Shown: one piece after another, positions 1 through 61,027 of the stretch
Layout of the letters: every line of letters starts with the position of its first letter
Position numbering within the stretch: position 1 is the first letter of the stretch
Virus genome (UHGV): UHGV-1381707
Length of the DNA stretch: 61,027 nt
DNA from: a virus
Strand: one strand, 5' to 3'
Made by a program: the position numbers and the translations under genes
Notes under the pieces: generated by a model
Database searches by the model: none
Seen by the model: the letters and a program-made list of their open reading frames with translations, nothing else
What the model was told of the DNA's origin: nothing

Positions 1-1927
1 CATCAGCTTGTGCCTGATCCGCTGCCGCCTTTGCATCGTTGGCTGCGGTTTGAGCTGTTGCAGCATTGGCTTTCGCCGTATTAGCAGTCGACTGAGCCGT
101 AGTAACCGCCGCTTGAGCCTCCGCTATCTCTTCTTCTGTTGCGTCAACCCGAGACGTAACGTTTGCTAGATTTTGCTGAGCCGTTGCAAGGTCCGCCACA
201 GCTTGTGCTGCTTTTGCATCAGCATCTTCAGCCGCACTTTGCGCCGTTTCAGCATCTGATTTAGCAGCATCTGCCGCAGCCTGTGCCGAAGAGGCGACGG
301 ATTGAGCATTTGTCGCTTTTGTGTCCGTCGACGCTAAAGCGGTCTTAGTCGCATAAGTCTCACTAACAGTTGACTTAAATCCGTCGAGGCTTGCTTCTAC
401 ACTGGTTACTCTGTCGCTAACAGTCGTAACGGTGCTACTATCAGCTTTTTTAGCAATTTCCGTAGTGTGACTTGCTACAGTGGCCGATATATTATCAACT
501 TCCTGCTCCAGAGTAGAATATTGGGTCGACAATTCACCAGTAGCGTCATCTATATCCTGCTGCCATACCTTACTTGTTATTTGACCTTGAATGGTAGATA
601 TCTGAGTTCCTTGTGAGCTGACAGTAGTGCCCATGTTCGTTACATCGGTACTCAACGATGTAAAAGCCACATCAAGAGTCTGCTTTTCGTCATTCAAGTA
701 AATCTTGGTAGCATTGATTGTTTCCGTACTACCATTAATTTCTGTAAATAAACTGCTAATATCCAACTTACTCGCCGAAATATTAGCATCTTCACTAACC
801 ATGTCATTTCGAATGATGGCGTCTTTAATAGCGCTATCCGTAATTCCGCCTTCGCTAAACATCAGATTTCCAGACGCATCCCAAATATTAATCGAATAAT
901 CATTAGAAGCATCTTTACCGATTTGAACTCTGACTCGAGTACCATCGCTTATCTGAATAGTTTCATCAGAAATGATAAGGCTGCCATCTTCCGACATAAC
1001 ACGAACGTTATTGGTTATAATGTCTCCAGCCGTTATTTTATCCGCAGAAATATTTTCAATCATGGCCGATTTAATCTGCGCATTGCCTAGCTGGGCAATT
1101 ACAGCATTGGCGAAAGAAGTTTGAATAACTTCACCGCTAGCGGAGCCAAATATCAATGTGTCAATACTAGCCACATCGGCATCCAAATCGTCGATTCTGG
1201 CTATTTCGGCGTCAAGACTCGCGATAGTCGCATATTTGATGTCAGCATCAGCCGCTGATAATTTATTGGCTTCGAGACTATCAATGTGACCGTTAATAGC
1301 GGCTAGATCGCCGGTTACTAATGTCTCGAATTCGCCATAATCGGCTTGGAGATTATGAATATCGGCGTTAGTAGCCTCTAGATTTTCAACAGTGGCATAT
1401 TTACCGACTAAAAAATCAGCATCGATTTTCTCAGCTTGTAAAGTCTTAATCTCTGCATCGTTTGCAACCAATTTTTCATTGATCGTTACATTATCGGCTT
1501 CAAGTTCGCCAATCGAAGCTTCGCCAGCAGTCAATCGATTTTTAATTGTCACGTTTTCAGAAACCAAATCATCAATCCGACCGACCTGGGCTTCAAGCTG
1601 CTCAGTGCTAACTTTGTCAGCAATGACTATTTCGAATTCTGATATTTGATTGCCAATTTCTTGAACGTCGCCGGTTCTCGCTGCTGGAGAAGATGAATTA
1701 CCAGTAACAGTCGCAGAGTGATCTTTTATCATCACTGTTACTCGTTCATCATTTTTAACATCTGCGGTAGTCGTTACCGGAGTCAATATGTCAGACCCAT
1801 CGAGCTTAACGTAAGTAACGTCGCCAACGACGACTGTTGTCCCACGAAGAGTAGTCTCTTTTTTAGTGGTTTTATTATCGTTGACGACTTTAGCAAACTG
1901 AGATATTAAATCGCTAGACAAACCCAT
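1..1927 (-). CDS. tail fiber protein, 3' portion of a gene that appears to continue from the window end (coiled-coil)
   Basis: ATG at 1927 follows GGAGGTGA. The minus frame is open to position 1 and no stop is seen. Translation is Ala/Gln/Thr-rich coiled-coil ending ...TAQTAANDAKAAADQAQAD at position 1. Its reading frame and sequence are continuous with the ORF that runs off position 61027. Confidence 0.6.
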   Translation of the reverse strand, partial: MGLSSDLISQFAKVVNDNKTTKKETTLRGTTVVVGDVTYVKLDGSDILTPVTTTADVKNDERVTVMIKDHSATVTGNSSSPAARTGDVQEIGNQISEFEIVIADKVSTEQLEAQVGRIDDLVSENVTIKNRLTAGEASIGELEADNVTINEKLVANDAEIKTLQAEKIDADFLVGKYATVENLEATNADIHNLQADYGEFETLVTGDLAAINGHIDSLEANKLSAADADIKYATIASLDAEIARIDDLDADVASIDTLIFGSASGEVIQTSFANAVIAQLGNAQIKSAMIENISADKITAGDIITNNVRVMSEDGSLIISDETIQISDGTRVRVQIGKDASNDYSINIWDASGNLMFSEGGITDSAIKDAIIRNDMVSEDANISASKLDISSLFTEINGSTETINATKIYLNDEKQTLDVAFTSLSTDVTNMGTTVSSQGTQISTIQGQITSKVWQQDIDDATGELSTQYSTLEQEVDNISATVASHTTEIAKKADSSTVTTVSDRVTSVEASLDGFKSTVSETYATKTALASTDTKATNAQSVASSAQAAADAAKSDAETAQSAAEDADAKAAQAVADLATAQQNLANVTSRVDATEEEIAEAQAAVTTAQSTANTAKANAATAQTAANDAKAAADQAQAD

Positions 1928-1933
1928 GCCGCA

Positions 1934-3001
1934 TCACCTCCACAGCTTAGTAGTAAAGACAGCAGTTTCAGATACCGAAACCCCAGCGTCGCATTTAATA
2001 GATTGGCTTATAACTTTCGCTTTAATATCGGTTATTCCAGCTCTTGTGTAATTAAGTCTAACGCAATCTCCTACCCTAACCGGACAATATCCGTGACTGT
2101 ATGACACGGTATATTCGAGAGTGGATAATTCTTTCAAGAGCTGTTCCGCATACTCGTCTATCTGCTTATTGGTAGGATCTCCAATTAAACTCGGATCGGT
2201 TTCTCGATAGACAATTTCCCGACCTCGATTAACTGTGGAAATCGGACTGTTACTATCGTCATTAACCACCCTCGCATAATACGGAGCTCCTCGACCAGAA
2301 GAATAAACAACTTCCACGACATTAGGAATCCCATACAAATCATGGTTCATGCTTATTTCCGGCAACAAAATCGAACTATTATTATCGTCGTAAGTCCAAA
2401 CAGGCTGCAAAGAAGCCGTATCCTGCTTCGGAGAGAAGAGAATACGGCCCAATTCGTCAAGATCGAACGTGTACTTTGCGTTTGCCAATAAATCTGTAAC
2501 AAATGTGATCCAAGTATCATTAGGGTCGGCTACAAAATCATCGTAAAGAGTTTTATCGCAATTAGCTTTTACTACCGGAGCCCTAACATTACTTTTAGTT
2601 AAAGTATATGCAGCGTCTAATATATTTTCATTTTTGGCTATGAAATACCCCAAAGGAGGAGGATTTTCTTTAAGCTCTAATAAAGGAGTATAGGCATCCA
2701 TTGACACTGATCTTACCATCCCATCGAAGCTAGACGAAGGGGTTTGAACCAGAAAAGTACCAAGTGGATGCCTATTTCTTACTCCATTTTGAATTGTTAT
2801 TAGGTAAATTCTTATATAGCATTCGCCAACGGATTCTACGATGTCAATACTCGCAGACCCGAGCGTGTCCGCATCAGAATCTCGGTTGATCGTGCATGAT
2901 TTGACAGTATCAAGCATCTTAACATCTTTCCATGTTCCTGGGTCGACTATATAATATTCAAAACTTTGTTGCATTGATGATAACCAATCAACCATGTTCA
3001 A
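1934..3001 (-). CDS. tail/baseplate structural protein (355 aa)
   Basis: Sits between the distal tail protein and the fiber gene. Its stop overlaps the RBS of the next gene. Function assigned from position only. Confidence 0.4.
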   Translation of the reverse strand: MNMVDWLSSMQQSFEYYIVDPGTWKDVKMLDTVKSCTINRDSDADTLGSASIDIVESVGECYIRIYLITIQNGVRNRHPLGTFLVQTPSSSFDGMVRSVSMDAYTPLLELKENPPPLGYFIAKNENILDAAYTLTKSNVRAPVVKANCDKTLYDDFVADPNDTWITFVTDLLANAKYTFDLDELGRILFSPKQDTASLQPVWTYDDNNSSILLPEISMNHDLYGIPNVVEVVYSSGRGAPYYARVVNDDSNSPISTVNRGREIVYRETDPSLIGDPTNKQIDEYAEQLLKELSTLEYTVSYSHGYCPVRVGDCVRLNYTRAGITDIKAKVISQSIKCDAGVSVSETAVFTTKLWR

Positions 3002-5964
3002 ATGCCTCCTTCAACTCGTGTTATGTTCAAAGTTACCGGTATAGTCAATTCGAGATGCTTTTGACTAAACGATACTTTGATGTTGGCCCAATAGCCAGTT
3101 CCTGACGGTTCTCTTACATAAACATCGCCAGCCCAGATTCCCAATCTGCGTAACGCATAAATGGTTTCCGTGTCGCTCTTTTCGATTTCAACATTCCAAG
3201 TCGCTGTTTCGCCAACGTGGGTTCCATAATAGCCAACCGGATTTTTTCTACCAACATACTTTACTAAAGTAACATCGGGATCGGTATTGTTAGCGACATC
3301 TATGTTATAAGGAAGTTTTAATAATGAGCCTGACCAACCAGGCTGCACTGAAATATCGTCGCCATTTACATCGAAATACGACCATTCTTCATTCCACTGA
3401 ATAATTACGGCTTTTCCCCCTGTAGGATATCCAGGCAGATCGTAATAACTAACAGCTCCAGTTGAAATGCTTGTCGCAACTATTCTGTATCTGGCATAAT
3501 CCAAAGACGGATGGGGATCTGTAACGAACGTATTGGGAGTGTTACTTACTCCGGTTGCAATCTCGGTAAACCGACCGTCGTATTCTCGCCTATATACAGA
3601 CAAAGTTACATCCTGTATGAGATTGCCAGATGCGACCGATGAATAATAAAATTCAGAACCGCCAGATACAATGCCGAGCGATACTTCCTCTCCCGTTTCC
3701 GAATAAATTTTTTGAACAGATGACTTATTTAATTCGTTAGTCGTAGTAAAGTACGAATCTCCTACTTTATCCACTCTATAACGAGTAGGCGTAATAGGAG
3801 CGCCGGTGTCGTCAACGTATTTTATACAATAAGTTAATTCAGTCCCGTCGGAATACGCTCCCACTAAAACCTCTTCCCCAGTAGTTGTATATACGCTATC
3901 TAACAACTCGGCGGTTATAGATTCTGTAGTAACAGTATACTTTCCGGAACTTTCTGTAACCTTGTAATAAGTTGAAGACGGAGCTTCGCAATACGGTCTT
4001 ATGGAAGCGGCTAACGTATTAGGGTCGACTGTTATCTCAGCATTCGGCTGGTATTGCACTTCTGTCCAACTAACCGAGAAAGTTAATTCCGACTCAGCAA
4101 TTAATCCAGAATTCATCGATACAATACAGCTAACTGTATAACTTATACCATTCTCTAAATCGATGTTCCCGGCAGACATTTCGACCATTAGGATGTCATT
4201 AATATCGAAATACTTGGAATATAATTGTTCGCCCTCACTCACAACTCTTGTATTACCTATTTGGTCTACGGTCTCGTAGGATTCATTAGCAGTTATGCTG
4301 AGATGATATCCAACTGGAGCTTGCGTGTTCGGACCCGCAACACCTTTTATATAAAAGGGAAACGAGTCGAGGGTTTCGATCGCAGCTCCATCTGAATCAA
4401 GCATACTAAGAGCTAATGTAGCAGGAGCATAAATATCCACTACTCTAAGAATTGACCAATCGCCATAAACATTCGTTACTCCGGCTGTTCTTACCCGCCA
4501 TGAAATCTGAGCACCAACCGAATATTCGGAAGTATCAAATATATAGAAGCTAGTCTTATCCTTCTCGTCGGGGTCATCAGTATTTTCAACTGTAATGTTG
4601 GGAGTAATCGGAACCCCGTCAATAGATACTTCCAGCTCGGCAAATGTCTGACTCGAGCCATCTTCCGCATTATGCACCCAGTAAAATGTCAAAGGTTCGC
4701 CAGTTACTACCGTAGTAGTCGACGACCAAGTTGTAGGAGCGGCGGGAGGCTCGCCGACATTTACCGATTTTATTTCGGACCAGTCAGACGAGCCTTTTTC
4801 ATTAACCGCCCTAACTCTAAAGAAATATTCTCCGCCAGACAATTTATAAATCGTATATTTTGTACTGGCATCCGGAGTGGTGGCCGTAGTAGTGTCTCCT
4901 CCGTTATCGAAATATTCCTTATGAGTCGTGTACTCTATTTCATAACTCGTTGCGCACTCGACCTTGCCCCATTCTAAATAAACCGAATAACCATCTGAAT
5001 TTTGTCCGGAAAGTCGACATTGAGTGATGCCTGATGGAGCCGATGGATAGGCCCGTACAGCTTCAGAGAAGGGAGACCAATCACTTTGCAATCCATTCCT
5101 TGTAAATTTACATCTAACCTTGTATTCATAACCAGGATTAATATGCCGAACATACGAAACCTTGTTAAAGTTAGTATCTATAGGCAGCGGATCGGAAACT
5201 GAAAACGGCATATAGCTACTGTAAACGACTTGAAATACAACTCGATAACTTTTCGCATTTCCAGCCGGCACGTCGAGTTCTTCAAGACTGGCAGTAAGAC
5301 GATGGATCTCATCGATTTCAACAGATGGAGCAGAAGGAGGGGAAATAGGATCGGAGACGGTGTACGTTTTACTAACTTCCCAGCCAGCAGTCCATTTAGG
5401 AACTTCCGACTCAGAAGTGGTAGTCGTTTTGTACCCACCATTAGTAAGCTTGTCACCGATCTCACTTCCGGTGCTAGTTGTCGTAGTAGACGTTGTTGTA
5501 ACTTTTTTCGTTTCGGCAATGGGTTTGATTCTAAATCTAACAGCCGAAGTATTATCGGGTATTGTATAAGTAGAATATCGAGACGATTGATAATAATCTT
5601 TATCGACCGTTATATCACTATCTTCTCCGATAAACCACACCCCGTCTAGAGTCGCATACTCCCATATTATTTTGTAACTCTCGGTAGTGCTTTCTTTAGA
5701 CCAACTCCAAGTACAAAGCAAGGTTCTATCATCTGTACTAAGAAGATTTGGCCCATTCAACCAAGAACTACTTGACGAGGAACTAGACCCTCCGCTCGAC
5801 CCGGTGGTTCCTGTAAGTTTCAACACCTGTCCAACATAAATTAAATTTGGATTGGAAATACCATTTATCTTAGCCAAATATTGATACTTTGAAGCAGAAC
5901 CCAATTGAGATTGAGCAATTTCCGACAACGTGTCTCCAGCTTTTACGGTATATGTATCCGCCAT
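2998..5964 (-). CDS. tail protein with N-terminal LysM and fibronectin-III-like repeats; probable distal tail (Dit-like) protein (988 aa)
   Basis: LysM-like YTVKAGDTLSEIA...NPNLIYVGQVLKL. Two FN3-like segments end in ...SDWSPFSEAV and ...SDWSEIKSV. Located immediately after the tape measure gene. Confidence 0.5.
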   Translation of the reverse strand: MADTYTVKAGDTLSEIAQSQLGSASKYQYLAKINGISNPNLIYVGQVLKLTGTTGSSGGSSSSSSSSWLNGPNLLSTDDRTLLCTWSWSKESTTESYKIIWEYATLDGVWFIGEDSDITVDKDYYQSSRYSTYTIPDNTSAVRFRIKPIAETKKVTTTSTTTTSTGSEIGDKLTNGGYKTTTTSESEVPKWTAGWEVSKTYTVSDPISPPSAPSVEIDEIHRLTASLEELDVPAGNAKSYRVVFQVVYSSYMPFSVSDPLPIDTNFNKVSYVRHINPGYEYKVRCKFTRNGLQSDWSPFSEAVRAYPSAPSGITQCRLSGQNSDGYSVYLEWGKVECATSYEIEYTTHKEYFDNGGDTTTATTPDASTKYTIYKLSGGEYFFRVRAVNEKGSSDWSEIKSVNVGEPPAAPTTWSSTTTVVTGEPLTFYWVHNAEDGSSQTFAELEVSIDGVPITPNITVENTDDPDEKDKTSFYIFDTSEYSVGAQISWRVRTAGVTNVYGDWSILRVVDIYAPATLALSMLDSDGAAIETLDSFPFYIKGVAGPNTQAPVGYHLSITANESYETVDQIGNTRVVSEGEQLYSKYFDINDILMVEMSAGNIDLENGISYTVSCIVSMNSGLIAESELTFSVSWTEVQYQPNAEITVDPNTLAASIRPYCEAPSSTYYKVTESSGKYTVTTESITAELLDSVYTTTGEEVLVGAYSDGTELTYCIKYVDDTGAPITPTRYRVDKVGDSYFTTTNELNKSSVQKIYSETGEEVSLGIVSGGSEFYYSSVASGNLIQDVTLSVYRREYDGRFTEIATGVSNTPNTFVTDPHPSLDYARYRIVATSISTGAVSYYDLPGYPTGGKAVIIQWNEEWSYFDVNGDDISVQPGWSGSLLKLPYNIDVANNTDPDVTLVKYVGRKNPVGYYGTHVGETATWNVEIEKSDTETIYALRRLGIWAGDVYVREPSGTGYWANIKVSFSQKHLELTIPVTLNITRVEGGI

Positions 5965-5966
5965 AA

Positions 5967-8900
5967 TTACCTCCTCCTTTCCACACGAGCAGCTCTGACA
6001 AGAGTCTTAACTGCATCGGTAATATTGCTTCCATCGTCGTAAGTAATGCCATTAATAGTGTAAGTGTCACCAGAACCGCTCCCGATAGTCTTTCCAAGCT
6101 CTCTAATAGCCGAAATGACATCCGAATTAGTTCCATTTTGACGACTATTCATCATGGAGCCAATTGAATTGATATTGGATATGACGCCAACCGAAGGTTT
6201 AATACCGAGCATACCATTTATAGCCCCAGCACCGGATGAAACCTCGGACAAATCGAGAACCGGTCTAATGGTAGGCTGCGTGTCTATATCGCTGTTAATA
6301 ACATCGACGATTCTGGAAATGGCATCTTGAGTTCCGCTAATAGCCGACCTCGCCATAGATACAGAAGAACGCTCAACCATTCCACCAAGCTTGTCTATTC
6401 CCATCGCAAACCCTTCGGGAACTGACGTACCAAGTTTCCTGAATACTTTAGACGGAGAATTAACATCTAATTCTTCTTTAGCCGCCTCGTACGCTGCATC
6501 CGCCATAGCGGCAGCTTGAGCTTCTGCTTTGTAGCTATTGGCACTAATACCAGCAACAAAACCGTCAACAAGATAACTACCAGCGTTATAAAATTTTAGA
6601 TAATCGGTAATGGACACGCTGCTACAAGAATCTATAATGGACGCCATAACTTCCTTGACAGACGAAGCTTGAGAACTTATTCCGAGTTTAAAGGCCATCA
6701 TTAGCAACCGCCCCACCATCGAGAACATGGGGGTCTTATTCATTATATATGCCACCACGTCCTGCACAGCGGCGCCTAACGCTTCTTTTCCTGACGTAAT
6801 TCCATTGGTTACGGACGATATCAACGTTTCCCCTGCTTCAGCAGCTTTCGCGCTACTTTCGGTAAATGCGGTTATGAATTCATTCAATCCGCTCTCCCCA
6901 AGAGATTTCATGGTTGCTCCAAAGCCGGCAACATCAGCACTAGCGAGGGTATCCAACGCCCCTTTGAACTTATCCGCGCCTGTAAAATTGGTGATCGTCA
7001 TTTCAGAAATAATACCAATCATCGATTGAATATTCTCAATGGCGGAAGTAACTTTGGTGGAATCGATTTCACCTATACTGTTAACGACCTCTACTATAGC
7101 CTCGCTCGCCGTTTTTGACTTATTGATTGCCTCGATTCCCTCGTCACTAACCCCATAGGAACTATCAATATAATCCAGAATACCGTCAACGACACTCGTC
7201 ATGGTTGTAATGAAAGAGGAAATATTTTGCATCTTGGTACCGTCGGTAGGAACATTTTCGGTTGCATCTTTAATGGCCGTTATAGCGTCTCCTGAATTCT
7301 TAATTTGAGTAATGCTATCGTCGTTTATGTTTTTCACGCTTGCAATAAATACTTTTATTCCAACACCCAACGATCGAATCGCTTCGCCAAAACCGCCAGC
7401 ATCTTTAGAACCAGCTATTCCGGCCCACCATCCTCCGGATGACGGTACTTTTTCGGCGACTTTCTTAAGCTCGTCGATGACAGTTCCAGTATTCTTAATA
7501 GCTTCGGCATCTGACTCTTCTATGGTTTTAGCGACGGCAATATAATCGGAGAGACCTTTTGCAAAGTTGACTATTCCTTCGCCCCATTTGCCCATGTCTC
7601 GACTTCCCGTGGCCCATTGCCAAATACCATCGTCTTTTGGTATTTTATTGTTCAGATCGGCCAACGCTGCTCCGGCGTCGACGGACATAGATATCTTATT
7701 AGCGTCATCCGCGGTTATGTCGTTTATAGCTTGGGCATACCTTACTAACGCTCCTCCATACGCCACAATGCCTTCCCCGAAAGTTTTGAAGGAAGATGCG
7801 CCCAATATGTCCTGAGCCCAGCCGCCATCTTTCGGTATATCGTTTTGTAATCCGGCAAGCGCGACCCCTGCGTCAGTTGCTATTTTGACCCTATCAAAAT
7901 CAGCATCTTTAAGAGTGTTAACAGATCCGCTAAAAGCAACCAAGGCTTCTCCATATGCGACTATGCCTTCGCTAAACTTCTTCATATCAGTAGAGCCTAA
8001 TATGTCCTGAGCCCAGCCGCCTTCTTTAGGGACTTTGTTGGCCATGTCAGCCATCTTAGATCCGGCTTGAGCGGCTATATCAACTCTGGTTAGATCGTCA
8101 TTCGTCAAGTCTTTTATAGACTCCAAGAAGTCTTTCATGCTCTCGCCAAACCCTGCGAGTTTTTCGCCGAAGGTATCTATTCCGCCTTCAAGACCAAGCA
8201 TAGACTTGATACCGTCAATCACATCAGCAACAGTTATAGCCATGATTAAAGATGCTAGATTACCGGCTGCGGCAGACATTTCGGGCGTAACCATTTTAAG
8301 ACCCATTATAAAGGGCGTTGCTGCAGCCATAAATGCCGAAAGGTCCTTACCAAGTCCAATAAAGTCGCCTCCAACAAATTGGCCGATAGCGTGTATTACG
8401 TCGGCAACAGTCAACGCGATGATGGTTCCAGCAAGAATACCAGCACCTTCTAACACGCTTACATCAACCATTTTGACGCCCATGATAAAAGGAGTAGCGT
8501 TAATCATAAATAGCGACAAATTAGTCCCTATCTCGGGCAATCCAGAAGTTAACCCTGCGGCTAAACCACCAATTATACTTCCCACGAAATTTCCTATGGC
8601 GTAACCAATTAAAGCCAGAGTTTCCCCGCCATCTTTTATTAACTCGTTGAACCCCGGGATCTTTGAAAGTCCGCCAAGAGCAGCGAGTAAAGCTGCGATA
8701 ATTCCAACGAATGCAACGAGTCCGAGAGCTCCTTCAGCGGCACCTTTAAGGGGGATGTTTTTAACAATTAAACACGCAGCAGACATACCTATGAGTAAAA
8801 TCGATAAAGAGACGGCAGCTTGAATAGAGTTTTCCAACGGAAATAATGTTATAAGACCGAGAATTATGCCAAGTTCTGCAACAACTAAACCCATAATAGC

Positions 8901-11900
8901 CAAAGATACGATTGCGCCCTTCGATATCTTTCCACACTTACTAATGGAAATCATCACTCCAGCCATTACAAGCATTAAACCGCCAATCGACATAGCTGAC
9001 GCGGCCAATTTATCAGCTTCAATAAACGATAATACGCCAACAGCAATTGCCATAACCGCAATAACGCCAGCCATAGCTAAGATCGATTTAAACGCTCCAG
9101 CAGCATTCTTAGAAGCTTTCATCATCAAGGACATAAGCAAGGTAAGAACGCTGACAGCCGCTACCCCTTTAATAAGATTGGGAAGCGGTATGAATCCGAG
9201 AACAATCGCTACGCCAGCTAATATAGCGACGGCTCCCGCCATAGCCAATAAAGTCTGAGCCATCTTAGAACCTTTACCGCCAAGAAGTCTTGTTGCCGCC
9301 ATTAAACCGACCACAACTCCAGCCAGAGCGGTAACCGCCACGGTGCCTCTGACGAGATTTTCTACAGGAATAAAGCCCAACAAAGAAGCCGTCAAACCTA
9401 AAATGGCAATTGCCCCTGCTATAGCCAAAAGCGTCATTCCAACTTTAGTATCTTTAGCAAAGAGCTTCGTAGCAGCCATTAAACCCACTATTATCCCAGC
9501 CAGAGCTAAGACGGCAACTCCACCTTTTATCAGGCTTTCGGTTTTGACCGAGCCTAACATCAAGGCTACAAGGGCTAAAATTCCAATAGCCGCAGCCATA
9601 GCCAAAAGAGTCGCTCCGGTTTTGGAATCCTTTGCGAAAAGTCTTGTGGCGGCCATCAAACCTACTATTATACCGCCTAAAACAGCTACCGCTATTCCTC
9701 CTTGGATAAGTTTGCCTCTGTCTATGGAACCGAGCAATACCGCAACCAAAGCTAGTATTCCAATAGCCGCAGCCATAGCAAATAAGGTTCCTCCGACTTT
9801 AGCATCTTTAGCAAATAAATTCGTAGCGGCCATTAAAATAACAACCAAGGTGGCGAGAGCCGCCACACAAGAAAGCCCCTGCTTAAATGCGGACGGGTCC
9901 ATCATAGAAAGAATCTTGATAACGCCGGTCAAAAGAAGAAGAGCGACAGAAATTCCTAAAATGGTCTTCCCTAATTGCCCTACGCTTTTTGCAGAGCTTC
10001 CCTTAACAGTCTTTCCAAATATAAGTACAATAGCCGCTATTCCGCCCATCATTAACAGCAATCCGCCAATTGCTTGGTCGAACTGATTCGGATCAATAGA
10101 TGCTATTTTCTTTAATGCGGAAGACATTAATATAACGGCAACTCCTATGGACAATATAAGAGGAGCCATCTTCGCGAATTGCATTCCTTCTGTTGGACCA
10201 AATTTTCCAACTATAAAAGTCAATCCGCCAACAAGACCCATAAGAACTGCTATAGCGCCTACCGCTCCCCATAACTTACCAGTATCTAATTGCGCAAGAA
10301 CCCATATAGAGGCGGCCAGTAAAGCGATAGCAACAGCTATAGATTTTATAGCTTCGGCTTTAAGATTCATCGAAATTCCGCCTAGAATTTTCGAAAAGTT
10401 CTTAACCACTTTGGAAGCATTATTGAGGATTTTCTTAATCGGTTTTGCGGACTTTTCTATAACTTCGGAAGTGCTGGATAATATTTCGCCAGTTCCTTCT
10501 AAAACTTCTCCAACTCCATCAAGCGGCTTCGTTAAATTTTTAAACCCAACTCCAATGTTAAACAAAGTTGCCACGAGACCGGCAGTTACGCCGCCAGAGA
10601 ACAAAGAACCCCATTCGATTCCGCCAAGAACCTCAGAAATCTTGTCTCTAATACCACCGAGAGCATCACCAACGCCAGGAATACCATCCAAAATCCCAGT
10701 AACAAGACCGGCTATGATAAAACCGCCAATGGTGATCATAACTTTAGAAGGTGAATCAATATCGAGGACTTCTTCGATTTTATTTATCAAACTCGTGGCC
10801 AGGTAAGTGACAGCGGACCAAACGACACTAGCTCCATTTCTAATTCCATTGGCTAAACCTTGAATTATATACTGTGGAATGTTATCGGCAGTTTTAAGCC
10901 CAGCGAACCATTCTTTTATTCCTGAAAAAGCATTCCTAAAATACTCGGATACTTTTTTAATTCCTTCACACGAAGCGACCCAATCTTTTACTTTGATAGC
11001 CATATCTTTTATCCAACCACCAGCGGTCTTGAGATACGGCATAATAAAATTAAAAGCACCCTCAACATCAAATATGGAATCAATCCAGTCTCTAAACGCC
11101 ACAAGCGCATCGCCAACATTAGCCGTAACGTCGAGCATGCTATAGCCAAACATTCCAAGAATTTTATTTATGATTTTAAATGCAAGTTTAATAGGCCCAC
11201 CAACAATAGTTCCGATAATATCCAATATTGCAAATAAGCCTTTAAAAGTTCTTCTTAATTTCTCGGCTTTGTCGTCGTTAAGGACCAATCCTTCAGAAAA
11301 TGCATGTAAATTTTCTATTAGTTTTGTTAGACCGGAAACTAGATTTTCAGGGGGGAAAATCTCGGACCAAGCTCCCCCGATTTCATTCATTACGCCTAGA
11401 ATGGCACTCATGGTGTTCTTAAGAGTATCAAACAAAAGTTGTCTCCCACTAGGTTTACCCATAGCAGTGACAAGTTCATTCATAGGAGTACCGGTTTCCT
11501 TGGCTTCTTTTGCGAGGTCCCTCAAAACATTTATCTGTTCCTTGGTGTAACCCATGTTCTCTAACTGAGCATCAGTCAGTTTTAAAACTTGATCTGGATA
11601 TATAAGATTTGGATCGTTTATGATGTCTTGATTTAATTTGTATAATTCTTTCCAAGTAGTACCATACCGACGAGCGATTTTTGTAAGATTATCACCTTTA
11701 ACAACGATGTACTCATTAGCTCTAGTCAATGAAGCAGCCGCTTCTTCGGTTTTTGCATCGAATTTTTCCAACGTTTCAACATACGCTTCGGTTGGAATAA
11801 GGCCCTTAGCTATCACGTTGGCAAAAGTTCCGTGCTCTTCTATCAACTTATCAACCGAGATGCCCTGTTCTTTTGCAGTTTCCTTTAATTTTTCGTTAAA

Positions 11901-13070
11901 GTCCTCCGTGGCAATCCCAGCGTCGTTGATTTCCTTTATAAAAGAATCCCATTTTGAATTTAAGACTTCTTCAAGGATATTATTCCGTCCATCACTCATC
12001 CCATCGATGAATGTGCTAAAACTCTTGGTAACACTGGAGAAGAAATCCTTGGCTTCTTCAAAATCGCCGAAGATGAGCTCCCAGGTTTTAGCCCAGCCAG
12101 ACTGAGCCGTCTCCTTCATCACATCGAACATCTGCGTGAGCGTGGTAACTTTAGTTGCCGCTTCAAAAGCCTTTTTACCTATATCAGTGGTCTCACTCGC
12201 GTATTTTTTGAGAGTCTCAACAAGGACATCAGTCGTCATCCATTGAGCACTAAGAGATTCGTTGAAATTTCTCGTAGTGGTAAAGAGATCAGAAACATTA
12301 CCATTCAAATCTGTTGTTGTAGATTGATACTGATCTCCTACTTCAATAAGCGTGCCCAATTCTAAGGCCGTCTGGATTAATTGATCTTTGAATTCGACGG
12401 TCGACATATTGGCATTTTCAATGGATTTCCAATCGATGAGCTTGACATGCCCGGCCGACAAAGCCTGAGCAAAGTTATACATTGCACGAGACGCTTCATT
12501 AGCATTGGCTCCAGACAACGCCGCCTCATTACTAATACCCTGAATAGCCATGACGGCGTCTTCAAGTTTAACGCCAGCGTTTGTGAACTTACCAATATTT
12601 TGGGTCATGTCAGAAAACGAGTAAATAGTCTTGTCCGAATATGTATTCAATTCTTCCAAGTACTTATTTACCGTTTCGATATCTTCTCCGGTAGAGGCCA
12701 TAATGGTTCTAACGGAGTTCATCTTCAACTCATACTCGCTAAAACCAGTCGTTACAGGATCTATCGTTAAAGCCGAAACTATTCTTTTTCCAGCATTAAC
12801 TGCGGAGTTTGTTATATTAGCTAGAGCAGTTACCCCCATGACTTCCAAAGCCGAAAATTTAGCCTGAACAGTTTCGACCGCTCCACTGATTCCAGACATA
12901 TTAACTTTTTTGGCGGTAGCGTTAATGTCCTCTAATCCTTTTGTGGCTCCGTTAAAGTTCAATTTTTGCTTAAGCTTATCGATGGTGCTCATGCTAGTTT
13001 GAACATTTCTTTCGAATTGAGCGTTGTCAAACTGCATGGAAACTACTCGTTCTTCGACTTGTTTGCTCAT
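5967..13070 (-). CDS. tail tape measure protein, 2367 aa, with LysM domain and membrane-spanning repeat region
   Basis: Position after the tail chaperones. Long helical protein with a LysM motif (YIVVKGDNLTKIARRYG...IYPDQVLKL). Four or five tandem hydrophobic repeats (KDAKVGGTLFAMAAAIGILALVA...). Four tandem KDGGWAQDILG...FGEGIVAYG repeats near the N-terminus. Confidence 0.85.
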   Translation of the reverse strand: MSKQVEERVVSMQFDNAQFERNVQTSMSTIDKLKQKLNFNGATKGLEDINATAKKVNMSGISGAVETVQAKFSALEVMGVTALANITNSAVNAGKRIVSALTIDPVTTGFSEYELKMNSVRTIMASTGEDIETVNKYLEELNTYSDKTIYSFSDMTQNIGKFTNAGVKLEDAVMAIQGISNEAALSGANANEASRAMYNFAQALSAGHVKLIDWKSIENANMSTVEFKDQLIQTALELGTLIEVGDQYQSTTTDLNGNVSDLFTTTRNFNESLSAQWMTTDVLVETLKKYASETTDIGKKAFEAATKVTTLTQMFDVMKETAQSGWAKTWELIFGDFEEAKDFFSSVTKSFSTFIDGMSDGRNNILEEVLNSKWDSFIKEINDAGIATEDFNEKLKETAKEQGISVDKLIEEHGTFANVIAKGLIPTEAYVETLEKFDAKTEEAAASLTRANEYIVVKGDNLTKIARRYGTTWKELYKLNQDIINDPNLIYPDQVLKLTDAQLENMGYTKEQINVLRDLAKEAKETGTPMNELVTAMGKPSGRQLLFDTLKNTMSAILGVMNEIGGAWSEIFPPENLVSGLTKLIENLHAFSEGLVLNDDKAEKLRRTFKGLFAILDIIGTIVGGPIKLAFKIINKILGMFGYSMLDVTANVGDALVAFRDWIDSIFDVEGAFNFIMPYLKTAGGWIKDMAIKVKDWVASCEGIKKVSEYFRNAFSGIKEWFAGLKTADNIPQYIIQGLANGIRNGASVVWSAVTYLATSLINKIEEVLDIDSPSKVMITIGGFIIAGLVTGILDGIPGVGDALGGIRDKISEVLGGIEWGSLFSGGVTAGLVATLFNIGVGFKNLTKPLDGVGEVLEGTGEILSSTSEVIEKSAKPIKKILNNASKVVKNFSKILGGISMNLKAEAIKSIAVAIALLAASIWVLAQLDTGKLWGAVGAIAVLMGLVGGLTFIVGKFGPTEGMQFAKMAPLILSIGVAVILMSSALKKIASIDPNQFDQAIGGLLLMMGGIAAIVLIFGKTVKGSSAKSVGQLGKTILGISVALLLLTGVIKILSMMDPSAFKQGLSCVAALATLVVILMAATNLFAKDAKVGGTLFAMAAAIGILALVAVLLGSIDRGKLIQGGIAVAVLGGIIVGLMAATRLFAKDSKTGATLLAMAAAIGILALVALMLGSVKTESLIKGGVAVLALAGIIVGLMAATKLFAKDTKVGMTLLAIAGAIAILGLTASLLGFIPVENLVRGTVAVTALAGVVVGLMAATRLLGGKGSKMAQTLLAMAGAVAILAGVAIVLGFIPLPNLIKGVAAVSVLTLLMSLMMKASKNAAGAFKSILAMAGVIAVMAIAVGVLSFIEADKLAASAMSIGGLMLVMAGVMISISKCGKISKGAIVSLAIMGLVVAELGIILGLITLFPLENSIQAAVSLSILLIGMSAACLIVKNIPLKGAAEGALGLVAFVGIIAALLAALGGLSKIPGFNELIKDGGETLALIGYAIGNFVGSIIGGLAAGLTSGLPEIGTNLSLFMINATPFIMGVKMVDVSVLEGAGILAGTIIALTVADVIHAIGQFVGGDFIGLGKDLSAFMAAATPFIMGLKMVTPEMSAAAGNLASLIMAITVADVIDGIKSMLGLEGGIDTFGEKLAGFGESMKDFLESIKDLTNDDLTRVDIAAQAGSKMADMANKVPKEGGWAQDILGSTDMKKFSEGIVAYGEALVAFSGSVNTLKDADFDRVKIATDAGVALAGLQNDIPKDGGWAQDILGASSFKTFGEGIVAYGGALVRYAQAINDITADDANKISMSVDAGAALADLNNKIPKDDGIWQWATGSRDMGKWGEGIVNFAKGLSDYIAVAKTIEESDAEAIKNTGTVIDELKKVAEKVPSSGGWWAGIAGSKDAGGFGEAIRSLGVGIKVFIASVKNINDDSITQIKNSGDAITAIKDATENVPTDGTKMQNISSFITTMTSVVDGILDYIDSSYGVSDEGIEAINKSKTASEAIVEVVNSIGEIDSTKVTSAIENIQSMIGIISEMTITNFTGADKFKGALDTLASADVAGFGATMKSLGESGLNEFITAFTESSAKAAEAGETLISSVTNGITSGKEALGAAVQDVVAYIMNKTPMFSMVGRLLMMAFKLGISSQASSVKEVMASIIDSCSSVSITDYLKFYNAGSYLVDGFVAGISANSYKAEAQAAAMADAAYEAAKEELDVNSPSKVFRKLGTSVPEGFAMGIDKLGGMVERSSVSMARSAISGTQDAISRIVDVINSDIDTQPTIRPVLDLSEVSSGAGAINGMLGIKPSVGVISNINSIGSMMNSRQNGTNSDVISAIRELGKTIGSGSGDTYTINGITYDDGSNITDAVKTLVRAARVERRR

Positions 13071-13444
13071 AGTTTAGTAACCTCCCTCCAAGCATCTTTT
13101 GCAATTTTATCGAAAAGAGGCTGGATAGCAGGATTGATGTAATCTCGCCCCTGTACCCAGCCTCCATTCCCGGTTCCATGGCCATACTGAAGAATTATGG
13201 CGATTGGAACCCCATTTTGAACATTCGAGTTGTGAAAAGAAATAGAGACTGATCCTTTTTTACGATCTATCTCGTAATACCAGGAACTTGCCGTGAGACC
13301 GGAGTCGACAGGTGTCGCGGATGAAAGAGCGGCAACACCTTCTCGACCATAACGATCAAGATCCCCGAGACGAACAGCCTCTTTAACTCTCTCCATGAAT
13401 CTGGTCAGTTTGGAGAAGTCGCCCTTTTGTCTGAAACTAATCAT
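13067..13444 (-). CDS. hypothetical protein (125 aa)
   Basis: ORF overlaps the tape measure start by 4 nt (translational coupling). Confidence 0.4.
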   Translation of the reverse strand: MISFRQKGDFSKLTRFMERVKEAVRLGDLDRYGREGVAALSSATPVDSGLTASSWYYEIDRKKGSVSISFHNSNVQNGVPIAIILQYGHGTGNGGWVQGRDYINPAIQPLFDKIAKDAWREVTKL

Positions 13445-13467
13445 ACTCCGACCCCCAATGAATGAAC

Positions 13468-14358
13468 TTACAGTTTATTAAGATACTTCTTATCAACGCT
13501 GCCGGTCACGGCACCGGTCTTAAGTGTGGATACGACAACCTTATCGCCATTGATCTGACGCACATAAAGATCGGTATTGTAAACCCAGCTAGCAAACTTA
13601 ACATTAGTTCCGTATACCGGCGCTCCGTTGTCCAAACGAACTTTTTCGCCAACAACGAAAGTTGGAGCAACCGGAACTGGCTCTTGTTTACTATCTTCAG
13701 ATTTTTCACCGACAGTTACGATAAACCCATCAAAACCCGCCGCTTCAAGCTTGGCAAGCATGTTTTCAGCATTTTCCTTTTTGCTAAATGCGCCAACCTG
13801 TACTTTATAGAGAACCCCAGTCTCTGATCCGGAAAGCTTTTCATTCACTTTTTCGGCAATCTCACCATGCCGATTGTACAGATAATCACCAGGACAAGCC
13901 TTGCTCGCAAACCATCTATGTACGGTCATATTCTGCTTGTCAACTTGGCCAATAAGAGACTTGTCGCCTTTCCAAAGAAGTTTTTTAATGCCATTACGCT
14001 TGCAAATGTCTGCGACCAATTCGATCAGAGCGTCATACGCCTTATCGGTAACCGCATACGGATGAGTATTGTCGCTGGCCACTTCAATGGTCACAGCTCG
14101 GTTATCGTTATCTGCCGAGGAGCTGCACCAGGAGCGATTTTTCTCTTCTACGTACATTCCGATTCTTCCATCAAAGCCAATTCCGTAATTAGAAGAAGCT
14201 TGTTTGGTCTCAGGAGCAAAAATTTCACCAAGTCTTTCGACTGTAACTTGACCCACTACACAATGGATCGTTATCGTGTCGATTTCATGGTTTCTCAACC
14301 CAGAATGGTTAGGGCTAAGTTTCGTATAATCGACCAGAGGGCTATTTGTATAAGCCAT
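13468..14358 (-). CDS. N-acetylmuramoyl-L-alanine amidase (Amidase_2/PGRP fold) with SPOR domain and C-terminal SH3-like region; endolysin-like
   Basis: Amidase_2-like motifs NRAVTIEV and HRWFASKACPG. SPOR-like segment VQVGAFSKKENAENMLAKLEAAGFDGFIV. Confidence 0.7.
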   Translation of the reverse strand: MAYTNSPLVDYTKLSPNHSGLRNHEIDTITIHCVVGQVTVERLGEIFAPETKQASSNYGIGFDGRIGMYVEEKNRSWCSSSADNDNRAVTIEVASDNTHPYAVTDKAYDALIELVADICKRNGIKKLLWKGDKSLIGQVDKQNMTVHRWFASKACPGDYLYNRHGEIAEKVNEKLSGSETGVLYKVQVGAFSKKENAENMLAKLEAAGFDGFIVTVGEKSEDSKQEPVPVAPTFVVGEKVRLDNGAPVYGTNVKFASWVYNTDLYVRQINGDKVVVSTLKTGAVTGSVDKKYLNKL

Positions 14359-14364
14359 TACCCA

Positions 14365-14916
14365 TCATCCTTTCGTTCCATGTTGTCTTCTTCTAGCGGC
14401 ATTCAAAGCAGCATTCTGACTCATTATTTCTCTTCTGCTTCTCTTCTTAGGAGGAGAGTTTTTGATATTACAAACTTTAATTAGCGTGAGAAGACGATTT
14501 AGATGCCACTTCTGATACTCTGGGGGAATATTAAATGCCACCATCCAGTAGTAAATAAGTTCTGAAGTAACAGTCTCGGAATTTTTTCCTCCAGGTCTAT
14601 CTTCCGAAAAGTAAGTAGCCGTCATCGAATCGGCAATATAATCGTTAACTTCATTAATATTACTTGCTGTCAAAAACCTATACACATCCGGATCGACGTT
14701 TTGTGTTATGGTCATGCATTTTATGTAGTCCAAAGTTTCTTCGTAAGTCTTTTCGTTTTTAGTTAAGAAAGCTTTTTTCCACTTAGATTCCCATTTTGAA
14801 ATAGAGATGAGAGAATGCTCCAATTGTAACGTCTGTTCCTTTGTGGTGATGAATTCTTGTTTTTCCTCATCCCATTGCTCCACGGCCGGTATTGTAATAG
14901 AGAGCATCCCACTCAC
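14365..14916 (-). CDS. tail assembly chaperone (183 aa)
   Basis: One of two genes between the tail tube and the tape measure; basic C-terminus. Assigned from position. Confidence 0.4.
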   Translation of the reverse strand: MSGMLSITIPAVEQWDEEKQEFITTKEQTLQLEHSLISISKWESKWKKAFLTKNEKTYEETLDYIKCMTITQNVDPDVYRFLTASNINEVNDYIADSMTATYFSEDRPGGKNSETVTSELIYYWMVAFNIPPEYQKWHLNRLLTLIKVCNIKNSPPKKRSRREIMSQNAALNAARRRQHGTKG

Positions 14917-14937
14917 CTCCTATTATTTTCTTTGTTA

Positions 14938-15339
14938 TTAAGCCAGGGGCTTAAGCGCGGGAGCGGAAGCCGACTGGGCCATATCCGCAGGAACAATACC
15001 ATTTACGAACTTAGCAGCGGCGTCAGCATCGGTGGCCAGCTCCATAAAGATTTGAGAGTATGCTTCGGTCTGGGAGAAAGCCGCAGAAATGTCGTCAGAT
15101 TTGATAAACCGTCTTCCATCCGGACTCTTCTCGCCGTAAGCTCTCAATACAAGTTCTTTGAAGATTTTAATAATAGCCGGAGCATCTTGAGCAGCCACGA
15201 TTTTCTGAATGGTTTCAGCCAAACCACCAGTAGTGCTCATTTCCATTTCCATAACCTCTGCTTTTGTGAGATTGAAATAGAAGTCTTCGGTGCGCTCGAC
15301 ACCATTGTAGTCAGTGAAAGTAACAGTCTTTTTAATCAT
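14938..15339 (-). CDS. tail assembly chaperone (133 aa)
   Basis: Acidic small protein directly after the major tail gene. Assigned from position. Confidence 0.4.
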   Translation of the reverse strand: MIKKTVTFTDYNGVERTEDFYFNLTKAEVMEMEMSTTGGLAETIQKIVAAQDAPAIIKIFKELVLRAYGEKSPDGRRFIKSDDISAAFSQTEAYSQIFMELATDADAAAKFVNGIVPADMAQSASAPALKPLA

Positions 15340-15423
15340 TATTAATTTTCTCCTTTCGAAAATAAAAAGAGGGACCGCCAGCCTAACTGAATACGGTCCC
15401 CATTTGTCATGTTATTTTGGACA

Positions 15424-16080
15424 TTAACCAGCAGCGGTCATAAGAGTTTTAATCTCATCGGGCAGAGGCAGACGAGCTTCCTCGGATTCGCTACCATACA
15501 GAATGTCTTCCAGAGCAGCCAGCTTAGTAGCATCGGCCTTAGTGGAATCGATGGTGATAGACGCAGTGGGCTTAGCGCCGGTCACGTTCACGGGAGTAGT
15601 GGTCACTTCCCAAGAGAAAGTAATCGCCTCGGGGCTATCATTGATAGTGGCGTAGCCCTTCTCGGAAGGAGCGGCCAAACATCCGTAGATGATATGCAGC
15701 TTATAGCCGTAGTCGTTACCGTCCACGTCATTACCCAGAGTGGTACGATAGCACAGACCGAAAGTCTTACGAGCCTGCTGACCGATATAGACGCCATCAA
15801 CAAGCGCCGCGGACCCATCGCACTCGGCAAACTCATCGGGGTAAGTGTAAGCTTCGATGGTCGCGCCAAACTCCTCGGTAGACATAAGGTTGAGGTATTT
15901 GATGTCATCGGCATACAGAGGAGTAGCCTCAGCACCAGAAGGGCTCTCGGTAACGGCAGTCAAACCGTTCCAAGCAACACCCTTGGAATACACCCCAGCG
16001 GTCGGAATGTACAGAACGCCATTCCTTACACCAGTTTCATACAGACGTTCGCCAGTCTGATCCCAAACCAATTTAGACAT
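15424..16080 (-). CDS. major tail (tube) protein
   Basis: Likely start is the second ATG (MSKLVWDQTG...) after AAAGGAGGACAC. Thr/Gly-rich protein of ~218 aa between the connector genes and the chaperones. Confidence 0.55.
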   Translation of the reverse strand: MSKLVWDQTGERLYETGVRNGVLYIPTAGVYSKGVAWNGLTAVTESPSGAEATPLYADDIKYLNLMSTEEFGATIEAYTYPDEFAECDGSAALVDGVYIGQQARKTFGLCYRTTLGNDVDGNDYGYKLHIIYGCLAAPSEKGYATINDSPEAITFSWEVTTTPVNVTGAKPTASITIDSTKADATKLAALEDILYGSESEEARLPLPDEIKTLMTAAG

Positions 16081-16094
16081 ACATGTGTCCTCCT

Positions 16095-16400
16095 TTAGTA
16101 ATATAATGTAAATACATAGTGATTGAGATTGTCCGCCGAATAGCATCGATCGAATCTACAATAAGGTAAACGTGAAATTCTATCGACATACTGACTATCC
16201 GGATCGGGATCAATCAGAATTACCGAATAAGCTTTTGACTGCTTATAGGGCAAATCGTTAGCGTTAACCCTTTCGATATCAGACAGAGAATATCTGATAG
16301 CTGGATACTTCATTGTTACGGACTCAGGAGGCTGGAAATAGGCGTTTCTAGACCCCAAAATATCACAGAAAACTTCATGCAGTTCGAGTCTGTCACCCAT
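16095..16400 (-). CDS. head-tail connector/tail completion protein (101 aa)
   Basis: Position between the capsid and tail tube genes; overlaps its neighbour. Confidence 0.3.
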   Translation of the reverse strand: MGDRLELHEVFCDILGSRNAYFQPPESVTMKYPAIRYSLSDIERVNANDLPYKQSKAYSVILIDPDPDSQYVDRISRLPYCRFDRCYSADNLNHYVFTLYY

Positions 16401-16716
16401 TCCAAACGCCTCCTAAGCTAAGTATAAGTCTAGGGTACTGCACTTCGACGTTAGTAATCTTCCATGCAGTTCCCATAAACTCCGCATAACGCATCGAATG
16501 AAAATTATTCATGGCGTATGGATCGGCTACAATGCTTAGCTCATTCGATATATTAATATCATCATTAAGCTTGTCAGCGGTTTGAAGTCGACGAGTATTT
16601 CGAGTCAAATCACCATAATAGTTACGCTTGGTGACCTGTTCTTTCCATACGCCAGGCGTGGTTTCCACCGTTTCAGCATAGCCGATTACTCCATACCATT
16701 TAGCCATGTCATTCAC
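16393..16716 (-). CDS. head-tail adaptor protein (107 aa)
   Basis: Position directly after the capsid gene. Confidence 0.3.
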   Translation of the reverse strand: MNDMAKWYGVIGYAETVETTPGVWKEQVTKRNYYGDLTRNTRRLQTADKLNDDINISNELSIVADPYAMNNFHSMRYAEFMGTAWKITNVEVQYPRLILSLGGVWNG

Positions 16717-16742
16717 TCCATTTTGAATTGTAAGCGCTTACA

Positions 16743-18626
16743 TTAACCAGCGGCACTATCCGCAACCGGCTCTTCCAGAGCGATAGCAGAGTAGACTTTA
16801 GTCAGAGCACCAGAAATGCGAGTCTCGATGAGGTACTTGTACTGGTTGAAGTCGATGTCGAACTGGTCGAACTTGGTGATTTCGCCGCCCTTAGTGGAAC
16901 CGATCTGATAGTCCTTCAGGTTAACAAACAGGCCAAGCAGCTTGTGCTTCTTGCTCTCCGCATCAGTCCGAACTTTACCTTCAAACTGCTCAACGGTGTG
17001 GATCGCGACAACGTTCAGCGCAGCAGCCAGGTCGGCCTTGGAAGAATAGATGCGACGACCATTCAGGTCACGGGCCAGCAGCATGACATTCAGCAGGTGA
17101 GGAGTACAATAGAATTCCAGAGAACCACTACCCTTATACTGCTCACGAGCATACAGCGCGGCGGTGATAATAGCCTCGGCATAGATGTAGTTCTCACCGA
17201 AGTTCGCACTGGTGTTGGTACCCTGAAGCTCCGAACGAGCAGCCTCGATATCAACATCGGCATGAATAGTATACAAATCATCGTCATTCCAAATGGAACG
17301 AACATGAGTCTCGTCGATCTTCATTTCGTCGCCGTCCTCACGACCGTCACCGATCAGCACGGCACGAGCGATTTCCTCTTCGAGATTGCGACGCATAACA
17401 CCCCACTGATACTCAACGACATCAAAGTCAGTGATGTCGATGATGTCATCGCGGTGCATAGCATCCTTCCGATAGATGGTCTGAGGATCAGTAGTACGGG
17501 ACAGCAGTTTGATGTTACCAGCGACCTGCTTCTCCTCGCCTTTCTTATAGCCACGAGCACGCAGTTCCTCAGCTCGAGCATCGGCCTGACGAGTCCGAAT
17601 ACGGCTGATGGGGCTTTTGTGAGTTCCGCGCATAACATGGTCGACCCACGTCAGATCACGCTCAAGAAGTTCGGGAGCGGCGGAACCAAGAGTCTTGTAA
17701 TCGGGGAACAGCGTTTCGATAGCGTCCTTCCCTTCGCTGTCAACAAACCCATGCTTCAGATCGCCATTCTCCTCAGCATAAATCTTCAGAGCGGTCTGCA
17801 AGCTACCAACATTATTAGCTTTGGCCATGGTGATGATGGCCTGCTGGTCAGCGTGGCTCAGAACGCCTCCCTCGCGTACTTCTTCCTGATCAAATACATT
17901 GTGCTTCATATTGTCGTTTCCTCCTTTAGTTTTTTCCTCGTCTTCTTTACCAGCTTCTTCAAGCGCCTGACCGATCATAGCATACACTACGGTCTTCTGT
18001 TCTTCATTCAACGTGTTGAACACGTCGGCGATGGTTTTTTCGTCATCGGTTTTCTTTGTCTCTTCAGCCACACTATCATCCTCCTTTTTATCATCAGCAT
18101 GAGAAAGTGCTTCGGATCTTTCCATGGCATTCTCTTCGGCCTCGGAATCTTCATCGGTTTTCTCATCTTCAGCATGGCATAGCGTTATGTCTTCGCCAGT
18201 AAAGATGATAGCCTCCTCTTCAGACGCCTCGCCGTGCTTAATGATTGAATCAATGAATGCGCCGGGATTAGCTCCGGCAAGAACAAGACTAACCTCTCGG
18301 ATAGCCCCATGAAGGACATTTCCCCCTTGCTGCTTAAGTTGATTGGCATAAATGGATAATGCGGAAACATCGCCATGCTCTACCAGCAACTTAGCATTCT
18401 GACCCGATTCGGTATCATTAAACTTGCAATATGCATAGACACCTTCATCCCGGTTTTCAAGTTTTGCATGACCGAGAACGTTAAGCGGATCATTGTGTTG
18501 ATGATTCCAAACCAGAGGGACGGTCTGTCCGTCATTATCTCGGAATGCGTCTTTTAGAATGGTTCGGCCATCAGAACATTTGAGATTTGCTCTAGTCGCC
18601 CATCCACTAAAGTCAAACACTTCCAT
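16743..18626 (-). CDS. prohead protease / acidic scaffold-like linker / HK97-fold major capsid protein fusion
   Basis: Start MEVFDFSGW at 18626 after GGAAGGAG. N-terminus has S78-protease-like motifs (LVWNHQHNDPLNVLGH, VEHGDVSALSIYAN). Central Asp/Glu-rich segment. C-terminal ~330 aa resemble a capsid protein. Confidence 0.6.
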   Translation of the reverse strand: MEVFDFSGWATRANLKCSDGRTILKDAFRDNDGQTVPLVWNHQHNDPLNVLGHAKLENRDEGVYAYCKFNDTESGQNAKLLVEHGDVSALSIYANQLKQQGGNVLHGAIREVSLVLAGANPGAFIDSIIKHGEASEEEAIIFTGEDITLCHAEDEKTDEDSEAEENAMERSEALSHADDKKEDDSVAEETKKTDDEKTIADVFNTLNEEQKTVVYAMIGQALEEAGKEDEEKTKGGNDNMKHNVFDQEEVREGGVLSHADQQAIITMAKANNVGSLQTALKIYAEENGDLKHGFVDSEGKDAIETLFPDYKTLGSAAPELLERDLTWVDHVMRGTHKSPISRIRTRQADARAEELRARGYKKGEEKQVAGNIKLLSRTTDPQTIYRKDAMHRDDIIDITDFDVVEYQWGVMRRNLEEEIARAVLIGDGREDGDEMKIDETHVRSIWNDDDLYTIHADVDIEAARSELQGTNTSANFGENYIYAEAIITAALYAREQYKGSGSLEFYCTPHLLNVMLLARDLNGRRIYSSKADLAAALNVVAIHTVEQFEGKVRTDAESKKHKLLGLFVNLKDYQIGSTKGGEITKFDQFDIDFNQYKYLIETRISGALTKVYSAIALEEPVADSAAG

Positions 18627-19866
18627 TTTGAATTTCTCCTTCCTTATTAGTATCATCGAGATCTTCACCGGTTGACCCTTCGTCTTCTTTAGGCTGAGCA
18701 ATATTGCTGTTCACCAATTTATCAGCTTTAGGATCTTCAGACGGCATCATCCCGATAATCTGTCTAATTTCGTTAGAAGTCATAATCTCATTTCTCGTAA
18801 ATTTATCAGCTATTTCAGCTATGTCATTAACGGGAACCAGATTAAACGGATTTCTAACGAACAAAATCGACTGTCGCTGGGATCGAGCAGTTTTAGTTAG
18901 AAACTTTCGTTTCATCTCATCCACAATAGCGGCAATAATAGGCTCAATAGTTCGGTTGTAATAATTGAGCATTGTTTTGTCATCGGCCGTTCCATCCAAT
19001 ATGGACTGAGTAATCCCTAACTGGCTATATAACATGCTAGTAAGGTATTCAATCTGCTTCATTAGATTATTTTCTACCGGCCGATTCAATTGAGTCACGC
19101 GCTCCGTGCCATCGGTATAAGCGATTCCATACTTGGAACCTGCTAATTGCATTTCGATGTCTTTTCTTCGCTGTTCTGCCTGTTGACGTCTAGTCTCCGT
19201 TTTAATGACATAAGGGAGTTGAATGATTAAATCCAACTTTCCAGAACCGCTTTGCTCATCGATAGCATCCAGTAGATTCAGTTTTCGAATCAATCGCTGC
19301 ATGGTAGAATTAGGTTCATTCATGACTGCATACAGCGGATTCTCGATTATAGCCACCGTACTTTTCGGCACCATAATGTCTTGGCGCTTTCCACTTTTCT
19401 CATTGTAAACTCGAACCATGACTTTGTTTGGATACCATTCAATAATCTTACCAACTCGCATTGTTAAGATGTCATAGGAAGTCGTCACGTCAGGATTGAA
19501 GGTGGTATCTATTGGTACAATAGCTACGCCTCCTTCGTCCAATAAAGACATGACAACATCTTGCATGAAGGCCCGTCCAGTCTGGTCAAGATTCGCATCA
19601 AGCGTCAGACAATTATTTAGTCCAGAATTAACTTCCTCTTTGAACCGATTATTTTCATCCAATCTAACATGTTTAATGTCGATTGCCGATACGTCCAAAG
19701 CGATGCGATTATAGACAGAGGTGACTATCGAACGCTCGTTTCTCCTGGCCAGTCGAATTCTATCGGGTCTGTATGTATAGCTATCCCCGACATTGCGATA
19801 ATAGTCAGTCGGACTTCGATTCATGAAAGCATTCCAAGCATGTTGAAGTCTATCTGTAAAACCCAT
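18613..19866 (-). CDS. portal protein
   Basis: 417 aa directly after TerL; size, position and acidic C-terminus are typical of portals. Confidence 0.75.
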   Translation of the reverse strand: MGFTDRLQHAWNAFMNRSPTDYYRNVGDSYTYRPDRIRLARRNERSIVTSVYNRIALDVSAIDIKHVRLDENNRFKEEVNSGLNNCLTLDANLDQTGRAFMQDVVMSLLDEGGVAIVPIDTTFNPDVTTSYDILTMRVGKIIEWYPNKVMVRVYNEKSGKRQDIMVPKSTVAIIENPLYAVMNEPNSTMQRLIRKLNLLDAIDEQSGSGKLDLIIQLPYVIKTETRRQQAEQRRKDIEMQLAGSKYGIAYTDGTERVTQLNRPVENNLMKQIEYLTSMLYSQLGITQSILDGTADDKTMLNYYNRTIEPIIAAIVDEMKRKFLTKTARSQRQSILFVRNPFNLVPVNDIAEIADKFTRNEIMTSNEIRQIIGMMPSEDPKADKLVNSNIAQPKEDEGSTGEDLDDTNKEGEIQNGSV

Positions 19867-19884
19867 TTTGAATTTCTCACCTCC

Positions 19885-21648
19885 TTATTCGAACGCATCT
19901 CTATTAAGCTTGAAAGCCACGAAAGCATCCAACATCGAAGCCACCGGGTCAATCTTAGCTTCATAGCGCTTCTTAAAGAGTTTCCTGTTACCGTTGGTAT
20001 CTTCCAAGGTGATACAGTTGCCCATTGCAAACGACATCAATTCTTCGTCAAACAAAAGCATCCGCTCCTCAGAGAGCTTCTTCAACTCACCTAAAGGAAC
20101 GGATTCTGTTTTAGCACCCTGTATAACTTTTTCAATACCGAATGGACCATTTTCTCGTTCCCAACGCTCAACGAATTCTCGAGCATTATAAGGGTCGAAA
20201 CCAAAGCACCTGACGTCATACTCGCATTGAGCGATGTGAGTATCGAGGTCTTCATACACTTCCATCATGTCTAGCACCGTGCCAGGCATTACTATTAAAC
20301 TTCCCTCATTTATGAACTGGTCGTATTTGATACGCATTGCCGATGGTAATTTCATGAGAGTGAACTCAGTTATATAGTTGCGAGTCTTGATTCCGAATTC
20401 GCCCCTCGAAAGAGGAAACATAAACGTAAATGAACAGAAGTCATCTCCCTGAGAAAGGTCGGCGCCCATGGAGCATGGCATACGCCAGAAGTCTCGTTTT
20501 CGATGAGGCAGGGTTTCTTCATATGTGAAGTAATAAGTGTAGCCTTCCATCGGAATCCCAAAGCGCTTAGCGAGTATGTCGTTTCGTACAGCAGGGTTCT
20601 TCTCTGCTCGTTCGACATCAAGCTGATAAGTCTCGTATGTTACGGTCTTTCCCAAATTCGGGTTAGCCTTACGCCACATATCCGGATTTGCAACTTCATC
20701 AATAGAATCGAGTTTATACCACCATATGGATACATGAGGGTTGTAATATTCCCCTTTAAGCATGTCCATTAATTCCATTTTGATTGTATCGCCGCTTCCA
20801 TTACGAACCGTGCCCTCAGAACTAATAGCTACGATTAAATAATCGTCATTCGTGCTTTGACTTTGTTCTTTCGCCGCGCCTTGTTCTAAGGCCCCGATTA
20901 CATCTTCCCGAATGTCGCCAGAAAGCCATTCGTCGACAGTGGCAACCTTGACTCGCAAACCCTGAAGCTTATCGATACTCATCGGTCTTACCTCAAGCAA
21001 TGATCCAGTTAAGAAATTCTGAATTCCTTTTTTAGTGCTAGCTAATTTAACTCTGTTAGCTTTGGAACCAGTTGTATTTTGCAAAGATCCTTCGGTAAGA
21101 AATTTGTACAATGGTCCTCTAGCTCTGGTTATAGCGGTTCTTATCGGAGACATTACTTCTTCGGCTTGAGCCATTGTCGGCGCAGTAGTTACCTGATGGG
21201 TCGTAGAAGTGTCAACATTAAGGAAATAATTCTGCAGGCAAGAAGCATACATGGATTTAGCTGCTCCTCGAGCCACGATTAGGTATTGTTTCTTGACTAA
21301 TCGTTTCTTTATTCTCTTATTGACATATCTCCCGCCATGTCCATCCGGACTCGGTTCATAAACGCTTCGTTCGACAAAGTAGTACCATCCAAATATTTGT
21401 TCGGCCCATAACTTAAAAGAGTCGAGCAAATGAAGATCTTCCCCATCGGTTAATGTCAGTTCATTCTCGCAATAATTAATAAAACCCTGGATCGCTTGGT
21501 CGTCATACCAAATTCCAGGGTTCTCAATTAGAGCATCTATTCTGTTCATTTCCATGGAGATCTCTTCACATACTGGGATTTCGCCTCTAACAACAGCATC
21601 TCGAAACATCCCATAATATTTAGGAGTAGCAGTGTTAGATAAAGCCAT
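19885..21648 (-). CDS. terL: terminase large subunit
   Basis: Walker A-like motif LIVARGAAKS. C-terminal RNaseH-like nuclease region (MGADLSQGDDFCSFTFMF). 587 aa. Followed by portal. Confidence 0.85.
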   Translation of the reverse strand: MALSNTATPKYYGMFRDAVVRGEIPVCEEISMEMNRIDALIENPGIWYDDQAIQGFINYCENELTLTDGEDLHLLDSFKLWAEQIFGWYYFVERSVYEPSPDGHGGRYVNKRIKKRLVKKQYLIVARGAAKSMYASCLQNYFLNVDTSTTHQVTTAPTMAQAEEVMSPIRTAITRARGPLYKFLTEGSLQNTTGSKANRVKLASTKKGIQNFLTGSLLEVRPMSIDKLQGLRVKVATVDEWLSGDIREDVIGALEQGAAKEQSQSTNDDYLIVAISSEGTVRNGSGDTIKMELMDMLKGEYYNPHVSIWWYKLDSIDEVANPDMWRKANPNLGKTVTYETYQLDVERAEKNPAVRNDILAKRFGIPMEGYTYYFTYEETLPHRKRDFWRMPCSMGADLSQGDDFCSFTFMFPLSRGEFGIKTRNYITEFTLMKLPSAMRIKYDQFINEGSLIVMPGTVLDMMEVYEDLDTHIAQCEYDVRCFGFDPYNAREFVERWERENGPFGIEKVIQGAKTESVPLGELKKLSEERMLLFDEELMSFAMGNCITLEDTNGNRKLFKKRYEAKIDPVASMLDAFVAFKLNRDAFE

Positions 21649-22619
21649 TACCGATCATCATCCTTTGGTGCGGGTAGGTAACCGGCGATGTAACGCTGAC
21701 CGGCATCCGTATATGAGCTGCTTCGTGCATCTGAAACTTTTACTTCGCTCCATTCGGCATCGACATAATCCTTTCCGGATTTTCTTTGGCTGGATGTACT
21801 TTTTCGATAATCAGGCCATGAAACTGTTCCGCTGTAATAAACCGTATCATCAGAAGATTCGGTTTTCTTAGCTTGTTTTTCGGCTGCTTTGGCTTCTTTT
21901 TTGGCTTGCTTAGTAGCTTCCTTATCGGCAGCCTTTTTTACGTTATCAACCGTCTTTTTAGTAGCGTTCTCTACCGGCTTTTTCGCCCCTTCTAAATCCT
22001 TCAACGAAGTGCTAAGAATCTTTTCGACACCTTTATTAAGAAGTCCAGTCAGTAATTTCTTTCCAGCAGCGGTTGCAGCAGGAGAGACGATTTCTTTGCC
22101 GATGTGATTAACAAACTTCCTACCAGTAGAAATCTCTTCAGGTTGAAGACTTTTCAACTCTTTCTCCAATTTCAAACGTTCTACTTGGGTTTTCAAATCC
22201 CTGTTCGGATCATCGCCATAAAGCTTTCTTGACAGATCAACATAAGCGTCTTCATTCCTAAGACGATTCACCTTTTGCTGTAAAGTGGCATCGTCCAAGT
22301 CGGATATAGAGACCTTTTTAGCCTGAGTTTCCGACTTGGCTTCTTGGGCAGCCGTTTTCTTTTCTTCTGGCTTCTTTACGCCATTAAGCTTGTCACGACG
22401 ATCTTCTAAATCTTTTCGAGCAGCATCAAGTTTATCAAGTTTAGCTTTGGTTTTTGCTTGATTAGCTAGGACTCGCTTCTCTTCCTTGATTTTCTCCATT
22501 TCCTTATTGTACCGCTTCTGCCCGGCTTTAGTTAACGTTCCATCTCTATTCTGATAACGTCTAACGCCCCAACGCATCCCTTTGATTCCGTGATGTTGCA
22601 GGTAATATTTATACGCCAT
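21648..22619 (-). CDS. hypothetical Lys/Glu-rich coiled-coil protein upstream of terL (323 aa)
   Basis: N-terminal motif HHGIKGMRWGVRRYQN. Stop overlaps the terL start. Could be an atypical small-terminase-like packaging protein; unproven. Confidence 0.3.
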   Translation of the reverse strand: MAYKYYLQHHGIKGMRWGVRRYQNRDGTLTKAGQKRYNKEMEKIKEEKRVLANQAKTKAKLDKLDAARKDLEDRRDKLNGVKKPEEKKTAAQEAKSETQAKKVSISDLDDATLQQKVNRLRNEDAYVDLSRKLYGDDPNRDLKTQVERLKLEKELKSLQPEEISTGRKFVNHIGKEIVSPAATAAGKKLLTGLLNKGVEKILSTSLKDLEGAKKPVENATKKTVDNVKKAADKEATKQAKKEAKAAEKQAKKTESSDDTVYYSGTVSWPDYRKSTSSQRKSGKDYVDAEWSEVKVSDARSSSYTDAGQRYIAGYLPAPKDDDR

Positions 22620-22983
22620 TTTGAATTTCCTCCTTCCTCATAGAATCCACAATGTCGACTTGAACGTTTAAACGCCATTCCAGTTCGCAAATCGTTCTAC
22701 TCATAGAATCTAAGACTGCGGAACTAAGAGGCGGGTCGAACATAAGTCTAACCTTCATGTAGACGTAGGTTTTAATTGCTTGAAAATTTTTATCATCTTC
22801 CCCGATAAAATCGGACCACATAGTATTAGCATCGCTGATGGCAAAGCCCTCGGAAGGTCCAACACCAAGTTGAGTCAATACCATAAAAACAGAATTAATA
22901 TGCATAATGAGGTCGTTATCGAAATGAGTATAGTCTTTATCGATGCCTAAAAGTTTTTTTACCGAGGTTAATATGCTTTCCAT
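22609..22983 (-). CDS. hypothetical protein (124 aa)
   Basis: ORF in the packaging module. Confidence 0.35.
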   Translation of the reverse strand: MESILTSVKKLLGIDKDYTHFDNDLIMHINSVFMVLTQLGVGPSEGFAISDANTMWSDFIGEDDKNFQAIKTYVYMKVRLMFDPPLSSAVLDSMSRTICELEWRLNVQVDIVDSMRKEEIQNGV

Positions 22984-22998
22984 AACGATCCTCCTTTA

Positions 22999-23325
22999 TT
23001 ATTGGATCGCAATGAACTTCTTCATGCAGAACCCTTCGATTCCGGATACAGTGCAAATTTTATAGAAATCATTAGTGGATTCTTTCTCATCGATAGTAAC
23101 TTCCGTGAGACATTCGATCGTGCAGATAATAGAACCGTCTGATTTAGGCTCTTTACGAACATTGAGTCTCAGACAGTTAGCCACTACTCCGGTCTTGGGT
23201 TTTGCGATTTCTTCAACCTCCACATCTTCTACTGCGGTGTCCACGGCAACTTCATTTTCAACAAGTTCAACGACCTCTTTTTCTTCCTGCCGCTTTGCAT
23301 ATCTGGTATAATCTTTCTTTCCCAT
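22999..23325 (-). CDS. hypothetical protein with SH3-like C-terminal domain
   Basis: Likely start MGKKDYTRY at 23325 after AAGGAGG. C-terminus resembles a bacterial SH3 domain (LRLNVRKEP...GSIICTI...GIEGFCMKKFI). Confidence 0.3.
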   Translation of the reverse strand: MGKKDYTRYAKRQEEKEVVELVENEVAVDTAVEDVEVEEIAKPKTGVVANCLRLNVRKEPKSDGSIICTIECLTEVTIDEKESTNDFYKICTVSGIEGFCMKKFIAIQ

Positions 23326-23341
23326 ACAGAATTCCTCCTTC

Positions 23342-23757
23342 TTATTGTTTCCACGGACAAGTATCATTTTTAGTTCTTTCTATAGGGGCTCGAATTAATA
23401 GATTTTCGTCTCCATAGTGAATTGCATTATGAGTATTATGAGTCGTGCAAATTAAAAACTCAGGATCTAACAGGAACTCACTCTCGCTTTCAATGTCTCG
23501 AACTGTAAGCGGATTAATATGATGGATTATTATTCGTCCATGGATTTCATAACCTTCCACTCCGAGATCACAACCATTATCTCTGATGATTACAAAATCC
23601 CTAATCGTCTTCCATTTCTGAGACCTATAAAATACTTGATTTAAATACCTGTCAAATCCAAACGTCTCCTTGCCAACAGCTCCGTCAAGTCGCAAGTATT
23701 GATAACGTTCTTCAAAAGTTAATAGCTTAGATAGTTCGGAATAATTTCTAATACTCA
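23342..23757 (-). CDS. HNH endonuclease
   Basis: Motif IIIHHINPL...ICTTHNTHNAIH. Start MSIRNYSE at 23757. HNH genes next to terminase are typical of cos-type phages. Confidence 0.7.
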
Positions 23758-24086
23758 TCTGGGTCACCTTGTCCGCTATAATTACGCATGGCAGTAATTG
23801 CATTAGTATAAAGTTCTTCGATCTTCTTAGCGGACTGAAGCGATTCGGTTTTCGCCACGATAAGGTCTTTTTGCTTCTCCAAAATCTCTCTTTCAATCTG
23901 CTCTTTCCTAGTAGCAAGTTTTAAAAAATGTGTTATTACCTGAGAGGAAGCAGTACCATCTCGCAACTGCTCCTCGGCACGATCCATAGCCAATGCAATC
24001 ATTTGATTTTCTCTAGCTTCCGGCGTTAAAGCGGGTCTCATCTTTTGTTTCGAGCTAGAAGTTTTCTCGCCTCTAACTTTTGCCAT
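23748..24086 (-). CDS. putative DNA-binding packaging protein / terminase small subunit candidate (112 aa)
   Basis: First gene after a ~320-bp noncoding region; helical and basic. Assigned from position. Confidence 0.3.
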   Translation of the reverse strand: MAKVRGEKTSSSKQKMRPALTPEARENQMIALAMDRAEEQLRDGTASSQVITHFLKLATRKEQIEREILEKQKDLIVAKTESLQSAKKIEELYTNAITAMRNYSGQGDPDEY

Positions 24087-24406
24087 TGTTACTGCCTCCT
24101 TTCATTCTGTTATGGTATGGTTTGGCAATAGTTTTGGCAGCTACTAATGAACTTTTTATCTAGTTTTAGGTGGTGTTTAAAGGAACCCACAAGGCCGACC
24201 ATTATATCATTTGAAAGGAGAGGAAATATAATGATAGCTGGTCTCTACCAACTGAGCTCAACGACCTTGTGAGCTCGTCTAAACACCACCTAAAACCAAA
24301 AATATAAATTTACCCCCGGAGAATTTTTTAGGAGGCGCGCGATACAAGGAGGGGGTGTCATTTTTCAGACCCCTCCCCTATGCTTTTTACGGTCCTCACG
24401 TATAGT
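24087..24406. promoter_or_regulatory. noncoding region ahead of the packaging module; candidate cos/pac site and late promoter
   Basis: Perfect 15-bp inverted repeat TTTAGGTGGTGTTTA at about 24164-24180 and 24281-24297. GC-rich hairpin GGAGGGGGT(N12)ACCCCTCC at 24339-24370. The plus strand has a 13-codon ORF with a strong RBS at 24229-24270. Confidence 0.3.
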
Positions 24407-24661
24407 TCATTGCTCGATATTGTTTTTTCTCTCAACCTTCTTGAAAATGTCCAGGAAATCTATATTGATTAGGGCGTCTATAGCTCTTTCTTTTTCGATT
24501 TCCATTTCATTTTCGGTCATGTCATCTGTGTAATTTGCCAGACGATCAATTCGACCGCAACAATTGTAGCCTTTTTCCATATCGAACATATACCAAAGAG
24601 TGAACTGTTCGAATGGGTCAAAAGGATTGTCAATTGTTGTCAATCTGACTTCTCTTGACAA
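24407..24661 (-). CDS. hypothetical protein (84 aa)
   Basis: ORF directly after the RNAP-like gene. Confidence 0.4.
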   Translation of the reverse strand: MSREVRLTTIDNPFDPFEQFTLWYMFDMEKGYNCCGRIDRLANYTDDMTENEMEIEKERAIDALINIDFLDIFKKVERKNNIEQ

Positions 24662-24668
24662 CTAAAAT

Positions 24669-27600
24669 TCACTCCTTTTTTAAGTAATCTGAAATTGTAG
24701 AACTCGACTTACCAAGCTTTATTGCTATTTCAGCGATTGTGAAACCATTTGCTTGCATAGCTTTTGCTCGATTTACTTGAGCTGGGGTTAAGGTTTTAAC
24801 AACTCTAGGTGTAGCTCTTTCTCTGAGCTTGTCTATGTCGGTGTTATTCAAAACACGTTCCAATAGACTTTTAGTAACAGCCCCAGATTGTATAGCCTCC
24901 CATTGACGATCCGTTATTTCGATATTTCTCTCTTTTCTAGATAGAGAACCAAATTCTTCTCTATACTTAGTCACTGCTTGTTGACCTACTTTTCTTACAT
25001 CACCAGCTTTCATCTTTTTACCAGTTTCTTGCAGCGCTAACTCTTGCTTATTAGCTATCGAAACATTAGCTTTTCTTAGAGCGGCCCTTTCACGTAGAGC
25101 ATTTAATTCCGCATTATTAAGGTCCGCTTTTAGCTTATCTACGTCTGCTTTATACACTTTTTCGGCATTCTTATTTTTTTCGAGGGAGGGGGTATTAACC
25201 ATCTCTTTACGGGCCCGGTTAGCCATCGCTTTCATGCTATTAGCATAATCAGCATAGACTATTTCCATAGGATGACGAGCTGTCGATAGTAAGTCATAAG
25301 CATCGTCAGCCTCGGCCATACGGGTTGATTTTTGGGTGATGGTCTTCCTTGCATATTTAATACTACCATCCTTGTTTGTATAGAAGACATCGCCAGTGTC
25401 GGGGTCCATCCTTTTGACGGGGGAGTATTTATTTCGATCTTCTTCGTTGGAGGGGTCGTACTTAATACGTTTTCCATCGGTAGTCTTGATGGTTCGCATA
25501 CCGGTCTTCCTATCAGTAGTGTAGTCAGGCTTGTAAAGCTTTTCGGGTCTAGCCGTCTTCCAAATCAAGGCTCCTTCCGGTCGAGATGGATCATACCCCT
25601 TATTTCCTTTAATGTTAATGTAGGGACTACCCTCTCTTTTATCCACATCCACCTCGCCTTTGCTTTTAGATATGATAGTGGATGCTCCGGCATTAGATTT
25701 TCCTTGATACTTTTGTTTTAAAGCTTTTATACCATTCTCAACTTCACTAGCTTTGTAGTCTAGATAGTGTTTCTCAGCATCGATAACCACCATACTATGT
25801 CTAACAGCTCTAGCCATTTCGTCCTCGGTGGCTCCCCCATCCAATGTCATATCAGTTATCAGATTAGAAATCTTACCCATTTCAGTATCAGTTTTCTTCA
25901 TAAGAGGATATTCGACGCCTTTGCGATAACAATGAACAGTCCCATCAGCATCGACTTTTATTTTATCCGGATCGGCTCCATATTCCACTTTAGCGTCAAA
26001 GCCTTCCAACCCTTTAAGAGGATTTGTCGAAATTATTTTTACACGCCCTTTAGAATCATTCGTTGGTATACACATTACAGTGTCACCATCAAAATCAGCT
26101 CCTGATAAACGTTCTGCCACTTTGTTATTTAGTCCTATAGCATCTCCGGCATCTGCACCTAATATTTTTTTAGGTAAGGCAAGCTTATTATTAACTGTCA
26201 CTATCGGTATTTCGAATGTTCCGCCGTGCGGGAAACGAATAAGAGCTAATTTAGTTCCGTTGTCATAATTGGGGGCGTACACTTCATTATCCTTTATGGA
26301 TGGAAACGCAGTAATAACATGATACTTTTGCCCTGGTAAAGCAGCAGCTTTTAAATCCACCGCAGCGGCATCACATTCATCTGCAAATTTGCTTAAAAGA
26401 TGCTTCTTTATAACAGGATTAGGGATAGAGCATAACTCATCGTATTCCAACTGCTTCGATTCTTTGGCTATATTTAGCTGTCTCTTAGCCAAACTCAGAG
26501 ATTGTTTCGACAGAAACTGCGCAGGTAATGCGTCCTTCCAGTCAGACCAATCCCCTTCATCAGCACGCTTATTGATCAGACCTAATTTCTTTTCTCCGGT
26601 CTTTTTATCTTCATACCAATATTGTCCTCCTTGGTCAGCATCTTTTATTAAAGAGCCGAAGGGGTTATCAGGATCTTTCTTGATTGTTTTTAAAACCGTG
26701 TTTTCTTTTGGACCCAATGCCGGTGTACCTTTAGGTTTATTAGTATTAAATACAACGTCAACACCATCCGGCATATTATCAGAGTAAACAGCCATTCCTT
26801 TTATATAATGTGTACCATCAACCATGATTCGAACTTGTGAATAACGAGATTCGCCTAACGACAAATCAGGAACGTTTCTTCTAAGTTCTATGATTCCATC
26901 TTTCTCGATTCCTCCGTCTTCTGCGTAATTAATCTTAAGGCGCTTGGAATCCAAACTTTCAGGATATGTGAATTTTTTCTCAAACGTTTTACCGCCATCT
27001 CTTGAAATATATTCATCGAGGGTTCCTATTTTATCATAATCATAAATCGCACTTTTAGGGGTTCCTGGTTTACAAAGCACTTTCTGAATTGTCTGCTGAT
27101 TAGTATTAGTAGGCTGAGGAATACCTCCCGTATAAACTACATAACCATCGCCTTCCAAACCATACAAAGCAGCGTTCAGCATTTCTTTCGATACTCTAAG
27201 ACTCAACTCGGTCCCCTTACCGACATCCAACATTCCATATTTGCTTTCGTCTACTTTCTTTTTAAGAGAATCAGCAGTATCTTTCGCAATTTTCATTTTT
27301 ACTGCGGAATCAGGGTTCAATAACAATCTTACAGTAGATTCATTAATTCCCATCCGTCTTCCGATTTCGGTGGGACCTAGACCTTCTTTGTCTCTCAAAC
27401 GTTTAGCAGTCTCTACATCACGAAGCCGCCTTTCATATTCGCACCATTTCTTTTCATTACGATAATCACTAAGAGTAACATTTTCACCAAATTCTTTTTT
27501 AATATTTTCAGCAGTTTCGGTCCAACCTTGTTTTTTTAATTCTTCAATACGACCTAAAAAATCCCTACCATGTTGGTAAGGATCTTCGCCAGAACCATAT

Positions 27601-27701
27601 GGGTAACGACCGGATCTATATTTCATCCCATAATGCAGTATTACGTCAGAATCATCTTTTGACCCATAATAACCTAATATCTCTTCCGCAATAGGGTTCA
27701 T
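24669..27701 (-). CDS. two-barrel (double-psi beta-barrel) RNA polymerase homolog; YonO-like single-subunit RNAP candidate (1010 aa)
   Basis: Beta-prime-like barrel: LIRFPHGGTFEIP...LSGADFDGDTVMC, compared with bacterial beta-prime RAPTLH...NADFDGDQMA. Beta-like barrel: DGTHYIKGMAVYSDNMPDGVDVVFNTNKPKG, compared with beta GRHGNKGV...DMP...PVDIVLNPLGV. HTH-like segments near the N-terminus (LGPTEIGRRMGINESTVRLL) and the C-terminus (GFTIAEIAIKLGKSSSTISDYL). Confidence 0.55.
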   Translation of the reverse strand: MNPIAEEILGYYGSKDDSDVILHYGMKYRSGRYPYGSGEDPYQHGRDFLGRIEELKKQGWTETAENIKKEFGENVTLSDYRNEKKWCEYERRLRDVETAKRLRDKEGLGPTEIGRRMGINESTVRLLLNPDSAVKMKIAKDTADSLKKKVDESKYGMLDVGKGTELSLRVSKEMLNAALYGLEGDGYVVYTGGIPQPTNTNQQTIQKVLCKPGTPKSAIYDYDKIGTLDEYISRDGGKTFEKKFTYPESLDSKRLKINYAEDGGIEKDGIIELRRNVPDLSLGESRYSQVRIMVDGTHYIKGMAVYSDNMPDGVDVVFNTNKPKGTPALGPKENTVLKTIKKDPDNPFGSLIKDADQGGQYWYEDKKTGEKKLGLINKRADEGDWSDWKDALPAQFLSKQSLSLAKRQLNIAKESKQLEYDELCSIPNPVIKKHLLSKFADECDAAAVDLKAAALPGQKYHVITAFPSIKDNEVYAPNYDNGTKLALIRFPHGGTFEIPIVTVNNKLALPKKILGADAGDAIGLNNKVAERLSGADFDGDTVMCIPTNDSKGRVKIISTNPLKGLEGFDAKVEYGADPDKIKVDADGTVHCYRKGVEYPLMKKTDTEMGKISNLITDMTLDGGATEDEMARAVRHSMVVIDAEKHYLDYKASEVENGIKALKQKYQGKSNAGASTIISKSKGEVDVDKREGSPYINIKGNKGYDPSRPEGALIWKTARPEKLYKPDYTTDRKTGMRTIKTTDGKRIKYDPSNEEDRNKYSPVKRMDPDTGDVFYTNKDGSIKYARKTITQKSTRMAEADDAYDLLSTARHPMEIVYADYANSMKAMANRARKEMVNTPSLEKNKNAEKVYKADVDKLKADLNNAELNALRERAALRKANVSIANKQELALQETGKKMKAGDVRKVGQQAVTKYREEFGSLSRKERNIEITDRQWEAIQSGAVTKSLLERVLNNTDIDKLRERATPRVVKTLTPAQVNRAKAMQANGFTIAEIAIKLGKSSSTISDYLKKE

Positions 27702-27705
27702 GGTT

Positions 27706-28263
27706 TCATACCTCCTCGTAATCTACTTTTTCTAGCAATTTATCAAGGCGAATGATTTGGTCCATGACAGGAGCAATATCTTCTGCAGTCGGGTTATGAT
27801 ATAGAATTTCATCATTTTGATAAATTCGAAGTTCCATATCAATATCTTTCGGTTTTACTTTATATTCCAAACAAAAAAGAGCAGCGTATATTTCAAGCTG
27901 CTCCATCTTTGCCGGTATTTTTCCACTTTTTAAATCATGGATTCTTAAAAAATTATTTCTAAATGATATAGCATCTGCAGTGCCAAAAAATCGATCAGAA
28001 TAATATAAGACCACTTCAGTATTCATCCTGTAACCGATAGCATCGTTCACATAAGAATAAATGGTTTTCTTAGACCGTGGCTGCTTAATTCCCAAATCAA
28101 TGGTAGTCTTTGCCCATTGATGCAAAACGGTCCCCATTTCAGCAGCTTTTTTATTACTGTAAACTTCTAGAGCTTTCTGGTCATCATATCTAAGCCAACT
28201 AGGTTGACTCGGACTAAATGGCGCATGCAAGCCTTCAAGATTTCTATGTTGGTTGAATTGCAT
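27706..28263 (-). CDS. PD-(D/E)xK nuclease superfamily protein (RecB/Cas4-like motifs)
   Basis: GTADAISF...LRIHDLKSGK...QLEIYAALF fits nuclease motifs II/III and the QxxxY motif. Confidence 0.4.
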   Translation of the reverse strand: MQFNQHRNLEGLHAPFSPSQPSWLRYDDQKALEVYSNKKAAEMGTVLHQWAKTTIDLGIKQPRSKKTIYSYVNDAIGYRMNTEVVLYYSDRFFGTADAISFRNNFLRIHDLKSGKIPAKMEQLEIYAALFCLEYKVKPKDIDMELRIYQNDEILYHNPTAEDIAPVMDQIIRLDKLLEKVDYEEV

Positions 28264-28278
28264 AAGATAGACTCTCCT

Positions 28279-28578
28279 TTAATCATTATTATTTGCAAAA
28301 ACCTGTTGAAGTTCTCCCAACACTTCTTCTTTGTTTTCCGGACAGATGAATCTCGAAAAAGACATCTCGTCCATGAGTCCAACATAATATTCTTGGTTCG
28401 GCTGCTTTCTAGCATTCGCTGTTTTTTTACATTCCAAAGAAGCCCAACGATTTTTGTAGAGCACGAGCAAGTCGGGAATTCCTTGAATGTAGCTAGAGTC
28501 ATTCTTCATAACGATACATCCTGGGTATTGATTTTTTAGTTCTTTAACTAAGTTTGCTTGAAACTTATTCTCCAACAT
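28279..28578 (-). CDS. VRR-NUC domain nuclease (99 aa)
   Basis: GIPDLLVLY...ASLECKK matches a PD-x(n)-E-x-K motif in a ~100-aa protein. Confidence 0.5.
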   Translation of the reverse strand: MLENKFQANLVKELKNQYPGCIVMKNDSSYIQGIPDLLVLYKNRWASLECKKTANARKQPNQEYYVGLMDEMSFSRFICPENKEEVLGELQQVFANNND

Positions 28579-28660
28579 TTTGTTGGGCCTCCTTTCTTTT
28601 TAATAAAAAAAATGCAAAAGGAAAAGTAAGCTCAAATTTAGCGCTTCTATTCCTTTCTCT

Positions 28661-28692
28661 TCATAAAAGGGTATGTTTTTTTCGCGAATTTT
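28661..28692 (-). promoter_or_regulatory. copy of the conserved TTCGCGAA promoter-like element
   Basis: Minus strand reads AATTCGCGAAAAAAACATACCCTTTTATGA, upstream of the VRR-NUC gene. Confidence 0.45.
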
Positions 28693-28749
28693 AAAAAGCA
28701 GCAGAAAAACAGAAGAGGCCGTGTTAGGGCCCCTTCGAATTCTGTACCA

Positions 28750-29106
28750 TTAAGTTTCTTCTTGTATTCTGTCTCCGAATAGAATAGCCGTTTTAATTTC
28801 CATCAATGCTCCGTCTCCGCATCTTATAATATTATCGGATTCATTATTCTTATAGCCTATCAATTCTTCAATCGTTACTGGAACGTAACTATCGCATCTT
28901 TTTCCACATTCATTAACTCTCCTAAAAAACTCCGATACTGAATCAACGCCATCAGGCATAGTTGATGTTTTACTAAATGAACGCTTATTAATCCCAATAG
29001 CGACTAAAACTCCAGAACCAATAATCACTCCACTCGCGATAATAGTTTTTCGATGCTTCTTCAAAAAACTCTTGATGCTCTCTTTGCTCATTTCCGATTC
29101 CTCCAA
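28750..29106 (-). CDS. membrane-anchored hypothetical protein (118 aa)
   Basis: One predicted TM helix (IIASGVIIGSGVLVAIGI); Cys-containing C-terminus. Confidence 0.4.
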   Translation of the reverse strand: MEESEMSKESIKSFLKKHRKTIIASGVIIGSGVLVAIGINKRSFSKTSTMPDGVDSVSEFFRRVNECGKRCDSYVPVTIEELIGYKNNESDNIIRCGDGALMEIKTAILFGDRIQEET

Positions 29107-29146
29107 AATATAATTAGTAACCTTACGGTTCCATAACAGCGAATGT

Positions 29147-29629
29147 TTATTTTGCGATGTCCATAATATCTACTAATTCAGACACCGAGCATTCCAAAGC
29201 CCTAGCTATTTTCAAAACGTTGTAACCTCTCGGACTTGCTTCTCCATTTAGATACTTACTTAATTGCGGTTGGGTTATACCAGTTAATTTCGATAGGTCA
29301 GTCTGAGTCATCCCTTTAATATTAAGACGTCTTTTTAATTTTCTAGCGAATTCATATCTCCATTCTGTTTCAGTCACCCAAGAATTGAATACATAGCTCG
29401 GAATCATTTGCCATTTTTTATCAACATAATCATATATCATTCTAGATCCGTCTTTTAATTTTATTGTTATTTCCATTTGTCCACTCGGGTACCAATCAGC
29501 AATATCTCTCATAACCCAAGGAACCATAGTTCTAAATTCGTCAAATATTTTCTGATAAAACTCCGATCCTATCACAATCGTATCTCCTTTCGAAATCGAA
29601 CATAATATAGTCTCTGGCCAAAAACCCAC
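29147..29629 (-). CDS. DNA-binding protein with C-terminal XRE-type helix-turn-helix
   Basis: C-terminus MTQTDLSKLTGITQPQLSKYLNG...LKIARALECSVSELV. N-terminal domain unknown. Sits directly downstream of the iteron array. Confidence 0.6.
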   Translation of the reverse strand: MGFWPETILCSISKGDTIVIGSEFYQKIFDEFRTMVPWVMRDIADWYPSGQMEITIKLKDGSRMIYDYVDKKWQMIPSYVFNSWVTETEWRYEFARKLKRRLNIKGMTQTDLSKLTGITQPQLSKYLNGEASPRGYNVLKIARALECSVSELVDIMDIAK

Positions 29630-29668
29630 TTTATTTTCTATTTACTATATAATCGTGAAATTATACTT

Positions 29669-29686
29669 TAGTTATATAACTAAACT
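29669..29686. promoter_or_regulatory. perfect 18-bp palindrome TTTAGTTATATAACTAAA upstream of the HTH gene
   Basis: Read directly from the sequence, ~40 nt upstream of the start at 29629. Operator-like. Confidence 0.35.
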
Positions 29687-29714
29687 ATAATTTTCAACTT
29701 TTATACCAAATAGA

Positions 29715-29940
29715 GAAAAAAAGTGGGAAAGTGGCCAAAAAGCCCGCGAACCCGCATGAATGCTAGGTTTTTTGTGGCCAAATCCATTTTTAAAAATGGC
29801 CAAAAGCCCACTTTTTTTGGCCAGTAAAAAATTTGAGTGTCCGCAGATCGGTTTGTGGCCAAAAATACTCCAAAAAAGCCCACTTTTAAAATGGGCAAAA
29901 ATGGCCAAAAAATCTCAACATACGGACACTCAAAACTCTA
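29715..29940. repeat. iteron-like array: at least 6 direct or inverted copies of TGGCCAAAA (extended unit about RTGGCCAAAAAGCCCACTTTT), flanked by a 12-bp inverted repeat
   Basis: Copies near 29721, 29766, 29788, 29808 (inverted), 29847 and 29891; a degenerate copy at 29882. Flanking inverted repeat TTTGAGTGTCCG (29832) and CGGACACTCAAA (29925). AT-rich surroundings. Confidence 0.5.
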
Positions 29941-29950
29941 AATTCCAAAC

Positions 29951-30133
29951 CTATTTTTTATTCTTTCTACCATTTTTGCGTTTTTTATCGGCAATATAAG
30001 AATCGAATTCTTCGTATTTGTTAACCCATTTTTTAGCTTTATGATACTCTTCAAGCTCACGTTTATACTTCTTACATTGACCGTGACAACCAGGATATCT
30101 ATCAGGGCAATTCTCGCAAGTAAAAGCTACCAT
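29951..30133 (-). CDS. small Cys-rich basic protein (60 aa)
   Basis: CENCPDRYPGCHGQCKK motif; Lys-rich tail. Confidence 0.4.
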   Translation of the reverse strand: MVAFTCENCPDRYPGCHGQCKKYKRELEEYHKAKKWVNKYEEFDSYIADKKRKNGRKNKK

Positions 30134-30150
30134 CTACAACTCATCCTTCT

Positions 30151-30246
30151 CTCAAATTTTAAAGCAAGCCATTATAACAACTCCGATAACGAAACCAATC
30201 AATATTCCAATCGTGAGACCTATACACAACATTATTGTGGGGTCCA
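30151..30246 (-). CDS. very small hydrophobic protein (31 aa)
   Basis: MDPTIMLCIGLTIGILIGFVIGVVIMACFKI. Start overlaps the previous stop (TAAtATG). Confidence 0.25.
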
Positions 30247-30249
30247 TAT

Positions 30250-30420
30250 TAGTCAGCCTCGCTTTCCAAATATTTTTTTATGTATGGCTTGCAATCTTCA
30301 ATTTCGTCGCATCCTTCATCCAAATTTCTACGAGAACACATAACGCAAGAAAGATTGCGATCGAAAAACGCAGCCATCTCGTCCACGCTCATCGCCCTGA
30401 TTTGTTCATACCTGGTCATT
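30250..30420 (-). CDS. small Cys-rich protein (56 aa)
   Basis: MTRYEQIRAMSVDEMAAFFDRNLSCVMCSRRNLDEGCDEIEDCKPY... RBS GAAGGAG. Confidence 0.3.
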
Positions 30421-30422
30421 GT

Positions 30423-31046
30423 CTACACTCCTTCGTAAAGTTGTTCCGCGTTATTCAAAATAGCTTTTGCATAATCGCTTACTTCTCCTCTAGAAGTTTT
30501 TCTGTTAGCGTAGGCAGCCCCACCGTTATAAGCCATCAAAGCCCATTCAATAGACCCGCTCGATTCTAACAAATCTCCAAGCAAATCTATTCCAACAGTT
30601 ACGTTATCAAATGGGTCCATTAAGTCTGGAGCACCAAGCTCATTAGCCCGCTTCTGGTGCCATTTAGGCTGTATTTGCATTAGCCCGTATGACCTACCGT
30701 GGTCACCCTTAATATCGGCTCTATAGCGCGATTCTCGGCCAATCATGGCTATTATAATGGCTGGGTCTATTCCACGTTTCTCGCATTCTGCAAATATATG
30801 ATCCTGTAGCTCTTCTTCGAGAGGCACGTCAAAATATGTTACTTCAGGAGCCTCTATAGTTTCCACACCAACATCAATAGGAGACCCAACAGCAACCTCA
30901 TCAACTACAACAGCCGAGATTTCTTCTATAACAACTTCTTCTATTGTTGATTCAGAGGTTTCTGCTTTAACATCAAGCACTCCCGCTCCAGTAACAGCGC
31001 ATATTGTGTATGCAGCGGCTACTATTAAATTTTTGATATTGCGCAC
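30423..31046 (-). CDS. secreted lytic transglycosylase (SLT domain)
   Basis: N-terminal signal-like hydrophobic segment. Catalytic region ESRYRADIKGDHG..SYGLMQI matches the SLT E-S...GLMQ signature. Confidence 0.75.
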   Translation of the reverse strand: MRNIKNLIVAAAYTICAVTGAGVLDVKAETSESTIEEVVIEEISAVVVDEVAVGSPIDVGVETIEAPEVTYFDVPLEEELQDHIFAECEKRGIDPAIIIAMIGRESRYRADIKGDHGRSYGLMQIQPKWHQKRANELGAPDLMDPFDNVTVGIDLLGDLLESSGSIEWALMAYNGGAAYANRKTSRGEVSDYAKAILNNAEQLYEGV

Positions 31047-31049
31047 GTC

Positions 31050-31469
31050 TTAATCCTCCTCCATCATTATTTTTATGATATTTTTGCTAACCGTCTCAAC
31101 GTTCCATTCTAGTGTCGGCATATTGAACCTATCAGTTGTACTAGGAATGTTGATGGATATCGAGATGTTGTTAACGAAATCCGCATTTTCAGGAACTATA
31201 TCTTTTGCACGGTCAATAAGCTCTTTGCCAATCTCCTTTATCTTTTGAATTAAGTTATTTTGAAATGTATTGCTCGTGCCTTCTTTGACTATTTCTCTAT
31301 TCCAGCATTTTCCGCATATTTCATCAGTCATTATTCCTCCATGAAGTTTCGGACAATAATCCGGATCAGCTAAATAACCGTAATCCGACGGGCAATCATC
31401 GCATCCACCTATTGCCGTGGAATTAACTTTATTGAGATATTGAAGTTCTAATAGTTCTCTGCAAGTCAT
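31050..31469 (-). CDS. Cys-rich hypothetical protein
   Basis: Start MTCRELLEL at 31469 after GGAGGG. CDDCP...CPKLHGG...CGKC metal-binding-like pattern. Confidence 0.35.
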   Translation of the reverse strand: MTCRELLELQYLNKVNSTAIGGCDDCPSDYGYLADPDYCPKLHGGIMTDEICGKCWNREIVKEGTSNTFQNNLIQKIKEIGKELIDRAKDIVPENADFVNNISISINIPSTTDRFNMPTLEWNVETVSKNIIKIMMEED

Positions 31470-31660
31470 GCTAACCCTCCATCTGACCAATCCAATTCTC
31501 TTCCAAAATATTTAATGTTCTCTTTTGGAAGAAATGCTTTGTAGTTATTCTTACTAAAATAGAAGCACCCACTATCGACGTTGAGACCCCAATCGCTAAC
31601 GCCAATTATCACTTTTTCAGAACCGTCGTTGAAAATGACAAGTAATTTGTTTAATATCAT
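31466..31660 (-). CDS. hypothetical protein (64 aa)
   Basis: ORF preceded by an RBS/terminator module that recurs at 49.2 kb. Confidence 0.35.
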   Translation of the reverse strand: MILNKLLVIFNDGSEKVIIGVSDWGLNVDSGCFYFSKNNYKAFLPKENIKYFGRELDWSDGGLA

Positions 31661-31687
31661 TTCTAATCTCTCCTTTCATTTTTAGCA

Positions 31688-31716
31688 AAAAGAAAAAGAG
31701 CCCTAAATTGGGACTC
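31688..31716 (-). terminator. rho-independent terminator hairpin (GAGCCC..GGGACTC + T-tract); member of a repeated hairpin family
   Basis: On the minus strand the hairpin is followed by TTTTTCTTTTTGC. A ~50-bp segment is near-identical to 49186-49236. Confidence 0.5.
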
Positions 31717-31891
31717 CATCCTCCGAATATTTAATCGTTTCTACTACTTCTTTAAAATGTCTATTGATATATTGTTTATATCGTTCTTCAGACATAATTA
31801 ACTGTGTATAATCTGTAGCTTTAATCTCGACAATTCCGTTGTTAGCAAGAGTCTCGATGTCTTCCTCAGATAGTATTGTTATTTTAGTCAT
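31703..31891 (-). CDS. hypothetical protein (62 aa)
   Basis: ORF. Confidence 0.35.
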   Translation of the reverse strand: MTKITILSEEDIETLANNGIVEIKATDYTQLIMSEERYKQYINRHFKEVVETIKYSEDGVPI

Positions 31892-32149
31892 TTATAATTT
31901 CTCCATTCGATTTTTAAATTGTTCTATTTGTTCTTCAAAATTTCTTTGTATATCTCCTCCGATATCATAATTCACCATTTCTTCGATGACCCTGAAACTC
32001 ATGGTGTTTACAATGGGGTGGTAGCCTATACAATTACCTTTAACATAATAGAAACAACCGATAGAACTTTCTATTCCATATTTAGTCACTTCATTAATTC
32101 TTTGTGTATGTCCGTCTCTAGTCACAATCGTCAAGTAGAACATTTCCAA
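31892..32149 (-). CDS. hypothetical protein (85 aa)
   Basis: ORF. Confidence 0.35.
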   Translation of the reverse strand: MEMFYLTIVTRDGHTQRINEVTKYGIESSIGCFYYVKGNCIGYHPIVNTMSFRVIEEMVNYDIGGDIQRNFEEQIEQFKNRMEKL

Positions 32150-32633
32150 CCGCCTTTCCGGTGATTAATTCGCTATAAGGTAGCTCTTCAATCCAAACAC
32201 AAAAGTCCCGCCACTCATCAAGTTTGTGAGTTTTGCGAGACTTATAAATGTTGGCCAGGACTTCGTAATTGAGCATCACCGTTCGTCTTTGGTTGTAGCT
32301 GCTCGGAAGAAGCTGAATCATCTGCCACCAGTATTTTTTGTCTTTGGTTTCGAGATATTTGTTTCTATAATGATTTAACGTATCAAGCATAATCTTTTTG
32401 ATAACAAAACCTGACGAACACGCCACGTGCTCTGTATCATTATTTATTGTGGAATCATCATCGATTAAATGCTCACACGAAAAATCCTCCAGCGTAAATT
32501 CTTTCTCATGAATCTTATGCATCGTGCTGCAAGAATTCGCAACAGTTCCGACCTTGTACGTATCGAATTCCTTCCCATTAATGGACCATCTTTTACTCAC
32601 TAAATATAGTGAGGACACCATTTCGGTTTTCAT
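32118..32633 (-). CDS. ThyX-like (flavin-dependent thymidylate synthase family) protein, C-terminal half
   Basis: QMIQLLPSSYNQRRTVMLNYEVLANIYKSR...THKLDEWRDFCVWI, compared with ThyX [42 protein letters not shown]. The RHR motif was not found. Confidence 0.4.
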   Translation of the reverse strand: MKTEMVSSLYLVSKRWSINGKEFDTYKVGTVANSCSTMHKIHEKEFTLEDFSCEHLIDDDSTINNDTEHVACSSGFVIKKIMLDTLNHYRNKYLETKDKKYWWQMIQLLPSSYNQRRTVMLNYEVLANIYKSRKTHKLDEWRDFCVWIEELPYSELITGKAVGNVLLDDCD

Positions 32634-33020
32634 GGGCTTCGTTTCCTAAAACCCAGCTACGTATCAATAGTAGCCCTACTCCCCTGCCCGGAAGACGTAG
32701 GGGATGGCCTCTACAGGTTCGTTCTAAAAGTAAAAGAAAAAGTAAGGATAATCGGCTGCGTCACCTATTTTCCACTAAAGGGATTGAACTTATCCGTGTT
32801 CTCTTCCGATCGATTTAACGTTAGCTTCGTTTAATACAAACGGCTCGTCCACGAGCTTACGACGCTATAACGTCCTTACTTCTTCTCATAATATCGCATG
32901 TAAATTTCGCGAATATACTTTTAAAGCTTTTCCCACGGGATTCCAATGGGTGGTTCCCCGTTAGCCACAATTGTGACCCCTTCCGATAAGAAGGAAAAGT
33001 GTTTCATTGGCAGAAAGAAT
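32634..33020 (-). other. ~390-nt structured noncoding insert between the two ThyX-like ORFs; candidate intron or long 5' leader
   Basis: A series of short hairpins (GACGTTATAGCGTC, GCTCGTGGACGAGC, GGATAAGTTCAATCC, CCCTAC...GTAGGG). Contains one copy of the TTCGCGAA promoter-like element at 32885-32916. Confidence 0.3.
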
Positions 33021-33332
33021 TTACCAATACAAAGGAGCAGTAATATCCACATATACCACGATCATCCGCATGAACTTACGATGGTCCGTACCGGCGTTGC
33101 GCAGCCGCATCATGAGGTCGAAGTCGTTTGGGCCGATATAATAGGTTTTGTGATCGTTGCATTCTTTCCTATGTTTTGCCGGTTCGCAAAACCCATCTCT
33201 ATCAATGATTCCGCAAGTGCCACAGTCTACAGCATCATAGCTATCACTCTTCTCCCAAGAGTTCATCGGATTCCGCATCCCACGAATCGCATGCTCCCAG
33301 CCCAGGACCTCATAGTTTTCGAACTTGATCAT
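33021..33332 (-). CDS. ThyX-like protein, N-terminal half
   Basis: Start MIKFENYEV at 33332 after GAAAGGAG. LMMRLRNAGTDHRKFMRMIVVYVDITAPLYW, compared with ThyX [29 protein letters not shown]. The ORF stops exactly where ThyX would continue with RQWFRHR. Confidence 0.35.
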   Translation of the reverse strand: MIKFENYEVLGWEHAIRGMRNPMNSWEKSDSYDAVDCGTCGIIDRDGFCEPAKHRKECNDHKTYYIGPNDFDLMMRLRNAGTDHRKFMRMIVVYVDITAPLYW

Positions 33333-33363
33333 TTTTACTCTCCTTTCAACAATAACTCCATAA

Positions 33364-33657
33364 TCACATTTTTTTAAACATGTCCGGATTATCTTTAATA
33401 ACCATGTGTAAAGCATTGGCGAGTTCGTCAATCAATTTTTCATCATGATTCACATGCCCAAGATGATCAAATATGGCGTGCGTTAGTTCATGCAGTAAAA
33501 CCACTTCCATTCTCTCTTGTGCCGCCGGAACAATTCGGATCTCCAAGTTCATGTAATCGATCTCGCCAGAACAATTAAGCTTCCCCAAATCCAATATCGT
33601 AGTCTGCTCGATTCGATATGTTTTGCCTCCGATTTTTACGGTTTTAGGAATACGCAT
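33364..33657 (-). CDS. HEXXH-motif protein, ImmA/IrrE-like metallopeptidase candidate (97 aa)
   Basis: VLLHELTHAIFDHLGH motif. Confidence 0.3.
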   Translation of the reverse strand: MRIPKTVKIGGKTYRIEQTTILDLGKLNCSGEIDYMNLEIRIVPAAQERMEVVLLHELTHAIFDHLGHVNHDEKLIDELANALHMVIKDNPDMFKKM

Positions 33658-33956
33658 TTAGAATCCTCCGAAATAAGATGAATTTCATATCCGCACATTT
33701 TCTCGATTTCTGACAATGTCATTATTCTAATAAGTTTGTGGGGGTTGGGTTTTGTTTTATTTTCATCATTATCCAAAAACGAAGTGAGTTTCTTCTTGCA
33801 TTTCGGACATAAATCAAGTTTTATTGAAGGAAATGGACGGTCAGTCTTGAAGATTTCATAATACGAGTACAAATCAAAATCATAAAGCGCTCCACATACA
33901 TCGCATTTCTTTGCGTCAGCCATTTCTATTCTCCTTCTTCGCAATCTTGACAACAC
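33636..33956 (-). CDS. zinc-ribbon protein (106 aa)
   Basis: CDVCG...CPKCKKK four-Cys pattern. Confidence 0.3.
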   Translation of the reverse strand: MLSRLRRRRIEMADAKKCDVCGALYDFDLYSYYEIFKTDRPFPSIKLDLCPKCKKKLTSFLDNDENKTKPNPHKLIRIMTLSEIEKMCGYEIHLISEDSKCVFLKP

Positions 33957-34251
33957 GTTTTATGTTCTTATAACGAACCCTTTTCTTTTTGGCATAATCG
34001 GCTAAATGAACTACTCTTTTGTTTGAACAATGCTCCGCTGCCTCTTGAAAAATGCCAGTGGCAATTAGCATCCCAACTTCCGACAAACGAATATGCATTT
34101 CAAACTCTTGATCGCTATCGACAATGGGAATATATGGCTCGTCCTCGTCATAAAATTCTTCAGTTATCGTTTCAACAGAGTCGATTTGCCCTATGCAATT
34201 AGTTGAATTATTTGCTTGGATGTAATATTTCACGTTTTCCAATCCTTTCAT
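33916..34251 (-). CDS. hypothetical protein (111 aa)
   Basis: ORF. Confidence 0.35.
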   Translation of the reverse strand: MKGLENVKYYIQANNSTNCIGQIDSVETITEEFYDEDEPYIPIVDSDQEFEMHIRLSEVGMLIATGIFQEAAEHCSNKRVVHLADYAKKKRVRYKNIKRVVKIAKKENRNG

Positions 34252-34350
34252 TTCTTTATGTTGGAAATCATGCGCTCTAACTTGTGAACTTTATACAAAA
34301 GATACAATACTAAACCCCATCGCATCAGGATGACGGCAAGTTTTAATATA

Positions 34351-34563
34351 TCAATTAGTTCCATTTTCCTTACCCCCACCATTTATCATCGATTCCATCA
34401 TGGTTTCGATTAACAATTTGGTATGAATTAAAGCATCGTTCGGTTCAAATCCTTGATTAAGAAAACTTTTGTAAGTTACTCCCCATGTTTCGGATATAAC
34501 GCCGATAGTCTTAATAAAGTCGAGCATCTTGTCATTCATAACTATTCTCCTTAATTTTTCCAA
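34351..34563 (-). CDS. hypothetical protein (70 aa)
   Basis: ORF. Confidence 0.3.
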   Translation of the reverse strand: MEKLRRIVMNDKMLDFIKTIGVISETWGVTYKSFLNQGFEPNDALIHTKLLIETMMESMINGGGKENGTN

Positions 34564-34843
34564 GTCGAATCATTCCGACATACTGACCGTAACTAAAATC
34601 TGTTCCGTGAAATCGATTATAGTCATTAATATCTCGTATCACTTCGTTTGTTAACTTTAAGCTGTATTCTTCCTGCAGGGTTCTGTCATGAACCATCTTT
34701 TTTAGTCTTTGCAATTTGTAAGACTCTTCCCATGCTTGTCGCCTACGAATTTCTTTACAATCGTCACAATAACGCTGATTAGGATGCGTGAACTCAAATT
34801 CGGTTCCACAAAAAATGCATTCTCTCGTACTCACCACAAACAC
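34532..34843 (-). CDS. zinc-ribbon hypothetical protein (103 aa)
   Basis: CIFCG...YCDDCK pattern. Confidence 0.3.
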   Translation of the reverse strand: MFVVSTRECIFCGTEFEFTHPNQRYCDDCKEIRRRQAWEESYKLQRLKKMVHDRTLQEEYSLKLTNEVIRDINDYNRFHGTDFSYGQYVGMIRLGKIKENSYE

Positions 34844-34855
34844 CTTCTATTTTTA

Positions 34856-35011
34856 TTATTTTTCCTCTTCCCATTTAACAGGCTTATGAGAATATAAATT
34901 AATCGGCTCGCACAAACATTCATCACAAGGTTCATCTTGTTCCTCGTTTTTCTTATATTGGCACGTCTTGCAATACTCATTGAAATATACTTCTTTGTAA
35001 TACTCCTCCAT
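34856..35011 (-). CDS. small Cys-rich protein (51 aa)
   Basis: MEEYYKEVYFNEYCKTCQYKK...CDECLCEP. Below the 60-aa cutoff of the supplied ORF track; found by eye. Confidence 0.25.
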   Translation of the reverse strand: MEEYYKEVYFNEYCKTCQYKKNEEQDEPCDECLCEPINLYSHKPVKWEEEK

Positions 35012-35023
35012 TGTTACTCCTCC

Positions 35024-35335
35024 TTAATCAAAATCTTCTAGTTCGTCCGGAACGAAATAAGAAGTGCTATTGCTATTCAACTCTTCAATATGTCTGTCCA
35101 ATTTTTCTACTGCCGAGGTTAACATGGTGTATAAAAAGTAAGAATGGTTGCACCGATCATTTTTACGAAACGTGCTCTTTATACCGGTATTTCCCTTTTT
35201 AATAACCATGTGTAAAGAATGACCTTCGTCGTTATAAAAATCTATATCGTACCCTTCGTCGACAAGCTTTATAAGTTCATCTTCGAAACTCATAAAGGCT
35301 CTCCTTTCAATCCCACTTTGTAAATTTACGTTCAT
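35024..35335 (-). CDS. hypothetical protein (103 aa)
   Basis: ORF. Confidence 0.35.
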   Translation of the reverse strand: MNVNLQSGIERRAFMSFEDELIKLVDEGYDIDFYNDEGHSLHMVIKKGNTGIKSTFRKNDRCNHSYFLYTMLTSAVEKLDRHIEELNSNSTSYFVPDELEDFD

Positions 35336-36524
35336 TGAATTGCTTCTTTTCTCTCAAAGCTTTACCAATTGCCAAATCAATTCCGCTGCGAGATTTTAAA
35401 TGATAGTAATATAAATCTGTGTATGGCGTATTTAGTCGATCGATTCGCCCTGAAGCTTGCTGCATAACTTTGTAGCTATAGTTTTGAGAAAAGAAGACAA
35501 TCGTGTCTGTTCTGACACAGTTCCATCCTTCCGCTCCGGCAGTGTATTGCACGAGATATACCCATCTCTTTCCTTCAGGTATTGGCTGATGTCGATGACC
35601 ATTCCATTCTGCGATTTCCGTTTTTTCTCCATAATAAATCTCCTTCAAAATATCAAGTTCGTAATCAAAGTTGTAAAATATGATCATTTTAGGATGCTTT
35701 TCAAATAACTCCAGTAAAGCCACCTGCCTGGACTCATCTTCGTTCACAATCCTTCGAAGAATATAACAAAGTCCGCTCGCTTGCTGGATGGGTTCGTTTT
35801 TATAGGGGTCCCAACGATTGCGCATAGCCTCCTTATACTTTGAAATATCATAGTTGCAATACACGTCCTCGTGATGAGAGACGGTCAATCGTTTGAAATC
35901 CATATCGACCAAAATGCTGTCCCTCAATCGAATGAGTTTCCCAGTCCCCACAAACCGATCGATCTTCGGGTACTTAGTAAACCGAGAATATATAACATGC
36001 TCTCGAGTAAACTCTGTCTTGTTCCTATAGAACCCATTCGCCACGAACACCGGAATATAATCCTGCCAAGTGTCTCCTGGCGTTGCTGATAACAATATCC
36101 AGTCATTTTTCCGAGCAATGTTGAGGAACGCTTTCACCCAAGTTCCGCTGCCTACCACCCTCTGTTCGTCAAATATAAAGAACGCGCCATGAACTTCTTT
36201 ATACTTTTTAATGTTATTCCAGCTATCGACTACCACTTTGTTTTTGTAAAAATTCACTTCCGGATTTTTTGACAAAAGAAAAGGAGCTAATTCTCCCTCC
36301 CATTCCAAAGTATCACGCTTACGAGCAGTCGTGATAATGTACAAATCTTTAGGGTGCTTCATTTTTATGTAATTTTTAGTGCCTAAAACGCCTCCTTGCT
36401 CTTTGTAATAATAAGCAAGTGAGGTCCGAGATTTCCCAGACCCCACTCCGCCGCAAAGAATACATCCGTTTTTCATTCTGTCTACTGCATCTAATTGATA
36501 ATCATACAAACTGATTCCAGACAT
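35307..36524 (-). CDS. SF2 DNA helicase (DEAD/SNF2-like)
   Basis: DYQLDAV, Walker A CGGVGSGKS, IFDEQ (motif II), LLSATPG (motif III), QASGRIDR (motif VI). Confidence 0.6.
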   Translation of the reverse strand: MSGISLYDYQLDAVDRMKNGCILCGGVGSGKSRTSLAYYYKEQGGVLGTKNYIKMKHPKDLYIITTARKRDTLEWEGELAPFLLSKNPEVNFYKNKVVVDSWNNIKKYKEVHGAFFIFDEQRVVGSGTWVKAFLNIARKNDWILLSATPGDTWQDYIPVFVANGFYRNKTEFTREHVIYSRFTKYPKIDRFVGTGKLIRLRDSILVDMDFKRLTVSHHEDVYCNYDISKYKEAMRNRWDPYKNEPIQQASGLCYILRRIVNEDESRQVALLELFEKHPKMIIFYNFDYELDILKEIYYGEKTEIAEWNGHRHQPIPEGKRWVYLVQYTAGAEGWNCVRTDTIVFFSQNYSYKVMQQASGRIDRLNTPYTDLYYYHLKSRSGIDLAIGKALREKKQFNERKFTKWD

Positions 36525-36528
36525 TTGA

Positions 36529-36696
36529 TCACCTTATTAACTGCGAGATAAGAGACATTAATTGAAACGGATCGTCAATCATTAATTTTTCTAAATCGAT
36601 ATGTAATCCTGTTTCTATCACTTTGTCCATATCGATTTCGAATATCCCGCATTTGTCCCATTTGTATAGCCAATCCAAAATTTCGTATCTGTTCAT
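36529..36696 (-). CDS. small hypothetical protein (55 aa)
   Basis: MNRYEILDWLYKWDKCGIFEID... Stop overlaps the RBS/start of the helicase gene. Confidence 0.25.
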   Translation of the reverse strand: MNRYEILDWLYKWDKCGIFEIDMDKVIETGLHIDLEKLMIDDPFQLMSLISQLIR

Positions 36697-36700
36697 TCAG

Positions 36701-36892
36701 TCACTTCCCCGAAGCATTAAAAGCTGCTTCTACTACAAAATTGTTAACGATAGTTAAAGCTTCTTTCCTGGAAAATCCATGTTTAATCAACCCGTCATAT
36801 ATGATGCTCGCCATTTCGCAAATTTTTTCGACGTTTCCGTTGAAGCAGTTGATAGGTTCGTCGTCTACATAGAATACATAATCGCCGTTCAT
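36701..36892 (-). CDS. hypothetical protein (63 aa)
   Basis: ORF. Confidence 0.3.
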   Translation of the reverse strand: MNGDYVFYVDDEPINCFNGNVEKICEMASIIYDGLIKHGFSRKEALTIVNNFVVEAAFNASGK

Positions 36893-36912
36893 CTTTTATT
36901 CTCCTTTCAAAA

Positions 36913-36940
36913 TAAAGAGCCCGTCCGTAGACGAGCCCAA
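36913..36940 (-). terminator. terminator hairpin GGGCTCGTC-TACG-GACGGGCTC followed by a T-rich run on the minus strand
   Basis: 9-bp stem with two G-U pairs, then TTTATTTTG. Confidence 0.4.
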
Positions 36941-36947
36941 ATTAACT

Positions 36948-37130
36948 TTATAAATTTTCTTCCAACCATTTATTTGCTGCTTCCATTTCTTCGTCGGACA
37001 TGATGCATTCGAAGTGAACCAATTTGCCATTTTCACTTGGCTCAAAATATAAAGCGTGTTCTTTCAAATAATTCGTGAATAATTCTGCCTCGTCTCTAGT
37101 TAAATCTAGTCTACATTGATTAGTCACCAT
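36948..37130 (-). CDS. hypothetical protein (60 aa)
   Basis: ORF. Confidence 0.3.
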   Translation of the reverse strand: MVTNQCRLDLTRDEAELFTNYLKEHALYFEPSENGKLVHFECIMSDEEMEAANKWLEENL

Positions 37131-37318
37131 AATACCCCCTCGATAACATTTCCATCTTCGTCACAAGTCAATATAACAATAGGTCCTCCTGGAACTTGGA
37201 ACTTCCATTTATTCGGTGCCGGATTTGTGTACCACTCTAGGTCTTCTTCATGAACCCAGTAGTGATCTGTTAAATAATCGTATAATCGATCGTGATAAAA
37301 TTTTTCTGATCTTTGCAT
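37124..37318 (-). CDS. hypothetical protein (64 aa)
   Basis: ORF. Confidence 0.3.
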   Translation of the reverse strand: MQRSEKFYHDRLYDYLTDHYWVHEEDLEWYTNPAPNKWKFQVPGGPIVILTCDEDGNVIEGVLW

Positions 37319-37331
37319 AATGAACCCGCCT

Positions 37332-37544
37332 TTATTTTAGATTGTACTTTCTAGCAAAATATGCATTTACTTCTGGAATAGATTTTTTGTAATATGGTTG
37401 ATTCTCTTTAGTCCAAGCTGCTAAATCCTTCTTCGTTTTGAATGGCTCATCCCAAGATTCACCCATCATAATCATTTCAATTTGATCAGAAAGCTCGTCG
37501 ATGAAATTCTGTACAGTCCATCCTTCCCATACAATGCGATTCAT
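37332..37544 (-). CDS. hypothetical protein (70 aa)
   Basis: ORF. Confidence 0.3.
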   Translation of the reverse strand: MNRIVWEGWTVQNFIDELSDQIEMIMMGESWDEPFKTKKDLAAWTKENQPYYKKSIPEVNAYFARKYNLK

Positions 37545-37545
37545 G

Positions 37546-37911
37546 TTAAGCCACCTCGCTTACTAGCTTGATGTTAGTGAGCACGTAATCCCAGCTAGTT
37601 CCGAAGTGCGTTACCGCCCAAACATACATGTCGAGATTTTCGTTATAGAATACCAGTTCGTCCGTATACTCCGCTAAAAATTTATAGCCGGATTCAGCGA
37701 TGATGTAATCTTGAAAAACTACATCGTCGAATTCTCCAGCTACAATCTCCCAGTCAAGCATAGTACGGTCTCGAACTGTGTTATTTAGAATACATGCGCC
37801 AACAATTTTGGATAATGTTCGGTAGTCCAAATATCCGTTCTCCAATCCGTAGCGTGATACTTCTACTCCGTAAGCTCTGTTTCCATACAATTTGATAGTA
37901 TTCTTTTCCAT
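37546..37911 (-). CDS. hypothetical protein (121 aa)
   Basis: ORF. Confidence 0.35.
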   Translation of the reverse strand: MEKNTIKLYGNRAYGVEVSRYGLENGYLDYRTLSKIVGACILNNTVRDRTMLDWEIVAGEFDDVVFQDYIIAESGYKFLAEYTDELVFYNENLDMYVWAVTHFGTSWDYVLTNIKLVSEVA

Positions 37912-37937
37912 TGTTTTTCCCTCCCAGGGACTTTAGT

Positions 37938-37990
37938 CTGGTGTCAGCGCCAGGATTCGAACCTGATAGACCTTATTTCCAACTGACATA
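37938..37990 (-). other. tRNA-like 3' fragment (T-arm plus acceptor 3' strand plus ACCA); not a complete tRNA
   Basis: Minus strand reads ...GTCAGTTGGAAATAAGGTCTA-TCAGG-TTCGAAT-CCTGG-CGCTGAC-A-CCA. The T-stem/loop is canonical, but only ~16 nt stand where the D and anticodon arms should be. Confidence 0.4.
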
Positions 37991-38185
37991 TTTTAGGCTG
38001 TTTCCTCCCGCCCCCAGTGCTGGCCAGCCACTTGAGTAAAATCGCAGGCAACAAAATCTATCGAAGGACCCGCGATAAAGCGCCTTACTGGACATTTAAC
38101 CGACAGTCAAAGTCGGCACCTATATTGCATAAAAAATAGCAGCCCAAGTTTTTAACTCAGACTGCTACGTTTTGATCGTATAGCG

Positions 38186-38317
38186 TTATACGAAAAAATC
38201 CTCTTTTGCTTCTTTTGCGGCTCTCTTGCTTGCGGATATAACCGTGATGCAGAATGTTCCAAACATCGCAGCCATCCCAATCAAAATACCTAAAATTAAC
38301 ATTAATCCTTTTTTCAT
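38186..38317 (-). CDS. small membrane protein (43 aa)
   Basis: MKKGLMLILGILIGMAAMFGTFCITVIS... RBS AAAGGAGTGG. Below the ORF-track cutoff. Confidence 0.3.
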   Translation of the reverse strand: MKKGLMLILGILIGMAAMFGTFCITVISASKRAAKEAKEDFFV

Positions 38318-38359
38318 ATTTACCACTCCTTTCATTAAAGGGGCTGTAAATATCGCGGA

Positions 38360-38848
38360 TTACTCCTCCTCATATTCTTCAGCTGAATATCTTTCAGCAA
38401 ACCGATCTACTTGCTGAGTTACATAGATACTCTGGAGATATGCCGTGCGACCGGACTTGCCGTTCACGTCCCAATCATAAGGCCTGATGTCCAGATCAAC
38501 GCTAAGAATATCAATATGGTCAAGACAATCAATACTTTCTTCGTCCAGCTTATTCAACGCGGAACCGGATTTCAGATAAATAGTCGGTCCACGGTCGTTG
38601 AACTTAACCTTAACCGGAAGATGCATAAACGGAAGATCGCCGTCCTCACGAGGGGGTTTAATCTTCACATTCCAGCCAGCTTCGACAAGAGCATCAGCCA
38701 CTTCCTGATTATCGATAAGGACCGAGAAGTTTCTATCTCCTTCTCGATTAAATTTGGAGCCAAGTCCGGCAAAGTTGCGATAAATAATACGAGCGTCATC
38801 AATCTGAAGAATACCTCTAGGTGCGAAAGTTACGTGCATAATTGTCAA
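38360..38848 (-). CDS. hypothetical protein directly downstream of the polymerase gene (162 aa); possible replication accessory or DNA-binding protein
   Basis: Assigned from position. Acidic C-terminus (EEYEEE), as seen in many single-strand-binding proteins. Confidence 0.3.
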   Translation of the reverse strand: MTIMHVTFAPRGILQIDDARIIYRNFAGLGSKFNREGDRNFSVLIDNQEVADALVEAGWNVKIKPPREDGDLPFMHLPVKVKFNDRGPTIYLKSGSALNKLDEESIDCLDHIDILSVDLDIRPYDWDVNGKSGRTAYLQSIYVTQQVDRFAERYSAEEYEEE

Positions 38849-38876
38849 TCTCCTTTAAATATAAATTTTAATAATA

Positions 38877-41800
38877 TTATCTAACATCAAATGGCATGCC
38901 ATCTTCCCATGGCAAAATATCATTTTCTCTTGGTCTCATAGGGATATAAGGATCATCCGAAACGAACCATTCATAATCACCGTACTTACCTATCGTTTCG
39001 ACCGCATCGTTAACGAGCTTGTCATAATAAGAACGGTCGATGTTGGCTTCTTTACCGAGTGTTTTTACCATTTCGGATTCAAGCCAACGATAACCTTTGG
39101 CTCCGGTAGCAGAGGAATACTTAACGTTTCCTTCTTTGTCTTTACCTTCACGAAGAAGTTCGCCGCCTCCGCAGCCCGGCTTAATAGGACAGAACAAACC
39201 GACCTTGCCTACAAAATGATAGTTGTGTTCGTCTTCTCCAAGATTATCATTCATATCTAAATATAAAGCCGTACTTACACTCTTCGTTTCGCACATATCA
39301 CCGAACTCAATCGGTTCCTTGCTAAAGAGCTTTTTGAACACATACGGAATCTGGAATTGGGTTCCCGTGGCAGTCCATTCCCCGGCATGCTTACCGTCCT
39401 TATACTTAGCAATGTAGACCGCATCATTAACGAGACACATCCTGTCATACGTCGCCTCATGCTCGAACGTGTAACCATACTGTTTGCCATATTCCATGAC
39501 AAATTGAATAATCTCAGGAGTGGCATCTGGTATCTTGATCGAGTCGGTCTTAATATGAGCCACCGTGAATCCGCGCTTTTGAACCTCGTGCTTGAGATTA
39601 ATCATGAACAAAGCCCCACGCTTGGCCACGATATTATCCTTATTACGAGAATCATGGAACGGATTATCAAAGCTTGCTGATGTCAAACCATAAACCGAGT
39701 TAATGGCGATCTTCAGAGCCTGAGCCAAATCAGCAGCCGCTTCTTCGTCATCCAAGTATTTCGCCAAAGATCCGCCCAGCATTGTTCTAGCCGTATCAAA
39801 ATCCTTATGTTTGATTGCAATACGGGCATCTCGAATCTCCTGGAATCGTTTCGTATATGCCTCTCCAAAGAGCTGTTCGGCAATGATGCTTGCCGGATGC
39901 ATGGACGCAATATCAAGTAATGCAACATTTCCATACATACCCGGCTCGGCATACACGTAGCCGCCCTCTCCGACTTCCTCTCCTCGATACGTGGACTTCC
40001 CTGCTTCAAATTTGTAACCTGGGAATATAGGTCGTCCGCCACCATCAAATATCGTGTACTCGTCGCCATAGTTGCTGTAAACAACGTTATCTTCGGTGAT
40101 AGTCACACGATCAGCCCCGTCGACCATTTCGCCCATGTTGCGATAGTTGAATTGATCTTGAGGTTTGCGATTACTACCAAATATAATTCTCGTAGTGAGA
40201 GAGTTAGTAGTGTCGTTTACGCTCATCCCAGCAACGTCCGCCAGAATCTTTCGAGCCGTGAAGTCAGCTTTCCTGGCATTAAATACAGCTTCCGTCGCTA
40301 TAACATCGTTATCGCAATACTCCGCAACCTTTGTCCACATTTCTTCAGGAACAGGTTGATCCCAAGGAAGTCCTAACTCCTGATGATGGATTCCTAGGTC
40401 AATCTCAAACTTTTTAAGCGACTGCTTTAAACTAGAGAAGTCATAAACATCCGTATATGAAATATTGTAAGCTTCTCCAAAGAAAGCTCCTCGATTTCCG
40501 CTGATTATTTTTTGCGACAAATCATAAAGCTGCTCATTCGTATACCCGATTAGCCGACCGTATAAAATATGATTATCGTATCGACGACAGTTGAAGCCCA
40601 CTAATCTGAATCTTAGTAATTCCTCGATTTCGGATGGCGTAGGGTTGATCATTCTAACAACCGGTTTTCCTTCCCCTTCGACTTTCCAGTTAACCAATAA
40701 CAGATTAGGAAACACCTCGACATCGTAAAATATCAACGCTGCATCGTCATTTTGAACGAATTCAGACGCCTCGTCAGACTTGAATTGCATTTTATTTACT
40801 AGTTTGATGCAATAGGCCGATTGGTTAGTGCTGCTTGCTGCGAAAGCTAATACAGCATTTCTCATGTCGGTAACGTCATATTTTAATCCATTGGCATGGG
40901 CATCCTCGAGTATCTTGTAAATGAAATCGATACTGCATTTAGTGCTAGAGTGATACTCCTTATTCAAATTCTTTTTGATGGCCGTTCTTAGTGATTTTTC
41001 ATTTTTTAAACCATCGAAATTTATCACCTTTTCCTCTCCTTTCAATGGCAATCCAGAACTAATAGTTGCAATCGGCAGGTCGTTGCATTTTGTAAGTTTC
41101 CTTCTCAGCGAACTTTTACCTGTGAATACTTTGATTTCGATATGGTCGCCATAAACTCTGCTGAGCTTGGTAACATCCCCATCATAAATATAATGAAGAT
41201 GCACCCCCGCTCCGCTCTTGCTCAACTCCGCATATGTTTCCGGCCATTTGCTTGCCTCCTCAACGTTTTTCTTGAAACATTTATTTCCGTTTTCATCCGG
41301 AATATCAAAGTCTATAACAATATGGTTTTTAGGAACTTTGACATAATGAATCTGAGAAGTGTCAAGGTCGGACAATTTAGTCGTTACATCCACCCATTTT
41401 TTAGATGGGGTTTCATTGGACGTAGCATATTGAGCCGGACAGTCTGCGCATTCTTTGTCAAATATCGACTTCCTTTTGCTAAATTTTATTAGTGGCAATT
41501 CCTCCTTTTTCTCTTTAACGTCGACCATATTAGTATCAAATTTTTCAGTTCTGAATCCCAAATAGTAGCTGCGTATTCTAGAACCATCTTCGAGACTAAA
41601 TCGCTCTTTATAATCCCGGAAGTAGTTTTTCAATTCCTCTTTGAAAATCCTTTGAGAAAATGGATAACCAACTTTTGCATCGTCGCAATAAGTTTTGTAC
41701 ATCTCCCAGGCAGCCTTAAGAGTCGTTCCATCTTCTTTTTTAAATACATGAAACGAATCGACTATAAAGTTATAGAAATCATTAGATGCCCCTAGCATTG

Positions 41801-42833
41801 TCACTGGAATATAATCGTCATAATAACCAGGATCGCTAAGGAATACCTCTTTGCAATGATTCGCAATGGCCCCAAGCTCGAACGAAACTTGTTTGACGGC
41901 AGTCTTATACTCTTTTGGGCTCAATTTATTTCCGGAAGGAGATACGTCAATTAATCTTCGAAGAAGACCTGATTTGGCATCTGTTATTTTTACCGGCTTA
42001 TTTGTACCCATGAATAAGAAGCATTTGAACCTGCTAGAATAAGTTGATTTAAACTTTTCATTAACCGTCATCAACTCGTGTGACACGAGACTATTAAGTC
42101 TCGTATTGTCCTCGATTTTTGACAAGTCACCATCATGCTGAATCGCTACAAGAGGGTTAGATTTAAACGCCTCCAATGCAAAAGAGTTACTAGACGATCC
42201 CAATGCTTTAGCATCAAAGACCGAGTAGTAACCCTCGAATAATTGCTGTATGATGTTTAAAATCGTTGATTTACCTGTACCAGCAGCACCATACAGAACC
42301 ATGAATTTCTGAATGCGCTTTGATTCTCCGGATACAATTGATCCGATGGCCCACTCTATTTTGCGCCTTTCTTCTTCGGAATATAAAGTGGAAATAAGCT
42401 TGTCGTAAGCAGGGGTATCGCCAGAAATTAATGGATAACTCAACCTCTTGCTAGCATAATCTTTCTTATTAGTCTCAGTGTTAGAAAATATAAGTTTTTC
42501 ATCGAGCATAGAGAAGGAGTCTCGCATTTGTTTTTGACAATACTTATGCCATCGGTCAATCATTCCAGATTCGGCATCCCACATGTGAAGAACTTTAAGC
42601 TTTGAATCGAATTTATTTTTATTTTCCTCCGCGTATTTCTCAAGTTCCCTATCTATAATAGCCAGAGCTTCTTGTTCATCAGTAGACCATAGTCCGCGCT
42701 CTTCGACCCAAATAGCATAGAAGTCTCCACCTCGAATCATGAGATCCGAACTTTTTTTGATTATAAACTTTGGATAAACTTCTACGTCTCCACGATTAGT
42801 TCTACGTGTTGCGACAATCAAAAAATCGATCAT
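38877..42833 (-). CDS. replication fusion protein: SF3/D5-like helicase NTPase, AEP primase-polymerase motifs and family-B DNA polymerase with 3'-5' exonuclease (1318 aa)
   Basis: Walker A LYGAAGTGKS. AEP-like VIDFDIPDENG and SGAGVHLHY. Exonuclease I FYDVEVFPN. PolB motif A DIASMHPASII, motif B KIAINSVYG, motif C HIKTDSI. Confidence 0.65.
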   Translation of the reverse strand: MIDFLIVATRRTNRGDVEVYPKFIIKKSSDLMIRGGDFYAIWVEERGLWSTDEQEALAIIDRELEKYAEENKNKFDSKLKVLHMWDAESGMIDRWHKYCQKQMRDSFSMLDEKLIFSNTETNKKDYASKRLSYPLISGDTPAYDKLISTLYSEEERRKIEWAIGSIVSGESKRIQKFMVLYGAAGTGKSTILNIIQQLFEGYYSVFDAKALGSSSNSFALEAFKSNPLVAIQHDGDLSKIEDNTRLNSLVSHELMTVNEKFKSTYSSRFKCFLFMGTNKPVKITDAKSGLLRRLIDVSPSGNKLSPKEYKTAVKQVSFELGAIANHCKEVFLSDPGYYDDYIPVTMLGASNDFYNFIVDSFHVFKKEDGTTLKAAWEMYKTYCDDAKVGYPFSQRIFKEELKNYFRDYKERFSLEDGSRIRSYYLGFRTEKFDTNMVDVKEKKEELPLIKFSKRKSIFDKECADCPAQYATSNETPSKKWVDVTTKLSDLDTSQIHYVKVPKNHIVIDFDIPDENGNKCFKKNVEEASKWPETYAELSKSGAGVHLHYIYDGDVTKLSRVYGDHIEIKVFTGKSSLRRKLTKCNDLPIATISSGLPLKGEEKVINFDGLKNEKSLRTAIKKNLNKEYHSSTKCSIDFIYKILEDAHANGLKYDVTDMRNAVLAFAASSTNQSAYCIKLVNKMQFKSDEASEFVQNDDAALIFYDVEVFPNLLLVNWKVEGEGKPVVRMINPTPSEIEELLRFRLVGFNCRRYDNHILYGRLIGYTNEQLYDLSQKIISGNRGAFFGEAYNISYTDVYDFSSLKQSLKKFEIDLGIHHQELGLPWDQPVPEEMWTKVAEYCDNDVIATEAVFNARKADFTARKILADVAGMSVNDTTNSLTTRIIFGSNRKPQDQFNYRNMGEMVDGADRVTITEDNVVYSNYGDEYTIFDGGGRPIFPGYKFEAGKSTYRGEEVGEGGYVYAEPGMYGNVALLDIASMHPASIIAEQLFGEAYTKRFQEIRDARIAIKHKDFDTARTMLGGSLAKYLDDEEAAADLAQALKIAINSVYGLTSASFDNPFHDSRNKDNIVAKRGALFMINLKHEVQKRGFTVAHIKTDSIKIPDATPEIIQFVMEYGKQYGYTFEHEATYDRMCLVNDAVYIAKYKDGKHAGEWTATGTQFQIPYVFKKLFSKEPIEFGDMCETKSVSTALYLDMNDNLGEDEHNYHFVGKVGLFCPIKPGCGGGELLREGKDKEGNVKYSSATGAKGYRWLESEMVKTLGKEANIDRSYYDKLVNDAVETIGKYGDYEWFVSDDPYIPMRPRENDILPWEDGMPFDVR

Positions 42834-43060
42834 TACAAAGCTTTACCCCTCCTTTCTTCCATTCTTTCTATATGGCTATCCAAAGTTTCTAAACTCCAAT
42901 CTCTAGTTCCGTTATAAGTAAAAACTATATCCCCAGCATACATTCGAACTCTTATACTGTTTTTACCATTCGGAAACCATGCTTTCGCATGTTCGGCATA
43001 ATTCGGAAAATAAATCTTAAATTCGTTATATACTTTAGGATGTGTCATAACATACCTCAC
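42833..43060 (-). CDS. hypothetical protein (75 aa)
   Basis: ORF; its stop overlaps the polymerase start. Confidence 0.35.
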   Translation of the reverse strand: MRYVMTHPKVYNEFKIYFPNYAEHAKAWFPNGKNSIRVRMYAGDIVFTYNGTRDWSLETLDSHIERMEERRGKAL

Positions 43061-43064
43061 AAAA

Positions 43065-43613
43065 TCATGTAATACTATCTAGATACCAACAAAGCTGATA
43101 CCAGATTTCCGCAGTTCGCAAATCGCGATCGCAATTAACTGTAAACAAACCTCCTTCTCCATTTGGTTCGTATTTTCGATCTAGGAATCTATTAATAATT
43201 TCGTCGACATATTTTTTGTCAAATCTACTATCGAACATACTTCCTAAACCCAAATTTACGATCATGCCCCAAAACCATTGCCCCGTTCTATCACCGACAA
43301 TCGGATCGTCCATTATACTTTCTTCGCATCGAATGGATAAAGCGATCATCATTTCTAAAACAGTACATGGTCTGTCTAGATCACTTACTACGGCATCTCT
43401 ACTGTCTTTATAACCTTGAGTGATAGCAAATCGATATCTCAAACCTTTTCCATCTTCGGCTCTATTAGCATCTCTTTCAATCGAGTATCGAAAATCGATA
43501 GTATGCAAATGCATTAAAAGCTTTCTGTAAGAAATTCGCTTGGAATATCTTTTTCCGCACACAAAGTTAAAAAGCCAGTTAAAGTATTCGTTTTCTATAT
43601 TCTTATCAGTCAT
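43065..43613 (-). CDS. hypothetical protein (182 aa)
   Basis: ORF. Confidence 0.35.
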   Translation of the reverse strand: MTDKNIENEYFNWLFNFVCGKRYSKRISYRKLLMHLHTIDFRYSIERDANRAEDGKGLRYRFAITQGYKDSRDAVVSDLDRPCTVLEMMIALSIRCEESIMDDPIVGDRTGQWFWGMIVNLGLGSMFDSRFDKKYVDEIINRFLDRKYEPNGEGGLFTVNCDRDLRTAEIWYQLCWYLDSIT

Positions 43614-44185
43614 TCTTCCTCCTCTTGATGCGAATTATTATTTACGATGTCTGAATACTTTTCGTCCATACGAACGATTTCATACTCGGCCTTCAACTTA
43701 TCATTTCGGACATACACTACATCTTCGACATATTCTCCAAAATGTTTAAAAGATTCTAGCCCGACAACGTCATCCGCATTCACAATGGGAATATCAAAAT
43801 CGTCCGTAAGTACCTCATCCGCATAATAATTGAGACTAATGATGTCGTAATCGTCATCTGCCTGCCCAAATTCTTCTGCTGATATAACATAAGGACGATC
43901 CTTTACTTTTGCTTTTTCTTCAGCTTCTATTTCGTATTTTAGAGTTTTAATCTGCTCAGCAAGCTCCTGAAGATTGGGTTTGGATTCGATTATATGTTCT
44001 TCTGCCGAGTTCTCTCGAACAATATGCTCGTATATTTGGTTCTCCTTGCGCGAGAAAACCTCCTTCACCGAGTCTATTTCTTCCTGAGCAATTTTTTCAT
44101 ATTTGGTTTTTACTATTTTCCATGTTACCAAGGAGCCAACCGTGGCTCCCATGGTAAATATAAATACTTTAGTCAACATACTCAT
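43610..44185 (-). CDS. hypothetical protein with N-terminal TM helix and coiled-coil (191 aa)
   Basis: KVFIFTMGATVGSLVTW transmembrane segment; acidic C-terminus. Confidence 0.35.
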   Translation of the reverse strand: MSMLTKVFIFTMGATVGSLVTWKIVKTKYEKIAQEEIDSVKEVFSRKENQIYEHIVRENSAEEHIIESKPNLQELAEQIKTLKYEIEAEEKAKVKDRPYVISAEEFGQADDDYDIISLNYYADEVLTDDFDIPIVNADDVVGLESFKHFGEYVEDVVYVRNDKLKAEYEIVRMDEKYSDIVNNNSHQEEEE

Positions 44186-44339
44186 CTTTGTCTTCCTCCG
44201 TTTTCAATGTTACAACGGTGAACGCTAACCCAGCAAATAGCAATGAGACACTCATTAGAATGCCTCCCGCTAAATGACGTTTTTTCTTAGTTCCTAATGA
44301 ATAATCTAACGTGGACAATATTCTTTCCAATCTATCCAT
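44169..44339 (-). CDS. small membrane protein (56 aa)
   Basis: MDRLERILSTLDYSLGTKKKRHLAGGILMSVSLLFAGLAFTVVTL... Found by eye. Confidence 0.25.
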   Translation of the reverse strand: MDRLERILSTLDYSLGTKKKRHLAGGILMSVSLLFAGLAFTVVTLKTEEDKDEYVD

Positions 44340-44470
44340 ACTCGGTTCATCCCCTTATTTAGATAAAATAATCAAACCTCCGATAAAACAAATCCCAGCT
44401 AATACTGCCAAAGTGCATGATACGGCAGATTCTTTTTGGGTCATCACTTTTGCTCCTTTCCAAATATCAT

Positions 44471-45400
44471 TCAGATTAAATCCAAAATATTGCCATCAAC
44501 ATTGAAATCGAGAAGGATGACTCTTTCATATCCGTTAACAAAGTCCCTGGCATTCGGTCGGTTTACGTCGAAAATACCAAAATCAACAAAATTATCGCCA
44601 ACCGGATGTGCTTCGTCATAAATCCAACCCACACATTGACCAGCTTTTGTTCTCATGGCACCAAGCATGTCGTACACCTCATTCAAGAACAAATGACCTT
44701 TCGATTTAAGTAATTCATTGGCGTAGTTTTGCTGCTGAATCAGAAAGAATTTTGACACTTCCGGATCTTTATCCCACCCTGCATTTCCATCGTCAAAGAA
44801 TATGGAGTACGGACTATAACTATTAGGATCAGCCACGCCAATAGTCTGTTTTGTAACCTTCTCTTTTCCTTTTTCGTCTACGGAAACCTCTTCGATTTCT
44901 TTGGCTTTGATGTTGTACTTAAGCTCGCGATCCAATTCTTTTCCAAACCGCTCGATTACTCGACCTCTATATTCTTTAAACCCTTTATCAACCGTCGCAT
45001 ACGCCGCTGCTAATGCCACATTTCTTTGACGAATGATATTATGAGATGCAAGGATACATCCGATAGACGCCAAACCAAGGATAACAGAGGGAGCATACAG
45101 TTTAGCAAGACTGACGGCAGTTTTTGTATATACGATTGCCAGGTCTTTCTTGCTGTCTTGCTCTGTGTATCCTTCCTGCTTATCGGATTTCTCCATCATT
45201 TCATGAATTGTATCGACGGCGTCTTTCGTTTCTTCTAAAATGCTACTAACTTTCGTAGTAGCAACACAGGCCATAACAGCACTTACAGCTACTCCAGTAA
45301 CGCCTGCCACTATTAAAATTTCGGGACTATGCTTTTTAAACTTGAATCCAACACGACTAAATGTTCTCGTGAAGGAATTCGTGATTTCTCCTTTTTTCAT
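44471..45400 (-). CDS. two-TM membrane protein, paralog family copy A (309 aa)
   Basis: Shares N-terminal TM pair, central xAAAYATVDKGFKEYRGRV and C-terminal ...GW..D... segments with 48388-49182 and 49481-50239. Confidence 0.45.
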   Translation of the reverse strand: MKKGEITNSFTRTFSRVGFKFKKHSPEILIVAGVTGVAVSAVMACVATTKVSSILEETKDAVDTIHEMMEKSDKQEGYTEQDSKKDLAIVYTKTAVSLAKLYAPSVILGLASIGCILASHNIIRQRNVALAAAYATVDKGFKEYRGRVIERFGKELDRELKYNIKAKEIEEVSVDEKGKEKVTKQTIGVADPNSYSPYSIFFDDGNAGWDKDPEVSKFFLIQQQNYANELLKSKGHLFLNEVYDMLGAMRTKAGQCVGWIYDEAHPVGDNFVDFGIFDVNRPNARDFVNGYERVILLDFNVDGNILDLI

Positions 45401-45418
45401 TTCTAAATATTCTCCTTT

Positions 45419-45826
45419 TTAATTTGTTTTTAGTGTGTATGCAAAACCTATACTTCCACCTAATATAGAGCTTATAATCACAAACGGACTTTTAAATGCA
45501 CAAGTCGCTGCTGCGCTTATCCCTACCAATACGGCGGTCGGCAAAAATGCCGTAATACTTTTTACGATACACTGAGTAGTAATGATCTGAATATCGTTCT
45601 CGGCGTCCTCTTGGGAATACTTAGACTCCGGAATATTCTCGTCGGCAAGAACTGTTTCCACATCATTGATATGATCTTCATACTCTTTTTTAACTTCATC
45701 GACCTTAACAACTGCTTTGTTAACACTCACTGCTGTCGCCGCAAAAGCAGTAGCCGACGATGCGACTATTCCTATCGTTTTAGCATGACTCTTAACAAAT
45801 CCTACAATGTTTGAAATTTTACTCAT
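45419..45826 (-). CDS. membrane protein (135 aa)
   Basis: Two or three hydrophobic helices. Confidence 0.35.
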   Translation of the reverse strand: MSKISNIVGFVKSHAKTIGIVASSATAFAATAVSVNKAVVKVDEVKKEYEDHINDVETVLADENIPESKYSQEDAENDIQIITTQCIVKSITAFLPTAVLVGISAAATCAFKSPFVIISSILGGSIGFAYTLKTN

Positions 45827-45832
45827 TATTGT

Positions 45833-46156
45833 TTATTCTCCTTTTTTATTTATTTCGTAATCAGCAGCAGCTTCGTTCAATATCAATTCTGCTTCATCAT
45901 ACAAATCTTCATTTTCTCTACGAGTATTGATGTAGCCTATTACCGCGGAACCAATTCCTAGCACCCCTATTGCTAATCCCGGAACAATTCGCACCCATGG
46001 TTTCTCGAACAAATTGTGCTTCTGGGAGTCGATAAGTTCTTCGAATTCTTCGTATCTACCGGCAGATTTCAAAAGCACGATATTTTTTACGGACGGAATT
46101 TTAATCTTTTTACTGAGCAAGGGATCAATCAATGTTTTCTTGATATTGAAATTCAT
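45833..46156 (-). CDS. membrane protein (107 aa)
   Basis: One TM helix (WVRIVPGLAIGVLGIGSAVIGYI). Confidence 0.35.
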   Translation of the reverse strand: MNFNIKKTLIDPLLSKKIKIPSVKNIVLLKSAGRYEEFEELIDSQKHNLFEKPWVRIVPGLAIGVLGIGSAVIGYINTRRENEDLYDEAELILNEAAADYEINKKGE

Positions 46157-46635
46157 CGTCGCTCCCCCTTTCTTTCCGTCGCAGTAATTATGTGATTCAT
46201 TATCGGGCCAACATAAGAATCCAAATTAGTCATAAATTTATCGACTATCGCGGAGCTAGCTTTGTTTTCCACCTTTTTCTTCAAAATGTCAATATCGATA
46301 TCTCGTTCGATGGCTTTGGATAATCTGTTATTAGCTTCTTCTTCTACGTGCTCGTAAGCAGAGCTAACGACGTTGTAAACCTTAATATTAATGTCCCTTC
46401 GAACGATTTCCACAGCGTTCAAAGCCGCTTTATCCGCTGCTTTTTCCGCCGCCTTTTTGATAATTTCTTCGGAAATATCGACGGACGTCTTGTCGGCCAA
46501 ATCGTCGATAGCCTTATTGACTCTCTTAATATTTTTTTTAGATTTTGCAACCATATGAATACCAACGCACAATGCGATCACTCCTAAACCAGCCAAGACA
46601 ATCGACCCGCTATTAAGCAATCCATTTGTATTCAT
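46153..46635 (-). CDS. membrane-anchored coiled-coil protein (160 aa)
   Basis: N-terminal TM helix (IVLAGLGVIALCVGIHMV). Confidence 0.35.
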   Translation of the reverse strand: MNTNGLLNSGSIVLAGLGVIALCVGIHMVAKSKKNIKRVNKAIDDLADKTSVDISEEIIKKAAEKAADKAALNAVEIVRRDINIKVYNVVSSAYEHVEEEANNRLSKAIERDIDIDILKKKVENKASSAIVDKFMTNLDSYVGPIMNHIITATERKGERR

Positions 46636-46652
46636 TTCAATTACATTCGAGC

Positions 46653-46937
46653 TTATTGCTGCTCGTTCTCCTTTCTTAACTTCTCAACATGATCAATCAA
46701 ATGCTGAAGATACCACATAGCTTTCTTCAAATCTTGAAGCCCATTCTTATTTTTCCAACGGCAAATGTACTTAATGACATTTCCAGTGTCAGTCGCTTCG
46801 ATTCCTTTGAGATCAAAAGTAAAAGCCTCGATTACGTCAATGACTTCGAGGCCCGTTTCTGATTGATAATGGTCCGGATGAGATACCATTTTGTCATTTG
46901 ATTCGTACATTATTTCCTCCTCATTTAGGTTCAACAT
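46653..46937 (-). CDS. DUF3310-like phage protein (94 aa)
   Basis: PDHYQ...GLEVIDVIEAF and KYICRWKNKNGLQDLKKAMWYLQHLI resemble the DUF3310 signature. Confidence 0.4.
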   Translation of the reverse strand: MLNLNEEEIMYESNDKMVSHPDHYQSETGLEVIDVIEAFTFDLKGIEATDTGNVIKYICRWKNKNGLQDLKKAMWYLQHLIDHVEKLRKENEQQ

Positions 46938-47343
46938 ATCCGCAATTTACTACTAATTCACCATCATCTTCGCGATACCATATTTCAATAGAATAATAAT
47001 CGCCCTTATCGCGGTTTTCCGAGCTTAGAGCATGATAATAATCGCTGTTATACGAAGACTCATGCACGAAAACCTCGCTATTCAAAGAGTCAACGTAGGT
47101 ATAATAATCTTCTTGACTTATGCCGGATACGGTAAAAGCATAAAAATCTCCGCTCGAAGACGAACTGTAAATATCAAATTCTAAATCGGGAAAGGATTCT
47201 CTAGGCCCGGGAACATTATTGTTGAAAAACTCTTCATGAATCGATGCGCTAGCAGATGATTCGTTAACGTTGTTATTTCCGCAACCGACCAACCACGTCA
47301 TGGTAAAAGATGCGAGTACGATCAACGAGATCCTTTTCAACAT
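46921..47343 (-). CDS. lipoprotein (140 aa)
   Basis: Signal peptide MLKRISLIVLASFTMTWLVGC with a lipobox L-V-G-C. Confidence 0.55.
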   Translation of the reverse strand: MLKRISLIVLASFTMTWLVGCGNNNVNESSASASIHEEFFNNNVPGPRESFPDLEFDIYSSSSSGDFYAFTVSGISQEDYYTYVDSLNSEVFVHESSYNSDYYHALSSENRDKGDYYSIEIWYREDDGELVVNCGYVEPK

Positions 47344-47358
47344 AAAATATGTTCCTCC

Positions 47359-48006
47359 TTAATTAATAGGCAGCGCCTTAGGCAGCTTGAGCATGTAACC
47401 GTCTCTTACCCGAATAGGCTCTGCATTACGAATATTCGTCCAACCGTATTTGTTGTCGGTATAATTGCAAGTTTTACCGACCAGGTCGTACATATCCGCA
47501 ACCGACACTGTCCCATAGATGTCGATTAACTCATCCATACGGGAAAGAACGTCCTCGGCTTCTCCTCGACTTTCGAGAATAATGTCATCGTAATTATATC
47601 CACTTCTTCCTCTCGACTCATTCCCATGTCGATTGCTGTCTCTCTGATCCGAATATTGCCTATACGATACATACGAAGCGTTGGTGCCTCGATGTCCTCT
47701 CCCAGTTCCCCCATTAAGAATCATATTTATTCCGTCGGTGACGGTGTCGATCACTAATTTCTTGATGGCCGGAACTAATACGTCCGTAAGAAGATAAGAT
47801 TTCACATTACTAATATCTTCGGAGATAAAAACATCAGTAAATTTTCTAATTTCACTCTTCTTTTTAGTTTTTACAATACCAGTAACAACCTTATCTACTT
47901 TTTTTCGTTCTTCTACAGGCTTATCTTTTTGAACTTCTCTGGACTTATGCGAATTTGGTTTATAATCTTCCACTGGCCATGCCTCCTTTAACTTTTTGTA
48001 AAGCAA
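47359..48006 (-). CDS. hypothetical basic protein with Arg/Gly-rich segment (215 aa)
   Basis: ORF. Confidence 0.35.
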   Translation of the reverse strand: MLYKKLKEAWPVEDYKPNSHKSREVQKDKPVEERKKVDKVVTGIVKTKKKSEIRKFTDVFISEDISNVKSYLLTDVLVPAIKKLVIDTVTDGINMILNGGTGRGHRGTNASYVSYRQYSDQRDSNRHGNESRGRSGYNYDDIILESRGEAEDVLSRMDELIDIYGTVSVADMYDLVGKTCNYTDNKYGWTNIRNAEPIRVRDGYMLKLPKALPIN

Positions 48007-48046
48007 AAAGGAGAATATCCTGTTACGGATACTCCCCTTTTTAAAG
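48005..48046 (-). terminator. terminator hairpin GGAGTATCCGTAACAGGATATTCTCC plus T-run on the minus strand
   Basis: Inverted repeat followed by TTTTTGC. Confidence 0.4.
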
Positions 48047-48061
48047 ACCTCCTATTACTCA

Positions 48062-48334
48062 TTAATCGGTTTCTTGGGATTCGCAATCGACAACGCCGTT
48101 TTCTTCCAAGTAGTCAGTAACTTCCGCCAGTCTCTTTTTGGCTTTGCGCTTAATGATCGCTGGCTCGACAATCTTCTTGTAGGCAATTGTACCTACAATA
48201 GCTGCCGCGCCGGCGACTGCGATAGCGACCAAACCCTTACGAGCTTTCCGGCCAACAACCTCTTCTTCCTCCGTGGTTTCGAAAACCTCTTCGTTGTTCA
48301 TGATTTCTTCTTCCATTGTTTTTTCTCCTTTCAA
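48062..48334 (-). CDS. small acidic protein with one TM helix (90 aa)
   Basis: GLVAIAVAGAAAIVGTIAY. Confidence 0.35.
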   Translation of the reverse strand: MKGEKTMEEEIMNNEEVFETTEEEEVVGRKARKGLVAIAVAGAAAIVGTIAYKKIVEPAIIKRKAKKRLAEVTDYLEENGVVDCESQETD

Positions 48335-48354
48335 TGATTAAAATTGGATTTCTT

Positions 48355-48384
48355 CCATTAAATGAATTGTTTTTTTCGCGAATG
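48355..48384 (-). promoter_or_regulatory. copy of the conserved TTCGCGAA promoter-like element
   Basis: Minus strand reads CATTCGCGAAAAAAACAATTCATTTAATGG. Confidence 0.45.
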
Positions 48385-48387
48385 TAA

Positions 48388-49182
48388 TCATCGATCGTAT
48401 TCATAAAATGGTGCATTTTCATGCGCTACCACTATACACGGTCTCCCGTCATCGGCTATTTGCGAACCTATACGAATTTTAATTCGTCTGTCAGCATTCC
48501 ATCCAATGTCGTCGCCAACGTCAGGTAAACGATTCAACCCTAGTTCATCGTAAAATTCATTTAACGATACATACCCACACATGTCATGCAATATTTGAGC
48601 ATTTAATTCATTTTCAGCTTTTTTTATTTTATCGATATCGGATTCAAAATATCTATCAGACAATAAATCGTAGCATAGCGTACTACCCCTTTTGGTCACG
48701 ATAACTTCACTTTTACTAACTGGATTTTTATCGATATGATCTTTATCGATTTTCTCCTTAATAACTTGTTCTTTTTTCTCGCCGAGGGTCTCAACCACTT
48801 TGTCTCGATACTCTGTTAAAGCCGTTTCGGAAAGTTTATAGGCCGTTGCCAGAGCTGCCGTTCGTTTCGCATGAACTGAACCAGCTCCGATTAGACATGC
48901 GATCGATACGGTCCCAGTTACAACTGCTGGAATATAACATTTCCAAGTAGCTTTAACAGTCTCAATCGGAGTTAAAGAAACGTCTTCGTTCTGATCAGAT
49001 GTCTCTTTCTTTAAATCCCTTTCGACCTCAAGCATTCGCATCGCTTTCGGAGTTGCTGTCACAGCAAGAACTGTCGTAGTGATCATCCCCGCAATGCCAA
49101 TTCCGGTAAGAATTTCAGGACTTCGCTTAGCCATTGCGGTTTGAACATTTTTGACCATTTTTGATAGATTCGGTGCACCCAT
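48388..49182 (-). CDS. two-TM membrane protein, paralog family copy B (264 aa)
   Basis: SPEILTGIGIAGMITTTVLAVTATPKA and ALATAYKLSETALTEYRDKV align with copies A and C. Confidence 0.45.
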   Translation of the reverse strand: MGAPNLSKMVKNVQTAMAKRSPEILTGIGIAGMITTTVLAVTATPKAMRMLEVERDLKKETSDQNEDVSLTPIETVKATWKCYIPAVVTGTVSIACLIGAGSVHAKRTAALATAYKLSETALTEYRDKVVETLGEKKEQVIKEKIDKDHIDKNPVSKSEVIVTKRGSTLCYDLLSDRYFESDIDKIKKAENELNAQILHDMCGYVSLNEFYDELGLNRLPDVGDDIGWNADRRIKIRIGSQIADDGRPCIVVAHENAPFYEYDR

Positions 49183-49207
49183 AGTTTTTCTCCTTTCATT
49201 TTTAGCA

Positions 49208-49236
49208 AAAAGAAAAAGAGTCCTAAATTAGGACTC
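49208..49236 (-). terminator. terminator hairpin GAGTCCTAA-TTAGGACTC (perfect 8-bp stem) plus TTTTTCTTTTTGC
   Basis: Includes the stop codon of the 50-aa gene upstream. Near-identical ~50-bp module at 31665-31716. Confidence 0.55.
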
Positions 49237-49383
49237 CTTCTCTGTTTTGGCGAGTTGTTCTGCAACTTTCTTTGCAACTTTGTTTTCCAGCTCCTTGTCG
49301 GCGAAGTAGCTAGTAGCTAAGGTTACCCCGATACTAGCGACGGACACCACAATTTTGATGGCTTTAAGTGCTTTTGAGTTCAT
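49231..49383 (-). CDS. small membrane protein (50 aa)
   Basis: MNSKALKAIKIVVSVASIGVTLATSYF... RBS AAAGGGGAG. Confidence 0.3.
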
Positions 49384-49400
49384 AATTAAATCTCCCCTTT

Positions 49401-49433
49401 CATAAGATGACTTGTTAATTTCGCGTCAACAAA
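49401..49433 (-). promoter_or_regulatory. copy of the conserved promoter-like element (here with a good -35 TTGACG)
   Basis: Minus strand reads TTGACGCGAAATTAACAAGTCATCTTATGAAAGGGGAG. Confidence 0.5.
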
Positions 49434-49480
49434 TACAAAATTAGCACCTTTTATCGTCACCTGAGTACGGAAAATATAAA

Positions 49481-50239
49481 TTAATACTCATCGAATTCTG
49501 GAAACGGCTCTGTCATTCGAATTATCGTGCATTCTAATCCGTCTTCCATTACCACTTTTTCATGAGCGAAGTCGATCCAAGCATCCCAATACATATCATG
49601 CAATGCCGGCGAAGACCATCCAAGATAATCACCATAATCGACTCTTGGAATGCCTAAGAATTCGTAGAATTCATTCAAAAATGCTGCTCCGCCAACAGTA
49701 ACTTCTTTATTAAGTTCGTATTCGGCATTTAGAACAGACTCCATAGTTGATCTAAAATATCTTTCAGAAAACTCGTCATAAAATAATCGTTTTCCATCGG
49801 ATTCATCGTCGATCACTTCTTTTTCATCGTAATTATCTTTTGCCATTTCGGCTCGTACCTGCCCGTCGACTTCTTCTCCATATAATTCTTCAACTTTTTT
49901 CTTATACTCTTTATAAGAATTGTCAACCAAAGCATATGCGCTCATTAAGGCTGCCTGATGACGTTTGTTTAATATATTTGCGCCAAATATACAAGCTATC
50001 GTCGACGTTCCAATTAGAATAGCTGGAATATAAGCAGGGCCTGCTGTTTTTACAACTTCTAATTTTGTAAGTGCTTCTCCTTTTTCTTCCTTAGCAGCGT
50101 CTAATAACTTCAAAGCTTTTGGCGTAGCTTTCACAGCCATAACCGTAGTGGCTACTACTCCCGTTGCTCCTGCTACGGTTAAAATTGTTGATGCATTTCT
50201 TTTCATAAATTTTTTTGAATGAACTAGCAAATTATTCAT
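49481..50239 (-). CDS. two-TM membrane protein, paralog family copy C
   Basis: Likely start MNNLLVHSKK at 50239 after GAAAGGTGAGAG. ASTILTVAGATGVVATTVMAVKATPKA and AALMSAYALVDNSYKEYKKKV align with copies A and B. Confidence 0.45.
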   Translation of the reverse strand: MNNLLVHSKKFMKRNASTILTVAGATGVVATTVMAVKATPKALKLLDAAKEEKGEALTKLEVVKTAGPAYIPAILIGTSTIACIFGANILNKRHQAALMSAYALVDNSYKEYKKKVEELYGEEVDGQVRAEMAKDNYDEKEVIDDESDGKRLFYDEFSERYFRSTMESVLNAEYELNKEVTVGGAAFLNEFYEFLGIPRVDYGDYLGWSSPALHDMYWDAWIDFAHEKVVMEDGLECTIIRMTEPFPEFDEY

Positions 50240-50349
50240 GTTTCTCTCACCTTTCGAGTTGGGATAAAAATAAAAGAGAATCATGCCCCTGGGAATCGAA
50301 CCCAGTCTATTGATATAATCAATCGCGTACCGTTCGCGAATCATGTTTC

Positions 50350-50381
50350 TCTCATAATACAGCATGTAATTTTCGCGAAAA
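50350..50381 (-). promoter_or_regulatory. copy of the conserved promoter-like element, followed by a ~110-nt leader
   Basis: Minus strand reads TTTTCGCGAAAATTACATGCTGTATTATGAGAG. The leader holds a second TTCGCGAA and a T-arm-like CTGGGTTCGATTCCCAG. Confidence 0.45.
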
Positions 50382-50406
50382 CAAAAAGGAAACCCCATGC
50401 AGGGGC

Positions 50407-50580
50407 TTACCTTCTTTTCTTACGCTTAAGTAGCCATTTCATGATTAATACTATAAACACGATACATACGATTACATCTCCGAATATGATGATGAATGCA
50501 CTCCCTCCTAAAACTATAGCTAGGACCGTAACCGTCACCAATGTCAATAATGTAAGCATTAAGATTGTGAATAATACCAT
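50407..50580 (-). CDS. small hydrophobic membrane protein (57 aa)
   Basis: MVLFTILMLTLLTLVTVTVLAIVLGG... RBS AAGGAGG. Confidence 0.3.
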   Translation of the reverse strand: MVLFTILMLTLLTLVTVTVLAIVLGGSAFIIIFGDVIVCIVFIVLIMKWLLKRKKRR

Positions 50581-50606
50581 CTCTACATAACCTCCTTAAT
50601 TGTTTT

Positions 50607-50636
50607 CATAAAGGGGTATGTTTGATTCGCGAATGC
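50607..50636 (-). promoter_or_regulatory. copy of the conserved promoter-like element
   Basis: Minus strand reads GCATTCGCGAATCAAACATACCCCTTTATG. Confidence 0.45.
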
Positions 50637-50664
50637 AAAAAAGAAAGAGTCCTAAATGGACTCC
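50637..50664 (-). terminator. terminator hairpin GAGTCC-TAAAT-GGACTC of the repeated family
   Basis: Minus strand GGAGTCCATTTAGGACTCTTTCTTTTTT. Confidence 0.5.
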
Positions 50665-50816
50665 CTCTCCTCAGAATCATTATCTTTAGTTTTCTTGTTA
50701 TCAAGATACTCCTTAACTTTGTCGACAGCGGCCATTCCCGCATAGATTCCGGCTATATAACCGAACCCTATTGCTAAAGCTTGAGCTGCTGATTTCAAAA
50801 TTCCTTCTTGTTTCAT
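50652..50816 (-). CDS. small membrane protein (54 aa)
   Basis: Start MKQEGILKSAAQ at 50816 after AAGGAGG. The longer track ORF (to 50945) overlaps the upstream gene and lacks an RBS. Confidence 0.35.
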   Translation of the reverse strand: MKQEGILKSAAQALAIGFGYIAGIYAGMAAVDKVKEYLDNKKTKDNDSEERESI

Positions 50817-50847
50817 GATAAATTCCTCCTTAAAATTTTTGATTCTT

Positions 50848-50878
50848 TCATTAAAGGAACTGTATTTTTCGCGAAAAA
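50848..50878 (-). promoter_or_regulatory. copy of the conserved promoter-like element
   Basis: Minus strand reads TTTTTCGCGAAAAATACAGTTCCTTTAATGAAAG. Confidence 0.45.
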
Positions 50879-50886
50879 GAAGAGGA

Positions 50887-51144
50887 CTAAGCCTCTTCAC
50901 CGAGATCAAATAAATTTTCCCAAAAGCGTCTAGCTTCTGATTCATTCATATGACTCCTAATTTGCTTAGATCCTTCTTCTTTTGAACTGAGTCTCTTTAA
51001 TGTTTCAACGCTTTTTTTAAGTTTCTCGATCTCAATTCTTTGTTGAATAACGATACCTTGGATTTCTCCCAACTCCTTGTATACCGCCATTTCAAAGTCC
51101 AGATCCTTCTTCTTTCTAAACATTTCAACATACACTCCTTTCAT
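50887..51144 (-). CDS. coiled-coil hypothetical protein (85 aa)
   Basis: ORF with an RBS; followed by hairpin GAAGAGGCTTAGTCCTCTTC (50871-50896). Confidence 0.35.
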   Translation of the reverse strand: MKGVYVEMFRKKKDLDFEMAVYKELGEIQGIVIQQRIEIEKLKKSVETLKRLSSKEEGSKQIRSHMNESEARRFWENLFDLGEEA

Positions 51145-51172
51145 AATAACGCATGTAAATTTCGCGTCTAAA
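51142..51172 (-). promoter_or_regulatory. copy of the conserved promoter-like element
   Basis: Minus strand reads GACGCGAAATTTACATGCGTTATTATGAAAGGAG. Confidence 0.45.
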
Positions 51173-51527
51173 TTTGCCTTCTATCAAAACACGTTTCCCA
51201 TCGTTCACGTTTCAAAGGTTTCATCTTTAATGCCCACATCATTTGTCGGATTGTTACAGTTGGATATAAACCATCTTCGCATGAACCCGAACGAGCATCA
51301 AAATGGTCTTTAAATTTCGGATGCAAATATAAAGCGTCTGTTAACCAGGGATCTATTTCTCCCCACCAGGTCGTTTTGGTTTCTTCATCGAAACGCTGCT
51401 GTATTATAGCCAAACCTCTATCACCGACAGTGAACAAAGTACATTTATCGTAAACCGGGTGATTACAGGCATATGTGGTCCCGTACATAGAAGAATATAA
51501 AGTTGGTTTTTCATAATGGTATCTCAT
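51168..51527 (-). CDS. hypothetical protein (119 aa)
   Basis: ORF. Confidence 0.35.
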   Translation of the reverse strand: MRYHYEKPTLYSSMYGTTYACNHPVYDKCTLFTVGDRGLAIIQQRFDEETKTTWWGEIDPWLTDALYLHPKFKDHFDARSGSCEDGLYPTVTIRQMMWALKMKPLKRERWETCFDRRQI

Positions 51528-51546
51528 TCATGCCTCGCTAAAATTG

Positions 51547-51577
51547 AAAAGAGAAGAGTCCTAGTTAGGACCCTACC
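51547..51577 (-). terminator. terminator hairpin of the repeated family (GGTCCTAACTAGGACTC)
   Basis: Hairpin followed by TTCTCTTTTC on the minus strand. Confidence 0.4.
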
Positions 51578-51750
51578 TCTTTGTCGTATTTGGCCGTAGC
51601 ATTAACTACTTTGTTATCGTATTCCGCCACCTTACTCAAATAATATCGATAACGTCGAACGTTACATTTGTACCGTTCCAACTTTCTCGAATAGAATTTA
51701 ATTTGGTGCTCGAGAATAAATAATTTAATTCGTTTTATCACTCTGACCAT
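51565..51750 (-). CDS. small basic hypothetical protein
   Basis: ORF. Real start may be the GTG giving MIKRIKLFILEH..., 5 nt after GGGAGATGG. Confidence 0.3.
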   Translation of the reverse strand: MVRVIKRIKLFILEHQIKFYSRKLERYKCNVRRYRYYLSKVAEYDNKVVNATAKYDKEVGS

Positions 51751-51758
51751 CTCCCTTC

Positions 51759-51789
51759 ATTATAGGAGATGTAAATTTGGCGAAAAACA
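51759..51789 (-). promoter_or_regulatory. copy of the conserved promoter-like element with a canonical TATAAT
   Basis: Minus strand reads TTTTTCGCCAAATTTACATCTCCTATAATGAAGGGAGATGG. The CATCTCC/GGAGATG inverted repeat would sequester the SD. Confidence 0.5.
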
Positions 51790-51832
51790 AGAGACCGTGT
51801 TCGCACAGTCCCTTGCATTGAACGTATTATTT

Positions 51833-52183
51833 CTATTTTCTATAAAGTAGACTATTTACAAATCCTCTACCCATTATTGTAGTGACGCTCCCAGTTTCCT
51901 CAAATTTGAAAGATGTTAGCGTTCCCCAAACAGCAATTCCTGCTGGTATGATTATTCCAGCTCCAGTTAGTACGTGCTTAACTACTCGATCTACTTTTTC
52001 AACCTTAAGCTGCTTCTCTTTCAAAACAGTTTCAGACTTAAGCTTTTCGATCTCGATAGCTTTGTCGACTAAGGTACTCAAACCTTCTACCTTTAGTTTG
52101 TACTGCTCGGGATTCAAGTTTTGATCTTTCAAACTTTCGAATCCACTTTGGATTTCGTCACCCAATACTTTTTCGATTTCCAT
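51833..52183 (-). CDS. coiled-coil protein with C-terminal TM helix (116 aa)
   Basis: GAGIIIPAGIAVWGTL. Confidence 0.35.
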   Translation of the reverse strand: MEIEKVLGDEIQSGFESLKDQNLNPEQYKLKVEGLSTLVDKAIEIEKLKSETVLKEKQLKVEKVDRVVKHVLTGAGIIIPAGIAVWGTLTSFKFEETGSVTTIMGRGFVNSLLYRK

Positions 52184-52221
52184 TGCTCATTCCTCCTTTT
52201 GAATATAAGAACTAATACGTT

Positions 52222-52253
52222 CTCATAATAGGACTTGTTAATCGTGCGAAAGG
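52222..52253 (-). promoter_or_regulatory. copy of the conserved promoter-like element; overlaps the stop codon of the upstream gene
   Basis: Minus strand reads CGCACGATTAACAAGTCCTATTATGAGAACG. Confidence 0.4.
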
Positions 52254-52444
52254 TCGGCTTTATGGTCGATTTCCAAGACAATTATCTTTTTCTTAGACAA
52301 CTTATCCAGGTTATCGATTTCGAGCCTATAGAGGTCTTTCTCCGGATTAGAATGATCGATTTTTAACTTTCCAACTACGCGAGTTAAGAACCAGATGCAT
52401 ACTATAACGATTCCGAATATTATTCCTAAGATGAATGACAACAT
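52238..52444 (-). CDS. small membrane protein (68 aa)
   Basis: MLSFILGIIFGIVIVCIWFL. Confidence 0.35.
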   Translation of the reverse strand: MLSFILGIIFGIVIVCIWFLTRVVGKLKIDHSNPEKDLYRLEIDNLDKLSKKKIIVLEIDHKADLSHD

Positions 52445-52562
52445 TCGTATTCCTCCTTTCTAAATTGTTTTTCAAAAATTCCAACCCGGGAAATTTTCGC
52501 TTTATAAAAGTAGCATTTTTTCAGGTAACCCGAGTACGGAAAATATAAAGCTAGGTTAAATG

Positions 52563-52591
52563 AAAAAGAAAGAGCCCTAGTTAGGACTCAA
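52563..52591 (-). terminator. terminator hairpin of the repeated family (GAGTCCTAACTAGGGCTC)
   Basis: Followed by TTTCTTTTTC on the minus strand. Confidence 0.45.
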
Positions 52592-52609
52592 TCTTTCATC
52601 TAACCTTAC

Positions 52610-52852
52610 TCAAAAGTTTTCTCTAATAAGAAATACTTCTCCATTTCGAACAGTGACTATTATTTGTGACATACCCAATCGCAATGCTGATCTCCTAAGT
52701 GCATTCGCGCAAACATGAGGTGTCGAATGCGCAAAATTTTCAACTTTAACGCACTCTAATCCACTTCGCAGGAACTCCTCAAGAACCACTTGATTTTTGC
52801 AATGTCTGTACGTCCTCGTAATCATCGCTTTTTCCCAAGGAATCAGATTCAT
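52610..52852 (-). CDS. hypothetical protein (80 aa)
   Basis: ORF. Confidence 0.35.
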   Translation of the reverse strand: MNLIPWEKAMITRTYRHCKNQVVLEEFLRSGLECVKVENFAHSTPHVCANALRRSALRLGMSQIIVTVRNGEVFLIRENF

Positions 52853-52882
52853 TTTAGATTTCTCCTTTCAAATTATAAGATT

Positions 52883-52913
52883 CCATAAAGGGGATTGTTT
52901 TCCTCGCGACAAC
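52883..52913 (-). promoter_or_regulatory. copy of the conserved promoter-like element
   Basis: Minus strand reads GTTGTCGCGAGGAAAACAATCCCCTTTATGG. Confidence 0.45.
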
Positions 52914-52914
52914 A

Positions 52915-52945
52915 AAAAGAAAGAGCCCTAGATGGGCTCAATCTC
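52915..52945 (-). terminator. terminator hairpin GAGCCC-ATCTA-GGGCTC (perfect 6-bp stem) of the repeated family
   Basis: Followed by TTTCTTTTTG on the minus strand. Confidence 0.5.
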
Positions 52946-52947
52946 TT

Positions 52948-53145
52948 TTATTGAATATAGTTTCTTCTAGCGAGGAATAACGGAATTCCAAACATCAACG
53001 TGAACAATAACACTGTGGCGTCGCCAGTTATAACTCTCAGAATCACCCCAATAGCAATCAAGGCTAATGCGGCCATCTTGTTGTTGAGCGTCCTTCGAAA
53101 ATACTTGACGAGCTCTCTTTTGATTTCACCATTTTTTGAATTCAT
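52948..53145 (-). CDS. small membrane protein (65 aa)
   Basis: AALALIAIGVILRVI ... LLFTLMFGIPLFL. Confidence 0.35.
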   Translation of the reverse strand: MNSKNGEIKRELVKYFRRTLNNKMAALALIAIGVILRVITGDATVLLFTLMFGIPLFLARRNYIQ

Positions 53146-53161
53146 TTACATCCTCTCCTTT

Positions 53162-53192
53162 CATAAAGGAGGATGTTTTCCTCGCGAAAAAG
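53162..53192 (-). promoter_or_regulatory. copy of the conserved promoter-like element
   Basis: Minus strand reads TTTTTCGCGAGGAAAACATCCTCCTTTATGAAAGGAGAGGATG. The CATCCTC/GAGGATG inverted repeat overlaps the SD. Confidence 0.45.
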
Positions 53193-53193
53193 A

Positions 53194-53610
53194 TTAGTCA
53201 CGCATATTACTTAGCAGCCAAAAGAACTTTCTGTATCTGTCATAATACGTGTCTCGGCTGCAAGGGATATTGAATCTAGATTTAAGATTTGTATATGACA
53301 AACCTTCCGTTACCCCTTTTAATATATAGTCGCATAAATACTCATCGGCTTCTTCGGCGGCTCTTTCGACCATTTTGATAAGTTCAGCATACTGAAGTTT
53401 CTTCATTGCATATTTAGCCGTCAAATCCGTTGGAACATTAGTCGAAGGCATCCCGCTAAATATTGACGATATGCTGAACTCACTTAAATCTTTGTATTTT
53501 TTCTTCCATGACTTATATTGCAAGCAGAAATGCTTTAATTCATAAAATCTATGTCGGTCAATCCAATACTTATTGTTTAATGATAATTCTGGTCTTATTG
53601 TCGTTGCCAT
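53194..53610 (-). CDS. first gene of the leftward early operon; hypothetical, possible HTH regulator (ArpU/RinA-like resemblance is weak)
   Basis: Divergent from the repressor gene. C-terminal LSYTNLKSRFNIPCSRDTYYDRYRKF could form a helix-turn-helix. Confidence 0.3.
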   Translation of the reverse strand: MATTIRPELSLNNKYWIDRHRFYELKHFCLQYKSWKKKYKDLSEFSISSIFSGMPSTNVPTDLTAKYAMKKLQYAELIKMVERAAEEADEYLCDYILKGVTEGLSYTNLKSRFNIPCSRDTYYDRYRKFFWLLSNMRD

Positions 53611-53898
53611 TCTTCTTTCTCCTTTTAATTTTTTTAAAAAATATAATCGTCGCTTTTTCTATCTTATCTAGATTAACTTCACCAGTAATTTTTACAGTCG
53701 CGTTTTTGCATCTAAATTCTCGCAGAAGCATCACTCCTTGTTAGTTTTGCGCGATTACAGGCTAAATATAACACCAACCGAAAAATTATGTCAACATATT
53801 TTTCGCATGTTTTACTCCAAAAATCTTAATCTAGGTTAAAATTTGTTGCATATGTGCGAGCGTTTGGTGTATGCTATATCATGTAAAGGAAAGGAGTA
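53611..53898. promoter_or_regulatory. divergent early/lysogeny control region with two rightward copies of the TTCGCGAA-type element and operator-like half-sites
   Basis: Plus strand TTTTGCGCGATTACAGGCTAAATATAAC (53741-53771) and TTTTCGCATGTTTTACTCCAAAAATCTTAAT (53796-53830). CTCGCA (about 53716) and its reverse complement TGCGAG (about 53855) flank them. Confidence 0.4.
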
Positions 53899-54297
53899 AT
53901 GCTGATGTCATTCGGTGAAAGATTAAAACAGCGGCGACTGAAACTTAATATATCCGCTGGCGAATTAGCGAGTTTAATCGGTAAAAACAGAGCGACAATA
54001 TATCGATATGAAAAAGGAGACATTGGAAACATTCCTGTCGACATAATCGATCCGTTAGCGGAAGCTCTTGATACGACCCCAGAATATCTAATGGGGTGGA
54101 CTGATTCCGAAGAAGTTGGGACTAGAATCGAACAAGGTAAAAAGACGACCATTTATGTAGCTATACAAGTATCAGAAGCTAAACAGATGGAAAAATGGTT
54201 CAAGGAACTAGGCAGAGTAACATTAACTGATGAAGAATTCGAAAAAATAATTGAGTATGGAAAATTTCTGTTATATATGAGAAACGATGACGAATGA
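53899..54297 (+). CDS. XRE-family helix-turn-helix repressor (cI-like)
   Basis: ERLKQRRLKLNISAGELASLIGKNRATIYRYEKGD...IDPLAEALDTTPEYLMGW is a classic HTH_3 motif. Located upstream of the integrase and divergent from the early operon. Confidence 0.7.
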   Translation: MLMSFGERLKQRRLKLNISAGELASLIGKNRATIYRYEKGDIGNIPVDIIDPLAEALDTTPEYLMGWTDSEEVGTRIEQGKKTTIYVAIQVSEAKQMEKWFKELGRVTLTDEEFEKIIEYGKFLLYMRNDDE

Positions 54298-54410
54298 TGT
54301 AGTGCTAAGATTGCTTACATAGTAAAGTAAGTGGCATTAAAGGAGGTGAGTACAATGTAGTCGCCTAATTAATTCGCGTATATCACCAAAACAATCGGAG
54401 GAGAAAAGTC

Positions 54411-55985
54411 ATGACAGTATTTGAAATGAATGACGCGATTAATGATGCATTCACTGGAAAGATGGACAAATATGCGATTTATTTGCGTAAGTCCCGTGCT
54501 GACATTGAAGCCGAAAAGTTGGGCGAGGGCGAAACTTTAACCCGCCACAAAATGATTCTAACGGAACTAGCAGCACGAAAGGGTTTTTACATTGAAAAGA
54601 TTTATCAAGAAATCGTGTCAGGTGAAACAATCGAAGCGCGTGAGGAAATCCAAAAACTAATTAACGATTGCTATGCAGGGAAATATCGCGGGATTCTTGT
54701 AATCGACATCACAAGGCTGTCCCGTGGTAATCAGGGCGATGCACAAACAATCCTAGATTGCCTGAAGTTCGCAAATAATAACAACGGCGTGTTAGTAATA
54801 ACGCCAACTAAAACATACGATGTGGCACACAATCACGACGACGAAGAATACATGGAATTTGAATTGTTCATGTCACGTCGCGAATACAAGATGATTCGCA
54901 AGCGTATGGAACGCGGAAAACTTCAAGCTGTAGTCGAGGGAAATTACATTAGTTCATCTCGCCCGTATGGTTACAACATATTAAAGACTAAAACGGGTAG
55001 AACGCTGATCCCAAATGATGAAGAAGCTCCCGTGGTAAAGCAAATATTCGAATGGACTATAAAGAATAATTCCACGCCAGGCAAAATCGCTAGAAGATTG
55101 ACTGCGATGGGCGTTCCGACATACACGGGAATGCCCGAATGGTCCGACGAAACTATAAGAAGTATACTTCAAAATCCGGTTTATACAGGAAAAGTAAGAT
55201 GGAATAACAGAATGGCTGTGAAACGATTAGTTGATGGAGAACTGGTGAAAAGTCGCCCTCGCTGGAACCACAACGAACACTATATAGAAGTTGACGGTAA
55301 GCACAAACAATATGCCTTAATCGATGACGAAACATTCAAAAAAGCAGGACAAAGGTTTCATAGTGATAAAACGAGGGCTGGGCTTAAATTGGTGAACCCT
55401 CTTGCAGGAATTCTATGTTGTGCAAAATGTGGACGACCTATGATGTATATGCCATATGTAAACAATCCAACACCGCCAAGACTTGCACATAGGCATTCAC
55501 AAACGTGCAAAGTTAAGTCTGCAATAGCCAGTGACGTAATCGAAGCGGTAGTGCATGGTTTAAAGCTGTATATAGAAGATTTTGAAATGAAAATTGATGA
55601 AATGCCCGAAGTTGACGAAAATGCGATTGCGGACCAAATAGACGCCCTACAAAAAGAAATAAAAAAGATAAAAAAGAAGCTGTCGAAACTGTTCGATGCA
55701 TGGGAAAATGATGACATTACAGACAATGAATTTGTTCAGCGTAAAGCTGTCAATAATGCTCGTATAGACGCAATAAAAAATGAGATCGAAGAACTTGAAA
55801 ACACTATCCCTGAAAAAGAAGAACATGAAGATACTATAATGAAGCTGTCGGATGCGCTCGACGCGCTGCTCGACGAAGAACTCGAAGCAAGTGTTAAAAA
55901 CACATATTTGAAAGAGATTGTAAGTAAAATAGAGTTCAGTCGCGAAAACAATAAAGAATTTATATTGGACATAATCCTGAAGTAA
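54411..55985 (+). CDS. int: large serine recombinase (phage integrase)
   Basis: N-terminal resolvase catalytic region (YLRKSRAD with Ser; VIDITRLSRG). Recombinase domain. Zinc ribbon CCAKCGRPM...HRHSQTCK. C-terminal coiled-coil. 524 aa. Confidence 0.85.
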   Translation: MTVFEMNDAINDAFTGKMDKYAIYLRKSRADIEAEKLGEGETLTRHKMILTELAARKGFYIEKIYQEIVSGETIEAREEIQKLINDCYAGKYRGILVIDITRLSRGNQGDAQTILDCLKFANNNNGVLVITPTKTYDVAHNHDDEEYMEFELFMSRREYKMIRKRMERGKLQAVVEGNYISSSRPYGYNILKTKTGRTLIPNDEEAPVVKQIFEWTIKNNSTPGKIARRLTAMGVPTYTGMPEWSDETIRSILQNPVYTGKVRWNNRMAVKRLVDGELVKSRPRWNHNEHYIEVDGKHKQYALIDDETFKKAGQRFHSDKTRAGLKLVNPLAGILCCAKCGRPMMYMPYVNNPTPPRLAHRHSQTCKVKSAIASDVIEAVVHGLKLYIEDFEMKIDEMPEVDENAIADQIDALQKEIKKIKKKLSKLFDAWENDDITDNEFVQRKAVNNARIDAIKNEIEELENTIPEKEEHEDTIMKLSDALDALLDEELEASVKNTYLKEIVSKIEFSRENNKEFILDIILK

Positions 55986-56093
55986 CCGCATAACGACGGG
56001 CTTCGGGTACATTTTTAACTAAAATGTCTATCATGCGTGTGATGTTTTGATAGCGCATCGATGATATACATTAAGTAAAAGGAGGAAATATAA

Positions 56094-56189
56094 ATGAGAG
56101 TAGTGTGGAAAGATAGCGCCCAACTGGCGAATAAACAAGTGAAGAAAGAGATTAAGAAAGTCACTAAGAAAAATAACAAAACAGCATAG
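56094..56189 (+). CDS. very small basic ORF after int (31 aa) with strong RBS; coding status uncertain
   Basis: AAAGGAGGAAATATAAATG; MRVVWKDSAQLANKQVKKEIKKVTKKNNKTA. Confidence 0.2.
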   Translation: MRVVWKDSAQLANKQVKKEIKKVTKKNNKTA

Positions 56190-56202
56190 TTAAAGAAAAA
56201 GA

Positions 56203-56230
56203 AAAGGGGTTGCTCAAACGGCAGCCCCTA
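56203..56230. terminator. bidirectional rho-independent terminator between the int operon and the convergent lysis/tail operon
   Basis: GGGGTTGC-TCAAACG-GCAGCCCC with an A-run upstream and a T-rich run downstream. Confidence 0.55.
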
Positions 56231-56236
56231 ATCTTT

Positions 56237-56575
56237 CTATTTATTGATTATATGTTTCCCCTCAATTTCCTCTTTCATATGATCGAATGTTCCGTTTCCA
56301 TGTAAACCTTTATACGCTTGATGGAGCTTCATCCATCTGTCGAACACTCGTCGAGGAATATTGTCAGAATCAGCATACTGATCAAATATTTCTTCAAGTC
56401 TGACGCATAGTAATTGTCTTACGCCAGTCTCGAGAGCTGAGTCTTTTTTCATTTGTTCTTCCTCTCTGGCTTTAATTAATTTTCTATTCTCTTTCAATTG
56501 CCCCTGGAGAACAAAAATCAATATCGCCGAAACAACACTCGTCGCAATTGTAATTAAATATTCCACTCGCCTCAC
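56237..56575 (-). CDS. membrane protein at the end of the late operon; possible lysis accessory (112 aa)
   Basis: N-terminal TM helix ITIATSVVSAILIFVL, then a coiled-coil. Confidence 0.3.
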   Translation of the reverse strand: MRRVEYLITIATSVVSAILIFVLQGQLKENRKLIKAREEEQMKKDSALETGVRQLLCVRLEEIFDQYADSDNIPRRVFDRWMKLHQAYKGLHGNGTFDHMKEEIEGKHIINK

Positions 56576-56583
56576 CCCGCCAA

Positions 56584-56907
56584 TTATTCTTTATCTTTTT
56601 TGCCCTCTACAAACTGAGTAAACGCCTGGTGCATGCCAGTGGACGCGAGGCCCATAAGAGCGCCGTAAACGACAGACTCGATGGAAAACCCGCTTACGAA
56701 CGGATTTAAAATCGCACCAACTACTGCCAAAACGATAGGAATATCATTATTAGGCAACCACTTCATAAAAGAAGCATGCTTAATCAGGTAACCAACCAGT
56801 AAGCATGCAACCACAACAACCAGCACAAAATATTCACTTAACACCGTAAAATCCATAGAAGAACCTCCATCTATATTTAATAATTTTATTCGTTGTATAG
56901 TTCCCAT
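56584..56907 (-). CDS. holin
   Basis: 107 aa with two TM helices (YFVLVVVVACLLVGYLI; IVLAVVGAILNPFVSGF) and a charged C-terminus KKDKE. Located after the tail fiber genes. Confidence 0.6.
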   Translation of the reverse strand: MGTIQRIKLLNIDGGSSMDFTVLSEYFVLVVVVACLLVGYLIKHASFMKWLPNNDIPIVLAVVGAILNPFVSGFSIESVVYGALMGLASTGMHQAFTQFVEGKKDKE

Positions 56908-57314
56908 CCAGACGGATATGTATCTGGAGAGTAAACATTGCCATCCACAAGAGATTTGTAGAGCGCTCCATTGTAATTTACAATGTCGCCAGCATTATAA
57001 GCATCATGAGCACCAGTAGGCTGCGACCATACTGGATAACCACTATCGTCGAGTCCGATAACATCGTACAAAGACGCGGTTGTATCTGGAGTCCAATCAG
57101 CTTGACTGGTATGGTCTTGAACGACTTTATAAAGCAGAGGATCACCAACACTATTCTTACCGTAAGTAATATAATCTCCCGTTCGGTAAGCCTTCCCGAT
57201 TTCCCATTCGTCAAATATCATCGGTACCTCCATGGCTTGATCGTCTGTCAGAGAGGTCCCTAATATTTGAAGCGCTCTTCTGATTTGTTCCATAGCTTGT
57301 CTTTTGTCGGTCAT
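56886..57314 (-). CDS. tail-fiber-associated protein with two CBM5/12-like carbohydrate-binding repeats (XkdW-like position)
   Basis: TGDYITYGKN...LYKVVQDHTSQADWTP and AGDIVNYNGALYKSLVDGNVYSPDTYPSGWE. Confidence 0.4.
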   Translation of the reverse strand: MTDKRQAMEQIRRALQILGTSLTDDQAMEVPMIFDEWEIGKAYRTGDYITYGKNSVGDPLLYKVVQDHTSQADWTPDTTASLYDVIGLDDSGYPVWSQPTGAHDAYNAGDIVNYNGALYKSLVDGNVYSPDTYPSGWELYNE

Positions 57315-57655
57315 TCGGTCACCCCTAAAAGAATATTCAAAAGTTCTTCTGTGGTGGGTTTATTTCGTTCCTCTTCGATAGCCTCAAGCTCCTCGGCGGT
57401 GTACTCGATATATCTGCAAATATCCTCATACTCATCCCAAGCTTCTTTAGCTGTAACGCCAGGAACATCAATAACCCATTCGACATCTCTACCGCCGTTC
57501 GGATACTCCGCAACAGTCTCCCAATGACCTTCTTCTTCGACTGCTTCGACCGCATCATGATGCTTTACAAAAATATTTTCTTCACGCAAATATCCTTTTG
57601 AAAAATCTATTTCTTCTTCGAGCAATTCATTATTCAGCTCGTCCAAGATTCGCAT
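57311..57655 (-). CDS. small acidic protein downstream of the tail fiber gene (114 aa)
   Basis: Assigned from position; highly acidic. Confidence 0.3.
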   Translation of the reverse strand: MRILDELNNELLEEEIDFSKGYLREENIFVKHHDAVEAVEEEGHWETVAEYPNGGRDVEWVIDVPGVTAKEAWDEYEDICRYIEYTAEELEAIEEERNKPTTEELLNILLGVTE

Positions 57656-57667
57656 TTTATCACTCCT

Positions 57668-59755
57668 TTATGCGGTCCGTCTCCAGATCGAAACTTGAAT
57701 ATATGGAGGCATGTTATTATGTGCGTTTCCGCCGCCAGTGTTATTCGTTCTTATATTACCGGTATAGCCAGTTGTGCCGGCAGCTGTCGGAGCGTGAGTG
57801 GACCACGTTTGCGACTGTCCAGCAGAACTATAATTTAATAGATAATGCTGATGGCTCGGTATCTCATCTATCGTCAGAGTGACAGTAGCCGAACCTCCGG
57901 TATATCCGATTGTAGCGGACGAACCGACCGCGTAAAGAAAATAACCAGTAATCCTAGTCCAAGTTCCTCCGAATAATGAAGCCGGAGAAGTATGGCTATA
58001 CGAAATATAAATACTGTTTACTGGATAAATGGTATCTAATAGGCCTTTTACCGCAGTTATTTGTGTATATCCGCTTGTTGGGGAACTAGCATAGCCTACC
58101 GATACTTGGTCATACAACGTCCATCTATCGACGAATTTATGCGCACAGCTTTCCAATAGTACTTCGAATTTGGCATAACCATATGAATATGGTATATTGA
58201 CCCATAATTCATAGACTCCGGTCGTGTAAGCAAGAACAAAGTTGGACGGATTCAATCCGGTATCCGATTCAATTACGAGTTCTGCTTCACGGTGAGCCCC
58301 GTTTGCATCCGTACGGAATTTTGCATTTATTGTTCCGTAATCAACCACGTCGTTATGGTCATATGTTACTCGGAATGTTATTTGTTCTCTGTCATTTGAA
58401 CTGGTAGTAGTCATCGACGCAAACTTGTACCATGAATTATCGGATTTAGAGCCGGATTGTCCAACTATGCACCTTTTAGGTCTTACAAATTGACCTCCGA
58501 CGACTAGTCCATTATTAAATTGCGCCGGGTATTCCACCTCGAATAAATTGTCCGTGGTTGCCGGTTTTCCAAACGCAACTCCAGTTCCTCCAGCTTTGAA
58601 GTCTATAGGGAATACCATCGGAGCAATGTCCTGGATAAGCTCATTACTCCCAGAGGCATCAGCTACCGTAACTCGAATGTTATAGGTCGTTTCAGCATCG
58701 AACGATCCGCCTATAATTTTTTCGATCGAGCCACTTGTACCACTAGCTGATATGGATGTGGCGGACCCCCAAGAGGTAGCACTTTCGGTTTTATAGTCGA
58801 TTTTAATAGATGACACAGTTTTATCGGTCGCCCATGAGAACACAACAACCGCGTATGTGCCTTCGTCCGAAAGAGTTCCACTTGAGTCACATCTATCAAC
58901 GGTCATATTTGTAATTCTAGGGACGGTATATGCTAACTCCCAGATGGCATATAACACAATCGAGGCATTGGCGGTATACGAGTCCCCCGGCTGATATGAT
59001 GCCGTTGTAGAAGATGAAGAAACGCCCCATCCTTTAAAAGTATAATTAGTACGAGTAGGAACATCGCTGGATAGCGTTAAACTAACACCATGCGTTTTAA
59101 CTTGCGTTCCTGGTGCTCCGGTTCCACCGTTGTCAAAATATGCAACCGTATAAGTATTAGCGGTCCATTGGGCTGTCATAGTTGTGTTAGCATCGTAAGT
59201 GTAAGATGCCCCAGGAGAGAACGTTGCATTTTGTGCTGACGACAACCAATTTTTAAAGGAATATCCAGTACGCGTCGGTTTGGTACTTGATAGGGTTAGA
59301 GTTGTTCCTGCCCATTTTGTCTGGCTTCCTGGCGCCCCTGAGCCACCGTTAGCACTATATGAAACGGTATAAGACGTTTTGGCAGGAATCGAAATACTAC
59401 TCGATCCCGACATAGTCCCGCCATATGTTCCGCTCCAAGTAAGGTTCATTGGAACAGATATGCTAAATGATGCCGACCGCGCTGACGTTCCTTTACTGAC
59501 GGACACAGTACCGCTAGCGACGGTGTTAGTTCCGGTTACACCGTTTATAGCATAAGTAAAAGGCCCAACCGATTTACCGTCAATAGTTACAGAAACTGTT
59601 CTGTTACCAGCACCAGAGGTAACTGCCGCATAGTTGGCTACATATTGCACTGTATATGAAAGCGTAACAGTTGTACTGGCACTGCTAGATTGAGTGACAG
59701 TTAACTTGAAATATGGCGCAGTACTCACCCATTGTTTAGTTTGACAAGATGCCAT
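57668..59755 (-). CDS. tail fiber/receptor-binding protein with two Listeria-Bacteroides-type repeats and a C-terminal tail-collar domain
   Basis: Repeats YSANGGSGAPGSQTK...TRTGYSFKNW and YFDNGGTGAPGTQVK...TRTNYTFKGW. C-terminus ...SHQHYL...GGGNAHNNMPPYIQVSIWRRTA fits a tail-collar domain. Confidence 0.6.
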   Translation of the reverse strand: MASCQTKQWVSTAPYFKLTVTQSSSASTTVTLSYTVQYVANYAAVTSGAGNRTVSVTIDGKSVGPFTYAINGVTGTNTVASGTVSVSKGTSARSASFSISVPMNLTWSGTYGGTMSGSSSISIPAKTSYTVSYSANGGSGAPGSQTKWAGTTLTLSSTKPTRTGYSFKNWLSSAQNATFSPGASYTYDANTTMTAQWTANTYTVAYFDNGGTGAPGTQVKTHGVSLTLSSDVPTRTNYTFKGWGVSSSSTTASYQPGDSYTANASIVLYAIWELAYTVPRITNMTVDRCDSSGTLSDEGTYAVVVFSWATDKTVSSIKIDYKTESATSWGSATSISASGTSGSIEKIIGGSFDAETTYNIRVTVADASGSNELIQDIAPMVFPIDFKAGGTGVAFGKPATTDNLFEVEYPAQFNNGLVVGGQFVRPKRCIVGQSGSKSDNSWYKFASMTTTSSNDREQITFRVTYDHNDVVDYGTINAKFRTDANGAHREAELVIESDTGLNPSNFVLAYTTGVYELWVNIPYSYGYAKFEVLLESCAHKFVDRWTLYDQVSVGYASSPTSGYTQITAVKGLLDTIYPVNSIYISYSHTSPASLFGGTWTRITGYFLYAVGSSATIGYTGGSATVTLTIDEIPSHQHYLLNYSSAGQSQTWSTHAPTAAGTTGYTGNIRTNNTGGGNAHNNMPPYIQVSIWRRTA

Positions 59756-59759
59756 TCAA

Positions 59760-61027
59760 TCAACCTCCAATCCAGCGCAAGCCCATATTATTATTTTTAC
59801 GTTTTCTCCACACAAAACCGGTTCCTTCTCCAATTTGTAATTCATTCTTTATAATTGCTCTCTCAATGTAGAGTGTTTTATTACTCACATAGGCGATTTT
59901 ATCGGACCCTTCAAGGAATTCAACGGCAGTATTCGTTATTCGTACCTTAAAATCGTTATCGGATTTTCCAAGCTCAATGCACGGATTTCCGCCGTCGTCG
60001 GTAGTCATGTTAATATAAGCGGTCTTTTCTCCAAGATCGGCCGCAATGCTATTCAAATTTTCAATAGCTTTATCGGCTACGTCAGACCTACCAGAAAGCT
60101 CATTAAGGGCGCTAGCGGTATCGTCCAACTGATTATTGATACTGGATATGTTGAACGTCCAGCCGTCAGATGTCTGAGTCATCGCGGATTGGCCATTTTC
60201 GTCCGTAATAAGCATGGCTATGGAATCGGAAATTTGTTTTATTTCTGATTCGGAAATAGTAACGCGAGCTTCCGTGGCGTCCGCTGCCGCCTTTGCATCG
60301 TTGGCTGCGGTTTGAGCATTCTCAACCTCTACTGTTGTCGCCATATCCTCCGGTGCAGGAGTCCAGTCGGTAGCCTTATTGCCATACTCCAATTTGATTC
60401 CAGTAACCCATACTTCACCGGTAGAAGCTGATTCGAGACCTATCCATAACCGATTTAAAGTTACAGAAGCGACATCACTTCTAAATGTATATGAACCTGT
60501 TAATCTAACCCAATCGCTAGTTCCGCTAAACCCATTAGAAGTCCCGACAATAATAGGCCAAAAACTAGTAGTAGTTCCGTCCTCTAAAGTATAAGTTGCC
60601 GAGCTTTTTCCGATATTTAAAACGTTATAATAATTTTCGCCAGCGGTAACATTTTCATATTTCACCCAAAGACTAAGCGTAAGAGTCTTCCCTACTAGCT
60701 CTTCAGTCGGATTCAAAAATCGGTCTATTCGAATTTTATCCTCCATGGTAGTGGTATGAAGAGCTTGACTAAAACCTGTAGGATTTCCTTCTTCCAAATC
60801 CACTACTTCAGGGTCCCCAACGAATGTAGTCCCATCTGCCATGCGCCCTCTGGAAAAATCTCCGTTTACCCAAAGATTTCGACTTCCGATTTCAATTTCA
60901 TTAATCGCTGTAGTAACTTCCGTTTTAGTAGCCCTTAAAGAAATTTGTTCGGAATTTTGACTAATCGATGTTTCCGCCGAAGTCACCCTTGTCTCCAAAC
61001 TGTTAACTGCTTGTTGAGCCGAGTCAG
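59760..61027 (-). CDS. tail fiber protein, 5' portion (the frame is open upstream to the window end and continues into the ORF at 1-1927)
   Basis: The track start at 60998 is a TTG. The frame stays open to 61027 (...DSAQQAVNSLETRVTSAETSIS). Coiled-coil segments VENAQTAANDAKAAADATEARV repeat the motif found at window positions 19-55. Confidence 0.6.
   Translation of the reverse strand, partial: DSAQQAVNSLETRVTSAETSISQNSEQISLRATKTEVTTAINEIEIGSRNLWVNGDFSRGRMADGTTFVGDPEVVDLEEGNPTGFSQALHTTTMEDKIRIDRFLNPTEELVGKTLTLSLWVKYENVTAGENYYNVLNIGKSSATYTLEDGTTTSFWPIIVGTSNGFSGTSDWVRLTGSYTFRSDVASVTLNRLWIGLESASTGEVWVTGIKLEYGNKATDWTPAPEDMATTVEVENAQTAANDAKAAADATEARVTISESEIKQISDSIAMLITDENGQSAMTQTSDGWTFNISSINNQLDDTASALNELSGRSDVADKAIENLNSIAADLGEKTAYINMTTDDGGNPCIELGKSDNDFKVRITNTAVEFLEGSDKIAYVSNKTLYIERAIIKNELQIGEGTGFVWRKRKNNNMGLRWIGG

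Follow-up and report, generated by a model that had tools for sequence, protein, structure and literature searches.

The gene at 38877..42833 on the minus strand of virus genome UHGV-1381707, whose whole 61,027-nucleotide stretch is the window analyzed here, is very probably the orthologue of GP55 of Lactococcus phage 1706, a HelPrimPolB-type replicase; the phage carrying it is uncultivated, comes from gut metagenomes and would be temperate and siphovirus-like. According to the ORF listing and its translation, the region is a single uninterrupted, ATG-started reading frame of 1318 amino acids plus stop, and the plus strand translates with many stops. Sequence comparison places in the product, from the N- to the C-terminus, a D5_N/SF3 helicase, an AEP primase, an alpha-helical domain (aHD), and a 3'-5' exonuclease with a PolB polymerase.

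38877..42833, minus strand: whole gene, predicted HelPrimPolB / GP55-like four-in-one replicase, 1318 aa (ORF; matches to phrog_4210, GP55 and FP_oengus)

The first-pass annotation had described a single 1318-aa polypeptide without giving a strand, and all motifs quoted there were found in the minus-strand translation in the order stated. It had read the protein as an SF3 helicase, an AEP primase and a proofreading PolB, which is borne out by the alignment to GP55. The two proteins (1318 and 1317 aa) align colinearly from end to end with 41-42% identity over ~1300 residues (BLASTP, E=0), and their domain order is the same, namely SF3 helicase, PriS-like AEP, aHD, and Exo plus PolB. Zhang et al. 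(NAR 2025, PMC12205980) purified GP55 as one 1317-aa polypeptide and showed that it acts as helicase, RNA primase, polymerase and exonuclease. The residues found essential by mutagenesis of GP55 are all kept: K189 as K188, D509 as D510, Y655 as Y652, F667 as F664, D712/E714 as D704/E706, and D949 as D974. The catalytic residues vary little or not at all across 111 diverse full-length family representatives (clusters at 50% identity). The N-terminal motifs are therefore not spurious, as the protein aligns at full length to 252 phage proteins and to phrog_4210 (residues 2-1299 to profile positions 1-1293 of 1304, E=0) with its catalytic residues conserved.

The resemblance to GP55 is uneven. For the N-terminal/helicase part and the C-terminal thumb, identity drops to 33-34%, so that NTP preference, oligomeric state and processivity may differ between the two enzymes. 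The replicase carries a 33-residue insertion and 17 extra residues near the C-terminus, while GP55 has ~34 extra residues in the thumb; its C-terminal insertions are absent here. The 33-residue insertion also occurs in gut-metagenome relatives and partly in FP_oengus, but not in GP55 or the actinophage homologues.

40026..40124, minus strand: 33-residue insertion, aa 904-936, between exonuclease domain and motif A (alignment to GP55 and actinophage homologues)

Full-length relatives were found in 252 deposited phage genomes and in >8000 metagenomic protein clusters; in these phage genomes and in >100 representatives (50% identity) the protein is colinear and 1200-1450 aa long. The closest annotated relative is the 'helicase/polymerase' of Faecalibacterium phage FP_oengus (61% identity), followed by the 'DNA primase/polymerase' of Arthrobacter, Gordonia, Streptomyces and Curtobacterium phages (47-53%), all full-length, colinear and with functions predicted by annotation. 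A YonO-like RNA polymerase gene is also shared by the same lineage. The helicase-primase-PolB fusion was described in 2016 (Kazlauskas et al., NAR, PMC4889955) and named HelPrimPolB in 2020, for a group in which a fused SF3 helicase and PrimPol/AEP domain precede PolB, motif C and KxY diverge, and metagenomic members are common (Kazlauskas et al., NAR, PMC7544198). The replicase displays all of these traits, with KTDS as motif C, no canonical KxY motif in its PolB domain and its many metagenomic relatives, and we found no structural difference between it and the group. As the fusion was noted in 2016, named in 2020 and biochemically tested in 2025, we regard the replicase as an ordinary new representative of a known family.

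The helicase part comprises the N-terminal third of the protein.

41514..42833, minus strand: D5_N-like region, SF3 (D5/P4-type) helicase ATPase and probable C-terminal winged-helix region (~aa 365-444); residues 1-440 (DUF5906, 7OLA, 6K9C)
42267..42290, minus strand: Walker A GAAGTGKS, aa 182-189 (K188 = GP55 K189)

DUF5906, at aa 180-293 (8e-14), is the one Pfam domain above threshold in the entire protein, so that the Pfam check proposed in the first-pass annotation recognizes no more than this region; TIGR01613 (P4-family primase C-terminal domain) matches aa 161-387 below cutoff. The family profile aligns to the SaPI5 primase-helicase 7OLA (E=8e-16, aa 49-442 versus chain 379-773) and to the NrS-1 helicase 6K9C (5e-6), and a weak match to the RFX5 winged-helix covers aa 365-444. 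K188 of Walker A and the sensor-1 residue N278 are present in 111/111 representatives, the arginine finger R292/R293 in 110-111 of them, and Walker B D234 is D or E in all. In GP55, the mutation K189A abolishes helicase activity (PMC12205980).

The surrounding genes suggest a replication and recombination module and a temperate lifestyle.

38360..38848, minus strand: phage ssDNA-binding / single-strand-annealing protein, probable replication partner, directly downstream of the replicase (PF24083, phrog_4787)
35307..36524, minus strand: SF2 helicase, 405 aa, second helicase of the replication/recombination module (phrog_62 DNA helicase, 2.8e-64)
27706..28263, minus strand: PD-(D/E)XK-type exonuclease of 185 aa that likely partners the annealing protein in recombination (phrog_3953 exonuclease, 1.9e-76)
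53899..54297, plus strand: HTH repressor-like gene (phrog_8/4/3 repressor)
54411..55985, plus strand: large serine recombinase/integrase (phrog_95 integrase, 1.4e-91; Pfam Resolvase and Recombinase above cutoff)

The ssDNA-binding protein matches PF24083 (Phage_ssDNA_bind) at 1.6e-50 and shares 34% identity with orf66 of phage 1706, and its gene keeps its position in independent contigs. Downstream of the replicase, this phage and phage 1706 (helicase orf67) both have a gene for ssDNA binding/annealing and one for an SF2 helicase, and FP_oengus likewise has a helicase and an SSB there. Helicase_C falls just under cutoff in the SF2 product (22.1 versus 23.5 bits), and the exonuclease matches DUF2800 above and PDDEXK_1 below cutoff. 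These three proteins probably support replication and recombination. The repressor-like and integrase genes are the only sizeable plus-strand genes; Zn_ribbon_recom matches the integrase weakly, below cutoff. With this pair the phage looks temperate, whereas in the first 50 kb of the phage 1706 record a putative repressor is the only such gene listed. The host is probably a member of the Bacteroidales, and the host phylum probably differs as well (Bacteroidota versus Bacillota for phage 1706). While the temperate character proposed in the first-pass annotation is supported, such a replicase is not unusual for a temperate siphovirus, given the 252 genomic copies, the >8000 clusters and the integrase gene in the record of FP_oengus.

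A true family protein could nevertheless have changed the function of one or more modules in this temperate gut-phage branch, the helicase serving, for example, only in DNA binding or oligomerization, or the enzyme acting in recombination or repair and leaving the copying of the genome to the host replisome. In favor of this, divergence from GP55 is greatest in the helicase part, the phage encodes a separate SF2 helicase, and the GP55 helicase is itself atypical: it is dimeric, depends on UTP/dTTP and is weak when the polymerase domain is missing (PMC12205980). We consider such a change improbable: the helicase residues listed above hardly vary if at all, the scanned ORFs yielded no further DNA polymerase or primase gene, and lytic relatives carry the replicase gene in the same module.

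The GP55-like replicase would carry its priming activity in the AEP domain and the adjoining aHD.

41034..41471, minus strand: AEP (PriS-like) primase catalytic domain, residues ~455-600 (GP55 homology, NrS-1 PrimPol hhalign)
41304..41318, minus strand: AEP motif I VIDFD, aa 506-510 (D510 = GP55 D509)
41190..41216, minus strand: AEP motif II SGAGVHLHY, aa 540-548 (sequence)
within 41034..41471, minus strand: candidate AEP motif III, acidic residue E566 (conservation)
40764..41033, minus strand: aHD (alpha-helical domain), family-specific primase accessory domain, residues ~601-690 (GP55 homology, helices)

The AEP block shares 58% and the aHD block 47% identity with GP55, and D508, D510, H545 and E566 are each invariant (111/111). 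In hhalign the AEP domain matches NrS-1 PrimPol with a probability of 76% (E 2e-5), with motifs I and II in register at an identical 35-residue spacing, and it aligns to residues 96-138 of the 7OLA AEP. The primase profiles phrog_3022/695 match the region weakly, and Pfam Prim-Pol (E=0.21) is below the calling threshold. Residues 430-700 and 690-1318 were modelled by AlphaFold2 with a mean pLDDT of ~50, and fold searches with these models were uninformative, so that the AEP fold rests on motif-level profile alignments and on homology to GP55. Four helices are predicted at aa 612-681 in the low-confidence model of the aHD, where Y652 and F664 align with Y655 and F667 of GP55, both of which are needed for primer synthesis (PMC12205980). 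The GP55 AEP makes RNA primers only, without dNTP extension (PMC12205980), and is therefore a primase rather than a PrimPol such as that of NrS-1; of the term 'primase-polymerase' used earlier for this domain, the AEP assignment stands and the PrimPol function does not.

Canonical AEP-helicase primases (SaPI5 7OLA, NrS-1, poxvirus D5, pRN1 ORF904) share the homologous SF3 module and AEP motifs I and II. In the replicase, however, the order is reversed, the helicase preceding the AEP; the unrelated aHD of the GP55-type family takes the place of the usual helix-bundle/PriL-type accessory domain, and a complete PolB is appended. Replisome activities are likewise fused in Pas55 of Actinoplanes phage phiAsp2 (SF3 helicase, DnaG primase and PolA) and, without a polymerase, in T7 gp4 (DnaG primase and SF4 helicase), but the DnaG/TOPRIM primase and family A polymerase of Pas55-type fusions are not homologous to the domains found here.

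The C-terminal half contains the exonuclease and polymerase domains.

40134..40763, minus strand: PolB 3'-5' exonuclease domain, residues ~691-900 (motifs, phrog_1252, GP55)
aa 702-708, minus strand: ExoI FYDVEVF (D704/E706 = GP55 D712/E714)
aa 746-755, minus strand: ExoII GFNCRRYDNH (N748/Y752/D753)
aa 839-844, minus strand: ExoIII YCDNDV (Y839/D843)
38880..40133, minus strand: PolB polymerase domain, residues 901-1318, ending in a divergent C-terminal thumb region (motifs, profile matches)
aa 974-984, minus strand: PolB motif A DIASMHPASII (D974 = GP55 D949)
aa 1041-1049, minus strand: PolB motif B KIAINSVYG (K1041...YG1049)
aa 1094-1099, minus strand: PolB motif C IKTDSI (KTDS 1095-1098)

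Exonuclease residues D704, E706, Y752, D753, Y839 and D843 are present in 111/111 representatives and N748 in 109/111. In GP55, the D712/E714 double mutant lacks exonuclease and D949A lacks polymerase activity (PMC12205980). The PolB profile phrog_1252 matches aa 686-1148 (4e-49), NCBIfam Pol II models match the PolB region, and Pfam (E=0.01-0.04) remains below the calling threshold. The nearest solved polymerases to the family profile are E. coli Pol II (1.5e-7), the archaeal PolBs and Pol alpha, all of them primer-dependent. Motif C reads KTDS instead of DTDS, the first aspartate being absent.

The first-pass annotation had suggested a link to the primer-independent PolBs of pipolins, which prime through their own polymerase active site and carry TPR1/TPR2, SxTTDG and KH-X8-KTRG (Redrejo-Rodriguez et al. 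2017, PMC5695915). Like piPolB, the replicase is a family-B polymerase with an exonuclease that would achieve de novo DNA synthesis as one protein. The first motif C aspartate is replaced in both, KTDS loosely recalling SxTTDG, and KxY is divergent in the HelPrimPolB group (PMC7544198). It is nonetheless very unlikely that the PolB domain itself is primer-independent, with the AEP motifs vestigial or used otherwise, for example in translesion repriming. Neither KTRG nor SxTTDG was found in the motif check, and profile searches matched only primer-dependent PolBs; up to E=10, neither phi29-type nor piPolB-type enzymes appeared. Motifs B and C are 48 residues apart, a spacing that, by the Pol II and phi29 numbering, presumably argues against a TPR2 insertion. 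Published work assigns the HelPrimPolB group to the PolBmain / EpsilonN-like clade, whose enzymes require a primer, and separates it from the cluster of pPolB and piPolB (PMC7544198). In the GP55 family, unlike piPolB, priming is performed by the separate AEP domain: GP55 D509A abolishes primase activity and de novo synthesis is lost although PolB is intact (PMC12205980). The invariance of the AEP catalytic residues likewise argues that this domain is not vestigial, and the pipolin link is not upheld.

That separate helicase-primase and polymerase genes only seem fused because of a faulty sequence or assembly, or an overlooked frameshift or stop codon, as can happen with very long multi-enzyme ORFs and as the single Pfam domain might suggest, is negligibly probable, since the identical 1318-aa product was called on at least nine independent metagenome contigs from different samples, its ATG overlaps the stop of the upstream gene (ATGA), the family protein recurs colinearly across phages, and GP55 was purified as one active polypeptide.

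By homology to GP55, we infer that the enzymatic activities, nucleotide preference, primer-site specificity and oligomeric state of the replicase would resemble those of GP55. The N-terminal D5/P4-like SF3 ATPase (K188, N278, R292/R293) would unwind duplex DNA by NTP hydrolysis and also confer strand-displacement capacity on the enzyme. The AEP domain (D508/D510, H545, probably E566) together with the four-helix aHD (Y652, F664) would synthesize short RNA primers de novo on the exposed single strand, the C-terminal PolB (D974, K1041, D1097) would extend them, and the 3'-5' exonuclease (D704/E706, D753, D843) would proofread. Because GP55 is a dimer whose primase and polymerase can act in trans (PMC12205980), priming may fall to one subunit and extension to the other. 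Among the ORFs scanned, many of which are small and without annotation, neither a ligase nor a primer-removal gene was recognized, so ligase, primer removal and topoisomerases presumably still come from the host. The largely self-contained replicase proposed in the first-pass annotation agrees with the biochemistry of GP55, and we infer that replication of this phage would be independent of host DnaB, DnaG and Pol III.

The open reading frame at 38877-42833 lies on the minus strand, starts with ATG and runs through 1318 codons without interruption; the plus-strand translation of the same interval is rich in stops. The first-pass annotation had described a single helicase, primase and proofreading family B DNA polymerase (PolB) polypeptide here without naming the strand, and every motif that it listed was found, in the order claimed, by minus-strand translation and alignment. 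ExoII and ExoIII of the 3'-5' exonuclease (Exo) were located in addition. The motifs of the replicase, which also comprises an archaeo-eukaryotic primase (AEP) domain, are as follows (amino acid positions):

182-189, GAAGTGKS, Walker A
506-510, VIDFD, AEP motif I
540-548, SGAGVHLHY, AEP motif II
702-708, FYDVEVF, ExoI
746-755, GFNCRRYDNH, ExoII
839-844, YCDNDV, ExoIII
974-984, DIASMHPASII, PolB motif A
1041-1049, KIAINSVYG, PolB motif B
1094-1099, IKTDSI, PolB motif C

The domains thus follow one another on an uninterrupted polypeptide as SF3 helicase (182-189), AEP (506-548), the alpha-helical primase accessory domain aHD (residues 652 and 664), and exonuclease (702-844) plus polymerase (974-1099). 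An artefactual fusion of separate genes by assembly, or a masked frameshift or stop between the domains, is excluded by the overlap of the replicase start codon with the stop codon of an upstream 75-aa gene (ATGA) and by the fact that nine or more independent contigs from metagenomes carry the exact 1318-aa product.

This architecture is that of a known family. Gp55 of Lactococcus phage 1706 was recognized as a fusion of SF3 helicase with AEP primase and with PolB by Kazlauskas, Krupovic and Venclovas (2016; PMC4889955), and the polymerase group was later named HelPrimPolB and found to be prevalent in metagenomes (Kazlauskas et al., 2020; PMC7544198). The 1317-aa GP55 has since been purified and shown to possess four activities, of which the helicase depends on UTP or dTTP and the priming requires the newly described aHD; the protein carries out strand displacement and de novo replication of ssM13, and is mainly dimeric by SEC-MALS (Zhang et al., 2025; PMC12205980). 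More than 1000 GP55 homologues, mostly from human-associated phages, were reported in the same study (PMC12205980).

We aligned the window protein with GP55 taken from NC_010576. Across about 1300 residues the proteins are colinear, with 41-42% identity and E=0 (BLASTP: 41%, aa 8-1286), and all GP55 residues validated by mutagenesis are kept in the window protein:

GP55 residues validated by mutagenesis (PMC12205980) and their counterparts in the window protein
K189 (K189A abolishes the helicase): K188
D509 (D509A abolishes the RNA primase): D510
Y655 (aHD, essential for priming): Y652
F667 (aHD, essential for priming): F664
D712/E714 (D712A/E714A abolishes the 3'-5' exonuclease): D704/E706
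D949 (D949A abolishes the DNA polymerase): D974

By block, the AEP is the most similar (58% identity), then the exonuclease (51%) and the aHD (47%); the N-terminal/helicase part and the thumb at the C-terminus, with 33-34%, are the least. The catalytic positions vary little or not at all, both among aligned relatives representing three bacterial phyla and in 111 diverse full-length representatives of 50%-identity clusters. Invariant among the 111 representatives are K188, N278 and R293 of the helicase, D508, D510, H545 and E566 of the AEP, D704, E706, D753 and D843 of the exonuclease, and D974, K1041 and D1097 of the polymerase; R292 is kept in 110, and Y652 and F664 of the aHD in 105 and 106, respectively. 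Full-length homology to GP55 and these conserved residues support the original reading of helicase, primase and proofreading polymerase on one polypeptide, and the replicase belongs, as a textbook case, to the HelPrimPolB, or GP55-like, group of "four-in-one replicases". By homology to GP55, it would be expected to act as helicase, RNA primase, polymerase and exonuclease, and to form a dimer.

According to our database searches, the entire fusion corresponds to an existing phage protein family, since phrog_4210 ("DNA polymerase") matches end to end (aa 2-1299 against profile positions 1-1293 of 1304, E=0). Partial matches comprise phrog_1252 in the PolB region (aa 686-1148, 4e-49), several "DNA primase" PHROGs over the helicase region (aa 40-436), and two weak primase PHROG matches at aa 473-600. 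A tblastn search of 50,697 deposited phage genomes matched 345 records, 252 of them with at least 80% of the protein covered. Faecalibacterium phage FP_oengus (61% identity) carries the protein as helicase/polymerase, phages of Arthrobacter, Gordonia, Curtobacterium and Streptomyces (47-53%) as DNA primase/polymerase, and Lactococcus 1706-like phages (38-41%) as DNA polymerase or hypothetical protein; in Enterococcus, Pseudomonas and Listeria phages the PolB part alone was matched. At the DNA level there is no close sequenced relative, as megablast of the gene against the 50,697 phage records returned only a 192-bp match at 74%. In a metagenomic protein collection at least 8000 clusters were matched, and the best 120 of these are all full length with 76-100% identity. 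In Streptomyces phage Bing (MG757154.1, 36238-42875) the match falls into two pieces over 6.6 kb, beneath which an "AAA-ATPase" gene and three hypothetical proteins are annotated; an intein, the insertion of a mobile element, or natural splitting of the replicase could account for this.

In single-sequence scans with Pfam and NCBIfam, DUF5906 alone passed its threshold. The Pfam check that had been proposed identified the helicase through DUF5906 (52.7 bits, cutoff 27.6) and was indecisive for the other domains, with Prim-Pol (E=0.21, 12.5 bits, cutoff 22.8) and DNA_pol_B both remaining under their cutoffs, as did TIGR01613 of NCBIfam (57.8 bits, cutoff 108.7). A 101-sequence family profile matched the SaPI5 primase-helicase 7OLA (E=8e-16), aligning aa 49-442 with positions 379-773 of the 7OLA chain, that is, D5_N, SF3 and C-terminal region, and the helicase domain of NrS-1 (6K9C, 5e-6). 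The residues expected of a D5/P4-like AAA+ ATPase are conserved, namely K188 (Walker A), D234 (Walker B), N278 (sensor-1) and R292/R293 (arginine finger). A weak RFX5 match at aa 365-444 hints at a putative winged-helix DNA-binding region. A hexameric ring would be the expected assembly of an SF3 helicase; GP55, as noted, is mainly dimeric.

The AEP assignment rests on motifs, profile comparison and homology to GP55. VIDFD (506-510), SGAGVH (540-545) and the invariant E566 as candidate for the third acidic motif occur in the correct order and spacing. None of the AEP Pfam models matched the family members. A 111-sequence profile compared by hhalign with NrS-1 PrimPol gave 76% probability (E 2e-5); motifs I (DxD) and II (SxSGxGxH) both lie within the alignment and have a DxD-to-H spacing of 35 aa in either protein. 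A shallow 9-sequence AEP profile reached only 19% probability over 17 columns. The AEP domain of 7OLA also lines up with this block. Homology of the GP55 AEP to NrSPol has likewise been claimed from structure comparison (PMC12205980). The combined AEP and aHD module has 467 representatives in a library of 50%-identity clusters, and as the best 150 of these are nearly all 1200-1500 aa long with the module at about 450-700, it appears to be confined to the HelPrimPolB fusion.

For AlphaFold2 models of aa 430-700 and 690-1318, 26 close homologues (67-96% identity) were aligned; these alignments were too shallow, and the models, with mean pLDDT of 50.3 and 51.5, respectively, were unusable. Four helices were predicted at the aHD position in the model of mean pLDDT ~50. 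A Foldseek search of the PDB with the AEP-part model (mean pLDDT ~50) returned nothing meaningful, and the search with the PolB model returned one plausible match, Sulfolobus PolB1 (E 6e-3, TM 0.25), among RNase-H-like noise; apart from the four helices, we give the models and these searches no weight.

In the PolB part, ExoI to ExoIII and motifs A, B and C are all present, and the profile matches are primer-dependent PolBs: E. coli Pol II (1.5e-7), archaeal PolBs (8e-6 to 1e-3) and Pol alpha (5e-4). No phi29-type chain appeared at E<=10 in the family profile searches, and these revealed no similarity to solved protein-primed PolBs (pPolBs); DNA_pol_B_2 gave a weak match (3e-4) in one of ten family members. 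The spacing between motifs B and C is 48 residues, which we take to be closer to Pol II than to phi29 numbering and to suggest that the TPR2 insertion is absent. A dedicated AEP primase domain is present alongside the polymerase. Motif C reads HIKTDS, K1095 standing where the first aspartate would be, and no canonical KxY follows it apart from KQY at aa 1117-1119; both elements are known to be divergent in HelPrimPolB (PMC7544198).

A relationship with the primer-independent PolBs of pipolins (piPolBs), which the first-pass annotation had raised, finds one point of resemblance here, as the first motif-C aspartate is replaced in piPolBs as well. This parallel is only superficial. The hallmarks of piPolBs are the TPR1 and TPR2 insertions, an SxTTDG motif C, and KH-X8-KTRG replacing KxY (PMC5695915); the window protein contains neither KTRG nor TTDG, its motif C being KTDS. 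HelPrimPolB has been placed as a divergent member of an EpsilonN-like clade within the main, primer-requiring PolB cluster, apart from the cluster of pPolBs and piPolBs (PMC7544198). The missing motifs, the profile results, this published clustering, and the lack of de novo synthesis by the AEP-dead GP55 mutant leave the piPolB link, tempting as it was, unsupported and correct it; we set aside an affinity to piPolBs or to protein-primed PolBs as unlikely.

At ~61 kb, the window resembles an entire phage genome. Among its genes are those for large terminase and portal, for a prohead protease with a fusion to sequence resembling capsid, and for major tail protein and a tape-measure protein of 2367 aa; no sheath protein was noticed among its genes, and no terminal direct repeat, a mark of complete genomes, was found at its ends. 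Further features are as follows:

2998-5964, minus strand, 988-aa tail protein, next after the tape measure
5967-13070, minus strand, tape-measure protein
24669-27701, minus strand, 1010-aa protein, predicted YonO-like RNA polymerase
29147-29629, minus strand, second HTH repressor-type regulator (160 aa; phrog_8/4/3)
32118-32633 and 33021-33431, minus strand, two ORFs matching successive halves of phrog_6721
44471-45400, 45419-45826, 48388-49182 and 49481-50398, minus strand, four paralogues of DUF6353 / phrog_2152
54411-55985, plus strand, large serine recombinase

The recombinase adjoins an HTH repressor-like gene, and together they support the earlier description of a temperate siphovirus. 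Contigs with the exact 1318-aa protein are all shorter than 200 kb, so they give no direct sign of an integrated prophage. The host, probably one of the Bacteroidales, is only hinted at: the 90% cluster of the protein also contains a partial protein from Coprobacter fastidiosus, and there is a relative in a Dysgonamonadaceae MAG. Nearly all window genes lie on the minus strand, and plus-strand GC skew is uniformly negative except at ~52-56 kb, around the integrase and repressor. The second repressor-type regulator lies inside the early/replication region.

Directly downstream of the replicase is a PF24083 ssDNA-binding/annealing gene with 34% identity to orf66 of phage 1706, followed further downstream by genes for an SF2 helicase and a PD-(D/E)XK exonuclease. 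Among the ORFs scanned there was no other DNA polymerase or primase, and neither a clamp nor a ligase nor RNase H was recognized. Given the GP55 data, replication independent of host DnaB, DnaG and Pol III is therefore plausible; ligation, primer removal and topology would presumably be provided by the host.

The GP55 primase prefers 5'-CCAAC-3' and GTP as first nucleotide (PMC12205980). CCAAC occurs 122 times in the window, 91 times on the plus strand, against 79 +/- 9 expected. The excess disappears when codon order is permuted within genes (72 against 64 +/- 7), and 46 of the 72 sites lie in frame as GTT-GGN codon pairs on the coding strand. Since the excess is lost once codon usage is preserved, we attribute it to codon usage and reject it as a replication signal.

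Several other genes of the window deserve mention. For the predicted YonO-like RNA polymerase, phrog_4291 ("RNA-dependent RNA polymerase") is the family matched, with E=0. GADFDGDTVM at aa 536 of this protein corresponds to the DxDGD loop with which two-barrel RNA polymerases bind metal, and HTH domains occupy aa ~100-127 and 969-1009. The gene occurs in 250 phage records, with genus counts equal to those of full-length HelPrimPolB (Arthrobacter 95, Gordonia 55, Streptomyces 54, Lactococcus 13 and others), and is called "helix-turn-helix DNA-binding protein", and nothing more, in most of them; the association of the two genes has been described before (bioRxiv 10.1101/842583). Upstream of the replicase are the DUF6353 paralogues, which represent a family of unknown function, and one of them (135 aa) is short and resembles an N-terminal fragment. 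The phrog_6721 halves (profile 6-82 and 84-216), ~390 nt apart, may represent one gene, split or interrupted, or may flank an insertion. The tape-measure protein has a lysozyme/transglycosylase-like segment (aa ~438-517) and the 988-aa tail protein a similar endolysin-like one (aa 2-60), which may represent two virion-associated peptidoglycan hydrolase modules.

The window protein differs from GP55 in 33 residues (aa 904-936) inserted after the exonuclease domain and ahead of motif A, in 17 extra residues near the C-terminus, in lacking ~34 residues of the GP55 thumb, and in belonging to an apparently temperate phage. These differences leave its classification unchanged. The insertion is common to gut-metagenome relatives, partly shared by FP_oengus, and absent from the actinophage and Lactococcus proteins. 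That this gut-phage branch, probably temperate and infecting Bacteroidales, with its insertion and strongly diverged helicase, forms a functional subtype distinct from GP55 seems to us improbable. If it did, it could differ in helicase NTP use, priming site, processivity, or contact with a host factor through the insertion, and might be useful for primer-free DNA amplification.

The fusion family has been known from bioinformatics since 2016 and from biochemistry since 2025, and is abundant in databases; architecture, evolutionary placement and biochemistry are published, and the window adds little to them. What it does provide is a confident annotation for a very abundant gut-metagenome protein that is publicly termed "hypothetical protein" or "DUF5906 domain-containing protein", Pfam seeing the ATPase core only. 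As replicases of this type, made of a single protein, have some interest for DNA amplification without primers, a screen of diverse orthologues may be worthwhile. For the family itself, our analysis indicates that the pairing of a GP55-type replicase with a YonO-like RNA polymerase extends from phages of Actinobacteria and Firmicutes to temperate phages, probably of Bacteroidales.

Follow-up and report, generated by a model that had tools for sequence, protein, structure and literature searches.

The 61,027-nucleotide gut prophage genome analyzed here (hereafter the window) carries a family of oriented DNA elements that are probably promoters read by the phage's own single-chain YonO/QDE-1-like RNA polymerase (RNAP) and not by the host sigma-A holoenzyme, the identity of the reader being suggested by phyletic pattern and by the geometry of the element. 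If true, this would define a previously undescribed promoter class in phages of Clostridia, Lactococcus, and Actinobacteria. The initial annotation had offered either a shared operator or a phage-specific promoter class, possibly for the YonO-like RNAP, and the comparative evidence favors the latter over the former.

A 31-bp weight matrix derived from 466 unique family members returned 14 matches in the window, scoring 28.7-39.5 bits and all on the minus strand, which is the gene (coding) strand. No minus-strand score fell in the gap between 8 and 20 bits, the top score on the plus strand was 1.0 bit, and 200 shuffles gave a top score of 15.3 bits and none at 20 bits; none of the matches is expected by chance. 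The initial annotation had described at least 12 copies, and this family is real: both outliers and all ten copies of the 48.3-53.2 kb stretch were recovered within 2-4 bp of where they had been placed, the outliers now at 28658-28688 and 32883-32913, and two further copies were added by the matrix scan (29128-29158 and 38329-38359). Two reverse-oriented copies thought to lie at 53741-53830 and to drive repressor/int were not found, as neither the full matrix nor a half-site matrix (motif positions 1-16) gave a plus-strand score there. The copies are listed below with the ORF that each would drive (a raised dot separates motif positions 26 and 27; SD, Shine-Dalgarno sequence).

53158-53188, minus strand: copy 1, 33.3 bits, TTCGCGAGGAAAACATCCTCCTTTAT·GAAAG, starting 6 nt past the stop of the 138-aa gene; inferred transcription start site 53162; 65-aa ORF 52948-53145.
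52880-52910, minus strand: copy 2, 28.7 bits; terminator 52939-52923 ahead; 80-aa ORF 52610-52852.
52220-52250, minus strand: copy 3, 33.0 bits, overlapping the final 13 nt (52238-52250, including the stop codon) of ORF 52238-52444; 116-aa ORF 51833-52183.
51754-51784, minus strand: copy 4, 33.3 bits, TTCGCC variant; SD at motif position 28; ORF of about 58-61 aa with its end at 51565.
51138-51168, minus strand: copy 5, 31.6 bits, GACGCG variant; SD AAAGGAG at positions 28-34; ORF 50887-51144 (exact start codon uncertain).
50845-50875, minus strand: copy 6, 38.9 bits; terminator 50898-50879 ahead; 54-aa ORF 50652-50816.
50603-50633, minus strand: copy 7, 31.3 bits; hairpin and T-run ahead; 57-aa membrane ORF 50407-50580.
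50349-50379, minus strand: copy 8, 39.5 bits; terminator 50408-50390 ahead; directly downstream a degenerate tRNA-like element, then the DUF6353 gene 49481-50239.
49397-49427, minus strand: copy 9, 31.6 bits, GACGCG variant; SD at position 29; 51-aa ORF 49228-49383.
48352-48382, minus strand: copy 10, 36.3 bits, 6 nt past the stop of the DUF6353 gene 48388-49182; ORF of about 84 aa, 48062-48316.
38329-38359, minus strand: copy 11, 34.2 bits, adjoining the stop of the single-strand-annealing gene 38360-38848; SD at position 29.
32883-32913, minus strand: copy 12, 37.4 bits; no SD with an ORF of at least 35 aa within 140 nt downstream, the next sizeable ORF being 32118-32633.
29128-29158, minus strand: copy 13, 29.0 bits, overlapping the 3' end of the HTH gene 29147-29629; ORF of about 113 aa from 29091.
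28658-28688, minus strand: copy 14, 39.3 bits, the last copy; terminator 28736-28712 ahead; heading the operon of endonuclease, exonuclease, RNAP, and 84-aa ORF.

These positions support a promoter-like DNA element ahead of gene units. Its proposed placement just after a terminator and just before a ribosome-binding site holds for part of the copies, since a terminator-like hairpin precedes about 6-7 of the 14 and an SD abuts the motif in five of the 14, whereas in the remaining copies the SD lies 11-100 nt further on. Across the family, such hairpins precede 37% of copies compared with 16% of control positions.

The element is strictly oriented, conserved in register across phyla, and found together with the polymerase. 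Among related phages, 80 metagenomic loci found via the 138-aa protein gave 655 copies on the gene strand and 0 on the opposite strand, in register, and 41 of the 80 loci found via the RNAP gave 119 and 0, respectively. All 119 copies lie upstream of the RNAP gene, zero copies occur in the late genes of these 41 loci up to 10 kb downstream of it, and about 32 of the 41 loci scanned have an equivalent of copy 14 at a distance of about 0.9-1.05 kb ahead of the RNAP gene. Among named phages, in-register copies on the gene strand are present in Faecalibacterium phage FP_oengus (14), Gordonia phage Tanis (11 of at least 22 bits and two weaker), Arthrobacter phage Salk (10), Streptomyces phage TieDye (12), and Lactococcus phage 1706 (about 14, of the form TTTTACA-N5-CTATAGT·AGAAAG). 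The hosts of these phages span two phyla, with a G+C content of roughly 34-72%. MT835485 gave no RNAP match, and this scaffold stops before the expected RNAP position. The window phage, Tanis, and 1706 have the RNAP, the 84-aa ORF, and DUF6353 in common, along with structural and replication proteins, but do not share the XRE repressor, the 160-aa HTH protein (29147-29629), or the 138-aa protein. For exactly this group of phages, Koert et al. (bioRxiv 10.1101/842583) give the RNAP as signature gene. In the window, it is encoded within the following operon.

28279-28578, minus strand: VRR-Nuc-like endonuclease.
27706-28263, minus strand: Cas4/PD-(D/E)XK-like exonuclease.
24669-27701, minus strand: single-chain two-barrel RNAP of 1010 aa, the proposed motif reader.
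24407-24661, minus strand: 84-aa ORF (phrog_4303), directly after the RNAP gene.

In the RNAP, the catalytic loop GADFDGD occupies residues 534-540, and HTH motifs resembling sigma region 4 lie at residues 99-127 and 969-1008; the loop and the HTH motifs at both ends are kept in all six lineages. The 84-aa ORF is found behind the RNAP gene in each of the relatives examined (Tanis gp93, 1706 orf76, FP_oengus gp56), and its product is possibly an RNAP partner. The order endonuclease-exonuclease-RNAP is kept in all relatives, and copy 14 is predicted to drive the two nuclease genes (27706-28578) together with the RNAP. In neither the window phage nor 1706 was a strong sigma-A promoter detected near the RNAP operon.

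Within the family, the conserved core consists of three blocks, CGC(G/A) at positions 3-6, ACA at 13-15, and CTWTWAT-GRAA at 20-30, which are about 10.5 bp (about one helical turn) apart and therefore on one helix face; the family logo is invariant at C3 G4 C5, C14, and A25 T26 G27. Lineage-specific variants (TATTAT·G, TATAAT·G, TATAGT·A, and TTATAT·GG) would fit the pattern known from co-evolving polymerase-promoter pairs. The conserved core is not the perfect 8-bp palindrome TTCGCGAA around which the initial annotation had built the element. The palindrome is indeed over-represented in the window (8 occurrences versus 2.06 expected) and perfect in 7 of the 14 copies, but among unique family copies no more than 18.5% have it in perfect form, and FP_oengus (GACGCGAA), Tanis (TTCGCAGG), 1706 (TTCGCATG/TTCACATG), Salk, and TieDye lack it. 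A shared operator, in which a dimeric phage repressor (the XRE protein, 53899-54297, or the HTH protein, 29147-29629) would bind the palindrome and silence many promoters at once, would account for this local excess and for a position where a repressor would block the promoter, yet it is extremely improbable given that CGC(G/A) is asymmetric, that the orientation is strict (655:0), that the repressor switch region is without any copy, and that the motif-bearing lytic relatives have no detectable homologue of either protein; the operator role proposed for these two proteins was therefore not borne out.

An SD starts at motif positions 27-33 in about 110 of the 466 unique copies (about 24%), for example TTTAAT·GGAGGTGATTCACATG, and a tRNA or tRNA-like gene starts there in about 25 loci, its acceptor 5' strand being the conserved GRAA. 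Because SDs and tRNA-like genes begin at these positions, transcription would start at about G27, which is incompatible with TWTWAT as a sigma-A -10. The hexamer (positions 21-26) is TATAAT in most Tanis, Salk, and TieDye copies, TATAGT in 1706, and TATTAT or TTTTAT in gut phages, and this resemblance to TATAAT, perfect in most copies of the three actinophages examined, counts against reading by the phage RNAP. A sigma-A reading with TATAAT/TATTAT as -10 and TTGACG as -35, as suggested earlier, was not supported: in the set of 466 unique copies, a -35 placed at 16-18 bp matches at best 2.55 of 6 bases on average, a TG extension is seen in 5%, and A occupies the '-11' position in only 53%, while the -35-like TTCGCR is only 14 bp from the hexamer; moreover, with SDs or tRNA-like genes 1-7 nt past the hexamer, a sigma-70-type start would truncate them.

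An unusual host-RNAP promoter is possible, although we regard it as rather unlikely. Here, sigma-A would read TWTWAT as a -10, with transcription starting 6-8 nt past T26; the CGC and ACA blocks would replace the -35 and be bound by a phage activator or appropriator (MotA-like geometry) or by core enzyme, and the phage RNAP would merely be one motif-driven gene, transcribing only late genes via another signal. Besides the hexamer, this would be consistent with the RNAP operon lying behind a copy and the late genes being copy-free, which fits a cascade from an early sigma-A promoter to motif promoters, the RNAP, and late genes, and also fits SPbeta, where YonO is the late-gene enzyme (PMC5467207). 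It would also be consistent with many gut-phage loci having a copy exactly where the first early gene (for the 138-aa protein) ends. The units also close with intrinsic terminators, a feature of bacterial RNAP, and this, together with the location of the RNAP operon itself behind a copy, with no strong sigma-A promoter detected nearby to supply the first polymerase molecules, counts against the phage enzyme as reader. However, a start at 32-34 would truncate the SDs and tRNA-like genes described above, the -35, TG, and '-11' A are lacking or weak, the CGC and ACA blocks remain in register between Actinobacteria and Firmicutes phages, and the RNAP is the only DNA-binding protein detected as shared, the 138-aa protein being missing from lytic relatives. 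In addition, no second conserved promoter-like element was seen by eye in the cos-to-first-late-gene interval of 11 related genomes.

An element acting in RNA, whether for processing, for 5' stabilisation, or for translational control by pairing of its upstream half with the SD, is very improbable. Such hairpins are possible in a few copies, among them 53158-53188 (CATCCTCCTTT...AAAGGAGAGGATG) and 51754-51784, and sequestration of the SD had been suggested on such grounds, but pairing of the upstream half with the downstream region is barely above that of swapped partners (mean 5.40 versus 5.22 bp; stems of at least 7 bp in 21.7% versus 15.8%), an excess due to the pyrimidine-rich positions 18-22 facing the purine-rich SD. 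If transcription starts at G27, the upstream half would be outside that transcript, and T-run terminators end ahead of the motif, at a median distance of 8 nt, so that upstream transcripts would mostly stop short of it. The spacing of the blocks by one DNA helical turn, the presence of the element ahead of tRNA-like genes, which need no SD, and the lack of an Rfam match also argue against a role in RNA.

A promoter for the phage RNAP, the reading that we favor, would span about 30 bp, with +1 at motif position 27, the invariant G of TTATG, and with CGC(G/A) at -24 to -21, ACA at -14 to -12, CTWTWAT at -7 to -1, and the purine-rich start GRAA at +1 to +4, and the sigma-region-4-like HTH domains of the polymerase could contact the blocks on one helix face. 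Each copy would head a small unit in which the promoter is followed by a short leader or an SD, by an ORF, and often by a terminator. At the right end of the virion genome, the last copy would head the operon of endonuclease, exonuclease, and RNAP, thus providing positive feedback, and after circularisation read-through across cos may extend into the copy-less late genes.

Promoters of the T7/T3/SP6 type are compact (about 23-30 bp), strictly oriented, conserved through the start site, and without a -35; they are A/T-rich before +1, then have a purine-rich initial sequence, and occur in many copies with lineage-specific variants. The motif resembles them, going by what is established for these promoters, in being compact and oriented with TWAT·GRAA around the start, in its many copies ahead of gene units, in its variant per lineage, and in the lack of a -35, but it differs in being conserved to -24, in its three blocks a helical turn apart, and in its TATAAT-mimicking hexamer; T7 RNAP and the polymerase here, a two-barrel enzyme with a cellular NADFDGD-type loop, are unrelated. 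The TATAAT-like hexamer with a second box about 14-20 bp upstream is shared with sigma-70/sigma-A and T4 middle (MotA-box) promoters, whereas sigma-70/sigma-A promoters have a 16-18-bp spacing instead of the 14 bp of TTCGCR, may carry the TTGACA and TG that are absent here, and start 6-8 nt past the hexamer instead of the 1 nt inferred here. YonO of SPbeta is likewise a single-polypeptide two-barrel DNA-dependent RNAP in a phage of Firmicutes, encoded just upstream of late genes; the direct homology of the window RNAP to YonO rests on PHROG annotation and on Koert et al., and Bacillus phages were absent from the ten most frequent host genera in a tblastn search with the window RNAP. YonO starts at one mapped site serving one late operon, its promoter sequence being undefined (Forrest et al. 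2017, PMC5467207), in contrast to the 14 copies here, all ahead of early and middle genes; transcription of the SPbeta late operon by YonO counts against the RNAP reading, as does the lack of a similar sequence in the yonN-yonK region, where YonO starts. A matrix scan of 30 kb around yonO found no motif-like sequence (best minus-strand score, 3.5 bits). A precedent for a phage-encoded non-canonical two-barrel RNAP with conserved motifs ahead of genes is Thermus phage P23-45, whose gp96 (virion) and gp64 (non-virion) enzymes have conserved motifs directly upstream of 7-14 early-gene transcription starts (PMC10770324), although the sequences differ, with P23-45 having one AT-rich and one GC-rich motif. 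Of its two enzymes, one is injected as a fusion with the tape measure protein, whereas the tape measure protein of the window phage has no DxDGD motif and no RNAP similarity.

The early region and the element behind copy 8 include the following features.

53765-53794, minus strand: canonical sigma-A early promoter, TTGACA-18-(TG)TATATT.
53194-53610, minus strand: 138-aa early protein (phrog_11237), all-helical.
50266-50351, minus strand: degenerate tRNA-like element, starting at motif position 29 of copy 8.

The early promoter is the only 11/12 sigma-A match in 47-54 kb, is predicted to drive a 54-aa ORF and the 138-aa gene, and provides an example of a host-type promoter in the window phage. 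The 138-aa protein gave no specific fold match and is confined to the temperate gut lineage, and it is therefore not a general motif reader. The tRNA-like element has a T-arm (CTGGGTTCGATTCCCAG) and an acceptor-like stem (GAGAAAC/GATTCTC); it was not called by ARAGORN or Rfam, and homologous elements are present in relatives.

The palindrome TTCGCGAA, around which the initial annotation had built a family of promoter-like elements, is over-represented in the window (8 observed versus 2.06 expected), and ten copies aligned by eye are in perfect register across 31 bp. The matrix made from these ten detects 14 sites on the minus strand, the best plus-strand site reaching at most 5.6 bits; a second matrix, based on 466 unique family members, gives these 14 sites 28.7-39.5 bits, the rest of the minus strand stays at or below 8 bits, the plus strand reaches 1.0 bit at best, and 200 shuffles of the window all remain below 20 bits. 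All 12 forward copies listed initially are recovered by the scan, together with two further copies at 29128-29158 and 38329-38359 (numbered here, from 53.2 kb down to 28.7 kb, as copies 1-14). The two reverse copies proposed near the repressor are not borne out: full and half-site matrices give no plus-strand score there, and the plus strand of 53735-53900 contains neither a motif copy nor a half-site.

The window is a temperate siphovirus genome (~61 kb) of the FP_oengus type, associated with gut Clostridia, in which the minus strand carries nearly all genes outside the lysogeny module. The features needed here are the following.

54411-55985, plus strand: serine recombinase of the lysogeny module
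53899-54297, plus strand: XRE repressor of the lysogeny module
53794-53765, minus strand: canonical sigma-A early promoter, TTGACA-18-TATATT with TG before TATATT
Below 53.7 kb, in order: this early promoter, a 54-aa ORF and the gene for a 138-aa protein (phrog_11237)
After the 138-aa gene: a run of DUF6353 paralogues and small ORFs, the latter often for membrane proteins
49481-50239, 48388-49182 and 44471-45400, minus strand: the three paralogues of DUF6353 (phrog_2152), all with a membrane segment at the N terminus
38877-42833: primase-polymerase, then helicase, endonuclease and Cas4-like exonuclease
24669-27701, minus strand: 1010-aa protein of the "RNA-dependent RNA polymerase" family (phrog_4291), the YonO-like single-chain two-barrel polymerase called RNAP below, then the 84-aa ORF and the structural genes
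24407-24661, minus strand: acidic 84-aa ORF (phrog_4303), directly after the RNAP gene
~24300-24385, minus strand: highly conserved cos-like sequence, GGGGAGGGGTCTGAAAAATGACACCCCCTCC..ATCGCGCGCCTCC followed directly by TAAAAAATTCTCCGGGGG

Because megablast of 47-55 kb against phage genomes gave no match, relatives were sought via proteins. FP_oengus (50% G+C; RNAP 42% identical) has 14 motif copies, all on the gene strand and in the form GACGCGAAAAAtnCAGnnnnCTTTATGGA, so that the palindrome is incidental. The 138-aa protein retrieved 80 IMG/VR loci, in which the gene strand carries 655 motif matches and the opposite strand zero, and the loci retrieved with the RNAP yielded 119 matches in 41 of 80, all on the RNAP strand and all upstream of the RNAP; strand use is thus 14:0 in the window and 655:0 and 119:0 in related loci. 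About 32 of those 41 loci carry one copy ~0.9-1.05 kb ahead of the RNAP start codon, and their late genes, followed for up to 10 kb downstream of the RNAP, contain zero copies, as do the bacterial flank of MT835485 and 64 kb past the RNAP gene in MT835495. In the logo of the 466 unique instances, C3, G4, C5, C14, A25, T26 and G27 are invariant and G6, A13, A15, C20, T21, T23, T24 and R28 A29 A30 are strong, giving three blocks with centres ~10.5 bp apart and a T-rich stretch ahead of them. The conservation extends well beyond gut phages. A tblastn search with the RNAP returned 250 phage records, chiefly actinophages and Lactococcus phages, of which four genomes were scanned: the lytic Gordonia phage Tanis (51% G+C) has 11 copies of at least 22 bits and two weaker ones, typically TTCGCAGGGAATACACGTCCTATAAT/GAGACCCCTAYGAAAGGA (the slash in motif sequences standing before position 27), Arthrobacter phage Salk has 10, Streptomyces phage TieDye 12, and Lactococcus phage 1706 ~14 in the variant ttYRCAtGTTTTACAyryaCTATAGT/AGAAAGAAGG. 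These copies share the register of the window motif and occur on the gene strand only, mostly in the small-gene array after the tail module, with one before the endonuclease-exonuclease-RNAP operon, and divergent gut lineages have their own variants (TGCGCA...TATAGT/AGAAA and TTCGCA...CTTATAT/GGAA). The motif is therefore kept in related phages of gut Clostridia, Lactococcus and Actinobacteria.

This distribution bears on who might bind the element. The initial annotation had considered the palindrome as an operator, for example of the XRE repressor, but TTCGCGAA occurs in just 18.5% of unique copies, relatives carrying GACGCGAA, TTCGCAGG or TTCACATG instead; the element is directional, and the switch region is devoid of copies, which argues against a repressor operator. 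Neither the XRE repressor nor the 160-aa HTH protein proposed as a binder fares better, since the motif is present in the lytic relatives Tanis and 1706, where neither has a detectable homologue. BLAST of the ORFs shows that the window, Tanis and 1706 have in common the structural proteins, DUF6353 (also in FP_oengus), the primase-polymerase, a single-strand annealing protein, the helicase, endonuclease, exonuclease, RNAP and 84-aa ORF, and that the 138-aa protein, like the two candidate binders, is not shared with Tanis or 1706. The 84-aa ORF trails the RNAP gene in all lineages examined, from gut Clostridia phages to actinophages. The suggestion that the element sequesters the Shine-Dalgarno (SD) sequence is not supported either, as positions 12-24 pair with 27-54 hardly better within a copy than they do when the partner is taken from an unrelated copy (mean longest stem 5.40 versus 5.22 bp; stems of at least 7 bp in 21.7% versus 15.8%), and Rfam gives no match. 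The placement just after a terminator holds for many copies (37% versus 16% of control positions), with a median of 8 nt between the end of the stem and the motif. Between 47 and 54 kb there are six minus-strand terminator-like sites (13 on both strands versus 4.6 expected), and this placement fits insulated transcription units.

The position of the downstream signals suggests where transcription would begin. In ~110 of the 466 unique copies the first base of an SD correctly spaced from an ATG falls at motif positions 27-33 (for example ...CTTTAAT/GGAGGTGATTCACATG), and an SD within the same range is found in five window copies and in 1706. ARAGORN predicts, in ~25 loci from several lineages, tRNA or tRNA-like genes that start within motif positions 27-33, the conserved GRAA forming the acceptor 5' strand and ...TTTCT, followed by a T-run, the 3' strand. 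Together these positions put the probable first transcribed base at G27 or immediately before it, where the TATAAT-like box (positions 21-26) ends. With G27 as +1 the blocks fall at -24/-21, -14/-12 and -7/-1, which is not the geometry of sigma-70. Were TWTWAT at 21-26 a sigma-70-type -10, transcription would start at 32-34, which is contradicted by SDs and tRNA-like genes that begin at 27-33. On average over the 466 unique copies, the best TTGACA-like hexamer at 16-18 bp agrees with the consensus in 2.55 of 6 bases, with at least five matches in 0.2%, and the TTCGCR box lies 14 bp upstream of the hexamer; position 22 ("-11") has A in 53% and T in 38% of copies, 99% have T at position 26, and TG occupies positions 18-19 in only 5.4%. 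The sigma-A reading thus fails at the -35, at the -10 with its TG extension and at the start distance, the last being tested indirectly. The conserved ATG at 25-27 was also considered as a leaderless start codon and rejected: 1706 and some gut lineages read TAGT/AG at this place, and the Tanis frame runs for four codons before a stop.

The RNAP has a catalytic loop, GADFDGD, at residues 534-540, Pfam matches to HTH_38 and HTH_23 above cut-offs and to Sigma70_r4_2 at cut-off over residues 969-1008, and weaker HTH matches at 99-127; the loop and both HTH motifs are kept in six aligned RNAP lineages. When the motif was tested as a member of the functional class typified by T7 promoters, i.e. promoters specific to a phage RNAP, many near-identical co-oriented copies were found before gene units and none in the host DNA checked, and an in-register motif, each time in its own variant, was found in six of six RNAP-bearing lineages, a comparison composed wholly of RNAP-positive phages. 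MT835485 has 24 copies and no RNAP match, but its scaffold represents an incomplete prophage: bacterial genes flank it at one end, and at the other the sequence stops short of where the RNAP would be expected. These patterns point to a promoter specific to the phage polymerase, conserved over two bacterial phyla, for a polymerase class without a known promoter. In such a scheme, CGCR-N6-WACA-N4-CTWTWAT/GRAA (~30 bp, in the same register in phages of Actinobacteria, Lactococcus and gut Clostridia) would be read by the sigma-region-4-like HTH domains of the RNAP itself, and the 14-bp spacing with a start directly after the TATAAT-like box would make it orthogonal to host sigma-A. We give even chances to the full proposal, namely that this is the first defined promoter of the YonO-like "RdRP-like" single-chain two-barrel RNAPs, sigma-independent, HTH-read, sigma-A-orthogonal and cross-phylum. 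Literature searches, including literal sequence strings, returned no description of the motif. Work on actinophage clusters AM/AU and CC notes the small membrane-protein gene arrays and no promoter, and Koert et al. (bioRxiv 10.1101/842583), who do not mention promoters, describe this RNAP, an enzyme with an HTH domain at each end, as the signature gene of the actinophage-Lactococcus-Faecalibacterium supercluster formed by these phages. YonO of SPbeta, a distant relative of the window RNAP, was shown to be a genuine DNA-dependent RNAP by Forrest et al. 2017 (PMC5467207), who left its promoter undefined and the recognised sequence and need for helper factors open; the yonO-yonK surroundings in SPbeta contain nothing motif-like. 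Thermus phage P23-45 provides a precedent, its two-barrel phage RNAPs using conserved motifs at early-gene starts (PMC10770324). A tape-measure-fused polymerase of the P23-45 type was rejected for the window, the tape measure protein having neither a DxD[GA]D motif nor RNAP similarity.

That the host RNAP reads the motif instead is unlikely in our judgement, yet this explanation keeps substantial weight because the RNAP operon is itself preceded by a motif copy, with no convincing host-type promoter near it in the window or in 1706, and because the late genes carry no copy. If the phage RNAP is the reader, its first expression could come from read-through from the early sigma-A promoter, possibly aided by the 138-aa protein in temperate members, from weak host recognition of the TATAAT-like box, or from entry order, an option raised by the location of the RNAP operon at the right end of the genome. 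In isolate genomes and many IMG/VR contigs the sequence stops 170-335 nt past the 84-aa ORF, and the cos-like sequence of the window has homology to the physical termini of Tanis and 1706 and to many IMG/VR contig ends, which makes the RNAP operon the right-terminal transcription unit in the virion. Transcription of the late genes may rely on read-through across cos once the genome has circularised, or on a different signal.

If the element is indeed the signal read by these polymerases, a large sister family of YonO, then sequence recognition and the need for helper factors could be tested directly with one 1010-aa protein and a defined template of 31 bp, and the small membrane-protein gene arrays of Arthrobacter, Gordonia and Rhodococcus phages would be a battery of independently promoted units. 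Annotators would also have a simple matrix with which to mark transcription units across hundreds of genomes of actinophages, lactococcal phages and gut phages, and the pair could serve as an orthogonal expression system, based on one protein, in Gram-positive bacteria of different phyla. Koert et al. (bioRxiv 10.1101/842583) proposed a common ancestry for these phages, which the in-register conservation over two phyla supports independently.

Several further observations concern the surroundings of the motif. A copy stands before at least two of the three window DUF6353 paralogues, directly or via an intervening small ORF, and in many relatives tRNA or tRNA-like genes lie between an immediately 5' motif copy and a DUF6353 gene. 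Among them are predicted ochre-suppressor tRNAs (anticodon UUA), many have abnormal anticodon loops, and all terminate in ...TTTCT plus a T-run. Examples in related loci, and a remnant in the window, are as follows.

L054:2459-2533, L005:3184-3258, L038:14112-14184 and L001:2935-3006, with others in L055, L057 and L059: tRNA-like loci
Window 50266-50351, minus strand: degenerate tRNA-like remnant after copy 8

ARAGORN and Rfam make no call on the window, the tRNA-like piece after copy 8 being too degenerate. In several relatives tandem motif pairs 65-67 bp apart, with no ORF between, directly follow the 138-aa gene (positions 50952 and 50886 in MT835485; also in related loci L041-L046). In the region of copy 12 (32750-32913, minus strand) a small GC-rich hairpin (32856-32843) comes after the motif, and no SD with an ORF lies within 140 nt downstream; its product may be a short non-coding transcript or the long leader of the ORF at 32118-32633.

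A second conserved oriented element, CCGYACKCRGGTGAC with a TATATT-like sequence ~11 nt on, has two copies in the window.

52490-52545, minus strand: second element
49425-49475, minus strand: second element

In related loci (L003-L082) it occurs 30 times on the gene strand and once on the opposite strand, and in many relatives it lies ~200 nt ahead of the 138-aa gene, the place occupied in the window by the canonical sigma-A early promoter; it may represent a second promoter or operator class. The middle and replication region of Tanis (record 30.8-55.8 kb), which has few copies of the main motif, contains a different short recurrent sequence, (C/T)CATATT(T/C), ~25-45 nt ahead of many start codons; it may likewise be a second promoter class.
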